Positions 1 to 64,000 of a stretch of 64,000 bases of DNA are shown one piece after another. The stretch spans positions 1 to 64,000 of IMG/VR virus record IMGVR_UViG_3300042544_002482; one strand, 5' to 3'. Within the stretch, counting starts at the first letter, position 1. Every line of letters begins with the position of its first letter. The position numbers and the translations under genes are program-made. Below the pieces are notes generated by a model that was not told the DNA's origin, ran no database searches, and saw only the letters and a program-made list of their open reading frames with translations. This DNA is from a virus.

Positions 1-1
1 C

Positions 2-1024
2 GAAATAAGACAACGAGTCCCAATTTTATATTGGCACATTTGGGATAACTTACCAGACCCACAATACAATAGAAACTTCTATGAAAGTTGTGATTGGGTT
101 GGTGGTATTTCTAAACAAACCTACGGTATTGTACATCGTGTTGGTAAAAAAACAGATAAAGTCACATTCAAACCGTTAGAGGATCATCAGATAAGTTATG
201 TTCCACACGGAATTAATCCTGACACATTTAAACCTATAGAAACTATTAGTGAGGAAGTGACTAAGTTTGTTCACGGAGATAAAAAATATGATTTTGTTTT
301 ATTCTATAATAATAGAAACATAAGAAGAAAACAACCTAGTGATGTAATTTATTCATTTAAATTATTCTGTGATATGTTACCGAAAGAAAAAGCCGAGAAA
401 TGTTTATTGTTAATGCACACAGCCTCGGTGGATGAGAATGGAACGGATTTACCTGCGGTTATCGATGACCTTTGTCCTTACAATGTTAGATTCACGGGAG
501 TTAAATTAGAACAGGATAAATTAAATGAGTTTTACAACGTAGTTGACTGTACAATCAACATTGCAAACAACGAAGGATTTGGTTTAACTACCGCAGAATC
601 CTTAATGGCGGGTACACCAATCATTGCAAATGTTACAGGTGGATTACAAGATCAAATGGGTTTTGATTTTACTGAAGACGATTATATCTCAGTAGGTTCT
701 TTACATCATAAAGGTGAGAGAGGTCAAACAAAACATGGAGAATGGGTTTTACCAGTTTGGTCATCAGCGATTAATTTAAATGGTTCAGTACCAACACCAT
801 ATATTTTTGACGATAGAGTTAATAATAATGAGGTTGCCGATGCAATCATGAAAATGTACAAATTTGGTAAAAAGAAAAGAAAAGAAAAAGGATTAAAAGG
901 TAGAGAGTTTATGATTAACAATCTATCAAATAAAATAATGTGTGATAAAATGATTGATGGTATTGATACTACATTAGAAAAATTCACACCAAGAAAAAGA
1001 TTTAACACATACAAAGTAATATGA
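2..1024 (+). CDS. GT4-family glycosyltransferase (5' truncated by window edge)
   Basis: Frame is open from position 2 (EIRQRVPILYWHIWDNLP...), upstream of the 257 start in the track; GT-B motif NEGFGLTTAESLMAGTPII. Confidence 0.85.
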   Translation, partial: EIRQRVPILYWHIWDNLPDPQYNRNFYESCDWVGGISKQTYGIVHRVGKKTDKVTFKPLEDHQISYVPHGINPDTFKPIETISEEVTKFVHGDKKYDFVLFYNNRNIRRKQPSDVIYSFKLFCDMLPKEKAEKCLLLMHTASVDENGTDLPAVIDDLCPYNVRFTGVKLEQDKLNEFYNVVDCTINIANNEGFGLTTAESLMAGTPIIANVTGGLQDQMGFDFTEDDYISVGSLHHKGERGQTKHGEWVLPVWSSAINLNGSVPTPYIFDDRVNNNEVADAIMKMYKFGKKKRKEKGLKGREFMINNLSNKIMCDKMIDGIDTTLEKFTPRKRFNTYKVI

Positions 1025-2277
1025 TTAAACCATTTTTATTATTTAGAGGACCAGTAAAAACAAGAAGTGGGTACGGTGCACATTCAAGAGACTTACTTGA
1101 AGCACTTTATAAAATGGACTTGTTTAATATTAAAATAGACAGTTGTGGATGGGGTAGTACTCCATTTACAGCATTAGAAGAAGGAAATGAATTCCATAAA
1201 TGGATTAACGATAACATCATTACATCCATAACGGAACAACCTGAAATTTATATTCAGGTAACCGTACCTAATGAATTTCAACGAGTTGGTAAATTTAACA
1301 TTGGGGTAACCGCTGGTATTGAAACTACGGTTGCACCTAAAAATTGGGTTGATGGTTGTAATAAGATGGATCACATCATTACCACCTCCACATTTTCTAG
1401 AGATGTTTTGTTACAAACAGTTTACAATGAAACTGAAAATACTACAGGTAAGTTAATTAAACAACATCGTATAGAAAAACCGATATCGGTATTATTTGAA
1501 GGTGTAGATACATCCATTTATAATAACGAATATAAAGGTATCGATGTTGATATTACGGAAGATTTTGCGTATCTTTTTGTGGGTCATTGGTTGAAAGGTG
1601 ATTTGGGTCAGGACCGTAAAGATGTGGGGATGTTAATTAGATGTTTCGTGGAAGCATTTAAAGATGAAGAGGTTAAACCTGCTTTAGTTCTTAAGACATC
1701 GTCAGCATCTTTCTCAGTTAAACAAAGAGAAGAATTTAGGAAAAAGATTGAAGATATTGTTAAACAGAGTGACACCACCACACCTCCATCAATTTATCTT
1801 CTATTTGGTGAATTAACCAATGGTGAAATGAATGAACTTTATAACCACCCAAAAATTAAATCTATGGTTTCATTAACGAAAGGTGAAGGATTTGGTAGAC
1901 CGTTATTAGAATTTACAATGACGGGTAAACCTGTAATTGCATCTAATTGGTCTGGTCATAAGGATTTCCTACCAATGGATAAGGCAATAATGGTTGGCGG
2001 TAAATTAACTGAGGTTCATGATTCGGTAATTGATGACTTTATTATTAAAGGTTCTAAATGGTTCACGGCTAACTATAACGAATTTGTTGAGGTGTTAAAG
2101 TTGGTACAAAAAGACTATGATAAGTTTCTACAGAAATCAGAATCACTTAGAGAGTTTAACTCTGAAAATTTTACGTTAGATAAAATGAAAGACAAGTTTG
2201 AATCTATCTTAAAACAAAATACAGTTCAATCAAAAGAACATAAATTGGTCTTACCAAAATTAACAAAAGTTAACTAA
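1021..2277 (+). CDS. GT4-family glycosyltransferase
   Basis: N-terminal SGYG motif; RKDVG; GEGFGRPLLEF..TGKPVIASNWSGH. Confidence 0.85.
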   Translation: MIKPFLLFRGPVKTRSGYGAHSRDLLEALYKMDLFNIKIDSCGWGSTPFTALEEGNEFHKWINDNIITSITEQPEIYIQVTVPNEFQRVGKFNIGVTAGIETTVAPKNWVDGCNKMDHIITTSTFSRDVLLQTVYNETENTTGKLIKQHRIEKPISVLFEGVDTSIYNNEYKGIDVDITEDFAYLFVGHWLKGDLGQDRKDVGMLIRCFVEAFKDEEVKPALVLKTSSASFSVKQREEFRKKIEDIVKQSDTTTPPSIYLLFGELTNGEMNELYNHPKIKSMVSLTKGEGFGRPLLEFTMTGKPVIASNWSGHKDFLPMDKAIMVGGKLTEVHDSVIDDFIIKGSKWFTANYNEFVEVLKLVQKDYDKFLQKSESLREFNSENFTLDKMKDKFESILKQNTVQSKEHKLVLPKLTKVN

Positions 2278-2528
2278 TGACATTCAAGTTCTTTACTGGT
2301 AAACAAGATATGTTTTTAAATTTAGAACCCACTCAATTATTAACATTAAGAAGACCTGAAACAATTAATGATGTTGAGTTTTGTTTTCAATTCGACAACG
2401 AGGAACCCGTGGTATTTGCAACAGGGCCAAATGAATGTCATATTCGTTTAAGTCCAACAACTAATAGTAATATGTCATTTAATGATGATGGTAGAATTTT
2501 TAAATTATTCGCTAGAGAAAGACAATGA
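2277..2528 (+). CDS. hypothetical protein
   Basis: 83-aa ORF coupled to its neighbours (TAATG and ATGA overlaps). Confidence 0.7.
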   Translation: MTFKFFTGKQDMFLNLEPTQLLTLRRPETINDVEFCFQFDNEEPVVFATGPNECHIRLSPTTNSNMSFNDDGRIFKLFARERQ

Positions 2529-2734
2529 GAAACTTCACATTTTTTAAAGGGTTTTCTAAACCAACATTAACCGCATCCTGGACTACTGAAGTGTCAGATG
2601 ATTTGATTAATTATAATACAGTTAACGCGGAACAAGAACTAACAAGAATGTTATCAGCGGAAATTGCCAGAACCATAGATGAAGATATATTAAGAAGATT
2701 AACAAGAGAAATAAACGGAGGATTAAGAGCATAA
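2525..2734 (+). CDS. small protein resembling an internal segment of T4 gp23-type major capsid protein
   Basis: LTASWTTEVSDDLINYNTVNAEQELTRMLSAEIARTIDEDILRRL matches the gp23 pattern LKAxWxxELAQDLxAxHxxDAEAELxxILxxEIxxEINREIL (recalled consensus). Confidence 0.65.
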   Translation: MRNFTFFKGFSKPTLTASWTTEVSDDLINYNTVNAEQELTRMLSAEIARTIDEDILRRLTREINGGLRA

Positions 2735-2735
2735 T

Positions 2736-3581
2736 ATGAAAATTTTAGTAACAGGGGGAGCGGGGTTCATTGGAACCAACCTAATTAAAAGATTAGTATC
2801 TGAAGGACATAATGTAGAGTCTATTGACAACTACGATAGTGGGTTAGTATCTAATCACGTAGATGGATGTAACTACCATACGGGAGACATTGAATCGATT
2901 GATTTAATGGATAAAGACTTTGATATGATTTATCATTTAGCGGGATTAAGTAGAATCCAACCATCGTTTAAAAATCCAACAGAAACTTTCAGAGTTAATA
3001 CAATTGGTACTGAAAGTGTTTGTTCGTTTGCAAAGAAAATAAATGCTAAGGTTGTTTATGCAGGTTCGTCGTCGAGATGGCACGACCCATTTCAATCACC
3101 ATACGCTTGTTATAAACATATGGGTGAAGAGATTTGTAAAATGTATAGAAAGGTTTACGGTATGGATATTGAAATCGTTAGGTTTTATAATGTTTATGGA
3201 CCAAATGAAATTGTGAATGGTGATTGGGCTGCGGTTATTGGTATATGGAGAAGACAAGTTATGAATGGTGAACCAATTACTATTGTTGGAGATGGGAATC
3301 AAAGAAGAGATTTCACTCACGTTATTGACATTGTGGATGGATTATATCGAGTGGGTATTAATAATGAAAAACACGAGGACGCTTGGGAACTAGGTACTGG
3401 TACAAACTACTCCATTCTTGAAGTTTATGAAATCTTTAAAGAAAAGTTTGGGTGTGAGAAGTTACACATTGAAGATCAGAAAGGTAACTACCGCATAACT
3501 CTACGTGAAAATAATGATGCGATTGACCGTTTAGGTTGGTCACCAGAAAATAGATTAAAAAATTATATAGATAGTTTATGA
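2736..3581 (+). CDS. NAD-dependent NDP-sugar epimerase/dehydratase (extended SDR)
   Basis: TGGAGFIG, YxxxK (YACYK), RFYNVYGP, GDGNQRRDFTHV. Confidence 0.92.
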   Translation: MKILVTGGAGFIGTNLIKRLVSEGHNVESIDNYDSGLVSNHVDGCNYHTGDIESIDLMDKDFDMIYHLAGLSRIQPSFKNPTETFRVNTIGTESVCSFAKKINAKVVYAGSSSRWHDPFQSPYACYKHMGEEICKMYRKVYGMDIEIVRFYNVYGPNEIVNGDWAAVIGIWRRQVMNGEPITIVGDGNQRRDFTHVIDIVDGLYRVGINNEKHEDAWELGTGTNYSILEVYEIFKEKFGCEKLHIEDQKGNYRITLRENNDAIDRLGWSPENRLKNYIDSL

Positions 3582-4201
3582 AAATAAGTTTTGCTATAAC
3601 TGTTTCCAAAGAGTTAAATGAGATTAAACAATTAGTTCCATTTTTATTAAAACATAAACGACCTCAAGATGAGATTGTTATTTTGTTTGACCAAAAAAAT
3701 GGTGAACAAGATGTTCTTGATTTTTTATTACCGTATAATAAATTACCAAATGTTCAGACTTGGAGAGGTTTGGATTTCGATTATAACTTTGCCGATTGGA
3801 AGAATAAATTAAATTCCTATTGTGTTGGTGATTATATATTTCAATTGGACGCGGATGAAATGATTAGTGAATATATGGTAAAGAATGTTAATGAAATTAT
3901 CTCTATGAATGAGGAAGTTGAATTATTTTTTCTTCCTAGAATAAACCTAGTGGATGGGATAACCCAAGACCACATTGATAAGTGGAATTGGAGAGTTGAC
4001 GATTTAGGTAGAATTAATTTTCCAGACTTTCAAGGTAGAATTTACAAGAAAGGTATGGAATGGATGGGAAGAGTTCACGAAAGAATCGTGGGTGTAAAAT
4101 ACTATTCACTACTACCGTCAGATGAAGAATCGTATTGTATTAAACATTACAAAAACATAACTAAACAAGAACAACAAAACGATTTATATAGTAGAATATG
4201 A
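3578..4201 (+). CDS. GT2-family glycosyltransferase
   Basis: MKISFAI start; FADWKN; LDADE DxD motif; RVHE. Confidence 0.85.
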   Translation: MKISFAITVSKELNEIKQLVPFLLKHKRPQDEIVILFDQKNGEQDVLDFLLPYNKLPNVQTWRGLDFDYNFADWKNKLNSYCVGDYIFQLDADEMISEYMVKNVNEIISMNEEVELFFLPRINLVDGITQDHIDKWNWRVDDLGRINFPDFQGRIYKKGMEWMGRVHERIVGVKYYSLLPSDEESYCIKHYKNITKQEQQNDLYSRI

Positions 4202-4746
4202 AACTAGAAGAAATATACAATCAAAGATGTTCAACTCCATCGGACATTAATGAACACTTACCAACATTGAAGAAATACGCTGAGGAGTGTGACCACATTA
4301 CCGAAATGGGAGTTAGATGGGTGGTATCAACTTACGCCTTTATGATGGGGGGACCTAAAAAATTAATATCAATTGACATTAACCCCGTTGAAAAACACGG
4401 AATTAAAGTTGAAGACTTAGTTGAATTGGCCAAAGAAAAAAATGTTGATTTTGAATTTCAATTAGGTGACACTACTGTAATTGAAATTGATGAAACTGAT
4501 TTTCTTTTTATTGATACTTGGCACGTTTACCAACAATTAAAAACAGAATTAACACTACACGGTAATAAAGCTAGAAAATACATTGGATTCCACGACACTA
4601 CAATATTTGAAACTAAAGGGGAAAATGGTCATCCTGGTTTATGGCCCGCAATTGAAGAGTTCTTATCTGAAAACCCCCATTGGTTAGTCCACGAAAGGTT
4701 TACAAATAACAACGGATTAACTATATTAAAGAGAAATGAAGATTGA
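4198..4746 (+). CDS. class I SAM-dependent methyltransferase (Methyltransf_24-like)
   Basis: EMGVR, LFIDTWH, FHDT, NNNGLTIL motifs. Confidence 0.75.
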   Translation: MKLEEIYNQRCSTPSDINEHLPTLKKYAEECDHITEMGVRWVVSTYAFMMGGPKKLISIDINPVEKHGIKVEDLVELAKEKNVDFEFQLGDTTVIEIDETDFLFIDTWHVYQQLKTELTLHGNKARKYIGFHDTTIFETKGENGHPGLWPAIEEFLSENPHWLVHERFTNNNGLTILKRNED

Positions 4747-5314
4747 GTTTATAATACCAACCTATAATAGGGTACATCACTTAATGACTATTATTAGTTC
4801 AATATTTGCTCAAACTAATCCAAATTGGTCTATACATGTTGTTGCTGATTGTCCACCTGAAGGTACTTTAGACAAAATCATGAATTTTTATAAAGATAGT
4901 GATAAAATAAAATTCACAATTTTAGAAAAAAGGTATAACGATTGGGGACATACTCCAAGAAATTATGGATTAAAAAACTCTAAAGAAGAGTGGGTTATTA
5001 TGACGGGAGAGGATAACTACTACGTTCCTACTTTTGTTGAGGAATTTTTAAAAGTTGCAACTCACAACACCATATTTGTTTATTGTAATATGGTTCATAA
5101 TTGGAAAAATAAGGATTATGTTGCAATTAAATCTCAACCAATATTAGGTCATATTGATATTGGTAATTTTATGGTTAAAAAAAGATTAGCTAAAGATATG
5201 GAATTAGACGTAACGAAAATAAACGCTGATGGATTATTTGTTGAGGATTACCTAACTCAATATCCATTTGGTAAAAGAAAAATAATAAAAAAATATCTAT
5301 ATGTCCACAATTAA
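4736..5314 (+). CDS. GT2-family glycosyltransferase
   Basis: IIPTYNR start, RNYGL, EDNYY. Confidence 0.8.
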   Translation: MKIEFIIPTYNRVHHLMTIISSIFAQTNPNWSIHVVADCPPEGTLDKIMNFYKDSDKIKFTILEKRYNDWGHTPRNYGLKNSKEEWVIMTGEDNYYVPTFVEEFLKVATHNTIFVYCNMVHNWKNKDYVAIKSQPILGHIDIGNFMVKKRLAKDMELDVTKINADGLFVEDYLTQYPFGKRKIIKKYLYVHN

Positions 5315-6071
5315 AAAGAAATGTGCAGTTTTTACTATTGTAAAGAATGAAAATTACTTCTTACCAATATGGTTAAAACATTATAAAAAATACTTTAATA
5401 ACGATGACATTTACATCTTAAATCATCAATCTACAGATGGTTCAACAGAAGGTTTAGATGTTAATGTTGAATTGATTGTAAACGAATTGGCTTTTGATCA
5501 CCAATGGTTGGTTGACACCGTTCAAAATTTTCAAGTTAAATTGCTTGAAGAATATGAATCAGTTTTATTTGCGGAATCGGATGAATTGATTTACACATTA
5601 GGTAAACCTTTAAATGAAGTTATTGATGAATTTTTATTAGATACCCTATCTATAGTACAAACCTGTACCGCTAAGGAGGTAATGGAGAACATTGGGGTTG
5701 AAAAAGAATTAGAACCAGGTGATGAGATATTCAAACATAGAAATCAATGGTTTAATGATCCGATATACCACAAAACATTATTATCAAAGATACCAATTAA
5801 ATGGGTTTGGGGTTTTCACTTCAGTCAGAATACTAAGGTTGATAAGAAATACAATTTACAACTTGTTCATTTACATAGATGTGATTTTAATTTTATGTTA
5901 AAGAGACACGAAGAAAGAGCAACCAAATGGAATTTAAAGAATGATGGCGATGGTATCGGTTTCCAACATAGAATAGGTGATAGGGAAGGTGTTTTAAAAT
6001 ATTTTAACAACATAGGAAGTAAATTAGAAATAATTCCACAAGAACATAAAGACGCATTAAATGGTATATGA
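5301..6071 (+). CDS. GT-A/GT2-like glycosyltransferase
   Basis: TIVKNE..LPIWLKHY, STDGS, ESDE, GFH. Confidence 0.7.
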   Translation: MSTIKKKCAVFTIVKNENYFLPIWLKHYKKYFNNDDIYILNHQSTDGSTEGLDVNVELIVNELAFDHQWLVDTVQNFQVKLLEEYESVLFAESDELIYTLGKPLNEVIDEFLLDTLSIVQTCTAKEVMENIGVEKELEPGDEIFKHRNQWFNDPIYHKTLLSKIPIKWVWGFHFSQNTKVDKKYNLQLVHLHRCDFNFMLKRHEERATKWNLKNDGDGIGFQHRIGDREGVLKYFNNIGSKLEIIPQEHKDALNGI

Positions 6072-6087
6072 TTAAAAAAATTTTTAT

Positions 6088-6510
6088 ATGGAGATAGACC
6101 ACCCATTTAAACCTAGAGAATGTATAGATAAGAAACCAACATTAATGATATTAAAGGGTAAGTCAATGGTTGGTAAAACAAATTTAGGTTTTTTATTGAA
6201 AAACACACCTAATTCATATTATGTTAGTTTAGATCAATTAACATTAGACGAAAATTTACCTATCGATCGTATTAAAAATTTTAAAAATAAATTAGGGTAC
6301 GATTTTGCATCTAAATCAATAAATCAATTTTATGATATTGTTTTTAAATATAAACTAGTTTTTATTGATTACTGTTTTGATTTCATTTCAAATAAACAAT
6401 TTGATTTATATTTGTTTGACAGTACATATTTCAATAATGAGGAGTTTTTAAATGACTTTATCAAAAAATTTGAAGATAAATATTATATATGGGTCACAAC
6501 TAGACCTTAA
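6088..6510 (+). CDS. small P-loop NTPase/kinase-like protein
   Basis: Walker A GKSMVGKT followed by YVSLD. Confidence 0.5.
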   Translation: MEIDHPFKPRECIDKKPTLMILKGKSMVGKTNLGFLLKNTPNSYYVSLDQLTLDENLPIDRIKNFKNKLGYDFASKSINQFYDIVFKYKLVFIDYCFDFISNKQFDLYLFDSTYFNNEEFLNDFIKKFEDKYYIWVTTRP

Positions 6511-6521
6511 AAAAAGAATAA

Positions 6522-7616
6522 ATGAAATACGATTATTTAATTGTAGGTTCTGGATTTTTTGGTTCAATATGTGCATACGAACTTAATAAAATCGGGAAAA
6601 AAGTTTTAGTTATTGATTCGAGAAATCATATAGGTGGTAATTGTCACACCGAAAATAAAGATGGTATCAATGTCCACACATATGGTCCTCACGTGTTCCA
6701 CACATCTAATGAAGAGGTATGGAAATGGATTAATCAATTCGTTGAATTTAATAACTTTAGATTGAACCCGGTTGCAAATTATAAAGATGAATTATATTCT
6801 TTACCTTTTAATATGTGGACATTCAATAAGTTATGGAACGTTACAACTCCAGAACAAGTTAAACTTATTATTGAGAGTCAATCTAAAGAAATTGGTGAAC
6901 CTACTAACTTAGAAGAACAAGCAATTAAGTTGGTTGGAAAAGACGTTTACGAGAAACTAATCAAAGGGTACACAACAAAACAATGGAAGAAAGACCCAAA
7001 AGAATTGCCAAAAGAAATTATAACTAGATTACCGGTTAGATTTACATTTGACGGTAACTACTTCAATGACAAATATCAAGGTATTCCAATTGGTGGGTAC
7101 ACTCAAATATTTGAAAAACTATTGAATGGTATTGAAGTGAGGTTAGGTGTTGATTATTTTAAAGATGAATTACCTGAACACACTAAAGTAATTTACACTG
7201 GACCGATTGACAGGTTCTTTGATTATAAATTTGGTGAGTTGGAATATAAAACAACTAGGTTTGAACATAAACATTTTGAAACATCGAATTATCAAGGAAC
7301 TCCACTTATGAACTATACCGAACAGGAAATAGAACATACTAGAGTAATTGAACATAAACACTTTGAAAGTGTCGACACGCCAACGACTTGGGTTTCTTGG
7401 GAATATCCTCACACATATAAAGCAGGTGAGACAGAACCATACTATCCTGTGAACGATAAAACGAATACTGAGATATATTCAAAATATAAAGAAGAAGCGA
7501 ATAAACTAGATGATAAGATTTTATTCGGTGGTAGGTTGGCGGAATACAAATACTATGATATGCATCAAGTAATTGCATCGGCATTAGATTTTATAAATAA
7601 AGAAATTAATAAATGA
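6522..7616 (+). CDS. glf: UDP-galactopyranose mutase
   Basis: GSGFFG FAD motif, HIGGNC, YGPHVFHT, EPYYPVN, GGRLAEYKYYDMHQ. Confidence 0.96.
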   Translation: MKYDYLIVGSGFFGSICAYELNKIGKKVLVIDSRNHIGGNCHTENKDGINVHTYGPHVFHTSNEEVWKWINQFVEFNNFRLNPVANYKDELYSLPFNMWTFNKLWNVTTPEQVKLIIESQSKEIGEPTNLEEQAIKLVGKDVYEKLIKGYTTKQWKKDPKELPKEIITRLPVRFTFDGNYFNDKYQGIPIGGYTQIFEKLLNGIEVRLGVDYFKDELPEHTKVIYTGPIDRFFDYKFGELEYKTTRFEHKHFETSNYQGTPLMNYTEQEIEHTRVIEHKHFESVDTPTTWVSWEYPHTYKAGETEPYYPVNDKTNTEIYSKYKEEANKLDDKILFGGRLAEYKYYDMHQVIASALDFINKEINK

Positions 7617-8725
7617 ATATAACATTCGTATTAGCGGTATTAAATAAATTAGATTTAACGAAGGATTGTTATAATCATTTACGTAAACTATATCCTGAAA
7701 CACCATTAGTAATTAGTAGTGGTGGATCTTCAGATGGAACTAAAGAATGGTTAGAATCTTTGGACGATGAGTATGTTTCATATTTTCACGATGATGAAAG
7801 GTTAACATTTTCTGACACCTATAACGCCGGTATTAAATTAGTTGACACGGAGAAGTTGGTGTTGATTCATAATGATATGGTAATCGGTGAACAATTCTTA
7901 GAGAACTTAGATAGGTTATTGGATGAGAACCCGAACACTTTACTATCGTATACCACAATCGAACCTCCTATCTTTAAAGGTCATAAGAGACCTGGTAAAG
8001 TGTTATTAGATTTAGGTTCATCATTCCACAATTTCAACCATACATTATTTGAACAATACGTTCAAGAGAATAAGGATAACTGCAACATATATGATGGTGC
8101 TGTTTTCTTTATGAGTGGGTTCAAGAAAATGTTTGATGACATTGGTGGTTTCGATGGGTTTAGTTTTGTTCCATGTTTCTGCGAAGATGATGATTTTCTA
8201 ATTCGTGCGAAACTAAAAGGGTATCAACTTAAAACCACGGACTGTGCAATCACTTATCATTTTGTTTCGCAAACATCTAGATTCAGTGATGACTATAGAG
8301 ACCAAAGAAAAATATATGAGGTTTGTTCAAATAGAAACTTCGTTAGGAAATGGGGGTTACCATTCTCAGCGTTTAATGAGATTAGGTATTGGGAAGAGAA
8401 GGAATTTAAATATAAAACCTTCTCAATGGGATTAACAACTAGAAATAAGAGTAGGATGTATGAGATTGAATTATTCTTCGATAAAATCGATTTAGGGGAC
8501 ATTCCTGAGGATTATATTGAGAATGAACAAAAGAATACACGATATGATTTAAGGTCGAAATTTACCCTTACAGACACCGTTGACGTAATGATTTATGAAA
8601 CCGCTCCATTCACAGATGAAGACATCTATACTTTGAACCGATTAAGGTTATCTTTACCTCTTTATGAACCCGGACAATACAATATAGGTAATATGTTAAT
8701 AGAAATAAAAAAGGAGATTAATTAG
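7613..8725 (+). CDS. GT2-family glycosyltransferase with C-terminal extension
   Basis: SSDGT, HNDM, IGGFD, EDDDF..R, YHFVS. Confidence 0.85.
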   Translation: MNITFVLAVLNKLDLTKDCYNHLRKLYPETPLVISSGGSSDGTKEWLESLDDEYVSYFHDDERLTFSDTYNAGIKLVDTEKLVLIHNDMVIGEQFLENLDRLLDENPNTLLSYTTIEPPIFKGHKRPGKVLLDLGSSFHNFNHTLFEQYVQENKDNCNIYDGAVFFMSGFKKMFDDIGGFDGFSFVPCFCEDDDFLIRAKLKGYQLKTTDCAITYHFVSQTSRFSDDYRDQRKIYEVCSNRNFVRKWGLPFSAFNEIRYWEEKEFKYKTFSMGLTTRNKSRMYEIELFFDKIDLGDIPEDYIENEQKNTRYDLRSKFTLTDTVDVMIYETAPFTDEDIYTLNRLRLSLPLYEPGQYNIGNMLIEIKKEIN

Positions 8726-9197
8726 CTCCTTCTTTTTTTACTTCCTTTTTAATCAGTTTAAATAGTACCTGATACTTGTCTTTTGTTTTACCCGCATCCT
8801 TCAAATCTTCTTTTGTGATTTCAGGATATTCAATTTCAATTTCCTGATTTAAAAGTACACCGTATTCATTATCAAATTCGATGTATTGAGGGTTAATAAC
8901 TTTACCGGTTACATTACCTTCGTCGTCTTTAACTTCATTGTACATCTTTACCAAGATGCCGCCATTACCATCTTCTTCTCCATACTTTTTGATTAATTCA
9001 TCTCTTAAAGTTTCAACCTTACTTCTCTCACCTTTAAGTTCTGTTGAAAAGTCACTCAATTCGTATTTCAAAATGATTGAAAGGTTTTGTTTACTAAATC
9101 CTTCAAATACTTGTTCTCCGGTTTGTGGGTCCGTGTATCCGTTTATTTCACTTTCTAATTGTAGAACGTCTCCTAATTTTAATGTGATTTTTTCCAT
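8718..9197 (-). CDS. hypothetical phage protein (acidic, helical)
   Basis: 159-aa ORF with its own upstream promoter; converges on the GT operon. Confidence 0.75.
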   Translation of the reverse strand: MEKITLKLGDVLQLESEINGYTDPQTGEQVFEGFSKQNLSIILKYELSDFSTELKGERSKVETLRDELIKKYGEEDGNGGILVKMYNEVKDDEGNVTGKVINPQYIEFDNEYGVLLNQEIEIEYPEITKEDLKDAGKTKDKYQVLFKLIKKEVKKEGAN

Positions 9198-9218
9198 AAA
9201 TTTTTAATTATCTTTTAT

Positions 9219-9247
9219 AATATATATCTTATTTTCAAAAAAGTAAA
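9219..9247 (-). promoter_or_regulatory. sigma70-type promoter TTTACT-17-TATATT
   Basis: Intergenic; same -10 and spacing as five other sites. Confidence 0.55.
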
Positions 9248-9249
9248 CA

Positions 9250-10257
9250 CTATATAATCGTTAAAAGTGCGTACGTCATCATTAACGAAATCCATACAAT
9301 TAGAGCTTTCAAATAGGTCATAAAACCAGTATGAAAATACTTCTGACCTATGGGTAAACATTTATGAGATGGGGAAATCAAATATGCTGAATACTCCAAA
9401 GTAAAGAATAGAACGAAATATTGCATACCAAACACACTCGTCAGTAAACTAACAATACCCGCATATTTTGCTGAAGACCCCAATAAAAATGACGCTAAAA
9501 ATCCTAACACAGAAACAATTATAATATGTTCAGGTTCACCATATTGTTTAATATATAATTCTATTACATCGTAATAAGACCCAACAATGTTACCTAAAAT
9601 TATAACCAAACCAACAATCCATATTAGTTCCCAATCAATGTAACTAAGTATTTTATTCCAACTCTTAGAGTAATATACCAACCATGCCGTAAATCCAGTG
9701 AAAAACCCAAAATAATATTTGGTAAGAAACACACACATTAATATGGTTACCAAAAATGGTATAACCACCATGGTTATGTTTTGCATATTAATTGGTTCAT
9801 CCTTAACTTCAATATCTATTTCATCATCTTTTAATGATAAGATATAATATGTAATATACAATACAGATATCAAAAGTAATGGCCAAATATATGACATGAA
9901 TTGAGTATAGGTTAATCCTAATACCGCCATTGGTATAATAACAGTTTTTTCTATTGGTGACCATAAATAATAATGGTGTGTTGACAAATAGTCAATGATA
10001 CCAAACTTCTTACGTTTCTTATTATCAACGGGTGCAATACTATTTAACATACTCGCAGATAAAGCCACTCTACCTGGTATTGGTAATATACCTCCGAATA
10101 ACGATACTAAAAATACCACCATTCTTTTAGACTTAACTTTTTGTTCAAGCAGTCTGAAGATGTCCATAAGGTATCCTCTTTCTCTGAGGATACCTGTTAC
10201 GAACATAATGAATATTAAATAGACAAGAAACTCTTGTCCTTTGATTAAAATCTCCAT
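9250..10257 (-). CDS. multi-pass inner-membrane transporter (ion-transporter superfamily, DUF401-like tentative)
   Basis: About 9-10 hydrophobic segments; GGILPIPG, THHYYLWSP, SPSHKC motifs. Confidence 0.65.
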   Translation of the reverse strand: MEILIKGQEFLVYLIFIMFVTGILRERGYLMDIFRLLEQKVKSKRMVVFLVSLFGGILPIPGRVALSASMLNSIAPVDNKKRKKFGIIDYLSTHHYYLWSPIEKTVIIPMAVLGLTYTQFMSYIWPLLLISVLYITYYILSLKDDEIDIEVKDEPINMQNITMVVIPFLVTILMCVFLTKYYFGFFTGFTAWLVYYSKSWNKILSYIDWELIWIVGLVIILGNIVGSYYDVIELYIKQYGEPEHIIIVSVLGFLASFLLGSSAKYAGIVSLLTSVFGMQYFVLFFTLEYSAYLISPSHKCLPIGQKYFHTGFMTYLKALIVWISLMMTYALLTII

Positions 10258-18966: not shown

Positions 18967-21900
18967 CCCTTCCTGATCTAGAAGATGAAAAAGTTATTGT
19001 AACGACAGATGTACTTGTTGTAACAATCGATGATGGCCAAAACATATTATCAGAACTATCATAAACAAATACCGCCACGTCTTTTGTTCCTAAACTATGT
19101 GTTACTGTTACTGATGAAACACTACTGAATGATGTTGAGTATGATGAGTTAGCAACAGTTTTTACAACACTACCTGCAGAATACATCGCACCGGCAACAC
19201 TAAATAAACCATCCGACGCTCTTAATTCTGCCTTAACTGTTGGCGTTGTTTGAGTTGCAGTACCCGATTCCCATGTCCATCCATATCCTGTTTCACCTTC
19301 GATAAATCTTCTTAATGCCCAATTGGTAACGTATGTTCCCGCTGGTGCGGTAATGTTAGCATTTGGACCACAACCCGTAGCTGCTGCGGGTGACATGTAA
19401 TCACACCATGATGAATAACTCGTAGAATACCATGATATACCCGTACCCGCACCACTATCTCTCTTCATATTAATACCCTTGTTAGAGAATAATAAGTTAC
19501 CCGTCATGGTTCCGCCGGCTAAAGGTAATGCATTATCTGCCTTTGTTCCTTGAGCCGCAGTTGCAAAATCTCCAGTTGCACTATTTGCTGCTGTTCCAAA
19601 TGTTCTATATGCTAAAACATCTGTACCAATAACTAAACCTAAGTTTGTTCTGGCACCTGCTGCGGTTGTTGCACCGGTTCCACCATTTGCAACAGCAACT
19701 GTTCCTGAAACGTTGGATACCGTCTGTGATCCGATATTACCTGAATCAATAATTGTTTTCCAAGCCTGTGACGTGTTAATTGCAGTTGCTGAAAAACTTC
19801 TATAATATAAATTTCCATTAGAACTAAATCCTAATTGACTATAATAATTGTCTGGATGCCTATTAACAGTAAGGATACTATTTGAATTATCAACCGCCGC
19901 AAATAAACCAGTTTGTGGATTAGTAATTGCGTATGAATATCCAACAGTTCCATTACCATATTGAGTTGTTAATCCTCCCGATGCAGTTATGACTCCAGCA
20001 CTTGCAGCAGAACCGTCAACACTAACACCTGTCAATGTTTGAGACGCACTTGCCCTACCTAATGATATTGATGTTGTACCAATGTTAAAAGATGAATTTG
20101 CTAAATATGCGTTTGCGATTGCGGTACCATTCCATACACCCGTTGTAATTGTACCAACAGTAGCTAAGTTGGCTAACGATGTTAAACTTGTATTTGAACT
20201 CGCAGTTATATTAGCTGCGGTTCCACTTGTACTCTGATTAAATGTTGGTACGGAAGCTGTTACTGTTGAACTATCAGCTAATGTAATTGTAACCGTTGAA
20301 CTTGAAAAACCTAATGTTGATATTCTTTTATTATATGATGTGTTCCAATTCGATGCCGAACTAATATATGTGTCACCAATCGCAGTACCATTCCATACAC
20401 CTGTTGTAACTGTACCCATGTAAACAGTTCCATCACCATAAACCCTAAATAAATTATCCGCACCCCAATGCCCAAGACTTACGTAGTTACTATTTGATGC
20501 GGAACTAGACCAGTTATAACCTAAGTAACCAGCATTTTTTGTGTTACCAGCTTGACCGACAACTAGAAGGTTTGTTTGACCCGCAACCATATTCGCAGCA
20601 AAATTCTCTTGCGAATGTATAAAAGAGGCAGCAGTAGATGTGTTAATTTTTAATGTTGCCGAACCACCTGTTCCCGTTGAACCTACAATTAATTGACCAG
20701 TCATGGTGTCACCAGCCTTTAGTACAAAGGTTGTTAATTGTGCGGAACCTGATATTGTACCTGATGGTAATGATGATATTACTTGTGCCGACCCACTAAT
20801 AACTCCTGATGGTAATTGTGCTGATCCAGACCATATGCCTGTACCAGATAAAACTTGTGATGAACCTGATACTGTGCCAGAAGGTAATGAAGAAATAACT
20901 TGTGCCGAGCCCGAAATAACTCCTGATGGTAATTGTGCTGAACCAGACCAAATACCTGTTCCCAATAATACTTGTGAAGAACCTGATATTACACCCTCCG
21001 TATTTAATTCTTTTTTAACCCCATCTAAAAAGTGTACTGAACCAGTATCCAATGTTAATGTTCTTGTTGCGGCAATTGTACCTCCACCACTTAAACCATT
21101 ACCAGCGGATACTGAAACGGATGTGTGGTCAACGTGTTGATTTGCATCATAGTTTGTAGTTGCATTATGATTAACCTGCACAGAACCACTAATAACACCA
21201 TCAGTATTTAATTTACTTTTAATTGTTGTGTTGATTGAACTAGTAAATGAATTTAATGAACCCGTACTTGTTTCAATATTATTGATTCTAGTAATTTGTG
21301 TGTTAAATTCTGTTTCTCTTACTAATCTTTGTTCTGATCCTAATTGACCAGCAACCCAATAATCATTTGTTGAATCCCATAATAAAGATCCCGATATTTG
21401 ACTTGGTGCTGTTGTGTCTTTAACTCTTAAACCAGCAAATGTCGCACCACTACCATTTAAATTAATTAAGTTATTGTCGACATCAAGTGTTGACGTGTTT
21501 ACGTTTGTTGTTGTACCTTTAACTAAAAAGTCGCCCCTAACTGTTAAGTTAGATCCCGTTAATTCTATTGCTGTCAATAACGATGATGTGAAACTGTTTA
21601 AACTGCTAGTAGATGTTTCTATTGCAGTTATATTAGGGCTAGTTATGTTTCCTGTAACTTTTAAAGTTCCGGTTACTTCAGTATTTGAATTTATAGAAAC
21701 CTTCGTACCCGTATCTGTGATATTACTATCACCAATGTGTTCGTCGTTGATAGACTTTGGTAATCTATTATTTGTTAAATGGATTTCATTACCTAAATCG
21801 TCAAAGGTCTCCGGACCCATTATTAATAATGACGATGTAACGGATGTTTGATTTTGGTGAACGAATATCCATTCGTTCTCAGTAGCGTCAAATAACAACG

Positions 21901-24406
21901 ACCCAGATACTTGTGGTGAAGAACCACTATCAATAACCGCCAATCCTCCAAATCTTAATGCTGGGTTCTGTGCGTTAACTGTGATAATATTATCAGCAAT
22001 GTTAACAACAGATGAGCTGATATGTTGAATCGAAGATGATCCAGCAACTATTAAGTTTTCTGAAATATATAATGAACCTGTTATTGTTTGATTACCTTGA
22101 TATATATTCGACCCTGTAGTTGCATAACTTCCGGTTTTACCTTCAATAGAATCTAATCTATTATTTTGTCCTAAATTTGTTGTTGCAACCGATGAAGATA
22201 AACTTCCAATACTTGAACTTAGTCCAGATGTTGTTGTTGCAACTGATGAACTTAAACTTGTTATTGTACTTGTTAATCCAGATGTTGTTGTAGCAATACT
22301 AGAACTTAATCCATTTGTTGTTGTTGCAACAGAAGAACTTAATCCATTGATTGCAGTACCAACACTAGAACTCAATTCACTAATGCTTGTAGATACGCTT
22401 GAACTAAATGTTGAATAACCAGTTGTTCCTGTAATTAAAACTTGAACACTACCAGATATTACTGATTCAGTATTAAGTTTATTTTTAATTGTTGTATCAA
22501 TAGAAGATGTGAACGAGTTTAATGAACCAGTTGAAGTTTCAATGCTCGTTAATCTACCATTTTGAGTATCGTTAGTTGTACTAAGTGATGATGATATGCT
22601 TCCAATACTAGAACTAAGCCCCGATGTTGTTGTGGCAACCGACGAACTTAAAGTATCAATTGATGCACTAATACTTGAACTTAATGATGCAACACTTGCA
22701 GATAAACTTGTTGATATACTTGAGCTAAATGTTGAATACCCCGTAGTTCCAGTAATCAGTACTTGGATACTACCAGATATCACAGACTCAGTGTTAATTT
22801 TATTTTTAATTGTTGTATCAATTGAACTAGTAAATGTATTTAAACTACTCGTTGCGGATTCAATACTACCTAATCTACCATTTTGGGTATCATTAGTAGA
22901 ACTAAATGAAGAAGAGACACTTCCAATACTTGAACTTAATCCAGATGTGGTCGTTGCCACTGAAGAACTTAAAGAAGTTATCGACGCACTAAGACCTGAC
23001 GTTACTCCTTCAACAGATGAACTTAATGAACCTATACTTGAACTTAAACCAGATGTTGTTGTGGCGACGCTAGAACTTAATGCTCCGATACTTGTAGAAA
23101 CACTAGAACTAAATGTTGAATATCCCGTTGTACCCGTGATTAAAACTTGAACACTTCCCGATATAACCGTTTCTGTGTTAAGTTTATTTTTAATTGTTGT
23201 ATCAATAGAACTAGTAAATGTGTTATATGATGATGTGGAATTTTCAATTGCAAATAATCTACCATCGTTTGATGATGTATACGATTGGAAAGTTGTTTCA
23301 TCTAACTTACCTGTACCAATCGCTTGACCATTTAATGATATTGACCCACTTATATTAGCGACACCAAAAAGATTAATTGAACCTGTAACATCTACAGAAC
23401 CAGTTACCACTAATGACCCACTTGTTCTTTGAATGTTTGTAAAGTTATTTGACCCCGTTGTGGCAAATGTTGTTGTATCTACGTTAATTAGTCCAATATT
23501 GGATTGACCATGTAGAAAATCCGAATATACCGTTATAGAATTACCCATCCCAACGTGATGGTCACACCAATAATAGAGTGTTGCGGCGGTGGCATCGGTA
23601 ACATCAACTTCAACATAAAAAGGGTCGAGATTGGTTGTTATTCCAGTGGTATATGTTGTACCTCCATTGTGTTCCCCATCGTTGGTTAAAGAGAAAAGTA
23701 ATGGATGTGTCTCATTGTTATTAAAATAAAATCTGTATTTGAAACCCCTAATGAAGGATAGTCTTGGGGATTTAACTCCGTTAACATAATATTTCCCACC
23801 ACCATCTGTTATGGTCATATCAACAATGTTGTTACTACCTAAATTTACTTTGTTAAGTTTTAACGCTCCCGTAATTTCGGTATTTGAGTTAACTCTTAAA
23901 CCATTTGCAGAAGAAATTGATGCTGTGGCACTTCCATCCGCAATCCGTGTTAAATTAAGACCCGTAACTCCACTTGCTGGTATGTTATATATATTTGAAC
24001 CATCTCCCTTTAAAGAACCTGATATTTGTCCTGTGACAGTCAAAGCCCCCGTAATTTCGGTATTTGTATTAACCCTTAAACCATCCGTACTTGAGATTGA
24101 TGCGGTTGACGAACCTTGACCTATTTGGGATAAGTTTAACCCTGTGATTCCACTTGATGGGATATTATATAAACCTGACCCCTCTCCTTTAAATGAACCA
24201 GTAAATGAACCTGTGGTATAAGAACCAGTAAAAGTATGAAAGCTAGAAGTTAGTGTGTATTTTGGGGCCTCGGATGCGCTTATAGCGTTATCGGTTGTTC
24301 CAGATATGGTACCACGAATGGTTCCAAGTACTGTTAAATCACCTGAAATTTCACCTGAACCCGATACTGATAGGGAGCCCGATATAAGTGGATCAAATAT
24401 ATTCAT
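18950..24406 (-). CDS. large Ser/Thr/Gly-rich tail/head fibre protein with cupredoxin-like insert
   Basis: SGS repeats, LPLAGGTMTG fibre motif, Ser-rich coiled-coil repeats, HPL...YYWCDHHVGMG. Confidence 0.8.
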   Translation of the reverse strand: MNIFDPLISGSLSVSGSGEISGDLTVLGTIRGTISGTTDNAISASEAPKYTLTSSFHTFTGSYTTGSFTGSFKGEGSGLYNIPSSGITGLNLSQIGQGSSTASISSTDGLRVNTNTEITGALTVTGQISGSLKGDGSNIYNIPASGVTGLNLTRIADGSATASISSANGLRVNSNTEITGALKLNKVNLGSNNIVDMTITDGGGKYYVNGVKSPRLSFIRGFKYRFYFNNNETHPLLFSLTNDGEHNGGTTYTTGITTNLDPFYVEVDVTDATAATLYYWCDHHVGMGNSITVYSDFLHGQSNIGLINVDTTTFATTGSNNFTNIQRTSGSLVVTGSVDVTGSINLFGVANISGSISLNGQAIGTGKLDETTFQSYTSSNDGRLFAIENSTSSYNTFTSSIDTTIKNKLNTETVISGSVQVLITGTTGYSTFSSSVSTSIGALSSSVATTTSGLSSSIGSLSSSVEGVTSGLSASITSLSSSVATTTSGLSSSIGSVSSSFSSTNDTQNGRLGSIESATSSLNTFTSSIDTTIKNKINTESVISGSIQVLITGTTGYSTFSSSISTSLSASVASLSSSISASIDTLSSSVATTTSGLSSSIGSISSSLSTTNDTQNGRLTSIETSTGSLNSFTSSIDTTIKNKLNTESVISGSVQVLITGTTGYSTFSSSVSTSISELSSSVGTAINGLSSSVATTTNGLSSSIATTTSGLTSTITSLSSSVATTTSGLSSSIGSLSSSVATTNLGQNNRLDSIEGKTGSYATTGSNIYQGNQTITGSLYISENLIVAGSSSIQHISSSVVNIADNIITVNAQNPALRFGGLAVIDSGSSPQVSGSLLFDATENEWIFVHQNQTSVTSSLLIMGPETFDDLGNEIHLTNNRLPKSINDEHIGDSNITDTGTKVSINSNTEVTGTLKVTGNITSPNITAIETSTSSLNSFTSSLLTAIELTGSNLTVRGDFLVKGTTTNVNTSTLDVDNNLINLNGSGATFAGLRVKDTTAPSQISGSLLWDSTNDYWVAGQLGSEQRLVRETEFNTQITRINNIETSTGSLNSFTSSINTTIKSKLNTDGVISGSVQVNHNATTNYDANQHVDHTSVSVSAGNGLSGGGTIAATRTLTLDTGSVHFLDGVKKELNTEGVISGSSQVLLGTGIWSGSAQLPSGVISGSAQVISSLPSGTVSGSSQVLSGTGIWSGSAQLPSGVISGSAQVISSLPSGTISGSAQLTTFVLKAGDTMTGQLIVGSTGTGGSATLKINTSTAASFIHSQENFAANMVAGQTNLLVVGQAGNTKNAGYLGYNWSSSASNSNYVSLGHWGADNLFRVYGDGTVYMGTVTTGVWNGTAIGDTYISSASNWNTSYNKRISTLGFSSSTVTITLADSSTVTASVPTFNQSTSGTAANITASSNTSLTSLANLATVGTITTGVWNGTAIANAYLANSSFNIGTTSISLGRASASQTLTGVSVDGSAASAGVITASGGLTTQYGNGTVGYSYAITNPQTGLFAAVDNSNSILTVNRHPDNYYSQLGFSSNGNLYYRSFSATAINTSQAWKTIIDSGNIGSQTVSNVSGTVAVANGGTGATTAAGARTNLGLVIGTDVLAYRTFGTAANSATGDFATAAQGTKADNALPLAGGTMTGNLLFSNKGINMKRDSGAGTGISWYSTSYSSWCDYMSPAAATGCGPNANITAPAGTYVTNWALRRFIEGETGYGWTWESGTATQTTPTVKAELRASDGLFSVAGAMYSAGSVVKTVANSSYSTSFSSVSSVTVTHSLGTKDVAVFVYDSSDNMFWPSSIVTTSTSVVTITFSSSRSGRVVVVR
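22190..23280 (-). repeat. intragenic repeats: three copies of a GRL..IE.ST...IDTTIKNKLNTE.VISGS.QVLITGTTGYSTFSSS block separated by 7/11-residue Ser-rich units
   Basis: Visible in the 1818-aa translation; coordinates approximate. Confidence 0.8.
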
Positions 24407-24428
24407 CTAAATGTGTGTTATTTACTTA

Positions 24429-24436
24429 GATAAATA
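24429..24436 (-). promoter_or_regulatory. TATTTATC late-promoter-like motif
   Basis: Upstream of the 1818-aa fibre; flanks resemble 55749-55775. Confidence 0.45.
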
Positions 24437-24464
24437 CTTAAAGATATGATTATGTCTCCACATT

Positions 24465-24490
24465 AAACCCTTAAAATGTTTTAAGGGTTT
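24465..24490. terminator. inverted repeat, putative terminator ending the ATP-grasp/Hint-sulfotransferase-GNAT unit
   Basis: AAACCCTTAAAA-TG-TTTTAAGGGTTT, perfect 12-bp arms, just after the GNAT stop. Confidence 0.55.
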
Positions 24491-24497
24491 CTTGGGT

Positions 24498-24932
24498 TTA
24501 ATTTGTGGGGTTAAACCCTAATTTTTCAAAAACTTTTTGAGATTTCACATTCCATTCGTCAATATCAGCCACAATTACCCCACTCGTATGGTTTTTTATT
24601 AATAAATATAGTAAATCGGTGGCACCGTAGTTTCTATTGGTTATATCAATTCCAATAAAGACATTATATATATAATACTCAAATTCATTGAGTGATTTTA
24701 ACCAACAATATCCCACAAGATTATTTTCATAATATCCAACAAACAATTTTTCACCATTATTGATACGTTTGTTAGCCTCATTTAAATCAAACATATTATC
24801 CCACGTAATCTTAGAATTAAATAAATCAATACAACGTTTAATAACATCGCCATCTGCTGTTTCTACTATCTTAAAATCCAGGTGAATGTTACGTTCTATT
24901 AAGTCTTCGTAGTTTAATTTATATTTTATCAT
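24498..24932 (-). CDS. GNAT-family N-acetyltransferase
   Basis: LVGYCW, NRNYGAT acetyl-CoA loop, N.KSQKVFEKLGF. Confidence 0.8.
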   Translation of the reverse strand: MIKYKLNYEDLIERNIHLDFKIVETADGDVIKRCIDLFNSKITWDNMFDLNEANKRINNGEKLFVGYYENNLVGYCWLKSLNEFEYYIYNVFIGIDITNRNYGATDLLYLLIKNHTSGVIVADIDEWNVKSQKVFEKLGFNPTN

Positions 24933-24937
24933 TTATA

Positions 24938-25525
24938 TTAAATAAGATTTGTTCTTTTATTAACATCTATTCTATATTTACCTCCTATTGGGAAATTTAT
25001 ATTTTCAACGCAGTCCAAATTTAAATAATCGACTATTTTTTGAAATCCGTTTTCATTGTACAATTCCTCGTATGATATTTTAAAATGGGTTGGGTCGGTT
25101 AAGTACCGTTCTCTAAAAGTTTTTTTTAATTCTCTAAAAAAATTAACTTCCGTTTCGTCTAATTTAAAGTCACCCTTAAGGTACACCCATCGATTGCTCC
25201 AGTTATTTGTTTTCTTAGCATTTACCCAAGACTCAATTTGTCCAGATTCATTTTTTCGATACAAACAAATTACCTTGTCCGAAATATTGGTAAACTCAGA
25301 ATAATCTTTATAATGATAAAAATCTTCTTTAATTAGTACATGTTCTGTTTTATATTCGTAATTTTTAGGTGAAATCTCGTTTTGATACCATTTATCATCT
25401 AATGAGTTTATGTGTTCTGGTGGGATATCTGGATTAAACAATATGGTAAAATTTTTATTATAATAAAACCAATTCGCTAAATTAGTTGATCCACTTCTAG
25501 GTTCACATAATAATAGTATAACCAT
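24938..25525 (-). CDS. sulfotransferase-like protein
   Basis: PRSGSTNL 5'-PSB loop; CLYRKN..QIESW; ISYEEL. Confidence 0.75.
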   Translation of the reverse strand: MVILLLCEPRSGSTNLANWFYYNKNFTILFNPDIPPEHINSLDDKWYQNEISPKNYEYKTEHVLIKEDFYHYKDYSEFTNISDKVICLYRKNESGQIESWVNAKKTNNWSNRWVYLKGDFKLDETEVNFFRELKKTFRERYLTDPTHFKISYEELYNENGFQKIVDYLNLDCVENINFPIGGKYRIDVNKRTNLI

Positions 25526-25528
25526 ATT

Positions 25529-26254
25529 TTATATTAATGTATTTCGAGAGATAAAACGTTTTTCAAAGTTATCGAAAACCCATTTTTTTAACTTATCATC
25601 TTTTATGATGTTGTTTTTTATTGGGTGACTTTTATTTATTCTATCTACCTTAAAATCAATATCATATCTCTCACTAATAAATTTTTCAAATTTATCAATC
25701 TCAGTAATGTCAAATTCATAAGTGCATTTTTGGTTATCAACCCAATATGATTGAGATTGTAACAATATGAGTGGGTTAAAAGTGTGGTCTATATTTTTAG
25801 GTATATTTTTGGTGAATTTATATATTATCGATTTGTTAAACTCTCTCATTTTAATTATGTCATCATATTTCGTTAAATCGGTTTTCATTTCCCCAATCGA
25901 ATAAATTGAATCCACATAATCATTAGTAAAATTATTATATATAAAATCGTTGTTGATGTCCTCCCATTTTACAGATATTTTAATACCTGCAATTTCGTAC
26001 ATATTCCAAACATGTTGTAGTGCGCTTATCCATCTATCAAAATAATTCCTTTTAACAACTACGGTTTCCATTTTTCCAAAATTTACATATAGTTCAGATA
26101 ACTTAACGTGTATGTGTTTTGGGTACTCTCTAGCCGTTCCAAATCTATGGTGATTAATTATAAGTGGAGAATTAAGAATAGAACGTTCTATTGATGTACT
26201 GGCACATCTCGGAACTGATACCCATATTAAATCATTATTTATACATATAGACAT
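25529..26254 (-). CDS. sulfotransferase family 2-like protein
   Basis: VPRCASTSI, KRNYFDRWISAL, SQSYW. Confidence 0.75.
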   Translation of the reverse strand: MSICINNDLIWVSVPRCASTSIERSILNSPLIINHHRFGTAREYPKHIHVKLSELYVNFGKMETVVVKRNYFDRWISALQHVWNMYEIAGIKISVKWEDINNDFIYNNFTNDYVDSIYSIGEMKTDLTKYDDIIKMREFNKSIIYKFTKNIPKNIDHTFNPLILLQSQSYWVDNQKCTYEFDITEIDKFEKFISERYDIDFKVDRINKSHPIKNNIIKDDKLKKWVFDNFEKRFISRNTLI

Positions 26255-26260
26255 AATAAA

Positions 26261-26542
26261 CTAAATAAATGTTTTATTAGTTTTTTCCACTATTTTGTAT
26301 TTTTTATCAATTTCTTCCCATTTCCCTAATGGGCACGGGTTATATTCTATACTAAAAATTTTTTTGGATATTGGGCAACCGCATTCACCACAAACTGTGG
26401 CAAGTTTTAATTTTTTAGTAATTACTTTTCTTGATGGACACACTTCACATATCTCACCTCTTTCAATTGATTTGTTTAATTGAGTTTGACTTGGGTTAAA
26501 GCTAATAATCCACGCATCGATTATCTCCTTAATATTAATCAT
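26261..26542 (-). CDS. small Cys-rich metal-binding protein
   Basis: R.EICEVCP...CGECGC.I..K......CPLGKW. Confidence 0.75.
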   Translation of the reverse strand: MINIKEIIDAWIISFNPSQTQLNKSIERGEICEVCPSRKVITKKLKLATVCGECGCPISKKIFSIEYNPCPLGKWEEIDKKYKIVEKTNKTFI

Positions 26543-26547
26543 TTTTT

Positions 26548-26625
26548 TTAACTATTGGTTTGTACAATTAGATTCCCTATTTCGGTAACCATTGAGTCTG
26601 TAAGTTGTTTTTCTTGATTTGTCAT
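26548..26625 (-). CDS. unannotated 25-aa ORF MTNQEKQLTDSMVTEIGNLIVQTNS
   Basis: Fills the gap between 26653 and 26542; ATG preceded by A-rich sequence like other genes; stop lies 5 nt before the next ATG. Confidence 0.55.
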   Translation of the reverse strand: MTNQEKQLTDSMVTEIGNLIVQTNS

Positions 26626-26652
26626 ATCTTTTCTTGATTAATAATTTATTTT

Positions 26653-28131
26653 TTAATTTATACAATACTCACAGACTGCAAATGGGCCACAACATTGTCC
26701 CTTGGGGCAACTACCTTGTCCGTAGTATGGTGTACCAAAACAACTAGCATAGTTATGTTCAACGGCGGCAAAATAAGACACGTATGTAGTTGTTGGGTTA
26801 TCAGTTGATGTTAAAAACAAATGTGCTCTTTCTACACCAATTGTCCATCCTGAAAATTCTTCATCCACAATATTGATTGATTGAACAATTTTTTCCACTA
26901 TTTGAACATTTTCATTTTCCGATGTATCTATAAGTAAAACAACATTTCCTGGAACAAAATCCATTATTTTAACGAATTTAATTTCATTATTTTCGTAAAT
27001 TAAATAACTTGAGTTAATGGTATCAAACCATTCTGTTTCATCGGTAAACGTTATTTTAGCAATTTCTACATTAATATCAATTCTTTTTTTGCTTATAATT
27101 TTGTTTGTACTATAAACTACACCATCCAAAAAAGTTTGCATATCAATTTGATAATTCGCTAAAACGTTTACCGCATCGATATTATCAGCATTAGGGATGT
27201 CTATAGTTCTAACAATATCCCCAATTTGTAAATCTAATCCACTTTTTGTTGAACCATCGGCCATAATAACATAATCGTCATCCAATAATTTTGGAAGGTT
27301 GATTTTAAAATCTGAAGTGTAATAAATATTTCTGTAAAGATTATCGATTTCAAACGTTTCATCACTATAAGTGACATTATTTGTTAATTTTTGAATTGCG
27401 ATGTCGGTATACCCCCCTATGTGAATAGATTCTAAATTTGGGGGGAATAACATACTTATTTTTCTAATCTTAGTTACCTTATTAGAGTATACCTTCGATT
27501 CGTTAAAATAATATGGCATTAAAAAATAATCTTCAGTAACGTTTTGTAAAACAAGGTCCAATTCTGTTTGATTTGTCACCTTATAAAACTTAGGATAAAC
27601 TTCCTTATTATAAGCGGGTTTTATAGCTTTTAAAATAAAATTAGGATGTATCCCATTGTCTTGAATGTTTGTTATATTATTTATTAGGACATCTTCATCA
27701 TTTAAATAAGCGAATTCCGAACCAAATTCACTATCCTTAATCAAATTTAGATATTCAATTTTATTAGCACAATAGGAACTATCCAATATAGCCGTGGTGT
27801 CAAATGAAGTCCTCACAATTAAATGTGTTTCACTATCTTCAATATATGGAATTGTTATCGAATTTGGGGCGGTAGCTATTGTTTCAAATTCCAAAGATAA
27901 ATTTGCGGCTACGTTCTGAATTTGTTCTTTAATTTTAACGTTAGCCCCCATATATGTTATCTTCGTAAACAAATTTGAGGTGACAAAATTCTGAAAATCC
28001 GTCATATCAAATACTTCATTATCGTTTTCTATTTTTTGTGTGGAATATCCGATATTCGTATTCATCTCAATAGGTCTTAAATTACCCCCTGAATCGTAGA
28101 CAAAATCCAAACCAACTATTACTGCTCTCAT
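26653..28131 (-). CDS. circularly permuted ATP-grasp-like domain + Hint domain + C-terminal 32-aa six-Cys peptide
   Basis: N-terminal GLDF...IEMNTN and ILK; Hint block A-like LLDDDYVIMADGSTK..DLQIGDIV; block F WTIGVERAHLFL; terminal EHN followed by YASC...CIN. Confidence 0.75.
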   Translation of the reverse strand: MRAVIVGLDFVYDSGGNLRPIEMNTNIGYSTQKIENDNEVFDMTDFQNFVTSNLFTKITYMGANVKIKEQIQNVAANLSLEFETIATAPNSITIPYIEDSETHLIVRTSFDTTAILDSSYCANKIEYLNLIKDSEFGSEFAYLNDEDVLINNITNIQDNGIHPNFILKAIKPAYNKEVYPKFYKVTNQTELDLVLQNVTEDYFLMPYYFNESKVYSNKVTKIRKISMLFPPNLESIHIGGYTDIAIQKLTNNVTYSDETFEIDNLYRNIYYTSDFKINLPKLLDDDYVIMADGSTKSGLDLQIGDIVRTIDIPNADNIDAVNVLANYQIDMQTFLDGVVYSTNKIISKKRIDINVEIAKITFTDETEWFDTINSSYLIYENNEIKFVKIMDFVPGNVVLLIDTSENENVQIVEKIVQSINIVDEEFSGWTIGVERAHLFLTSTDNPTTTYVSYFAAVEHNYASCFGTPYYGQGSCPKGQCCGPFAVCEYCIN

Positions 28132-28149
28132 ATTATTTTCTTATTTTTA

Positions 28150-28157
28150 TATAAATA
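28150..28157 (-). promoter_or_regulatory. TATTTATA putative late-promoter motif upstream of the ATP-grasp/Hint gene
   Basis: Exact match to the motif found before fibre genes. Confidence 0.45.
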
Positions 28158-28158
28158 T

Positions 28159-28374
28159 CTATTTTTTATCTTTTAATCCGTATTTAATCCATCTATACCA
28201 TATCCTCTCATGAAGATAATATTGAATGGGTTTATATACCAACTCAGCAACCCCAAACGCGGCTCCAACCTTAATTGAACCACTTATTAACCACATTAAA
28301 CCAAATCCAATTAAAGTACTTATAATTCGATATGAAATGGTTTTAGCAATGTGTCTCCTACGCTCTACAATCAT
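28159..28374 (-). CDS. DUF2061-like small membrane protein
   Basis: RHIAKTISYRII...YYLHERIW. Confidence 0.75.
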   Translation of the reverse strand: MIVERRRHIAKTISYRIISTLIGFGLMWLISGSIKVGAAFGVAELVYKPIQYYLHERIWYRWIKYGLKDKK

Positions 28375-28754
28375 TATCCTTTAGTTTGGTCATATTTTAT
28401 AGTTCCATCTGGACTCATGTGTCCAGTTCTTATTGCCGTTCCACTTATTACCGCCACATCCGCTGGAGGTTCGTGATATATTACATCATAACCCACACCT
28501 CTACCATAGTTTATACTTTCAATGTCAGGAATAATCGATATTAATATTTTATCAAAGTTCTGACTAAAAAAGGGTTCATGTATTAACATCTGCAACACTT
28601 CCTGTGCGGTTTTTGGGTTATTTTCATCCACCTCAACATCTCTAATCGCCACCCATACATTCTTACCTTTTTCCAATTGTTGGTTGATTAACCATTCGTG
28701 ACCCTTGTGCCAATTCTGCCAACGGCCAACATACATTGCGTACTTTTTACTCAT
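28374..28754 (-). CDS. HxGH nucleotidyltransferase (cytidylyltransferase-like)
   Basis: GRWQNWHKGH, YGRGVGY, ISGTAIR. Confidence 0.8.
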   Translation of the reverse strand: MSKKYAMYVGRWQNWHKGHEWLINQQLEKGKNVWVAIRDVEVDENNPKTAQEVLQMLIHEPFFSQNFDKILISIIPDIESINYGRGVGYDVIYHEPPADVAVISGTAIRTGHMSPDGTIKYDQTKG

Positions 28755-29185
28755 AATGTTATAATATTTAATAATTTATTTGATGATTGTTCCACGGTTT
28801 CTGTGGTGGTATCAATATCTATAAAGTCTTCTGTTGGTGGTTCGTAATTAGATACGTGGAAATTTTCCCTACCTCTAATCTCACTAGTGTGTACATAAAC
28901 CTCTGTAACATCTGCTAGTTTTTTAAATGTGTCTCTTTGGTCCTTATATGGTGAAACCAATGACACTAAAACCGTGTACCCTTTCCTATGTAGGAAAAGT
29001 GCAATGTCTTGAGCCCTCTCAATATTCCTTCTTCTTCCTGCTTCGGAATAATCTTTATTTTGGAAAATGTCTCTTAAATCGTCACCATCAATATGTGCGG
29101 TAGATGTGGGTGAAAGAGTTTTCATCAATTCTAACGCAATAGTTGTTTTACCCGATCCGGGTTGACCCGTAAACCAATATATCAT
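28751..29185 (-). CDS. cysC: adenylyl-sulfate (APS) kinase
   Basis: WFTGQPGSGKTT, IDGDDLR, R..NI, VSPY...R, YEPP. Confidence 0.88.
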   Translation of the reverse strand: MIYWFTGQPGSGKTTIALELMKTLSPTSTAHIDGDDLRDIFQNKDYSEAGRRRNIERAQDIALFLHRKGYTVLVSLVSPYKDQRDTFKKLADVTEVYVHTSEIRGRENFHVSNYEPPTEDFIDIDTTTETVEQSSNKLLNIITL

Positions 29186-29191
29186 ACATAT

Positions 29192-29220
29192 AATATATGA
29201 AAATAGATTGAAATAATAAA
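29192..29220 (-). promoter_or_regulatory. sigma70-type promoter TTTATT-17-TATATT (leaderless position)
   Basis: -10 ends 6 nt before the cysC ATG; -35 is weak. Confidence 0.45.
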
Positions 29221-29221
29221 G

Positions 29222-30373
29222 TTAAATTACACTTTTATCATAAAATTGAAATCCTGTTATTTTTTCATACATTTTTTCTCCGGGTGATAAAAGTGGTAGA
29301 TTAATGTTATATTTTGGGTATATCTCTCTATAGTAACTATTCACCTTACGTAACCACTCAACCCCAAATCTGTGGGCGATTTGTCCAATAATTAAACATT
29401 GTATTATGGGTGACCATTTATGATGAGCTAAATGTAGTATACCACCAAAATCATGATTAAAATATTTTAACATATCCTCCTCATCTTTTATAGTGTATTT
29501 GTTCTTTTTTAGGTTAGACACACCACAACAATCACAGATAAATTCTTCATCGTAGTGGTAATTGTTTTGAAACATTAATGGGAATTCAAAATCGTTCTCT
29601 AAGTACGTCCCATCTCTTCGTTCCTGTAATATTTGAAAGAACCATTTATTAGCTAAAAAACACTCTCCAGATGTGATTGAATTTTTATATTTATCACTCA
29701 ATTCCATTAAGTTTAAATGTATCATTAATTGTTCAATGTAACAAGCTCCATATCCTTTATCATATGAGTCTATCTTTTCTTTATTTTCTTCGTAGTGACT
29801 TAATGATAATTGTGTTGCCTTTTTGAATAATTCGAAATCTTTTACATATATTAAATTCATATTTGGGATGTCTCCAACTTTAAAGTTTTTAATTTTTTCT
29901 TCCGAATGAAATTTTTTCATATCATTAAACGGAACCCCATATGCATTCATTGCACTAGTAAAATAATCATTAAATCCTTTTGGTGTTGTGTTACGTCCTA
30001 AATCTGGAAAATCTCTATGTGCGAACATAACGTCTTGTTCTAATGGAAACGTTATTTTTTTATTAATAATAGTGTCGGTATCAATGTGAATAAAAGGTTC
30101 ATTCATCGATTCGAACACCTTCATTTTCACAACACTAAACGTAGTTGGGTTTAATCCATCTAACACATCTATATCTATTTCATCATATGGAATACCAATT
30201 TTAACAATTTGTTCCATAACAAACTCATTTGTGTATAATTTTATATTCCCTTGATTTCTTTTAATCATTAACGCGCTAAGTAATTGTACATATAAAACGT
30301 CTTTCCATATGACGTGTGTATATTTTTTATCGACATTAAAGTTATTTGGAATATAGCTATGTATAAATTTCAT
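29222..30373 (-). CDS. GT-A-like DxD protein (DUF6734-like, tentative)
   Basis: LYTN, K......EPFIHIDTD, PN, IEQ; paralog of 30373-31314. Confidence 0.55.
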   Translation of the reverse strand: MKFIHSYIPNNFNVDKKYTHVIWKDVLYVQLLSALMIKRNQGNIKLYTNEFVMEQIVKIGIPYDEIDIDVLDGLNPTTFSVVKMKVFESMNEPFIHIDTDTIINKKITFPLEQDVMFAHRDFPDLGRNTTPKGFNDYFTSAMNAYGVPFNDMKKFHSEEKIKNFKVGDIPNMNLIYVKDFELFKKATQLSLSHYEENKEKIDSYDKGYGACYIEQLMIHLNLMELSDKYKNSITSGECFLANKWFFQILQERRDGTYLENDFEFPLMFQNNYHYDEEFICDCCGVSNLKKNKYTIKDEEDMLKYFNHDFGGILHLAHHKWSPIIQCLIIGQIAHRFGVEWLRKVNSYYREIYPKYNINLPLLSPGEKMYEKITGFQFYDKSVI

Positions 30374-31314
30374 TAAATTAACTTTTTATTTACTTTATTA
30401 ATTTCATTTTTGTATTCCTCAATTTTCATATTTCTATATTCTTCATTTAATTTTAATGCGTGTTTATTAAACCACACGTGTTCGTAATTCAAATTTTCAG
30501 TGTGATCAACTCTGTTTGGGTCCTTTAACCAAAATAAAGCCTTTCCTGGTGCGGGATTATCACCAATAGAATGTGATTCTGAATATGACATATAAATCTT
30601 ATTCTCAATACTCTCCACTTTCATATTCAATTTTCTAATCCCGTAACCAAGTATCCCTTGATCAGCAATTAACCATAACCACTCAGGTATGTATTCATAT
30701 TCTCTAGTGATTATATCTAAATGTCTTTTTAGGTAATCATCTCTTAATGTCTCATTGTTCATGAAAACAAATGATGTATTTGGTATAAACATATTTTGAT
30801 TGAAGTCTTCAATACCACCGATACGGTTTACTTGATTTTCAAAAACAAAAAATTCTCCCCTTTGAATTTCCCATTGGGTGTGTACTAAATCGTAATTCCA
30901 AACCCAATCAGGTAATTTACTCCTTACAATAAAATCTAAATCTAAAAATAGATATGGTGTGGGTTCTTTACCAATTACAATTGATTTACCCGTTGTCCAA
31001 AATCTACCTGGTTCAATGTATGAGTATTCTTTATTGAATGTCTCTAAAACATCCGTATCCACCTCATCCCATAACCCCAACATTCCTTTTTTCTTATAAA
31101 ATTCATACCCAATATTATCAGTATACAATTTTGTTACCCCAACATACTTTTTCGCGTTTCTTACTGCTAATTCCTGTATAACTAATTCATAATCAACAAT
31201 ATCATATTCATCGTCGGGTAAATCAAACATCTTCATTCTATTATACCCTTGAGCATCATTCTTGTGAAAAAATGGCGCGGTCCAATTAACAAAGATTACT
31301 TTTAAATTATTCAT
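30373..31314 (-). CDS. GT-A-like DxD protein (DUF6734-like, tentative)
   Basis: KLYTD, FW..GK, PYLFLDLD, PNTS, ADQ. Confidence 0.55.
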   Translation of the reverse strand: MNNLKVIFVNWTAPFFHKNDAQGYNRMKMFDLPDDEYDIVDYELVIQELAVRNAKKYVGVTKLYTDNIGYEFYKKKGMLGLWDEVDTDVLETFNKEYSYIEPGRFWTTGKSIVIGKEPTPYLFLDLDFIVRSKLPDWVWNYDLVHTQWEIQRGEFFVFENQVNRIGGIEDFNQNMFIPNTSFVFMNNETLRDDYLKRHLDIITREYEYIPEWLWLIADQGILGYGIRKLNMKVESIENKIYMSYSESHSIGDNPAPGKALFWLKDPNRVDHTENLNYEHVWFNKHALKLNEEYRNMKIEEYKNEINKVNKKLI

Positions 31315-32008
31315 ATATAAAATATAAGTCTTGTTTTAAATCATTGGTTTTATATAAAGGTACCCCCGAATTTAAAATCGATATACCTATTATTAATCCC
31401 TCACCTCTACCTAATGGTTTGTTATTAAATTTAACATCATTATTGTTTATTTCTTTTTTTAAACAATTAAAAATTTTAAAAAAGTCATTCAACTTTTCAT
31501 CTCTACTAATAACGAAAAATCTTTCACCAATTAATTTAGCATCGCTAATTTTTAAATTGTTTTTTTTACAATGATTTTCAATATGATCAAAATAATCATC
31601 TTTAATGATGTTCTTAAATTCTTGATATGTTAAAGGGGTTTCTAACCAATCTTCAGTATAATAAATCCCGGGGTTAAATTTTGCTTCACAGAAGTTATCA
31701 ATATTTAATGTGATATCAGAATCAACATATAATATCGTCTCATATTTTTTTAAAGCAATTTCACAAATCAATAATTTATCCGTATAAGATTTGTCTACTT
31801 CAGTATACGGGACAATAATAACATTTAAGTCCTTAAACTCTTCTGGACTGTCAGTTAAAACAAGAATATCTACTGGGTAAGATTTATAGGTCTTAATATT
31901 TTTAATCGCCAAATCAATATAATAATTGTCTTCTTCTTTTTCTATTATACCGTTTTTAACTAATGGAGATTTAAATACAAATAAACAAATAGCTTTATTC
32001 ATAATCAA
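31307..32008 (-). CDS. GT-A-like protein, paralog of 49130-49864
   Basis: VLTDSPEEF, SY.DK, YVDSD, GRGEG. Confidence 0.55.
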   Translation of the reverse strand: MIMNKAICLFVFKSPLVKNGIIEKEEDNYYIDLAIKNIKTYKSYPVDILVLTDSPEEFKDLNVIIVPYTEVDKSYTDKLLICEIALKKYETILYVDSDITLNIDNFCEAKFNPGIYYTEDWLETPLTYQEFKNIIKDDYFDHIENHCKKNNLKISDAKLIGERFFVISRDEKLNDFFKIFNCLKKEINNNDVKFNNKPLGRGEGLIIGISILNSGVPLYKTNDLKQDLYFIYE

Positions 32009-32576
32009 TTTTATGGTTTTGTATTAATGTTAAGCTTTGCCCAACCAAAACATCTCTTCGCCCATCTGTAACTGGTTTTATAAAATGTGGGTGTGTCAAT
32101 CCACCTGGAAAGATAATAATATCACCCAATTCTAAATTATAAGAAATGTCTTGTCTTGGAAAACAAAGTTCACCACCTTTAAAATTATTATTAAGTAAGC
32201 CAACAAATGTTAAACCACTAAAATCCCAATGAACATTCTTTTCTGAAAAAATTGTATTGTCTCTATAATAATGTAATAAAAACATATCCCTCCATTTTGT
32301 TTTAACAAAATCTTTTATATTTTTTATTGTTTCGTGAGACGCGTTTAATCCAATACCATTTTCAATATCATAAATTTTTAGATAGTCGTCTAAAAGCGGA
32401 TATTCAATATTATTGAACCAAAAATCATTAATTTTATAAAATAAACTCATATCAATTTTATCTACATCAATCCTATCAATACCACCAATATTATCACGAA
32501 CTAATAATAATTCATCAATAATAGATTTTGGTATTATAGATTTAAAAACGAAAATATCTGAATCTATTTTTATCAT
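31995..32576 (-). CDS. 2OG-Fe(II) oxygenase
   Basis: HWD...LN..FKGGEL.F...GD.IIFP....H...PV..G.R. Confidence 0.85.
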   Translation of the reverse strand: MIKIDSDIFVFKSIIPKSIIDELLLVRDNIGGIDRIDVDKIDMSLFYKINDFWFNNIEYPLLDDYLKIYDIENGIGLNASHETIKNIKDFVKTKWRDMFLLHYYRDNTIFSEKNVHWDFSGLTFVGLLNNNFKGGELCFPRQDISYNLELGDIIIFPGGLTHPHFIKPVTDGRRDVLVGQSLTLIQNHKIDYE

Positions 32577-33287
32577 TTATATTTCAATATTAAAATTAAT
32601 TACACATCTATGGGTTTTACCATAGAATGGTTTAACTGAATGTATAATATCAGCCGGCCACATCATTAACATACCTTTTTTAGGTCTTATAAAGTGAGAC
32701 ATTCCTCTGATATGAAACGTAAAAACACCACTGTATGGATGATCTGCGATTGGCTCACCATCTGATAAATAATATCCGCCAACAAAACTTAAAGGTGCTG
32801 ATTCATAAATAGACCACCTACAATGGTTGTGTTGATTATGTCCTCTTCCAGAAGTTGGCTCATAATATTGTATCCAACTTTCTGTCACCTTTGGGTTGTT
32901 GTTATGTTTAAAATTTAATAAATTTAAAAAATCAATAAAACCATCTGTACATCGTTTCTTAATTAGTTTAACACATTCTTCTTCTCTATCTAAAAACTCA
33001 TTTGTGGGCACAAGAAAACGACTACCTATTGGGTTGAATTCTGTCGGTTCAACCCATTTATCATGTTTACCATAATTTATTTCATATGTGCTTTGTCTAT
33101 CCTGATCATATTGTTCAGGTAATTCTTGCCCCATTAATTTTTGTTCGGGTGTTAACTCATTAAACCCTAAATTATAAACCAAATCATGTAAATCATGATC
33201 ATCAAATTGTTTCATGTATACTGGTATGGGGGCTAAAAGATATAGATTGTCTTGACCGCTTGGCCAAAGTGGATTGTGAAAATACAT
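32577..33287 (-). CDS. putative 2OG-Fe(II) oxygenase
   Basis: SW..Y....HNQHNH, PKKG...WP....HSV.P.....R.VINFN. Confidence 0.8.
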   Translation of the reverse strand: MYFHNPLWPSGQDNLYLLAPIPVYMKQFDDHDLHDLVYNLGFNELTPEQKLMGQELPEQYDQDRQSTYEINYGKHDKWVEPTEFNPIGSRFLVPTNEFLDREEECVKLIKKRCTDGFIDFLNLLNFKHNNNPKVTESWIQYYEPTSGRGHNQHNHCRWSIYESAPLSFVGGYYLSDGEPIADHPYSGVFTFHIRGMSHFIRPKKGMLMMWPADIIHSVKPFYGKTHRCVINFNIEI

Positions 33288-34480
33288 TAGCTTAATTTTA
33301 AAATATTATATGTTATTGGGAATATATCTTTAAATTTTTGATCCCTAGATTCATCTAGTAAATTATTTATTTTAATAAATGAATTCCAGTCCTGTTCTGT
33401 CGATTCTTTACTATTAAGGTATTGCGTAATATTTGTAAATTGTTCTTTAATTTCCGGGCTTTTTACCGGTAAACTATTATAAGATTCATTAACATATTTT
33501 TCAATATCTATTTTTAAGTTTTCTGGAATATTGTTTATGCAATAGTATTTTGGTTGTGATAAAAAGTTACAATGTATTCGAATATTATTCTCAATTGCAA
33601 ATTCAGCGACTTCGTTAAAATCTAGGACATTCATAATTGAAACTGTGTAACAAATATGAAACTTGAAATTTTTTAAATCTTTTGTTTTATCTAACCATAA
33701 TAAAATATTATTTTTTACTTCATTCCAGTTTGCACCATATCTTAAATAATTAAATTTATCACCAACACCGTCTATACTAAATGAAATATCAGAAAGCTCA
33801 AAGTTTTTTAATATTTCAAAATATTCATCTTTAAAAATAGTACCATTAGTGTTAAAATGAACATACTTATTTTTAGCAATACCAGTATATACACATTTTT
33901 CTAAAATGGACCATTGTTTTTTCATTAACATTGGTTCACCACCATATAGATCAAGTATTTTTACTGATGATATATTTTTTTCAATTTCATCCCAAACCAT
34001 ACTGTCGTCAGCAAATGGTAAAGAACAAGATTTTGTAATCTGATTTAGTTTTTCATCTGAAATATCCGGGTTTAAAACTGATTTATGTTCTTTTTTCCAG
34101 TTTGAAGATGAATATACGTTACATATTCTACAAGTTAGATTACAAATATTCCCCATGTTTAATTCTAAAAAATGTATTTCACTTTCTAGTAGGGTTAAAT
34201 GTGCAACTCTATTATTATCTCTAATTCTTTTACTTTCAACTCCCGAATCTTCTAAATTCCAACAACCATTACACTCTGGTGATTTTATTCCATTTTTAAA
34301 ATCTTCTTTAAGTTTTTTTAATGTAGGTGATTGTAGTGCGTCTTGGAAGGTTGTGTTTAGAACACTCATAACATTACCATCATCATCTTTAAGATATGTT
34401 TCACTAGCAATACAACATGGTGTAAATTTTCCATCCGTTGTTACCCTCAACCCATTATTTATGTTTGCACATTTTATCAT
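33287..34480 (-). CDS. radical SAM with N-terminal twitch/SPASM-like domain
   Basis: C...PCC...ECNGCW; CNLTCRIC; GGEP. Confidence 0.9.
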   Translation of the reverse strand: MIKCANINNGLRVTTDGKFTPCCIASETYLKDDDGNVMSVLNTTFQDALQSPTLKKLKEDFKNGIKSPECNGCWNLEDSGVESKRIRDNNRVAHLTLLESEIHFLELNMGNICNLTCRICNVYSSSNWKKEHKSVLNPDISDEKLNQITKSCSLPFADDSMVWDEIEKNISSVKILDLYGGEPMLMKKQWSILEKCVYTGIAKNKYVHFNTNGTIFKDEYFEILKNFELSDISFSIDGVGDKFNYLRYGANWNEVKNNILLWLDKTKDLKNFKFHICYTVSIMNVLDFNEVAEFAIENNIRIHCNFLSQPKYYCINNIPENLKIDIEKYVNESYNSLPVKSPEIKEQFTNITQYLNSKESTEQDWNSFIKINNLLDESRDQKFKDIFPITYNILKLS

Positions 34481-34481
34481 C

Positions 34482-35504
34482 TTATAATGTTAAATTATGT
34501 TTTATTCTTTCTGTTTTTGGTAATCGATTATATATTTCAATCAACTTATAATACTCATCGTGATTAGAATCACCAATATCCGTTTTTTTAAATTGTTCGG
34601 CGGTATATGTACCCCAATTAACCACTCTGTTATAAAACACGGACCAATTTTTACTTTTATTTGAGAAAATGTTTTTAACCATTTCATAAAACAAAACCAT
34701 TTCTTGATAGTTTTCATATTGGACAACGAATGATATTGTTACATCACGTAGGTAAGGTAATGTCGAAATAAAATTTAAATTATTTTGGATATCTTCCCAT
34801 TTACCTCCAATCCTTACTTTATTTTCATATGTTTCTTTTATTGCGGAATCAACCGATATTTCACAACTCTTTACGTACTTGTGAATGTTTTTCATTCTCG
34901 ACCAGTTAGATTCATTCCACAGTGTTGCGTTAGTGTGTAAATGGATTTTTTTAAGGTTGGGGTATTTTGTAAAATCAAAATTCATCATCCACTTTCTAAA
35001 CGTTCTAGAAAAGAATGGATCACCTGACCCCGTACATTCGATATGTTCTAAACCACCGCTTAATTCCTGTTCAATGTGTTGTATTAATTGTTCGGTTCTT
35101 TCTCGTTCATCTCCCTCGTAATTAATAAATGTAGTTCTACATGATGGACATTTTAAATTACAACTTTGGTCAAAATTCATTTTGATTGTTGTTGGGAGTC
35201 CATTATCATATTTATTTCTATTTTTAAGGAATTCTTCTTTACTTACAAAACCATGTGTTTTACCTTCCTTAAGTCCTGTTAGTTTGGGGCATCTTGATTC
35301 AATACAAAATTTATATGAGCCATCTAACATACTCTCCCTAACTTGTTCGGCAATATCTGACTTCCAATTAGTTTCAATAGACATTGGGTCACCTAGATTT
35401 ACGGGCAACCAATTCGGACAACACATAAAAGTCTTATGGTCAAATAACTCCAAAAAATTAAATGGTTGTGTGCAAACCCAATCCTTTTTATCTAATTGAT
35501 TCAT
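34482..35504 (-). CDS. radical SAM with N-terminal twitch-like domain
   Basis: CTQPF..CCPNW..FC...CP; CNLKCPSC; GSGDPF. Confidence 0.88.
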   Translation of the reverse strand: MNQLDKKDWVCTQPFNFLELFDHKTFMCCPNWLPVNLGDPMSIETNWKSDIAEQVRESMLDGSYKFCIESRCPKLTGLKEGKTHGFVSKEEFLKNRNKYDNGLPTTIKMNFDQSCNLKCPSCRTTFINYEGDERERTEQLIQHIEQELSGGLEHIECTGSGDPFFSRTFRKWMMNFDFTKYPNLKKIHLHTNATLWNESNWSRMKNIHKYVKSCEISVDSAIKETYENKVRIGGKWEDIQNNLNFISTLPYLRDVTISFVVQYENYQEMVLFYEMVKNIFSNKSKNWSVFYNRVVNWGTYTAEQFKKTDIGDSNHDEYYKLIEIYNRLPKTERIKHNLTL

Positions 35505-36811
35505 ATTAATGTATCGTCGTTTTTTATTTCGTTTAAAAAGGATTTATCAACTATTGAGTTTTCAATTTCAGTAAACCAATCAACATATTGTGGATTAACA
35601 TCTAAAAACTTTTCATTTCTTCTTTTATCTAATATGAGAGTTGACCTAAGTAAATGTCTTTCGGAATCTTTAATGTCACCTTCAAATGGTGTGTTCATGT
35701 GTTTTTCCCATGCATTAATGGCATTATCAACTATTCTCCTAACATGTGGATTTTCGATGGTCTTTGTATAATCATGTAATTTATTTATTAAATCAACCTT
35801 AAGATTTGATGGTAATATTCTGATGTCGTACCAATGTGGTGTTGTTAGTAAATTATTTAATGATACCGTATTTGGATTAACTCCGACAGTTATTGCCATA
35901 TCAATTAATTCATTAATGTGGAATATGTTTAGTATACTGATTGTTGGTGAAATATGTACCTCCATTCCTTTATCAACACATGATTTAATGTTTTCATAAA
36001 CACTATTCCATTTTGTCCCATTACGAATTACTTCCGCTAATTTACCAACAGCATCTAAAGATGCAAATAACATGATTCTACCATTTGGATCATTCAAAAA
36101 GTGACTCCACAAACCATGTAAATCCCATTTTTTAAATTTAATGTGACTAAAATTTGTGTTGTATCTAATTCTCACATTTGTTCTACCCGCAGCAATTAGT
36201 TTTTCTAATATGATATAATGTTCATCCATGATTAATGGTTCACCACCCGCAAAATAAATTTCTTCAACATCGTTGATGAATCTGTCCACGTATTTAAAAA
36301 TATCTTCCTTACTATCTGAGTTATAATTCAGTAATCCGTTGTTATCCATTTTTGTTCCGTATAGTGCAGTCTCATCTTCGTACCATTTACTACTTGAAAA
36401 CGCTCCACACATTCTACATTTAAAATTACAAATGTTAGACCACCTAAAATCCCAATACTTTAATACAAATTTATCATTATGTCCAGTTTCAGGATTTGTT
36501 TCTTTAATTAAATCAGGAATCTCGTTATTAAAAAAATGGTTGTGGGTGTTTCGTGGACTTAACAGACCACTATCTTCAATTAGAAAACATCTTTCACAAA
36601 GATTTGGTCTTTCTCCTTCTAACATTTCTTTTCTGATTGTTTTCATGTCATCACCATTCCATATTTCTTCTAAGGTGTCTTTACTAGTGTTACCTATTGA
36701 TTTACCATAAGGAGCCATACAACAAGGGTAAATGTCACCATTAGGTTGTACGTTTAAATGTGCCCATGGTAGAACACAAAATGTTTTTGATATATTGTTA
36801 CCGTTACTCAT
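35501..36811 (-). CDS. radical SAM with N-terminal twitch-like domain
   Basis: FCVLPW..PCC..CERC; CNFKCRMC; AGGEP. Confidence 0.9.
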   Translation of the reverse strand: MSNGNNISKTFCVLPWAHLNVQPNGDIYPCCMAPYGKSIGNTSKDTLEEIWNGDDMKTIRKEMLEGERPNLCERCFLIEDSGLLSPRNTHNHFFNNEIPDLIKETNPETGHNDKFVLKYWDFRWSNICNFKCRMCGAFSSSKWYEDETALYGTKMDNNGLLNYNSDSKEDIFKYVDRFINDVEEIYFAGGEPLIMDEHYIILEKLIAAGRTNVRIRYNTNFSHIKFKKWDLHGLWSHFLNDPNGRIMLFASLDAVGKLAEVIRNGTKWNSVYENIKSCVDKGMEVHISPTISILNIFHINELIDMAITVGVNPNTVSLNNLLTTPHWYDIRILPSNLKVDLINKLHDYTKTIENPHVRRIVDNAINAWEKHMNTPFEGDIKDSERHLLRSTLILDKRRNEKFLDVNPQYVDWFTEIENSIVDKSFLNEIKNDDTLI

Positions 36812-38047
36812 CTATAATAATTTTTTTTGTAAAACTTCTTTTATTTTTGGGAATGTGTTCAAAAAACTTTCACTCCTTATTTCATCAACCTTATTTGTTA
36901 CATTAACAAATAAATCTTTTTCTCCATTTTCAGGTGTATTGTAATAAACACCATACAAGTCATTAAAGAACTCATCACTTACCAAACCTTTTATTTCATC
37001 AATTTTTTTTCTCCTCACATCAATAGGAAAAACATTTGGACTTTGGTATGATGGTGAAAAAACATGATTAGGTGTTAGTCGATAAATTTTACCTGAACCA
37101 TCTAACTTATATAAACCTTCTTTTATAAGGAATTGAGCCAACTCCTCAATATATAAAAAATTAAACGCGTTGATAGTTTGTGTGATACTAATATGGAAAT
37201 TATATTCATTAATGTACCTTTTAAGGTTATTAATTGTTAAATCCCAATTACTTAAACTCCTAATAAATGTATTTCTATCTTTGACATCGTCAATACTAAT
37301 AGATAATGCCACATTTTTAAATGACTTTAATTTTTCTAATGTTGGTTTTATTTTGTCAAAATCATAATTAGCGTTGGTGATATATGAAATTGTTGTATTT
37401 TTAGCGTGACCCTCCTCAACCATTCTTTTAATTAAGTAATCGTGTTTTGAGACAAGAAACGGTTCACCTCCACTTACTTGTAATAAATTAAGGTTAGGTG
37501 TGAACTTAATTAAGTCATCATAAAATTCAACTTTGTCAGGCCATTCATAGTCTGAATCCTCACTATTTTTTATAGATTGATAATCAGATGGTAAAGGTAC
37601 AACGTCTTTTAATTTATAATAATCGGTTATCCAAGATGTACTCGATTCGGCATTACATGAACGACATTTAAAATTACAAAAATTACCAAGTCTTAATTCT
37701 ACGTTTGTTAAATTAGGTACTATACTACCATCCTCATTAATTGAGGTGTTAATAATTTCTCTATTTTCTTTAATTCTTTTAGATACGTTACCATTCTTTT
37801 CAACATTATAACAAGTTAAACAGGCGTTAGGTACTTCACCATTAACCATTTGTTTTCTAACTTTTTTAAAACTATCAGAGTTAATTACTTTTTCAACACC
37901 TTGATTTATGTTAACAACCTTTCCATCGGTTTTGGCAAAGGTTTCTTCCGCTTCCCAATTAGCTTCACAACAAACAGAACAATGTCCATGTGGATGAACA
38001 CTGATATGGTTCCACAATAAATTACATATGAATTTTTTATTTTCCAT
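36812..38047 (-). CDS. radical SAM with N-terminal twitch-like domain
   Basis: C..VCC..CLTC; CNFKCRSC; SGGEP. Confidence 0.9.
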   Translation of the reverse strand: MENKKFICNLLWNHISVHPHGHCSVCCEANWEAEETFAKTDGKVVNINQGVEKVINSDSFKKVRKQMVNGEVPNACLTCYNVEKNGNVSKRIKENREIINTSINEDGSIVPNLTNVELRLGNFCNFKCRSCNAESSTSWITDYYKLKDVVPLPSDYQSIKNSEDSDYEWPDKVEFYDDLIKFTPNLNLLQVSGGEPFLVSKHDYLIKRMVEEGHAKNTTISYITNANYDFDKIKPTLEKLKSFKNVALSISIDDVKDRNTFIRSLSNWDLTINNLKRYINEYNFHISITQTINAFNFLYIEELAQFLIKEGLYKLDGSGKIYRLTPNHVFSPSYQSPNVFPIDVRRKKIDEIKGLVSDEFFNDLYGVYYNTPENGEKDLFVNVTNKVDEIRSESFLNTFPKIKEVLQKKLL

Positions 38048-38050
38048 TTT

Positions 38051-39391
38051 CTATAATGTTTTAAACCAATTTATAAATTCAATTGGCATATATTCTTCTA
38101 TTGGTTTATTTCTTCTTATTGAATATTGATTAACGAATTTTTTAAGGTCGTTTATTTTATTTTCAGTACTATCACTATCCTCATAGGATATGTCAACTTG
38201 TCTCAAGTATAAAACCAATCTGTCAAAATGATTTACTTCCCATTCTTCCATCCATGGTTTATTACTAATAACCGATGATTCAATATTATCTGCCAATAAG
38301 TTTTTTATGTTTTGGTCAATCATATTAATACTTTGAAACGAAGGGAACCTTAAAATATTTACACTCATTGAGAATGTATGGATATTATTTAATTCTTTTC
38401 TCCATTTAACAATTTCATCTAAAAACAAGTCTACAGTCCAAATACTTAAGACACTAATTGTCATCATAATATTAAGTCTTCTAACCTTTTTGGATTTTTC
38501 GACTTTGAACATATTGTCTTTCCATAAATCCCACTTAAATCCATCTCTAACGAATTCCTGGTGTTTACCGAAACATTCGGCTGAGGTATAGATGTCCAAC
38601 GACTTAAACTTATCAGAAGAATTTAGTAACCTATAAAGTCTCTCATCGTCCATAATGAGATTACTATTAACCGCAAAGTCAAACTTATCATTATTACAAA
38701 CATCCAACAGTTTCCAAAATGAAGGACTTCTTGATGGTTCACCACCAGATACTCTTAGTTCCATTAACTCTCCCCTTATTTCTTCGAACCAATTGAAAAA
38801 GTTATTTACGTAGATGTTGTCTTCATTTTTATTACCGAACGGCATGGCAATTGAACCGTCACTTTTATATGTTAGTCCACCATTAGTTTTCATTCCCTCA
38901 TATTCACCATTGTTCAAAATATCTTTGGACCAGGTTGAACTGAACTCTGAATTACAGTAGCTACAAGCCAAATTACAAAGATTATCGAAACAGATTTCAA
39001 TCGTTTTAGGTATCACATTCGCGTCCCACGGCATTGTTTTAATTTTTTCAATGTCTTCCTTGGTATACCTAGATGTTTGGTACATTCTATCACTAAAAAT
39101 ATTTGGGTTGTCTTTTGCCGCATCCTCCACTCTCCAACAATATGAACATTCTTTTGGTCTAACACCTTCTAACATCTCCTTTCTTCTTTCTTTCTTGAAG
39201 TTGGTATTATGTAGGGCGGATGGATTACTATTTAACTCATCTAATGGAATTGGATGTGCTAGTGGGTGGTGACAAGATGCGGTTTTACCGTTACCTAACC
39301 ATATAGATACGTTATACCATTTCGCAGCACAAAAAGAGGACGAAAAATCGTCCATCAATTTTTTAATTTCGGTATAGGGTATATTAGACAT
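38051..39391 (-). CDS. radical SAM with N-terminal twitch-like domain (FCxAKW/SCHHP subtype)
   Basis: FCAAKW, SCHHP, ECSYCW; CNLACSYC; SGGEP. Confidence 0.9.
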   Translation of the reverse strand: MSNIPYTEIKKLMDDFSSSFCAAKWYNVSIWLGNGKTASCHHPLAHPIPLDELNSNPSALHNTNFKKERRKEMLEGVRPKECSYCWRVEDAAKDNPNIFSDRMYQTSRYTKEDIEKIKTMPWDANVIPKTIEICFDNLCNLACSYCNSEFSSTWSKDILNNGEYEGMKTNGGLTYKSDGSIAMPFGNKNEDNIYVNNFFNWFEEIRGELMELRVSGGEPSRSPSFWKLLDVCNNDKFDFAVNSNLIMDDERLYRLLNSSDKFKSLDIYTSAECFGKHQEFVRDGFKWDLWKDNMFKVEKSKKVRRLNIMMTISVLSIWTVDLFLDEIVKWRKELNNIHTFSMSVNILRFPSFQSINMIDQNIKNLLADNIESSVISNKPWMEEWEVNHFDRLVLYLRQVDISYEDSDSTENKINDLKKFVNQYSIRRNKPIEEYMPIEFINWFKTL

Positions 39392-40032
39392 TAAATGATT
39401 TTTTGTTTTGGTGCGACATTATTAAACATATCGATTGATTTATTAACATATTCTGGGTCTTCGATTAGAATTCCGTGATTTCCATTCCCACTATTGTCGA
39501 ATGTTTTAAACTTAGAATTTTCTTCGAAATTCATATTAATATACATATTTTTATCCGTATAATCAACTAACGTGTTATATATAATTATGTTATTAATGTC
39601 ACCATTAAACCATTTATCGTTTTCACCGTTAAATGGATATAGGGACCCAATTAAGAGTCTTTTTTCTGAATAATCAATAATATCACCTTTAACTTTAGAA
39701 TCCATTAAAACGTCATTAAAATACAAACCAATCGATTCTGATACCGTTACCTTTATATTCATTCTTTGTTTAATGTCATCAATTATAAATCTAACATCAT
39801 TATATCTATTTCCGGTTGTGTACCAAACAAATTTCACTATGTTAGGTAGTTCTAAAAATAAACCCATTGGGTGACCATCTTTAGAAATGATTGTTGCTTC
39901 GTTATCTACAAAATCAAATAACCTAAAATCAGCTATAATTGTAAAGTTATTTTCAATTGAAGAATAATCTTTAACGTTAGTGTTGTTCTTAGTTTTATTT
40001 GGTATGTAGTATGATGTTTTATTGAATATCAT
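39391..40032 (-). CDS. LamG/concanavalin A-like domain protein
   Basis: FTI, LLIG...FNGDINNIIIYN, DNSGNGNHG. Confidence 0.7.
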   Translation of the reverse strand: MIFNKTSYYIPNKTKNNTNVKDYSSIENNFTIIADFRLFDFVDNEATIISKDGHPMGLFLELPNIVKFVWYTTGNRYNDVRFIIDDIKQRMNIKVTVSESIGLYFNDVLMDSKVKGDIIDYSEKRLLIGSLYPFNGENDKWFNGDINNIIIYNTLVDYTDKNMYINMNFEENSKFKTFDNSGNGNHGILIEDPEYVNKSIDMFNNVAPKQKII

Positions 40033-41401
40033 GGTAAAATTTTTCTAATTCAGGGAATGTTTTAACAAAATTGGTTCCTCTTCTTCTATCGTGTTCGTCA
40101 ACAAAGATTTTAAAATCTTTTTTGTTTGTTTTTAACCAATCGTCCTCTTCTTTTACTAGCATCCAATCGTGAATTCTATTTAACTTATTAATTTCTATAT
40201 CCGTAAAACCGTACCCATCCATTCCAACTCTTATCTGTTCATAAAAATCCATTAGTTGTGCTTGTTCTTTAACTTCTTTTACCCAATCATCACCTAAAAT
40301 CTTTACGGTTTGATATTCTGGGTGTCTCAAATATGATGAGTCTAAAATGATAGATGATCCGTAATATCTATATGGGTTATGGTATTCTTCTTTTAGTTTA
40401 TAAACATTTTTAATTAAGTCCTTATATCTTGGTACCGATAGTGCGTTATATGTGGACATTATAATGATTGTCAATGTTGGTATTTCTTTTAATAGAATAT
40501 TGATTCGATCCCATACTAAATTAAAAGTCATCCCGTTTCTGATATATTCTGCTTGATTACCCCACGTATCGACACTAGTGAATACGATTACCTCGTTAAC
40601 TCTATCTTCATCTATTATTCTTTTTATTTTGTTTAAAAATTCATTGAATAACTTATCAGGTGCACCTAAATTGGTGTTTATTGAAAAATTCAAATTTTTG
40701 TTTGGGTTGGGGTTATCGATAATGTAATCCAACACTTTAAACGTATCTTTTGAAAGTAGCGGTTCTCCTCCAGTAATTCTAAACGTGTGTAAATCTCGAT
40801 ATAAATCCGGCCACCATTTCCAAAATGATTCAACATAAGGGTTAAATTCATTATGTGGGATTGGCATCTTATTCTCACTTTTTAACCATTCAAGATTACC
40901 GAACTCATTCGATGTTGGGTACTTCCCGTGTTGTAATATCTCCTGCATCCACTGAGATGAGTAAGATGGACCACAATAAGAACATTTGTAGTTACAATGA
41001 TTACTAAATGCCACCTCAACATATTTTGGGTTATAATTGTTATTCCAATTAAGGTTTTTTATTTCATCTATAAATGGTTTAGACCATGGTTCAGACGATT
41101 TGTATGTCCTATCTGAAAAGGCGTTTGATGAATCCTCAATGTTCCAACAATATGAACATTCTTTGGGTTTACCACCTTCTAACATTTCTTTCCTCTGTTC
41201 TTTTTTAAATTGTGTATTGTGTAAAGCCGAGGGATTATTTTTTAATTCTTCTAAGGGTATGAAATGTGGTGACGGGTGGTGACACGAATGTGTTTGACCC
41301 ATTTGTAGGTGTAAAGTTACTTGTGTCCATTTTGCTAAACAAAATCCACACCCCACAGAATTTAATTCTTTTCTTGTCTTCTCAAAAATTTCGTTTAACA
41401 T
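40019..41401 (-). CDS. radical SAM with N-terminal twitch-like domain (FCxAKW/SCHHP subtype)
   Basis: FCLAKW, SCHHP, ECSYCW; CNYKCSYC; TGGEP. Confidence 0.9.
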   Translation of the reverse strand: MLNEIFEKTRKELNSVGCGFCLAKWTQVTLHLQMGQTHSCHHPSPHFIPLEELKNNPSALHNTQFKKEQRKEMLEGGKPKECSYCWNIEDSSNAFSDRTYKSSEPWSKPFIDEIKNLNWNNNYNPKYVEVAFSNHCNYKCSYCGPSYSSQWMQEILQHGKYPTSNEFGNLEWLKSENKMPIPHNEFNPYVESFWKWWPDLYRDLHTFRITGGEPLLSKDTFKVLDYIIDNPNPNKNLNFSINTNLGAPDKLFNEFLNKIKRIIDEDRVNEVIVFTSVDTWGNQAEYIRNGMTFNLVWDRINILLKEIPTLTIIIMSTYNALSVPRYKDLIKNVYKLKEEYHNPYRYYGSSIILDSSYLRHPEYQTVKILGDDWVKEVKEQAQLMDFYEQIRVGMDGYGFTDIEINKLNRIHDWMLVKEEDDWLKTNKKDFKIFVDEHDRRRGTNFVKTFPELEKFYHDIQ

Positions 41402-41404
41402 TTT

Positions 41405-41986
41405 TTATATTTTATGTATGAAGTTACAGTTATTTGTTAAGTCATAACTTTTATTATGAATGAATTTTTCAAATGTGTGTTCAGATATGAGTGCCCCATC
41501 TTTTTTAATTGATAGGTATGAAATGGTACCATCAAAATAATTTAAATTGTAATCATTCTTTGGGAAATTACCAGAACCAAAGATTATGTGAGGTTTATTA
41601 TCCTCAATTAAATTAGTTTTTAAAGTAATATCAAATATCAATTCATTGTTGATGGTTACTTTAATATCGTTACCATCTTTTGTTATTTCTAATCTATATT
41701 TTTTATTTGGTTCCCATCCATAATTCTTAGTTAGGTATTTTGTTTCATCTCCCTCTTCATTGAAAATTACTAACAATCCACTTATTTCAATATCAATACC
41801 GAAGTACGTTGGTAACTTGGCAAATAACGTCATTTTATTTGTTACCACATCTGATAATTGAAATTCAATTAAGAAATTAAAGTTTCCCCTATAGTCAAAG
41901 ATTTTATTACTTGGGTAATCAATAAAATTATCAGCAAGAAAATCTGGCCACATTACCCATATGTTTTCTTTATTTATTTTTAACAT
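41405..41986 (-). CDS. LamG/concanavalin A-like domain protein
   Basis: IIFG...YFDGTISYLSI; beta-rich. Confidence 0.6.
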   Translation of the reverse strand: MLKINKENIWVMWPDFLADNFIDYPSNKIFDYRGNFNFLIEFQLSDVVTNKMTLFAKLPTYFGIDIEISGLLVIFNEEGDETKYLTKNYGWEPNKKYRLEITKDGNDIKVTINNELIFDITLKTNLIEDNKPHIIFGSGNFPKNDYNLNYFDGTISYLSIKKDGALISEHTFEKFIHNKSYDLTNNCNFIHKI

Positions 41987-43352
41987 CGTAATAAAAGTTT
42001 TTTAGTTCTGGAAAAGTTAGAATGAAATTTGTACCTCTTCTTTCATCATATTCATCAACAAACGATACAAAGTCTTTTCTATTTTGTTCCACATCAAATG
42101 TTTCATCTTCAGCAATTGAGTAATCGTAGATTCTTTTTATTTTTTGAACTTCAACATCGGAAAACCCTACGTTATCGTGATTAAATTCTGGTGTTGCATA
42201 ATAGAATGCTTTTTTGGCTGATTCTAAAATAAGTTCTTTGTGTTCTCTTTCTAATATTTTTACCGATAGATGTTTTGGCCATCTTAAATACGATGTGTCT
42301 AATTGTATTGCCGATATCCAATATCTAACATTGTTTGCATGTTTTTTCTTCATATCGAATATTTGTTCAATAACATCCCCATATGTGAAAACTGATAAGG
42401 CGTTAAATGTTGCCATTACGTTAATTGTTACTTTAGGTAATTTTGTTAGTATCTTATCTATGTTATTCCAAAATTTTTCATAATCTAAACCAAACCTAAC
42501 ATATTCCGCTTGTTTATCTTTAGCCTCTACCGATGTGAAAATGATTAATTCTTTTATCTTATTATTATTACACAAATCCTCGGCAATCTCAATAAACTTA
42601 TCTATTAAATTATCGGGTACTCCTAAATTACTATTAATGGCTAAAGATAGGTTGGGGTTTTGTTCCCAATTTGTTTGTATGTACTCTAAAACTTTAAATG
42701 TATCTTTCGCCAATAGAGGTTCACCACCTGTGATTCTAAACGTATGTAAGTCTTTATAAAGATTTGGCCACCATTCCCAAAAGGCTTCCAAATATGGATT
42801 ATGTTCGGAATGTTTATATGGCATTTCTTTTTTTAACTCCAATTCCTCTATGTTGTTGTAGTTGGTTGAAGTTTTATATCCGCCATACTTTTCAATTTCT
42901 TCCACCCATTTTGAAGAGTACTGTGGTCCACAATATGCACATTTAAAGTTACATGTGTTAGAAAAAGAAACCTCAACATATCTTGGATTAAAATTTTCTC
43001 TCCAGTTTAATTCTTTTATTTCGTTGAAGTGTGGCATAGACCATTGTTCAGACGATTTAAAAACACGATCCGAAAAATTACTACTATTATCCTCGATATT
43101 CCAACAGTACCCACATTCTTTGGGTTTATTACCCTCCAACATTTCTTTTCTCTGTCTTTTTTTATACAGAGTATTGTGTAGTGCAGATGGGTCCCTTTTT
43201 ATCTCAGATATCGGTATCTTATGTTGAGCGGGGTGGTGACATGAGTGTGTTAAACCAATACCTAAATGCATAGTTACTTGTGTCCATTTTGCTAAACAAA
43301 ATCCACAACCAACCCCATCTAATAAATCCTTCGTATCTTTAAAATTATTCAT
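41970..43352 (-). CDS. radical SAM with N-terminal twitch-like domain (FCxAKW/SCHHP subtype)
   Basis: FCLAKW, SCHHP, ECGYCW; CNFKCAYC; TGGEP. Confidence 0.9.
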   Translation of the reverse strand: MNNFKDTKDLLDGVGCGFCLAKWTQVTMHLGIGLTHSCHHPAQHKIPISEIKRDPSALHNTLYKKRQRKEMLEGNKPKECGYCWNIEDNSSNFSDRVFKSSEQWSMPHFNEIKELNWRENFNPRYVEVSFSNTCNFKCAYCGPQYSSKWVEEIEKYGGYKTSTNYNNIEELELKKEMPYKHSEHNPYLEAFWEWWPNLYKDLHTFRITGGEPLLAKDTFKVLEYIQTNWEQNPNLSLAINSNLGVPDNLIDKFIEIAEDLCNNNKIKELIIFTSVEAKDKQAEYVRFGLDYEKFWNNIDKILTKLPKVTINVMATFNALSVFTYGDVIEQIFDMKKKHANNVRYWISAIQLDTSYLRWPKHLSVKILEREHKELILESAKKAFYYATPEFNHDNVGFSDVEVQKIKRIYDYSIAEDETFDVEQNRKDFVSFVDEYDERRGTNFILTFPELKNFYYDVKNK

Positions 43353-44546
43353 TTAAAACATTATTTCAATCCAAGGACAAATTTCTTTATAGTCTGTGTT
43401 TCTCATACTATCTAATTTTTCCAAGTATTCTTTTAGGTCGTCTTTATTTTGGTTACCTCTTATTAATGAGGAGTCTATTTTTAAATGATTAATAAAATCA
43501 TTCATAATTGTCACAATTTTACTATAGTATTCTTTTTTACTTAGATTTTCATTAATGTAATCAATGACTTTGTTTTTAAATTCAATCGGCGCAGCACCTA
43601 CCGCAAACCAATAAGGTGTCGTTGCCCAGTGAATATGAATCAAATCTTTTTTTGTATAATTGTTTTCTAAAACATAATCAATAAAATCAAAGGTATGAAA
43701 TATATTCATCATTGTTATGGTATATTCAATCTCAGCATTTACATTTGGATTTGTTAAGTTAAAATCTGAGATTTTTTTCATGTTATCAAAAAACTTATCA
43801 GATATGAATCCAGTTCTTTGAAACTCACCAACCTTTCCATAACCATCACAAGAACAACCCACAATAACATTCTTAAATTTTTTTAATGATTCAAGAATGT
43901 CTATATTTTTATATTTTAAATTGGATAAGTTTGTGTTTATATAAACATTTATATTTTTTGATTGGTCTTCACTAAACCTATCAATTAATTTGAACACATC
44001 TTCATTAATGAAAGGTTCTCCACCTGCAAAGTAAAGGTGTTCGATATGGTTTAAATCTTCGTCTGAGAATTTATTAACTGGGTCGTCACCTATTTTATAT
44101 GATTTACTAAAAAGTTTACTCACACCTTCACCATATATTTCAACTAAATCATCATACCAAGAAGATGAAAGTGTTGGTCCACACATTCTACATTTGAAAT
44201 TACATAAATTAGAAAACCTAACATCTAAGTATTGTAATTTATTTACCGAATAATCCTCATTGAATAGTGTTGGGTCTTCGAATTTATCTTTCCAGTTATT
44301 ATTCCACACATCTTTCAGTGTGTTACCCTTTTTAAAACAAATATCACATGGTTTAGGTGTTATACCATTATCCATGTCTTCTCTTAACTTTTTGAATTGT
44401 TTACTGTTCAATATGCCCATTACATTATCATGGTCGGACCATTTTAATTCCTCTTCAAAATTATCAGCAATACAACAGGGTCTTACCAGTCCATCTGGGT
44501 TAACATATAATGAGGTATATGCTAATATACATTGGGTGTCTTTCAT
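43353..44546 (-). CDS. radical SAM with N-terminal twitch-like domain
   Basis: C..PCC..CDIC; CNFKCRMC; AGGEP. Confidence 0.9.
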   Translation of the reverse strand: MKDTQCILAYTSLYVNPDGLVRPCCIADNFEEELKWSDHDNVMGILNSKQFKKLREDMDNGITPKPCDICFKKGNTLKDVWNNNWKDKFEDPTLFNEDYSVNKLQYLDVRFSNLCNFKCRMCGPTLSSSWYDDLVEIYGEGVSKLFSKSYKIGDDPVNKFSDEDLNHIEHLYFAGGEPFINEDVFKLIDRFSEDQSKNINVYINTNLSNLKYKNIDILESLKKFKNVIVGCSCDGYGKVGEFQRTGFISDKFFDNMKKISDFNLTNPNVNAEIEYTITMMNIFHTFDFIDYVLENNYTKKDLIHIHWATTPYWFAVGAAPIEFKNKVIDYINENLSKKEYYSKIVTIMNDFINHLKIDSSLIRGNQNKDDLKEYLEKLDSMRNTDYKEICPWIEIMF

Positions 44547-45940
44547 TTCATTTTACAATTTATAATTTTAGTGTTAGGGTATGTTGAGTTGTCAACATTA
44601 TCCACGTCTAACACATTTAATATTTGTGATAAACCATCATTTTTATAATCAATCTTTCTTTGTTGCATTTCAGTCACAAATCGTTTTTCATTTCTTGCTG
44701 TCGTTTCACCTTTAGCCCATCTTCCATGTATAAACCCCTCATCTACGTGTGGTAAACAATAAAAAGAACCTTCACGTCTGAATGGGATTACGTTTTCGAT
44801 AATTTCAATATCCTCATTTGTGATTTGAATGTTTTGTTTAATAATATTTTCATTATTTAAATCAAGACTTAAAACTACGTTATCAACATTTGTTGGTATG
44901 TCGTTAATGTCTTTAAAAAATCTATCATAAATCTTAAAATCGGATATCTTACCTTTATATCTTGTGTTTACTTGTGGACAAAATCCCAATATAAATGGTT
45001 TTATTGCATCATGTGTTTTTAAATCGTTTTTTACTAGGAACGGTATATTTTGTTTTATTCCGTTAATGTGACAAATTAACTCGTCATTAATATAAAGATA
45101 TACATTTTTTTCTTCACTATTATAACTAAATGTAACTTGTGTCCACATACCCTCAAATCTCTTAGCCCAATTATAGTGGTTTCGATTGTCTCTATCGAAA
45201 ACCTGAGCGGTAACGGCTCTAGAGTTGTTGAAGGATAAACCCCAGGTCCAACTACCGTCCTTTCTTAATAAAGGGTATTCAATAAAACGTTTGTTTTCGT
45301 CACCAACTAACCAAATCGGAACCTTTTCGTCCTGTTGTTCTGCGTTAAATGTTAATGTTATTGTATGATCATTATGTAAACAAGAACTGATTTCACGATT
45401 TGTTGGTATGAAAATTGCCGATGAGTCACCATCAAAATTAGCAACAATTTTGTTTTTTTCAGTTTTAACTGTTCTTCCAGTTGTCATTTCTTCAAAATAA
45501 CATCTCCAGAATAAGTCGTCATCTTCTTGACCCCAATCCCAATACTCATTAGAATAACCATTTATGGTTTTCGCTTGTTCTTTAGTGAATAATACAACAC
45601 CACCGAAGTATTGGTCATAACCTAAACCGTATTGATACTTGGATAACTTAGTTGCTATGTGTATCGGATTATTTTCTGGATATGAATAGTCACATTCTTC
45701 ATGTGGTAACATATCAACATCGTGCCAAGCGATGTAATCACAACCATCATTAAACGCATATTCAGCTGCAATATTTTTCATTGCACCTCTATTGAATAAT
45801 TTATCATCAACCTGATGTCCAACATAAAATTCATGTTCAATACCTTGTTGAGTTAAGTGTTTACTTAGGTGTGGAACCAATCTTTCTAAATGTTCCTTTC
45901 TATTTCTGTATGGTATACATATACCTAATTTATGTCTCAT
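44543..45940 (-). CDS. GT7 (beta-1,4-galactosyltransferase-like) with LamG insertion
   Basis: PYRNR, FNRG, HDVD, YFGGV, W.WG.EDDD, then FDG...YKGKISDFKIYDR. Confidence 0.85.
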   Translation of the reverse strand: MRHKLGICIPYRNRKEHLERLVPHLSKHLTQQGIEHEFYVGHQVDDKLFNRGAMKNIAAEYAFNDGCDYIAWHDVDMLPHEECDYSYPENNPIHIATKLSKYQYGLGYDQYFGGVVLFTKEQAKTINGYSNEYWDWGQEDDDLFWRCYFEEMTTGRTVKTEKNKIVANFDGDSSAIFIPTNREISSCLHNDHTITLTFNAEQQDEKVPIWLVGDENKRFIEYPLLRKDGSWTWGLSFNNSRAVTAQVFDRDNRNHYNWAKRFEGMWTQVTFSYNSEEKNVYLYINDELICHINGIKQNIPFLVKNDLKTHDAIKPFILGFCPQVNTRYKGKISDFKIYDRFFKDINDIPTNVDNVVLSLDLNNENIIKQNIQITNEDIEIIENVIPFRREGSFYCLPHVDEGFIHGRWAKGETTARNEKRFVTEMQQRKIDYKNDGLSQILNVLDVDNVDNSTYPNTKIINCKMK

Positions 45941-47361
45941 AATCCCACATTAATTTGCGTTATTTTATTTCTTTTTTCTTTTCCGTGTATGTGATAGGTT
46001 AACGTTGATAAACCATCACCATTTAATAGGTCATCATTAATTGAAACCTCGTTGTGGAATCTTAATTGATTCCATCTAGTTGCCTGATCTTTCCATTTGT
46101 TACCTAAAAACCCATTCTCTTCGTGTGTTAAGGATTTAAATGTAGATTTTCTTCTATGTGGTATTTTTATATTGGTATACTCATCAAAATTAACATCCAC
46201 AATTTCACATTTTTTTATCACACCATCGTTAGTACCTTTTAAATCCACCAATTTATAATTTTCAATAAAATTCGCATCATAATATGTTACCAATGACGAT
46301 GAAGATTTATAACTTCCAAAATTTTTAGTTAATAACTCCGTTTCGTTATGTGATATGTCCTTTATTTCATCATCATTAAGAATGTCATCGTAATATGCAA
46401 AACTATCTATAGTACCTCTAAAAAAATTAGGTATACCCACTCTATCTGGTTTACCTACACCTAAGTAGAACTTCTTTTCTTTGTTGTAGAATAATAATTT
46501 TTTAAATGTTGGGGTTTCTCCTATGAAATAACCATCTTGGTATACTTTTATTTTATTATCAATTTTATCTAAAACAACTACTATATTTGTTTTATAGTTT
46601 GGTTTAATAATTGAGTTTATGTATAAAGCGTTATGTTCGGAGTCGAATGTGCAAAAGTTATATCTAGAAAATGAATTATAACATATTGCAAAGTCCCAAC
46701 CAGGAATACTAAATGTGGTAAATTCATCGGATTCTTTTTCGTGATTTAAAGATAACTTATCAGGTCTAAATGATATAAAAAAAGTTGCATTATTATTTAC
46801 ATCAATAATATTATTACACTCCACATACGCATCTATTCCATTAAACTTTAATGTCTTTCCTTTCCTACCATAATTCTTTAGACGTAAAGTATCTAATTCA
46901 ATTCCTTTTCGTTCACACCTTAATAATAAATCATCATCCTCATAACCCCAACCCCAATATTTGTTAGAATATCCATCAATCTTAATAAAATCCTGCACCG
47001 TAAACATAGTAACCCCACCAAAATATTGGTCGAACACTTCTCTATTTTTTTCATCTTTTTGTAAGATGAAGTCTGTTGCTAAATGTAATGGAATATCTGA
47101 ATATGAATAATCAACATCTACTGGTAACATATCCACATCATGAAACACAACATAATCACATTTTAATTTTTTCGCCTCTACGAACCCAATGTTTAGGGTC
47201 ATACCTCGATTAAATTGTTTTGCGTTATCTTGATTAACCACAATTATTTCGTAGTTAATCTTACGTAGTTTCAAATAAATTTTAATACACGTTAAAAACC
47301 TATTTAAATGTTCTAGTCTATTTCGATATGGAACAATTATCCCTAATTTATGGTTATCCAT
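45937..47361 (-). CDS. GT7 (beta-1,4-galactosyltransferase-like) with LamG insertion
   Basis: PYRNR, FNRG, FHDVD, WGWGYEDDD, then LKFNGID...FRGTIDSFAYY. Confidence 0.85.
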   Translation of the reverse strand: MDNHKLGIIVPYRNRLEHLNRFLTCIKIYLKLRKINYEIIVVNQDNAKQFNRGMTLNIGFVEAKKLKCDYVVFHDVDMLPVDVDYSYSDIPLHLATDFILQKDEKNREVFDQYFGGVTMFTVQDFIKIDGYSNKYWGWGYEDDDLLLRCERKGIELDTLRLKNYGRKGKTLKFNGIDAYVECNNIIDVNNNATFFISFRPDKLSLNHEKESDEFTTFSIPGWDFAICYNSFSRYNFCTFDSEHNALYINSIIKPNYKTNIVVVLDKIDNKIKVYQDGYFIGETPTFKKLLFYNKEKKFYLGVGKPDRVGIPNFFRGTIDSFAYYDDILNDDEIKDISHNETELLTKNFGSYKSSSSLVTYYDANFIENYKLVDLKGTNDGVIKKCEIVDVNFDEYTNIKIPHRRKSTFKSLTHEENGFLGNKWKDQATRWNQLRFHNEVSINDDLLNGDGLSTLTYHIHGKEKRNKITQINVGL

Positions 47362-47560
47362 TTATAGTTGGGTCTTTTGGTTTGGTTGTATTGTGCCATT
47401 CCGATAGATAATATTGAATTCTATCACTCCATTCCTGTTTATCAACCTCTTCAAACCAAATGGTTAAAGCATCTAACGAATTAGCAATTTTTTCTAATGC
47501 CTTTACTTTTCTTGTTTCTAAGATTTGTTGTTCTTGTTCTTTTTCTACTTTTGTACTCAT
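47354..47560 (-). CDS. hypothetical protein
   Basis: 68-aa ORF overlapping both neighbours. Confidence 0.65.
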   Translation of the reverse strand: MSTKVEKEQEQQILETRKVKALEKIANSLDALTIWFEEVDKQEWSDRIQYYLSEWHNTTKPKDPTING

Positions 47561-48408
47561 ATTGATATTATTTTATTGTATAGTTTATTCCATTGTTTGT
47601 ATTGATTAAATTTTGGTTCTGTTAAATCTAAACCAAACATAAAATCTGGATTTGTTAAATCAATTTTAAATCTACATCTTCTTAGTTTATCATACATTAA
47701 CCTATATTCATCCGAATAAGCGTAAGGTTGTTTTATATTTGCAACATCTTTAATCCTATCGATTGATGTTCTATCCCATTTAAAATGGTGCACTTGTACG
47801 CTATTATGTTTTGATATTAGTGGGTGATTCCACCCTTGCCATCTCCATGTTGTATGTCCATCTAATTTGGCGTAATGTTGCCCTGACGTTAATTCAACGT
47901 GACCCTTTTTAATGCATATTTTATTTGGGTTGGCACCACTTAAAGGGTAACGGAAAAATCCCGCATTTGGGAATTGTTCCCATATTAGTTTGTCTTTTTT
48001 AATATCGACGAATTCACCGTCAATCCCAATTCTATCTATAAATCCACCTCTAACTAATACGTAACCATATTCATTACAACTTTTAATTATTGATGGTAAA
48101 TGGTCGTTTTCATATAAATGAAATTCATCAATATCCGCCACTACCCACCAATCGTTGGGGGATTTGTTTGTTACGAAGTTGTATAATTTTGTAACCTGTT
48201 CCCAATCAAAAATTCTATCCTTATGAACTTTAACAATTTTAACATTATCAAAATCACTAATAACCTCTTTTACCTCATTAACTAATAATGGGAATTCTTG
48301 GGTTTCATAAACAACAATATTAATTTCATCAACGTGAGATTGGTAATGATTAATAAAGTGTGGGAGTAATTCTATTCCGTGACCTATAACTGTAACTAAT
48401 CTAATCAT
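47557..48408 (-). CDS. GT-A/GT2-like glycosyltransferase
   Basis: LPHFINHY, W.VADIDEF, GQH, HHFKW. Confidence 0.75.
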   Translation of the reverse strand: MIRLVTVIGHGIELLPHFINHYQSHVDEINIVVYETQEFPLLVNEVKEVISDFDNVKIVKVHKDRIFDWEQVTKLYNFVTNKSPNDWWVVADIDEFHLYENDHLPSIIKSCNEYGYVLVRGGFIDRIGIDGEFVDIKKDKLIWEQFPNAGFFRYPLSGANPNKICIKKGHVELTSGQHYAKLDGHTTWRWQGWNHPLISKHNSVQVHHFKWDRTSIDRIKDVANIKQPYAYSDEYRLMYDKLRRCRFKIDLTNPDFMFGLDLTEPKFNQYKQWNKLYNKIISI

Positions 48409-49151
48409 TTTTTCCTGTTAATAATGGTAATACCGCTTGATGACGGCTTGTCCACTAATATACGGAAATTATGTAAATTAATCAAGTTCCAGGTAGGATT
48501 TTCTTGTAATTCTTTAATTAATTTGGATGGTCCATCAAATCTATGAAAGTCCTTTCGTTGGTCCTCAGATACGATTAAAGTTCTTTCATATTCAGAATCG
48601 GTATCGTGTATAATGATTATACCATTTTCAGATAATATCTGTGAATATAAATCAAAATCTTGTTTTACGCCTTCATATGAGTGGTCTCCATCAATAAACA
48701 ACAAATCTATTTTTATATCCTGTAAAACAAAGAAATTATAATATGCTTCTTCAGATGTGGATTTAATAAAACGAGGATAGAAATTTTTACGGTAGAATGA
48801 GTCTTCGTTTTCTAGGTCATTAGGACCCCCTACACCGTTACAAGCATCCACGACATATGTTGACCCTATGTCACCCCAATTAAGGTCAGAATCACCCTCA
48901 AATATCCCTTGTTTATGGAGATCTAATCTAGCCTGTGTTAATATCCTCGGTATGAAACCTCCACCCGACCCAATACAAACACAAGTCTTAAATCTCATAT
49001 GTTGTATAATAGAATACACAACAAGACCGTCTCCCATATGTAAATCTGTTGCACCATGTGTCCACCTATATGGTACAGGTTGGTCATTATTGTTAGTAAT
49101 GTTTTTTCTAATATATTCTTCATTTGTTATCATTTCATCCAATTTGGCCAT
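48405..49151 (-). CDS. class I SAM-dependent methyltransferase (start may be the second Met)
   Basis: IGSGGG, LFIDGDHSYEGV..D, IIIHD. Confidence 0.85.
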   Translation of the reverse strand: MAKLDEMITNEEYIRKNITNNNDQPVPYRWTHGATDLHMGDGLVVYSIIQHMRFKTCVCIGSGGGFIPRILTQARLDLHKQGIFEGDSDLNWGDIGSTYVVDACNGVGGPNDLENEDSFYRKNFYPRFIKSTSEEAYYNFFVLQDIKIDLLFIDGDHSYEGVKQDFDLYSQILSENGIIIIHDTDSEYERTLIVSEDQRKDFHRFDGPSKLIKELQENPTWNLINLHNFRILVDKPSSSGITIINRKK

Positions 49152-49864
49152 AAATGTCGTGGTGTATATCTTCTACTTATACTTATCATTTTACCTTCTA
49201 ATATTTTATACAATTCAATGTCTCTTTGTACTTCCATATTTGCGGATTTACAACTTATTTGTATTGATATTCCTTCACCCGCACCGATTATTTCTTTTTT
49301 CAAAGGTAAGTCTGAAAATTCTTTTACTACTTGTAATTTTTCATAATAATAGTAAAATGAATCCATATCAAATCCGTCTTTATTGATTACCAAAAAATAT
49401 TCCCACATTGTTTCAAAATTAAAAAATGGTGGATATAGTTTAGCCGCATACTCAACATATGTTTTCCATTCTGGATTGGTTTCGTTGATTAAATCTTTTA
49501 CAAATTCTTTTTTTGCACTATGATTCAATAAGGTATCGATATATGAAACTCCACCTTTGAAATTATATGTTTTTAATGATTCTAAAAATGAGTAGTCTGT
49601 GACGTGTGTGTCTGCATCAAGTAGGATACAAATGTTGTGATTTTTTAAGATGTATTTTGGTAATATCATCTTATCCGAATATGATTTTAAATGTCTATTG
49701 TATTGAATAATATGTACTTGTGGGTATTCGGTAAATTCTTCGGGTTTATCTGTTAATACGTAAACAGATAATTCAACATCTAATAGTTGTTTAATTTTTT
49801 CTTTGGTTCCTCTATAATAATAGTCCTCACCAAAACAAAATATACCAAATCCTATGTTATTCAT
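49130..49864 (-). CDS. GT-A-like protein, paralog of 31307-32008
   Basis: VLTDKPEEF, SYSDK, LDAD, GAGEG. Confidence 0.55.
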   Translation of the reverse strand: MNNIGFGIFCFGEDYYYRGTKEKIKQLLDVELSVYVLTDKPEEFTEYPQVHIIQYNRHLKSYSDKMILPKYILKNHNICILLDADTHVTDYSFLESLKTYNFKGGVSYIDTLLNHSAKKEFVKDLINETNPEWKTYVEYAAKLYPPFFNFETMWEYFLVINKDGFDMDSFYYYYEKLQVVKEFSDLPLKKEIIGAGEGISIQISCKSANMEVQRDIELYKILEGKMISISRRYTPRHLWPNWMK

Positions 49865-49870
49865 AGGTAA

Positions 49871-49899
49871 AATATAAATAATTTATATTAAAATGTAAA
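49871..49899 (-). promoter_or_regulatory. sigma70-type promoter TTTACA-17-TATATT heading the radical SAM/GT operon
   Basis: -10 ends 6 nt before ATG 49864; overlaps a TATTTATA. Confidence 0.55.
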
Positions 49900-50484
49900 T
49901 TACATAGCCCCTAAAAACATTCCCGTAAATAAAAAGTAATCTGAGTAGAATCTACCAACGGTTCCACCGAAATATGGTCGAACACTAACATAATCACCTA
50001 TACCTAAATAAATGATACCGTGTGTATGAATACCATCTACGTGATTTGCAACAGCACCATGACCATATATGTTTAATGGGGTATATCCTTCGTTCCAAGA
50101 ATCCACACCGTTTTTACCAAATCCAAAATGAATATATCCTGAGGTTGAGTTATTATCGTTATAATAATATGCTTGTGCGTAGAAATAATAATGTCCCGCT
50201 AATGGTGCGGTGAATCTACCTGTTGCATTACTAAATCCAGAACCAACTTGAGTTGATGTGTATCCCATTTGACTACCGACTTCTCTCCATCCTGTTCCAC
50301 CGAAATTACCGGAATATAACCAACTACCGACAGTTCCTGCGGCATTAAAAGATGGTTGTCCTGATGCCCGTAAGTTTGTACCAACACTTAAATTACCATT
50401 CAAAGATACTGCAGTTTCAAACGCACCAGAGTTTTGATTTATTGTTGATTCAGTATATGTTGTATCTCCTACGTATATTGCCAT
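49900..50484 (-). CDS. C1q-like domain virion protein
   Basis: PSF.A, TGRFTAPLAG.YYF, L.IGDYV, F.G. Confidence 0.75.
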   Translation of the reverse strand: MAIYVGDTTYTESTINQNSGAFETAVSLNGNLSVGTNLRASGQPSFNAAGTVGSWLYSGNFGGTGWREVGSQMGYTSTQVGSGFSNATGRFTAPLAGHYYFYAQAYYYNDNNSTSGYIHFGFGKNGVDSWNEGYTPLNIYGHGAVANHVDGIHTHGIIYLGIGDYVSVRPYFGGTVGRFYSDYFLFTGMFLGAM

Positions 50485-50487
50485 AAT

Positions 50488-51075
50488 TTAACCTATTAAA
50501 TATCCACAAAATAATGTATAACTACCATAAATTCTACCAATAGTTCCACCCCAATATGGGATAATACTAACATAGTCACCGACACCTAAACTCATTATTG
50601 CTGATACGTTTATACCATCTGAGTGTTGAGCTAATTCCCCATGACCATAAATATTATATGGTGTCCTACTATTGTTCCAAGTTACATTACCATTTACTGC
50701 TAATTGGTAATGAATATATCCTGATGTACTATTACTATCAATATTATAGTACGCTGAGGAGTGAAAATAGTACTTTCCTGCAACGGGTGCGGTGTATCTA
50801 CCAGTAGACGTACTGAATCCATAAGACCCCGCACCTTGTTGTGATACTCCCCAACCTACTGGACTTCCTAATTCTCTCCATGCACCACCTCCACCAAATG
50901 AAGATGGGTAAATCCATGCACCACTACCGTTTGCATTAAATGCTGGTTGAACACCAATAGTTGTTGAAAAAGCAGAGGGTGATGGTTGGACTAGGTTACC
51001 AGTCAACGCTAACGCACTACTTGCTCCTGCGATTGTATTGTTACTATATGTTGCTCCCCCTAAATAAATTGGCAT
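50488..51075 (-). CDS. C1q-like domain virion protein
   Basis: PAF.A, TGRYTAPVAGKYYF, L.VGDYV, FCGYLIG. Confidence 0.75.
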   Translation of the reverse strand: MPIYLGGATYSNNTIAGASSALALTGNLVQPSPSAFSTTIGVQPAFNANGSGAWIYPSSFGGGGAWRELGSPVGWGVSQQGAGSYGFSTSTGRYTAPVAGKYYFHSSAYYNIDSNSTSGYIHYQLAVNGNVTWNNSRTPYNIYGHGELAQHSDGINVSAIMSLGVGDYVSIIPYWGGTIGRIYGSYTLFCGYLIG

Positions 51076-51365
51076 TATAAAAATGGATCTGGTGATGGGT
51101 TTATTATATCATTATAAACGTCCGGTTGAATTTGACTTCTTTCTTCGGCTGAAACAATATTTGAAGCCATAACAATATCATCTTTTGAACCAGATATTGT
51201 TTCACCCGCTTCTAATTTTCTTTTTATTTCATTATTTACAATTTCATCAATTGCCGATTCACATCTTGCAAATACAAAATTTTCAATCCAATCTTGTGGG
51301 TCAACTGCAACCCATCTTAACGCTTTATCTTGTGCGTCTGTTAATGTTACTGTGTACTGTGCCAT
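51075..51365 (-). CDS. small phage protein embedded among C1q genes
   Basis: 96-aa ORF preceded by TATTTATA. Confidence 0.7.
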   Translation of the reverse strand: MAQYTVTLTDAQDKALRWVAVDPQDWIENFVFARCESAIDEIVNNEIKRKLEAGETISGSKDDIVMASNIVSAEERSQIQPDVYNDIINPSPDPFL

Positions 51366-51378
51366 ATTTTTTGTTTTT

Positions 51379-51386
51379 TATAAATA
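51379..51386 (-). promoter_or_regulatory. TATTTATA putative late-promoter motif
   Basis: Intergenic, upstream of 51365. Confidence 0.45.
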
Positions 51387-51396
51387 TAATTAATTT

Positions 51397-51990
51397 TTAA
51401 CCAATTTTCCACCCCCAAAATCCTGTGTGTGCACCATAAAGTCTAGTTGTGTTCGCATTAATATAAACTCTAATGTCGACATAGTCACCCGCAGCTAATG
51501 ACATAACCCCCGATACACAAATACCATCGGGATAATTCGCCGCTGCACCATATGTGTAAATTGTATATGGTGTTTGACCATTATTCCAACCTAATCCTCC
51601 ATTTTTTGCAAATTGTGGGTGAATGTAACCAGCTCCAGTATTATATGGTGCAGATATATCGTTTAACATGTAAAGATTCATCATAAAATGATAATAACCC
51701 GCAGATGGTGCAGTAAATCTACCAGTACTAGTACTAAAATTATTTGTTCTATCTGTCGTTACCCACGCTATTCTTGAATCTAATATATTCCAATTTGCTG
51801 CTCCATTCCAACCGGCATCGTTTGGGTACCGCCACGCATTTAATGAACCGTTTGCTCTGAATATAGGGTTGTTAATACCTCTTCTATGCCAACCACTAAT
51901 TGCCAATGATGTGCTTGGTAATGACAATGTACCAGATGCCGGTGTAATTGTTTTATCTCCAAATATTGTACCTTCTACATTTAATGGCAT
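51397..51990 (-). CDS. C1q-like domain virion protein
   Basis: TGRFTAPSAGYYHF, LAAGDYV, FWG. Confidence 0.75.
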   Translation of the reverse strand: MPLNVEGTIFGDKTITPASGTLSLPSTSLAISGWHRRGINNPIFRANGSLNAWRYPNDAGWNGAANWNILDSRIAWVTTDRTNNFSTSTGRFTAPSAGYYHFMMNLYMLNDISAPYNTGAGYIHPQFAKNGGLGWNNGQTPYTIYTYGAAANYPDGICVSGVMSLAAGDYVDIRVYINANTTRLYGAHTGFWGWKIG

Positions 51991-51991
51991 A

Positions 51992-54900
51992 CTATACTAT
52001 TTCTGTTAAATCTATTTTGAACTTCTTACCATTCTTATTATTGATGATGTATAAGTTTTCATTACCTTCCTGTATAGTCCAATCACCTGTTGTTCCATCT
52101 ATTTCATTTCCACCTTCTTTACCTTCATTACTTAAGTGTAAGTCATTCGTAAATAAGTTAGCCCATCTAAGTGATGAACTACCTAAATTGTATGAATTGT
52201 TTGCGGATGGTATTAAATTCGTGTGACTTCTAACGTTACTATCACCGTTGGATATTGAAAATAGTACGGTACCTAAATCCTCGGTATCAAAAAATCTAAT
52301 ACCTCCATATCCAGGTGTTGCACCCATACGAATTCCCGTATGCCATCTTAAATCTAATTTAGTATAGTTACCACCAACGTTTTCTAAGTTTGTACCTATG
52401 TAGTAGTTTGCCACTGCGTCACTATCTCCGCCACCAAAGAATAATCTTGTTGACGATACTGCATTATAGGCGTTGTTTGAATAGTTACCCGCTATAACCA
52501 AATAACCACTTGTAACAGCATTACTTGATAAAGTACCAGTACTACCTGCGGTTGTTGCGGATGTTGCGGATGTTGCGGATGTTGCGGTTGATGCATTACC
52601 TATAAAATTACCACTATTATCAATGTAAGATACATCTGTTCCATTTCTTCTAAACTGAACAATTCTATCTGAACCACTATCAGACACTATATACCATCTT
52701 GCTGCGTGATATTGTATTTTTCCTTGAGTTCCTGGGTCACCAGTCCAGTTAGAAGTTGAATTGCTTCTTATATCTGTATTTGTTATTGTTATAGTACCAG
52801 TCATTGTACCTCCAGCTAATGGAAGTTTAGTTGTGTCTGACGTTATAAATCCCGCACCATTTGTAAGTTGATTAGTATTTGTTGGAATAGTTGCCGAACT
52901 ATACGCTAAAGACCCTAAACCTAAGAAAGATTGTACTTTAGCCGCAGTTGCTGACCGGTGATAGTTATCACCGAACTTAGCCACAATATGTGTTATTGTT
53001 CCTGTACTTACATCATCAGTTGTATTTATATAACTATAAAATCCATAGTTACCAGTTATATGTCCACTACCATCTCTATATACTATAGTATTCGCAGTGG
53101 CTGCAGCTGTAGGATTGTTAAACCCTGATATAGACCCCGCAGTTCCGTCAACACTTACTCCTGTTAATGTTTGTGAAGCCGACCCTCTACCTAACGATAT
53201 GGATGTTGTTCCAACGTGGAACGATGAATTTGTTAATTGTGCATTACTAATTCCAGTTACTTGTGCAGAACCAGAGAAAACACCAACAGCGTTTAATCTT
53301 GTTAAGATACCACTTGCATAGTTTGTTGTTGATGTTAAATCAATTTGTGATGAACCTGAAACCAATCCACCAGGAATGCTACTAATAGAACCAAAAGTAA
53401 TCTGACTAGACCCAGAAACCAATGCAGGTTTATCGGTTATACCATTAAAAGATATTTGAGCGGAACCCGATACTACACTAATACCGTTAAAAAACGCTCC
53501 CGAATGTATTGTTGTTCCATTTAATACTTGTGATGAACCTGAAACAGTTCCCGAAGGTAATAATGACACCACCTGAGATGAACCAGAAACTATACCTGTC
53601 GGTATGTTAGATAAACCTGTATATGATATTTGTGATGAACCCGATACCAATGTTGTTCCCTGAGAAACTATTGTTGAGGTAATGATTACACTACCTGTTA
53701 TTTCTGTATTATTCTTTAGACTAATTTTACTTCCATTATCAAAAATACTTGAAGTGGTTAAATGGTGACCATGACCATTGTCTTCAACCTTGGTTAAAAA
53801 GTTTCCAACTAGTGTTGGTGCATTATCTATACCCGTACCCAATGGTCCGTATAATAAAATACTTGCATCATCGGTACCAACATCTGAATGTTGAAATTTC
53901 CAATTGTTTGTTAGTGAGTCATAAAACAAAGACGCGGTAACATTTGTTGACCCCGAATCAAAAACAGAAATACCCGCATATCTAATTGCTGGTGTGTTAG
54001 AGTTTAATATAATTTTATTTGTACCAATACTAACGGCAGATGCTGTTATATTTTCTAAAGAAGATGATCCTTGTACAATTAAGTTTTGTGATATATAAAG
54101 TGAACCAGTTATGGTTTGATCACCTTTGAATATGTTACTACCTGTTGTTGCATATCTACCTTCAATAGTTGTAAGTCTAGTATTGTGTGAAGTGTCTGTT
54201 GAACTAAATGACGAACTAAGTGAATTCATTGATGAACTCAAATCATTTACACTTGTTGCAACAGAAGAACTAAATGTTGAATATCCTGTTGTTCCTGTTA
54301 ATATAACTTGGGAACTTCCTGATATGACACCATCACTATTTAATTTAGATTTGATTGTTGTGTTGATGGACGAAGTAAAAGTATTTAAACTACCTGTACT
54401 TGTTTCAATTGCCGATAATCTATTAATTGCTGATGCCGTAAATGTATTTAAATTACCCCCAGCACTTTCTAAATTACCTATTCTAGTGTTAACAGAAGAA
54501 CTAAAATCTGTAAGGTTTATTCCTTCGATTGTACCTGTAATATCAATAGAACCCGATACAACAATATCGTTTGCAAAAACAACTGGTGTTCCACCTACTG
54601 AAGATTGGATTTTTTGTCCGTTTAGTATTTCAACAGGACCTTTTAACATTATCTTACCGTTTGTTGGGTCCAATAATATGTCTCCGTCTGCACTAGATTT
54701 TAATTCAATGTCACCATCCGCAGTTTGTAAAATAATAGAGTCAGTTGTACCTTCTAATATTTTTAATGATTGACCTGTGTCGGTTGTAATTGTTAATTCC
54801 TGTGCTGTTGACGAAATTACTTTTGTTCCATCAATGTATAATGAACCCGATGAGATATAAACGTCTCTCCATTGATACTCCGCACTACCTAAGTCATATG

Positions 54901-55732
54901 TGTTATCAACAGAAGGTAATATTGATCCGCTATGTGTTTGTGTTCCTTTAAATAAATTTGAACCCGTCGTTGCATAACTTCCAGTTTTATTTTCAATTGA
55001 ATCTACTCTGTTTTTTGTGTTTAATGTTGTTGTTGCAACTGAAGAACTTAAAGAACCAATACTAGAACTCAACTCACTAGTTGTTGTTGCAATCGAAGAA
55101 GATAAAAATCCAATACTTGATGTTAATGAAGAGCTAAATGTATTATAATTTGTTGTTCCACTAATATCAACTTGAATACTACCTGAAATAACGTTTTCAG
55201 TGTTTAATTTAGATTTGATTGTTGTATCAATAGACGAAGTAAAACTATTTAAACTTCCTGACGATGTTTCTAATGCTGAAACTCTACTATTATTACTTGA
55301 AGTATATGATTGAAACGTTGTTTCGTCTAATTTACCCGTACCAATCGCTTGTCCATTTAATGATATTGAACCCGTAATTTGAACAGAACCTGTAAATTGA
55401 TGTACATCATTATCATCGTTACCAAACATAGATGAACCACTAGCAAAACTTGTGGTCATATAAGTTACAGATGAACTTACAATATAATTGGTTGCAATAA
55501 TTGATCCTGTAACGGATAAATCACCTTGAATTTGGGTACTTTTATTAACAGTGAATCCTGTTGTCGAAATGGACGCTGTAGCGTTTCCACTCGATATTTG
55601 AGATAAATTTAAACCAGTTACACCACTAGCTGGTAGATTGTATAAACCACCACCATCACCTATATATGAGCCGGTAAATGCTGAGGCCGTAACTGACCCC
55701 GAAATATTGAATATCGAACCGTAGAATTCCAT
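51992..55732 (-). CDS. Ser/Thr-rich tail fibre protein
   Basis: SGS repeats, LPLAGGTMTG, YDLGS...W; C-terminal DLHLSNE...DGT.GDWT.QEG domain shared with 56870-59332. Confidence 0.8.
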   Translation of the reverse strand: MEFYGSIFNISGSVTASAFTGSYIGDGGGLYNLPASGVTGLNLSQISSGNATASISTTGFTVNKSTQIQGDLSVTGSIIATNYIVSSSVTYMTTSFASGSSMFGNDDNDVHQFTGSVQITGSISLNGQAIGTGKLDETTFQSYTSSNNSRVSALETSSGSLNSFTSSIDTTIKSKLNTENVISGSIQVDISGTTNYNTFSSSLTSSIGFLSSSIATTTSELSSSIGSLSSSVATTTLNTKNRVDSIENKTGSYATTGSNLFKGTQTHSGSILPSVDNTYDLGSAEYQWRDVYISSGSLYIDGTKVISSTAQELTITTDTGQSLKILEGTTDSIILQTADGDIELKSSADGDILLDPTNGKIMLKGPVEILNGQKIQSSVGGTPVVFANDIVVSGSIDITGTIEGINLTDFSSSVNTRIGNLESAGGNLNTFTASAINRLSAIETSTGSLNTFTSSINTTIKSKLNSDGVISGSSQVILTGTTGYSTFSSSVATSVNDLSSSMNSLSSSFSSTDTSHNTRLTTIEGRYATTGSNIFKGDQTITGSLYISQNLIVQGSSSLENITASAVSIGTNKIILNSNTPAIRYAGISVFDSGSTNVTASLFYDSLTNNWKFQHSDVGTDDASILLYGPLGTGIDNAPTLVGNFLTKVEDNGHGHHLTTSSIFDNGSKISLKNNTEITGSVIITSTIVSQGTTLVSGSSQISYTGLSNIPTGIVSGSSQVVSLLPSGTVSGSSQVLNGTTIHSGAFFNGISVVSGSAQISFNGITDKPALVSGSSQITFGSISSIPGGLVSGSSQIDLTSTTNYASGILTRLNAVGVFSGSAQVTGISNAQLTNSSFHVGTTSISLGRGSASQTLTGVSVDGTAGSISGFNNPTAAATANTIVYRDGSGHITGNYGFYSYINTTDDVSTGTITHIVAKFGDNYHRSATAAKVQSFLGLGSLAYSSATIPTNTNQLTNGAGFITSDTTKLPLAGGTMTGTITITNTDIRSNSTSNWTGDPGTQGKIQYHAARWYIVSDSGSDRIVQFRRNGTDVSYIDNSGNFIGNASTATSATSATSATTAGSTGTLSSNAVTSGYLVIAGNYSNNAYNAVSSTRLFFGGGDSDAVANYYIGTNLENVGGNYTKLDLRWHTGIRMGATPGYGGIRFFDTEDLGTVLFSISNGDSNVRSHTNLIPSANNSYNLGSSSLRWANLFTNDLHLSNEGKEGGNEIDGTTGDWTIQEGNENLYIINNKNGKKFKIDLTEIV
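52553..52587 (+). repeat. in-frame 9-bp tandem repeat (TGTTGCGGA x3.9) encoding (ATS)n
   Basis: Directly visible. Confidence 0.85.
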
Positions 55733-55748
55733 TAATTTATAGTTTAAC

Positions 55749-55756
55749 TATAAATA
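55749..55756 (-). promoter_or_regulatory. TATTTATA putative late-promoter motif
   Basis: Upstream of the fibre ATG at 55732. Confidence 0.45.
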
Positions 55757-55786
55757 CTTGAGATATCGGTTATGGGGCGATATTAT

Positions 55787-56149
55787 TTAAGGTATGATGA
55801 GTTCTAACGAACCATCCCAAGGATTTGGATTCTCTTGATTTGACCAATCTCTAACTGCATCAATGAAAACACCCATTTTTGTGACCTTTTCTGCGTCATT
55901 TTCTCTAAGAATATTAGATTGTTTCCATGAAGGATAATATTTGAAAATATGTTCTTGAGCAAATTCATTTATTTCTGAATTTTCCCACTCAATATAAAGT
56001 TCTTCATCTGTTTTTGTGTAAACTAAAACAGGTGGGTCTTGCGTAAAGTCATAAACTTCCTTATATTTTAATAAATCGTCTTTACAAGTAATTCCTTTAT
56101 TTTCTTTTGGACCATTCCAAATACAAATTTCATATTCTATAATTTTCAT
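55787..56149 (-). CDS. hypothetical protein, possible fibre chaperone
   Basis: 120-aa ORF downstream of a fibre cassette; YP.WKQ.N motif. Confidence 0.6.
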   Translation of the reverse strand: MKIIEYEICIWNGPKENKGITCKDDLLKYKEVYDFTQDPPVLVYTKTDEELYIEWENSEINEFAQEHIFKYYPSWKQSNILRENDAEKVTKMGVFIDAVRDWSNQENPNPWDGSLELIIP

Positions 56150-56167
56150 ATTAATAAATTTTAAAAA

Positions 56168-56869
56168 TTAACCTCCTGTGGTACCTAATTTACCATGGAT
56201 TATATAAACCAAATCAACAATTCTTAACCGACTACGGTCATCACTACTTCCACCTAAATTTATTATTCTTAATGTGTCAGAACTATCAAACAAACCACTA
56301 ACGTGGTTTGCTAAACAATACCAACCACCGTACGCCCCTCCAGCATAAAATTGTCCACTTACTTTAAAATTCGCAAAACTGTTAAGACTATTTGAATTGT
56401 CTAATGTTCTAGGTTCAGTATAATCTGGTGTTACTGAACCCGTTCTAATAAAAGCATGATTTGCACCTGCAGCATTTTTTAACATCGCTAACCTAGTGTA
56501 CGAATAATCATATCCTGGATGGGGATGATCTCCAACACCAAGTTGTGCCCATAACGATACCCTTCCAATATCACCTATTGCAGTTCCTGCGTTACCATTT
56601 CTTCTTCCGGAGTTACTATCGTGTGTGTTATTATACCAAGTACTATGATGTGGAAACATTGGTAATGATAAATCAACATAAGCAGCACCACCTGCAGCCG
56701 CGGATGGTGCATAATCTCCAGCAGAATTAAATATTTTTGTATCGGCCGTTGAATTATTATATCTTGGATTTATAGTTATACTTCCCACAGTTGTTGCGGC
56801 ATGTTCAACAATAGGGATTTGAATTTGCATATATTGAATAGGTAATCCTGAACTTGATAATATTGCCAT
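56168..56869 (-). CDS. hypothetical virion protein
   Basis: 233-aa ORF abutting the fibre stop codon. Confidence 0.65.
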   Translation of the reverse strand: MAILSSSGLPIQYMQIQIPIVEHAATTVGSITINPRYNNSTADTKIFNSAGDYAPSAAAGGAAYVDLSLPMFPHHSTWYNNTHDSNSGRRNGNAGTAIGDIGRVSLWAQLGVGDHPHPGYDYSYTRLAMLKNAAGANHAFIRTGSVTPDYTEPRTLDNSNSLNSFANFKVSGQFYAGGAYGGWYCLANHVSGLFDSSDTLRIINLGGSSDDRSRLRIVDLVYIIHGKLGTTGG

Positions 56870-59332
56870 TTATTCTGTTATTTTTTCTAATTTTATTTTA
56901 AATTTCTCACCACTTCTATTATTCAACATATAGATATCATTCTCACCTTCTTGTAATGTCCAATCACCCCACGTTCCATCAACAACGTTTTGTTTTCCTT
57001 CGTTTGATAGGTGTAAGTCAGTTGTGTATACGTGGTTCCATCTTAAAGATGTTGAACCTAAATTGTAAGTTGCGTCTGCTGTTGGTAAGATTGTAGATTT
57101 GACTTGCATTGAAGAACTACTAACAATTACAATTCTCTCATTATTAACTTTTAATGATATTGGGGTATTGGTATCTGTACCAACGTACATTTCAGATTCT
57201 GTCCATGAACCTAACGCATCACTATTACTAGCTCTATTTAATCCAATTGAACCATATGTTGTTGAACTTCTTTGAAAATGGATTACCGGTAAGTATGTAT
57301 TTTGGTGAAACGAATCGATATATAAGAAACAGTGTTCACCTGTTGATCTAAAAATTGTATGTTGTCTCTGGCTTCCGTACACAAATAAACCATCACTTCC
57401 TGTTGCACCATAATTGACTGTTAATCGTTTGGATGGATTCGCATCGTTTACCCCGACACCATTTGGATTTAAAAATGCCGCAACACCATTCGCTTCTAAA
57501 TAAATTTTAGGATTGCCAGCAGAATATAAATAATGAAATCCATGTGAGCCTTCAGTTCCAATAATACTAACAGCATTTGGACCAAATTTAATACCATCAG
57601 ATGGTGTTATTAATAATTTTGTTGACCATGATGGTGATGACAATGTTCCTGTAGATGTGTAAATTTTTACTCCTCCACCAGAAACACCTTCAATTAAACC
57701 TGTTGCCTGATCTGACGTTCCTGCAAATGCTATTGCTGGTGACCCCGTTCCTTTTTTGAGTACTAGAGTATTTCCACCACCACTAAATGTACCTGTACCT
57801 GTAAATGTTGCATCACCAGATGTTGATAATATAAAATGTTTAGTTGCCGAACCTGCACCCATAGAAATTTCACCACTATGATTTAATGCGATGTACGTAT
57901 TTCCTGGTGTGTATGAACTATTACTTGTACCTAAGAATATATCAATACCGCCATCACCTAAAAATGTTCTTGCACCTGAGGCAAATGAATCACTAACACT
58001 ATCTATTTGAATTCTAAATAAACCGTTCGTATCTCCACTATCACCATTAATCATTAATGGTTGTGTTGATGTTGTTGCTTGAGTATATGTTCCATTGTTA
58101 GTTAATCCCGCAAATGTTGGTGAACTTGATGTTAGGACCGCTTGATTTAAAATAGATCCATATCCTGTTGTTGACGATAATGTTATTTGGGCAGAACCTG
58201 AAACAGTTCCTGATGGTAATTGTGCTGAACCTGACCAAATACCTGTTCCAGATAATACTTGTGAACTACCTGAAACCAATCCTGAAGGAACACCACTTAC
58301 GGAACCAAAAGATATTTGTGATGAGCCCGATACCAATCCAGATGGTAGTTGTCCACTACCACTAACAATACCACTTGGTATACTACTTAATCCACTATAT
58401 GTGATTTGTGACGATCCTGAGACCAATCCCGAACCTGGTATACTAATACTTCCACTAACGGTTAAACTCCCCGTAAATGAATGTGTATCACCTAATTCGT
58501 CACCGAACTTAGTACTACCACTTCTATATAAAATTGAACTACTAATATATGTTGTTCTTAACTCCTGAGTTTCAATAAAACCAGTCACTATTAGTGAGCC
58601 AGTCATTGTTACACTATTACCGAATTGAATTGCATTACCATCAGATGATAATATTTTATTACCAGCATATAATGTGGTTGTTCCTTTTAACGCAATTACT
58701 CCTGTTGTTGGGTCTAATATAACGTCTCCACCACCAGAAGTTGCAAGTGTGATATTACCGTCACCAGATTGTAATGTGATTGTATCCGAACCTGCCTCTA
58801 ATATCTTGAATGATTGTCCTGTATCGGTTGTAATTTGTAACTCTTGAGTTGTACTACTTAAAACTTTTGTTCCATCAATGTATAATGATGCCGATGAAAG
58901 ATATAAATCTCTAAATTGGTGTGTAACACTACCTAAATCGTAGGTATTATCAACTGAGGGTATAATTGATCCTGATATTGTTTGATTTCCAACAAATATG
59001 TTAGAACCTGTTGTGGCAAAACTACCTGTTTTACCCTCTATGGAATTTAATCTTGGTGATGTTGATGATGTAAATCCGTTTAAACTACTTGTTGTAGTTT
59101 CTATAGAATTTAATCTAGTTGTTACAGAAGATGTGTATGTATTTAAACTACCTGTTGTGGTTTCTAAAGAGTTTAATCTTGTAATTGTTGTTCCACTAAT
59201 TGCTGCACCTTCAAGAGATGCAATTCTATTGTCCTGTGACAAATTAGTTGCCGCAACCGAAGATGAGATTAATCTAATGTCTTCCCCACTACTTGTATGG
59301 GAACCCGTTACTAAGAGATTGTGAACTTTCAT
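56870..59332 (-). CDS. Ser/Thr-rich tail fibre protein
   Basis: Shares modules with 51992-55732 and 62799->64000; same C-terminal DLHLSNEG domain as 51992-55732. Confidence 0.8.
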   Translation of the reverse strand: MKVHNLLVTGSHTSSGEDIRLISSSVAATNLSQDNRIASLEGAAISGTTITRLNSLETTTGSLNTYTSSVTTRLNSIETTTSSLNGFTSSTSPRLNSIEGKTGSFATTGSNIFVGNQTISGSIIPSVDNTYDLGSVTHQFRDLYLSSASLYIDGTKVLSSTTQELQITTDTGQSFKILEAGSDTITLQSGDGNITLATSGGGDVILDPTTGVIALKGTTTLYAGNKILSSDGNAIQFGNSVTMTGSLIVTGFIETQELRTTYISSSILYRSGSTKFGDELGDTHSFTGSLTVSGSISIPGSGLVSGSSQITYSGLSSIPSGIVSGSGQLPSGLVSGSSQISFGSVSGVPSGLVSGSSQVLSGTGIWSGSAQLPSGTVSGSAQITLSSTTGYGSILNQAVLTSSSPTFAGLTNNGTYTQATTSTQPLMINGDSGDTNGLFRIQIDSVSDSFASGARTFLGDGGIDIFLGTSNSSYTPGNTYIALNHSGEISMGAGSATKHFILSTSGDATFTGTGTFSGGGNTLVLKKGTGSPAIAFAGTSDQATGLIEGVSGGGVKIYTSTGTLSSPSWSTKLLITPSDGIKFGPNAVSIIGTEGSHGFHYLYSAGNPKIYLEANGVAAFLNPNGVGVNDANPSKRLTVNYGATGSDGLFVYGSQRQHTIFRSTGEHCFLYIDSFHQNTYLPVIHFQRSSTTYGSIGLNRASNSDALGSWTESEMYVGTDTNTPISLKVNNERIVIVSSSSMQVKSTILPTADATYNLGSTSLRWNHVYTTDLHLSNEGKQNVVDGTWGDWTLQEGENDIYMLNNRSGEKFKIKLEKITE

Positions 59333-59338
59333 ATGTTA

Positions 59339-59346
59339 TATAAATA
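59339..59346 (-). promoter_or_regulatory. TATTTATA putative late-promoter motif
   Basis: 6 nt upstream of ATG 59332. Confidence 0.45.
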
Positions 59347-59360
59347 GTTCATTGATTGGA

Positions 59361-59567
59361 TTAGATCTCAACAATTCTGTAAACTCTTTCAGACGGATCT
59401 GCGGTTTCTAACTCAGTCTTTTTGGTTTCAGCTTCTTCTAGGGTGTCGAACTCATCCACAGTATCTTCTGCGTTTAATTTTGCTACCCATATTTGTCTTT
59501 TTGCCCAATCTGGATCACCATTATTGGTGTCTACTGGTACGAATTGTTTTTGTATTCTATATGCCAT
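59361..59567 (-). CDS. hypothetical protein
   Basis: 68-aa ORF with TATTTAT at 59572-59578 upstream. Confidence 0.65.
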   Translation of the reverse strand: MAYRIQKQFVPVDTNNGDPDWAKRQIWVAKLNAEDTVDEFDTLEEAETKKTELETADPSERVYRIVEI

Positions 59568-59581
59568 ATTAATAAATAGTT

Positions 59582-59950
59582 TTATTCTTCAGTATATTCT
59601 ACCCAAGATTGTCCATCTTCATTCCACGTATAAACTTTACCATCAGATGGTCTTTCTATTGGTGCTTCCCATAAACAAGTTTCTTCATTTAACACCCAAG
59701 AAGAGAATGGTTTTGATGGTAAAAATGCATCTCTAATTTCATCATACGTATCATCTAAACCAGCATATCTTTTTCTAAAATTTGAATTATATGATGTTTG
59801 TTTCCACGTTCCAGTTAACCCAATTGAACTTATAAAATTTTGTCCAACGATTTCACTTTCAGGAAATTCTAAATTTCCGCAATCCTCGTTTGTAATTACA
59901 ATAACTTGTTTAACTATATTGTTTTCATCTATTTGTGCAAAATGTGCCAT
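59582..59950 (-). CDS. small phage protein typically paired with Gly-rich fibre proteins
   Basis: MAHFAQ.D.NN.V..V.V, W.QTSYN..FR..YAG, PF.SW.L.E.T..WEAP. Confidence 0.75.
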   Translation of the reverse strand: MAHFAQIDENNIVKQVIVITNEDCGNLEFPESEIVGQNFISSIGLTGTWKQTSYNSNFRKRYAGLDDTYDEIRDAFLPSKPFSSWVLNEETCLWEAPIERPSDGKVYTWNEDGQSWVEYTEE

Positions 59951-59963
59951 ATTTTTTTAATAT

Positions 59964-62453
59964 TTAAATTCCGTATTTATTTTTATATGAGTTATAATTT
60001 TGTAAAACTTCAGTAGAAGTTAAAACTCGATTATATAATTTAAAAACACCCATATTACCTTTGAAAAAATCTAAATTCCAGTTCTGCCCTGAATTTGTGT
60101 TAAAACTTTTTCCAATATCAATAATATTAGATCCAATGTATATACCTGGTGATGACCATTGTGCATATGTTGCTACATCAAAATTTGCGGTGGCTGATAA
60201 TACACCATTTAAATATATTTCCATCAAACCTGTTATTGTGTTTTTATTGAAAATAACATGATGATATTGATTTAAAGTAATTGTTGACGTTGTCTGTGCA
60301 ACAACATAAACTTGTGATGCGGCGATAACCGACGCCCATATTTGATTGTTTTCACGAATATATAACCAACCAATAGTACCGTTGCTATAACCACCGTTAT
60401 GTCTATAACCACCCAAACTCATTCTTGTATTGTTTGTTGTTGGTTTAAAAATAACCTCAATTGCACTACTACTTAAATGACTATGACTTGTTGGTATATC
60501 TAAAATTTGATCATTAACTCCATCAAATAACATTGTACCACCATTTTCAGGACTATAAGCAATATCACCCGTTAATACCGCATGACTTCCGTATCCGCTT
60601 ATATCATTCCAACCAGCTCTTGTTGTGTCTGTTGGTGTAAATGTTCCGCTTGATGTAAATGTATGAACTGTATACCCATTAACTGTTGATATTGTTCCTC
60701 CAGTTGCTTTTGGAGCTCCGAAGTATCTTACACATACAATACCCGAACCACCATTTCCTGAACCTCCACCGGCACCTCCTGTTGTTCCTCCACCTATTCC
60801 ACCAGGCGAACTTGATCCACCACCTCCACCGCCAGAAAACCAACCACTCGCGTTAAAGTTTGTACCAAATTTATCACCATAATATAATCCATTACCACCT
60901 CTACCACTATTATTTCCATTTTGACTATCTTGTCCCATGTTACCGGCTCCTCCACCACCACCTCCAGGATAATTTGGTCCTGTATAATTTCTTGCTCTTC
61001 CTCCAGCATATCCTTGACCTGTTGTTCCTGAACCGGCGAAACCATCTGGTCCATCTGGACCATCACCACCTCCACCTGAACCACCACTTAATCTATTAGT
61101 ACCACTAACATTACCACCATCACCGGTATAACTAGCACCTCCGCCACCACCTGATGCTGTAACACCAAACGCTGAACTATCCGAACCTTTATTACCACTT
61201 GCATTTGTTACTGATGTACCACCAGCACCAACCACTATTGATGAAGCGCTTTGTGTTTGATTTATGTTTAAAGTTGTTGTACCAAATACTAATCCACCGG
61301 CACCTCCACCTCCACCAGAACCACCAGGTCCATGATTTCCACAACCACCAGCACCTCCGCCAGTATTTGCAGTTCCATCTGGTGATTTTGTACTACCTCC
61401 ACCACCAGCACCGCCACCAGCAACTATGAGATACTCAACAGTTAATGTTTGTGTAAATCTAGTTGGGTAACTTACATCATTTGACGCGTCTAAGTTTAAT
61501 ACAACACCATCTGTTACGTTTATATTTTCATTGATTGATGATTGATTTTTGGTATAACGTATAATAACAATACCCGATCCTCCAGCACCACTACTTCTAA
61601 TTGTTGATCCTCCATTGGCTTCAGTACCTCCACCTCCACCACCTCTATTTGCAGTTCCACTAGTTGCTGTTGCTCCGCCGTGTATGCCACCCTTTCCACC
61701 ACCACCTAATCCACCATTACCACTATCTCCTCCATATGATACTGAGTTTCCTCCACCACCACCGCCACCATAATATGTGGCAGTTCCTGATATAATACTT
61801 TGCATTCCATTTCCGCCAGAACCGGACCCACCACTTTGTGGCCCAATACCGGCAAGACCAATACCACTTGCACCTCCACCGCCTGAAACAAAATCACCAC
61901 TTCCACCATTACTACCTTGTCCTCTTGTTCCTAATGCCACTGTTGGTCTTTGGTTGCTACCTCCACCACCGGATCCTCCCGCATTACCTCGTCTTCTATC
62001 TGGTATAGTACCACCGTAAGGTGAACTTAAATCATCACCTCCACCTCCACCACCACCTATTGCAGTTAATCCTAATGCAGTTGTATTTGAACCATTATTA
62101 CCAGCAGGTCCTGTTGTACCTTGAGCGGTTCCACCACCTCCAATTGTAATATTGTATGATTGTTTGGCTAGTGTCATCATTCCGGTTAATACACCTCCCG
62201 CACCTCCTCCGGCGCCGGGTGTACCACTATTACCATAACAGTTTCCACCACTACCCCCACCAGCAACAATTAGATATTCAACCATTAAAGTTGGGTCAAT
62301 AACTGTGAATTGTCCACTACCTGTAAATGTATGTATTCTGTAATTACCTGATTCTGTTATTGTTCCACCAACAGCTCTAATACCTTGAGCCCTCAATAAA
62401 GATTCAGAATCGAATCCATTTAACCCTCTTTGTTGTGATGATTTTATTGCCAT
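59964..62453 (-). CDS. glycine-rich virion protein with LamG domain
   Basis: Two VEYLIVAGGG...GSGIV..RY Gly-rich units; LDA..SYP and FDGVND...F.G....KLYNRVL LamG motifs. Confidence 0.8.
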   Translation of the reverse strand: MAIKSSQQRGLNGFDSESLLRAQGIRAVGGTITESGNYRIHTFTGSGQFTVIDPTLMVEYLIVAGGGSGGNCYGNSGTPGAGGGAGGVLTGMMTLAKQSYNITIGGGGTAQGTTGPAGNNGSNTTALGLTAIGGGGGGGDDLSSPYGGTIPDRRRGNAGGSGGGGSNQRPTVALGTRGQGSNGGSGDFVSGGGGASGIGLAGIGPQSGGSGSGGNGMQSIISGTATYYGGGGGGGNSVSYGGDSGNGGLGGGGKGGIHGGATATSGTANRGGGGGGTEANGGSTIRSSGAGGSGIVIIRYTKNQSSINENINVTDGVVLNLDASNDVSYPTRFTQTLTVEYLIVAGGGAGGGGSTKSPDGTANTGGGAGGCGNHGPGGSGGGGGAGGLVFGTTTLNINQTQSASSIVVGAGGTSVTNASGNKGSDSSAFGVTASGGGGGASYTGDGGNVSGTNRLSGGSGGGGDGPDGPDGFAGSGTTGQGYAGGRARNYTGPNYPGGGGGGAGNMGQDSQNGNNSGRGGNGLYYGDKFGTNFNASGWFSGGGGGGSSSPGGIGGGTTGGAGGGSGNGGSGIVCVRYFGAPKATGGTISTVNGYTVHTFTSSGTFTPTDTTRAGWNDISGYGSHAVLTGDIAYSPENGGTMLFDGVNDQILDIPTSHSHLSSSAIEVIFKPTTNNTRMSLGGYRHNGGYSNGTIGWLYIRENNQIWASVIAASQVYVVAQTTSTITLNQYHHVIFNKNTITGLMEIYLNGVLSATANFDVATYAQWSSPGIYIGSNIIDIGKSFNTNSGQNWNLDFFKGNMGVFKLYNRVLTSTEVLQNYNSYKNKYGI

Positions 62454-62456
62454 ATA

Positions 62457-62786
62457 TTATGTTAATTCTGAACCAAATGCGTTAAAACTCATATTTGCAG
62501 AACTTGCATATATTGTTATTACATCTGTTGTTGCTAAAGTTATTCCTAATGTGAATGTTACGGTATCGTTTGCTGCAATTGCCGAATCGAACACAATATA
62601 GTGTTGATTTGCAAGTGATGCACCTGATGGCCGAACTGCAATTCTAAATGTTCCCGCAGAACTATCTCTATTACATACTGTTAATGTTGACACTATAGTT
62701 GAAGTACTTGAAGGTACTGTGTATAGTGTTGTTGCTGTTGTTGCTGAAGGTGCTGATTGACCTAATACTTTATAAGTTGCTGGCAT
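62457..62786 (-). CDS. small beta-rich virion protein
   Basis: YKVLGQ.AP....TTLYTVP...VCN...SFNAFGSE. Confidence 0.7.
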   Translation of the reverse strand: MPATYKVLGQSAPSATTATTLYTVPSSTSTIVSTLTVCNRDSSAGTFRIAVRPSGASLANQHYIVFDSAIAANDTVTFTLGITLATTDVITIYASSANMSFNAFGSELT

Positions 62787-62798
62787 ATTTTAAATTTT

Positions 62799-63998
62799 TT
62801 ATGATCCCATTAATAAAAATTGTTGAGCGAATAAATCATTTGGTAATGATAATCCGTTTATTGTTCCTGTTGTTGTTAAGTTACCATTAATTGTTGCGGA
62901 ACCAGATGTTAGTGTTAATGTTAAATTTGAATCTCCAACAAAAAATCTTAAACCGGATGTATTATCCGCACCATATATTGATCCTCTATTAACACCATCT
63001 TTTCTAAAAAATAAATAGGGTTCTCCAGATGTACTTCTATTAATTAGAACTCCACTTGAATTAACGTTAATGTCTCCGGTGGTTGTTAAACTACCGCTAA
63101 CAATTGCATTACCATTAACATCTAATGTTGCATTTGTTCCATTCTTATTAATGCCTACTTGACCACTACCGCTTGCAAATATGATAACATTACCATTAGC
63201 CGCAGTGGCATCATCTTCTCTGAAAATTCTTAACGCATTTCCACTCCAGTTATCTACATTATATCTATTAACTGGTCCTCTTAAAATTAATTGTCCACCT
63301 TCTGTTCCTAAATTATCAAAAGATGATTCTATTGACCCACTTACCCTAAAACTACCACTAACAATTTGATTACCTACAAATGTATTTGAACCCGTTGTTG
63401 CTAATCTTGCGATGTTTGTTGTTGACATGACATCAACTTGTGCACTTCCCGACACAACACCTGATGGTAATTGAGCACTACCGCTCCATACACCACTTCC
63501 ATTTAATATTTGTGATGATCCTGAAACTAAATTAGAACCTGGAACACTAATCGTTCCACTAACCAATAAACTTCCTGTGAATGAGTGAGCATCGCTTAAC
63601 TCATCTCCGAATTTTGTGCTACCACTTCTATAAAGTATAGACGATGAAATATAAGTTGTTCTTAACTCTTGTGTTTCGATAAATCCTGTAACAATTAAAC
63701 TACCTGTTATAGTTGCACTATTACCAATTTGAATTGCGTTTCCGTCTGATGATAATATCTTATTTCCAGCATATAATGTAGTTGTACCTTTAAGTGCAAT
63801 AACTCCTGTTGTTGGGTCTAATATGACATCTCCTCCACCACTTGATTTCAATTCAATATTTCCATCGGCAGATTGAAGTGTGATGTTATCACTTCCGGCC
63901 TCTAATATCTTAAATGACTGACCTGTATCAGTTGTAATTTGTAATTCTTGAGTAGTACTACCTAATACTTTTGTTCCATCAATGTATAACGATGCTGA
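62799..63998 (-). CDS. tail fibre protein (5' end beyond window)
   Basis: Frame stays open past 63851 to the window end (SASLYIDGTKVLGSTTQELQITT...), matching the module in 56870-59332. Confidence 0.8.
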   Translation of the reverse strand, partial: SASLYIDGTKVLGSTTQELQITTDTGQSFKILEAGSDNITLQSADGNIELKSSGGGDVILDPTTGVIALKGTTTLYAGNKILSSDGNAIQIGNSATITGSLIVTGFIETQELRTTYISSSILYRSGSTKFGDELSDAHSFTGSLLVSGTISVPGSNLVSGSSQILNGSGVWSGSAQLPSGVVSGSAQVDVMSTTNIARLATTGSNTFVGNQIVSGSFRVSGSIESSFDNLGTEGGQLILRGPVNRYNVDNWSGNALRIFREDDATAANGNVIIFASGSGQVGINKNGTNATLDVNGNAIVSGSLTTTGDINVNSSGVLINRSTSGEPYLFFRKDGVNRGSIYGADNTSGLRFFVGDSNLTLTLTSGSATINGNLTTTGTINGLSLPNDLFAQQFLLMGS

Positions 63999-64000
63999 TG

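Follow-up and report, generated by a model that had tools for sequence, protein, structure and literature searches.

An ATP-grasp–Hint fusion protein from an uncultured phage as a candidate self-processing precursor of a cysteine-rich peptide

The fusion gene and its surroundings

The DNA analyzed here (the window) is a stretch of 64,000 nucleotides, positions 1 to 64,000 of IMG/VR virus record IMGVR_UViG_3300042544_002482, from an uncultured T4-like phage. At positions 26653–28131 its minus strand encodes a protein of 492 residues (plus a stop codon) in which three parts follow one another: a circularly permuted ATP-grasp amide-ligase domain (residues 1–276; 27304–28131), assigned from its fold and conserved residues; a Hint domain (residues 277–460; 26752–27303) with K281 at its position 1, a TINS sequence, the block-F residue H437 and a terminal H459-N460; and a Cys-rich tail (Y461–N492; 26656–26751) that is predicted to be released by scission of the N460–Y461 bond. 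The sites named in the original prediction for this gene were all located where it had placed them, including the GLDF, IEMNTN and ILK motifs (residues 7–10, 21–26 and, within PNFILK, 163–168, respectively), the K281 codon (from 27291), the H459-N460 codons (26757–26752) and those of the tail (26751–26656). An AF2 model of the full protein has a mean pLDDT of 88.6 and a pTM of 0.81, with pLDDT values below 50 for the tail. Pfam and PHROG scans with the 492-residue protein returned nothing useful.

The neighboring genes considered here all lie on the same strand. Directly 3′ of the fusion gene is a conserved 25-residue micro-ORF (26548–26625), followed by genes for a 93-residue Zn-ribbon-like protein (26261–26542), a 241-residue protein with a probable sulfotransferase fold (25529–26254), a putative second sulfotransferase of 195 residues (24938–25525; recognized by motif only, with no Pfam match) and a GNAT acetyltransferase (24498–24932). 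On the 5′ side is a PAPS-type module of three genes (28159–29185), which encode a DUF2061 membrane protein (28159–28374), a 126-residue HxGH nucleotidyltransferase (28374–28754) and an APS kinase (28751–29185). Two 2OG-Fe(II) oxygenase-like genes (31995–33287) and a gene for a 340-residue radical SAM protein (34482–35504) lie further upstream.

The word TATTTATA is located 18 nucleotides upstream of the fusion-gene ATG (28150–28157, minus strand), and had been described as common to this gene and the fibre genes. The contig as a whole shows no enrichment of the word (10 copies seen versus 16 expected), but six of the eight minus-strand copies lie 4–18 nucleotides before minus-strand start codons, including those of fibre-like genes encoding 820 and 1246 residues. 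The position of the fusion gene among fibre genes, together with the shared word, suggests late, virion-linked expression.

The N-terminal region resembles permuted ATP-grasp ligases

Structural comparisons bore out the circularly permuted ATP-grasp fold that had been proposed from sequence motifs, with residues 1–275 resembling enzymes of the GspS, YgiC and glutathione-synthetase type at moderate structural scores (Z 8–9). The matches include YgiC (7uka; Z 9.1, rmsd 4.2 Å over 200 aligned residues), GspS (2io7; Z 8.8, rmsd 4.2 Å, 197 aligned) and 2wyo (Z 8.3, rmsd 4.3 Å, 219 aligned), and a Foldseek search returned yeast glutathione synthase (1m0w, E = 3e-5). LysX/ArgX proteins matched more weakly (Z 5.5–5.9, rmsd 4.5–4.8 Å, 155–168 aligned), and RimK gave a Z of 5.5 (rmsd 3.7 Å, 164 aligned). 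There is also a weak alignment of the IEMNTN region with the E-x-N segment in a domain of the biotin-carboxylase type (1ulz, E = 0.45). None of the Pfam ATP-grasp or GSP_synth models matched the window protein (E up to 10) or any of 62 family members. Across those 62 sequences residues D9, E22, N24, R107, D117 and R223 are invariant, and both N164 and K168 are found in 61; the domain carries an intact set of predicted metal- and phosphate-binding residues.

A Hint domain that retains only the residues for C-terminal cleavage

The Hint fold was likewise confirmed: residues 277–461 superimpose on inteins 4o1r and 4o1s (Z 14.1, rmsd 2.5 Å, 139–146 aligned), placing K281 on intein residue 1 and N460 on the terminal Asn. 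A Foldseek search identified a BIL2 domain (E = 5e-7), and the family profile, when compared with PDB sequences, matched the KlbA intein (E = 8.9e-7) in an alignment that pairs TINS with the T-H-D-H of intein block B and H437 with the block-F His. The Pfam Hint models, including PT-HINT (PF07591), do not match the window protein; a long-form relative (P0182) scores 21.3 bits against PT-HINT, below its cutoff of 27.7.

We found the catalytic positions to be distributed as originally described, with the residues for N-terminal splicing lost (K281, TINS and Tyr461) and those for Asn cyclization kept (H437 and H459-N460). In the family, H459 and N460 are present in 62 of 62 sequences, at identities down to 21%, whereas position 1 is never Cys or Ser (K in 29, H in 16, L and I in 5 each, T in 2 and F in 1) and the block-B His position is never His (S in 41, T in 8, N in 5, G in 4, A in 2 and V in 1). 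Block F is His in 32 of the 62 and Asp in 18. The residue that follows His-Asn, Tyr461 in the window protein, is mostly Ala, Val, Leu or Pro elsewhere in the family, and the window protein's Hint domain contains no Cys. Cyclization of a terminal Asn to succinimide, with breakage of the C-terminal peptide bond, is established intein chemistry. A bona fide intein was considered and rejected, the position-1 nucleophile, the block-B His and a Cys, Ser or Thr at +1 all being absent.

The Cys-rich tail is hypervariable and always contains Lys

K477 (codon 26701–26703) is the only Lys of the 32-residue tail, which also contains six Cys, four Tyr and one Glu. Its Cys residues (C464, C475, C480, C481, C487 and C490) form the predicted C-X10-C-X4-CC-X5-C-X2-C framework, corresponding to the C-C-CC-C-C order of inhibitor cystine knots as read from the sequence, the tail being modelled at pLDDT below 50. 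Cys makes up 17.8% of the residues in tails of the family and 0.4% of those in the bodies, a 43-fold enrichment that argues against a chance origin of the Cys-rich tail. The number of Cys is even in 165 of 176 tails; the first lies 0–8 residues after His-Asn (mode 3), directly following it in 8 of the 176. Whether the region after His-Asn is hypervariable with its Cys conserved had been posed as a check, and this is the pattern we observed: non-Cys identity is 12% in the tail versus 48–53% in the body, and the tail evolves approximately four times faster.

Two further features of composition bear on the possible chemistry. Not one of 279 Cys-rich tails lacks Lys, where about 26% would be expected to, and 213 of them (76%) have exactly one. 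Asp and Glu are both absent from 72 of the 279. The tail Cys pairs could be metal-binding or substrates of radical SAM enzymes, rather than disulfides.

A virus-only family with varied cargo after His-Asn

The fusion protein has at least 447 homologs. Matches at E ≤ 0.001 came from 273 representatives (50% identity), and no fewer than 375 IMG/VR loci proved to be related. Of 339 distinct homologs, 333 have the His-Asn pair where it is expected. What follows this pair varies, and may be a Cys-rich peptide, an extension of 100–1200 residues with BACON domains, or further Hint domains. In 279 of the 339 the protein ends with a Cys-rich tail; in 9 homologs the peptide is followed by a Peptidase_S74 domain, and in at least 11 by a canonical Hint domain that begins with Cys. 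The C-terminus of the peptide is thus set in three ways (a free end, Peptidase_S74 or a Cys1 Hint), and the same element is bracketed each time. The second Hint domain of one homolog (P0241) scores 43.5 bits against PT-HINT, versus the cutoff of 27.7; the extra Hints of this protein and of another (P0231) pass that model, and are domains other than the one that ends in His-Asn. Three homologs stop 5–7 residues past His-Asn and five have a short, Cys-free linker before further Hints, so the Cys-rich peptide is not universal in the family.

The ligase–Hint fusion is fixed in hundreds of phage contigs. Among the homologs we saw no full-length form without the Hint domain, no homing endonuclease and no intein-free allele. 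The family is virus-only: a scan of 185,579 cellular genomes yielded only one 5-kb MAG contig. A tblastn search of 50,697 isolate phage records gave no match. The phage itself is remote from isolates, with an SbcC-like protein only 23% identical to proteins of Bacillus phages. Two distant proteins (P0197 and P0169), each used alone as a query for related loci, gave no result, and a literature search found no description of a ligase–Hint–peptide fusion. The family is without a name, a Pfam or PHROG model, or an isolate representative.

A micro-protein encoded next to the fusion gene

The end of the 25-residue micro-ORF (..IG.LI...NS) is kept in 44 distinct clade-1 sequences. Clade-2 loci have another, longer micro-ORF of 40–48 residues at the 3′ flank (50 distinct sequences). 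A regular expression for the clade-1 pattern did not find it in clade 2, and hhalign detected no statistical similarity between the two micro-ORF families (probability 1%).

The predicted complex of a clade-2 fusion protein with its micro-protein scored 0.79, versus 0.28 for the best of three controls. For reference, 58 of 80 solved complexes and 2 of 110 mismatched pairs attained this mark; the prediction used alignments of our own, and these counts therefore apply roughly. Agreement between runs was at least 94% of contacts, and the pLDDT of the partner was at least 83. Contacts fall mainly on the ATP-grasp domain (residues 6–37, 120–141 and 220–251), and the clade-2 micro-protein is predicted from these models to bind the ligase domain. 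Given the hhalign probability of 1%, this prediction extends to the window's 25-residue micro-ORF by position only. We also considered the micro-protein as a substrate of the ligase and rejected it, as the contacts in the model are those of a packed subunit.

Conserved neighbors and a shared C-terminal tag

The Zn-ribbon-like protein has six invariant Cys (C32, C35, C51, C54, C56 and C70) and ends in ..NKTFI; its family gives at best weak matches to DUF6171 and Zn ribbons. For the putative sulfotransferase-fold protein, which ends in ..RNTLI, each of the 12 best VIA matches is a sulfotransferase (first among them 3f5f; Z 8.4, rmsd 4.0 Å, 165 aligned). Foldseek E-values for this protein are 0.17 or worse, Sulfotransfer_2 is matched by 1 of 15 family members (E = 5.5e-5), and a PDB sequence-profile search with the family returned nothing. 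The putative second sulfotransferase ends in ..RTNLI.

In the IMG/VR loci from which gene contexts were read, 76 of 77 and 78 of 86 have the Zn-ribbon gene, and 59 of 77 and 64 of 86 the sulfotransferase-like gene; a PAPS module also accompanies the fusion gene. Gene order is inverted between clades, with adjacency kept. Radical SAM homologs adjoin the sulfotransferase gene in many related loci, and in other loci relatives of the 2OG-Fe(II) oxygenases separate the Zn-ribbon gene from that of the fusion protein. Shared ancestry can partly account for synteny among related phages.

A C-terminal K-T/S-L-I/L tag, to which the window's ..NKTFI, ..RNTLI and ..RTNLI endings belong, is common to five families: the Zn-ribbon protein, both sulfotransferase families and homologs of the radical SAM protein and the 2OG oxygenases. 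It is absent from the nucleotidyltransferase and from the fusion protein. Of the 20 ORFs between 24.9 and 40.1 kb on this contig, 8 end in the tag, versus 3 of 89 elsewhere (p = 3.9e-5). The tag probably docks these enzymes to a shared partner.

Interpretation: a proposed self-processing enzyme-precursor

We favor a model, to which we assign a probability of about 60%, in which the fusion is an enzyme and a precursor in one polypeptide: the Hint domain would release the peptide, the clustered enzymes would tailor it and the ATP-grasp domain would form an amide bond. N-terminal acyl shift and splicing having been lost, Asn460 would cyclize to succinimide and break the N460–Y461 bond, freeing a small Cys-rich peptide with one obligate Lys. 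Whether tethered or released, the peptide may be modified by a sulfotransferase with its PAPS supply, the 2OG oxygenases, radical SAM proteins and the GNAT enzyme (roles suggested by synteny), most of these probably docked to a shared partner through the K-T/S-L-I/L tag. The ATP-grasp domain, with the downstream micro-protein as a probable subunit, would use ATP to form an amide bond in which the peptide takes part, most likely through the Lys ε-amine. Roughly a quarter of the family has no Asp or Glu within the peptide, so the carboxylate would be C-terminal or external. Self-release is supported, at the level of sequence, by the kept His-Asn, by the fast evolution, even Cys numbers and ever-present Lys of the tails, and by the homologs in which a second self-cutting domain brackets the same peptide, and the likeness to ribosomally synthesized and modified peptides (RiPPs) by the conserved, rearranged synteny with tailoring-type enzymes. 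Conceivable roles for the peptide are those of a toxin, a signal, or a decoration of the virion or for receptor binding.

With respect to the ligation step, the obligate Lys of the tails points to this residue as the amine instead of, or besides, the new N-terminal amine proposed originally; the accompanying suggestion of ubiquitin-like tagging of virion or host proteins is speculation. We also entertain, tentatively and with considerable doubt, a phage peptide-conjugation machine in which the Hint domain cuts and the ATP-grasp domain and micro-protein couple the single obligate Lys with a C-terminal carboxylate. This could belong to the peptide itself, closing a Lys-to-C-terminus macrolactam, or to proteins that carry the K-T/S-L-I/L tag at their ends. 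If such tagged proteins were the acceptors, the logic would be that of ubiquitin reversed, with the small peptide supplying the amine. The two-Hint variants could make the same bond through a thioester, without ATP.

Several other explanations were weighed against the self-processing enzyme-precursor. The fusion might do nothing beyond releasing cargo, as polymorphic toxins do, while the substrate of the ATP-grasp domain is something unconnected, such as a small molecule or a GspS-like polyamine conjugate, and the peptide is left untouched. The variable modules after His-Asn (peptide, BACON arm or further Hints), the sub-threshold PT-HINT match of a long relative and the small-molecule ligases that are the nearest ATP-grasp structures all agree with this, but a Lys in every Cys-rich tail is hard to explain without an enzyme that uses it, and the ligase–Hint fusion is fixed in hundreds of contigs, with no Hint-less full-length form seen; we consider it unlikely. 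A protein that is never cleaved, serving intact as a virion or adhesion component whose Cys-rich tip binds a receptor or metal and whose Hint domain is a scaffold with a structural His-Asn, appears less probable still. It would fit a gene that lies among fibre genes and has an upstream word in common with them, tips as hypervariable as is typical of receptor-binding proteins, and the fibre-typical Peptidase_S74 chaperone of some homologs. Against it stand the invariance of His-Asn at identities as low as 21%, where other catalytic positions of the Hint domain drift, and the conservation of the ATP-grasp catalytic set; variants with the peptide followed by a canonical Cys1 Hint make sense only with peptide excision, and the fusion protein matches no PHROG structural family.

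True protein splicing of a class 2 or class 3 intein-like kind, with excision of the Hint domain and joining of the ATP-grasp domain to the tail, is brought to mind by the best sequence match, the KlbA class 2 intein, which likewise has no position-1 nucleophile, and by the eight of 176 tails with Cys directly after His-Asn. We regard it as very improbable: the +1 residue is Tyr here and mostly Ala, Val, Leu or Pro in the family, the first Cys is found anywhere from 0 to 8 residues past His-Asn (most often 3), Cys is absent from the Hint domain, the block-B His is missing from 62 of 62 sequences, and neither a homing endonuclease nor an intein-free allele was seen.

If the self-processing enzyme-precursor is correct, these phages make modified disulfide-rich peptides in a self-contained manner, from a precursor that carries its own ligase and a single-turnover protease and with tailoring enzymes recruited by a common C-terminal tag. 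This would represent a new precursor logic for RiPP biology and a natural use of a cleavage-only Hint domain in peptide release, and would offer peptide engineering hundreds of natural, hypervariable Cys-rich scaffolds with a release and ligation module. It also offers a testable function for a large virus-only family.

Comparison with known systems

The PT-HINT (PF07591) and BIL domains are similar in placing a non-mobile Hint just before a variable C-terminal module that is thought to be released autoproteolytically, and the BIL fold is shared (Clostridium thermocellum BIL 2lwy, Z 13.3, rmsd 2.5 Å, 136 aligned; Tetrahymena BIL2 6tmm, Z 13.7, rmsd 2.9 Å, 146 aligned). The window protein differs from them in having no Pfam Hint match and no Cys or Ser at position 1, in carrying an ATP-grasp enzyme upstream rather than a secretion or trafficking region, and in its cargo, a peptide of approximately 20–50 residues rather than a toxin domain; the fusion family is, moreover, virus-only.

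Enzymes of the GspS and glutathione-synthetase type work on a Cys-containing peptide, whose C-terminal carboxylate they activate and link to an amine. The phage domain has in common with GspS (2io7), YgiC (7uka) and eukaryotic glutathione synthetases the fold, the permutation and a predicted D..E-x-N metal hairpin at the start of the domain. It is much smaller (275 residues), has no Pfam GSP_synth match, shares its polypeptide with a Hint domain and a peptide, and probably depends for its completion on a separate micro-protein. The latter recalls the LysW/LysX amino-group carrier system, in which an ATP-grasp ligase likewise has a small partner encoded adjacent to it. Unlike LysW, the phage micro-protein has no Zn ribbon or acidic tail, and its predicted packing is mostly against the sheet region of the ATP-grasp domain, in the manner of a subunit rather than a substrate.

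A hypervariable, Cys-rich ribosomal core beside tailoring enzymes is also a feature of RiPPs (graspetides, and radical-SAM sacti- and ranthipeptides such as SCIFF), and the radical SAM, ATP-grasp, oxygenase and sulfotransferase-like genes here, together with the predicted proteolytic release, have parallels in RiPP pathways. In the phage system, however, the 'leader' would be a whole enzyme plus the self-cleaving Hint, neither a separate protease nor an RRE was seen, and the enzymes share a C-terminal tag, as opposed to recognizing a leader. Graspetide chemistry was rejected as a general rule, since tails free of Asp and Glu (72 of 279) bar side-chain crosslinks as the general chemistry and the ligase falls in the permuted GspS clade.

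Finally, the two-Hint variants resemble SICLOPPS and Hedgehog proteins in setting a peptide between a C-terminal-cleaving and a thioester-forming Hint. Such a two-Hint arrangement is used artificially for backbone cyclization, and a thioester-forming Hint is used by Hedgehog for transfer of its C-terminus. Unlike in SICLOPPS, the two-Hint arrangement of the phage homologs is natural; the window's copy has no second Hint, and the C-terminus of its peptide is free.

Folds of the two domains

The open reading frame at 26653–28131 (minus strand) encodes a protein of 492 amino acids. The motifs quoted in the original prediction were all located at the coordinates claimed for them: GLDF at residues 7–10, IEMNTN at 21–26, PNFILK at 163–168, K281 (codon start 27291), TINS at 371–374, an ERAHLFLT stretch containing H437, and EHN at 458–460 (26760–26752). 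The remaining 32 residues (Y461–N492) form a tail with cysteines at positions 464, 475, 480, 481, 487 and 490, together with four tyrosines, one lysine (K477) and one glutamate. The gene lies on a phage contig of 93,592 bp (32.7% G+C) that has matches to T4-type tail-fibre and baseplate proteins, an SbcC-like nuclease and a sigma factor, and to which isolate phages are only remotely related.

No family in the sequence libraries Pfam and PHROG covers the fusion protein. AlphaFold2, provided with an alignment of 62 family members, produced a model with a mean pLDDT of 88.6 and a pTM of 0.81, in which disorder or uncertainty is confined to the tail. As modelled, residues 277–461 are a Hint domain: they superimpose on the NpuDnaB and TvoVMA inteins (Z 14.1, rmsd 2.5 Å, 139–146 aligned residues in the structure comparison VIA), with intein residue 1 matched by K281 and the terminal asparagine by N460. 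Foldseek matched the same region to the Tetrahymena BIL2 domain (E 5e-7) and to Hedgehog (E 1e-6), and the family profile matched the KlbA intein (E 8.9e-7), placing the block-B T-H-D-H of that intein over TINS and its block-F histidine over H437. Residues 1–275 resemble circularly permuted ATP-grasp enzymes, including YgiC (7uka; Z 9.1, rmsd 4.2, 200 aligned residues), GspS (2io7; Z 8.8, rmsd 4.2, 197 aligned residues) and glutathione synthetases (Z about 8), with a Foldseek match to yeast glutathione synthase at E 3e-5. Both proposed folds, including the permutation, are thus borne out by VIA and Foldseek and, for the Hint domain, by profile matches as well.

Conserved residues and predicted chemistry

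Residue conservation was counted over the same 62 sequences, which extend down to 21% identity. H459 and N460 are kept in all 62. Position 1 of the Hint domain is occupied by K, H, L, I, T or F and in no case by cysteine or serine, the block-B histidine is absent throughout (0/62), and at +1 the residues A, V, L and P predominate. Histidine fills the block-F position in 32 sequences and aspartate in 18; in the window protein itself, the Hint domain contains no cysteine at all. These 62 sequences agree with what had been read from the single protein, namely that the residues for N-terminal splicing steps are missing while the terminal His-Asn for asparagine cyclisation is retained.

True splicing is one rival reading. 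In established intein chemistry, a residue pattern of this kind excludes both the N–S acyl shift and splicing. By the same chemistry, asparagine cyclisation would be the reaction left to the domain, with cleavage at its C-terminal end. The ATP-grasp domain is likewise conserved: D9, E22, N24, R107, D117 and R223 are invariant (62/62) and N164 and K168 are each present in 61 of 62, as would be expected, in sequence terms, of a working enzyme and not of a decayed domain.

Distribution and architectures of the family

Clustered at 90%, the family has at least 447 proteins; of the representatives at 50% identity, 273 match with E ≤ 0.001, and two scans of IMG/VR confirmed 77 and 298 relatives. The closest ESM Atlas clusters are viral without exception, and none of the isolate phages searched carries the fusion gene. 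When 185,579 cellular genomes were scanned, one match was obtained, on a 5-kb contig (JABJFP010000318.1, locus L166) binned into a Methanobacteriota MAG, which is probably a mis-binned viral fragment.

His-Asn occupies its expected position in 333 of 339 distinct full-length homologs. The chain continues as a Cys-rich tail alone in 279, carries long extensions in 27 (some with BACON domains), runs through a short linker into one or two canonical Hints in 5, and ends 5–7 residues or fewer past His-Asn in 3. In 9 further homologs the Cys-rich peptide is followed by a Peptidase_S74 self-cleaving chaperone, and in at least 11 by a canonical Hint with cysteine at its start and His-Asn at its end (for example in P0241, where it matches PT-HINT, the Pfam Hint model of polymorphic toxins, at 43.5 bits). 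The peptide can thus have a self-cleaving module on each side, the second of them independent and of one of two kinds, and this double bracketing is the strongest comparative argument that an excised peptide would be the mature product.

The peptide lies between a degenerate Hint and a canonical Cys-starting Hint in P0241, P0237, P0238, P0184 and P0203 and at loci L080, L081, L087 and L100; this natural two-Hint arrangement resembles intein constructs engineered for cyclisation. In P0231, three Hints follow one another, joined by linkers of only 2 and 6 residues. Long extensions past His-Asn bring P0169, P0181, P0182, P0191 and P0194 to 1100–1670 residues, the first three with BACON domains.

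The Cys-rich tail

The tail had been expected to be hypervariable apart from its cysteines, and this proved to be the case. Cysteine makes up 17.8% of tail residues versus 0.4% of the body, the first lies 0–8 residues past His-Asn, and the number of cysteines is even in 165 of 176 tails. Pairwise identity at non-cysteine tail positions is 12%, as against 48–53% in the two domains (50% versus 83–86% for close pairs). The tail cysteines could form disulfides, with metal binding or thioethers as possible alternatives.

Lysine is an obligate feature of the tail: no Cys-rich tail among the 279 is free of it, where about 26% would be expected to be at the observed mean, and 213 have exactly one, located within a C-[PGN]-K-G motif (CPKG in the window) or at the penultimate residue. 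Since 72 of the 279 have neither aspartate nor glutamate, an internal side chain could not generally serve as the carboxylate partner if this lysine were the amine of an amide bond.

Gene neighbourhood and a shared C-terminal tag

At 77 loci of clade 1, the genes all share one strand, in the order APS kinase, 126-residue HxGH nucleotidyltransferase, DUF2061, fusion gene and micro-ORF, followed by optional 2OG oxygenase or Asp/Asn-hydroxylase genes, a Zn-ribbon gene, a sulfotransferase-like gene, and then a radical SAM or second sulfotransferase-like gene. In two clades that are more distant (25–35% identity; 86 loci), the sulfotransferase-like and Zn-ribbon genes are mostly upstream of the fusion gene and still adjacent to it. 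The Zn-ribbon gene is present at 76/77 and 78/86 of these loci, respectively, and the sulfotransferase-like gene at 59/77 and 64/86. Such persistence of adjacency through rearrangement argues for a functional link.

Pfam identified the APS kinase, GNAT and DUF2061 genes, and the nucleotidyltransferase is NMNAT-like (E 6e-7). For the 241-residue neighbour the top 12 VIA matches are all sulfotransferases (best Z 8.4, rmsd 4.0, 165 aligned residues), with weak sequence matches and a non-significant Foldseek result. The Zn-ribbon protein has six invariant cysteines (C32, C35, C51, C54, C56 and C70) and merely weak matches to DUF6171, and genes inserted at other loci score above Pfam cutoffs as 2OG-Fe(II) oxygenases, an Asp/Asn beta-hydroxylase and a further sulfotransferase. 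The APS kinase, nucleotidyltransferase and DUF2061 genes (28159–29185 in the window, minus strand) travel as a group, and the latter two remain paired even when relocated to a distance of 5–9 kb from the fusion gene. The place of an ATP sulfurylase may be taken by the small nucleotidyltransferase.

Across loci (including L003–L079), K-T/S-L-I/L is the C-terminal sequence shared by the Zn-ribbon protein, the radical SAM family, the oxygenases inserted at other loci and both sulfotransferase-like families. The final two residues are 85–100% leucine or isoleucine, and position −4 is lysine in 50–100% for four of these families; in the 241-residue sulfotransferase family it is mostly asparagine (63%), with lysine at −6 (73%). 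On the window contig the tag is found on 8 of 20 ORFs at 24.9–40.1 kb versus 3 of 89 elsewhere (Fisher p 3.9e-5), and the set includes two radical SAM/SPASM proteins (one a stand-alone protein of 213 residues), a DUF6734 protein and a 313-residue protein; tagged ORF ends span 24938–40032. Because unrelated enzymes carry a common tag, this suggests that they dock to one common partner. The nucleotidyltransferase and the fusion protein are untagged, and the latter is the obvious candidate for that partner.

A micro-ORF that follows the fusion gene

A previously unannotated ORF of 25 residues (26625–26548, minus strand) follows the fusion gene. In clade 1 it has 44 distinct conserved sequences with an invariant ..G.LI...S end, and it remains immediately 3' of the fusion gene even at loci where additional genes precede the Zn-ribbon gene. 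Clade 2 has a 40–48-residue ORF ending K.KHL(S/G) at the equivalent position (50 distinct sequences). The two micro-ORFs have no significant similarity in hhalign (probability 1%), so their equivalence is positional only.

The clade-2 fusion protein and micro-protein gave a predicted complex scoring 0.79 (best of three controls, 0.28). Of 80 solved complexes, 58 scored at least as high as the mark used, as did 2 of 110 mismatched pairs, although custom alignments make this calibration only rough. Contact agreement between runs was at least 94% and micro-protein pLDDT at least 83. The modelled micro-protein contacts ATP-grasp residues 6–37, 120–141 and 220–251 plus some Hint residues; one strand pairs with residues 246–249, and a helix lies on the sheet bearing the metal ligands. 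We read it, from this clade-2 pair rather than the window's own 25-residue peptide, as a putative detached subunit of the ligase.

A model for the system

In the best-supported model, the fusion protein is both enzyme and precursor. The Hint domain would make a single cut between N460 and Y461; the Cys-rich, Lys-bearing peptide, freed or still tethered, would be tailored by the tagged enzymes; and the ATP-grasp domain with the micro-protein would make an amide bond involving the peptide, probably at its lysine. Folds, residue conservation, architecture variants, synteny, the tag and tail statistics were observed or computed directly; cleavage, ligation, modification, docking and disulfide formation are inferred.

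Besides splicing, two rivals were weighed. One holds that the Hint domain releases a cargo and that the ligase serves a function unrelated to the peptide. The other holds that the whole is an uncleaved structural protein, against which stand the conserved His-Asn and the doubly bracketed homologs. The enzyme–precursor model includes parts of known kinds: Hint release of the kind proposed for PT-HINT, permuted ATP-grasp ligases and RiPP-type tailoring. A full-text literature search found no description of an ATP-grasp–Hint–peptide fusion, and the combination of this fusion with an obligate lysine, a putative micro-protein subunit, tagged enzymes and double-bracketed variants appears to be undescribed.

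Other features of the window

A run of radical SAM genes occupies 33287–44546 (minus strand). In three of them the SPASM-type Fe-S domain is N-terminal to the radical SAM core, reversed relative to the usual order (Pfam SPASM at residues about 6–80, Radical_SAM after 110). The gene at 44543–45940 (minus strand) encodes a protein of glycosyltransferase family 7 (galactosyltransferase-type) that carries a LamG/concanavalin-like insert; the family is an unusual one for a phage. At 15542–18930 (minus strand), downstream of an 1818-residue fibre, are three paralogs of about 370 residues, all ending in SSGHCGWR. The motif TATTTATA occurs on the minus strand of the window at 17777, 28150, 49873, 51379, 55749 and 59339. 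Its overall count is not enriched (10 seen versus 16 expected); since 6 of 8 minus-strand copies sit 4–18 nt upstream of a start codon, their placement suggests a promoter-like or leader element of late genes.
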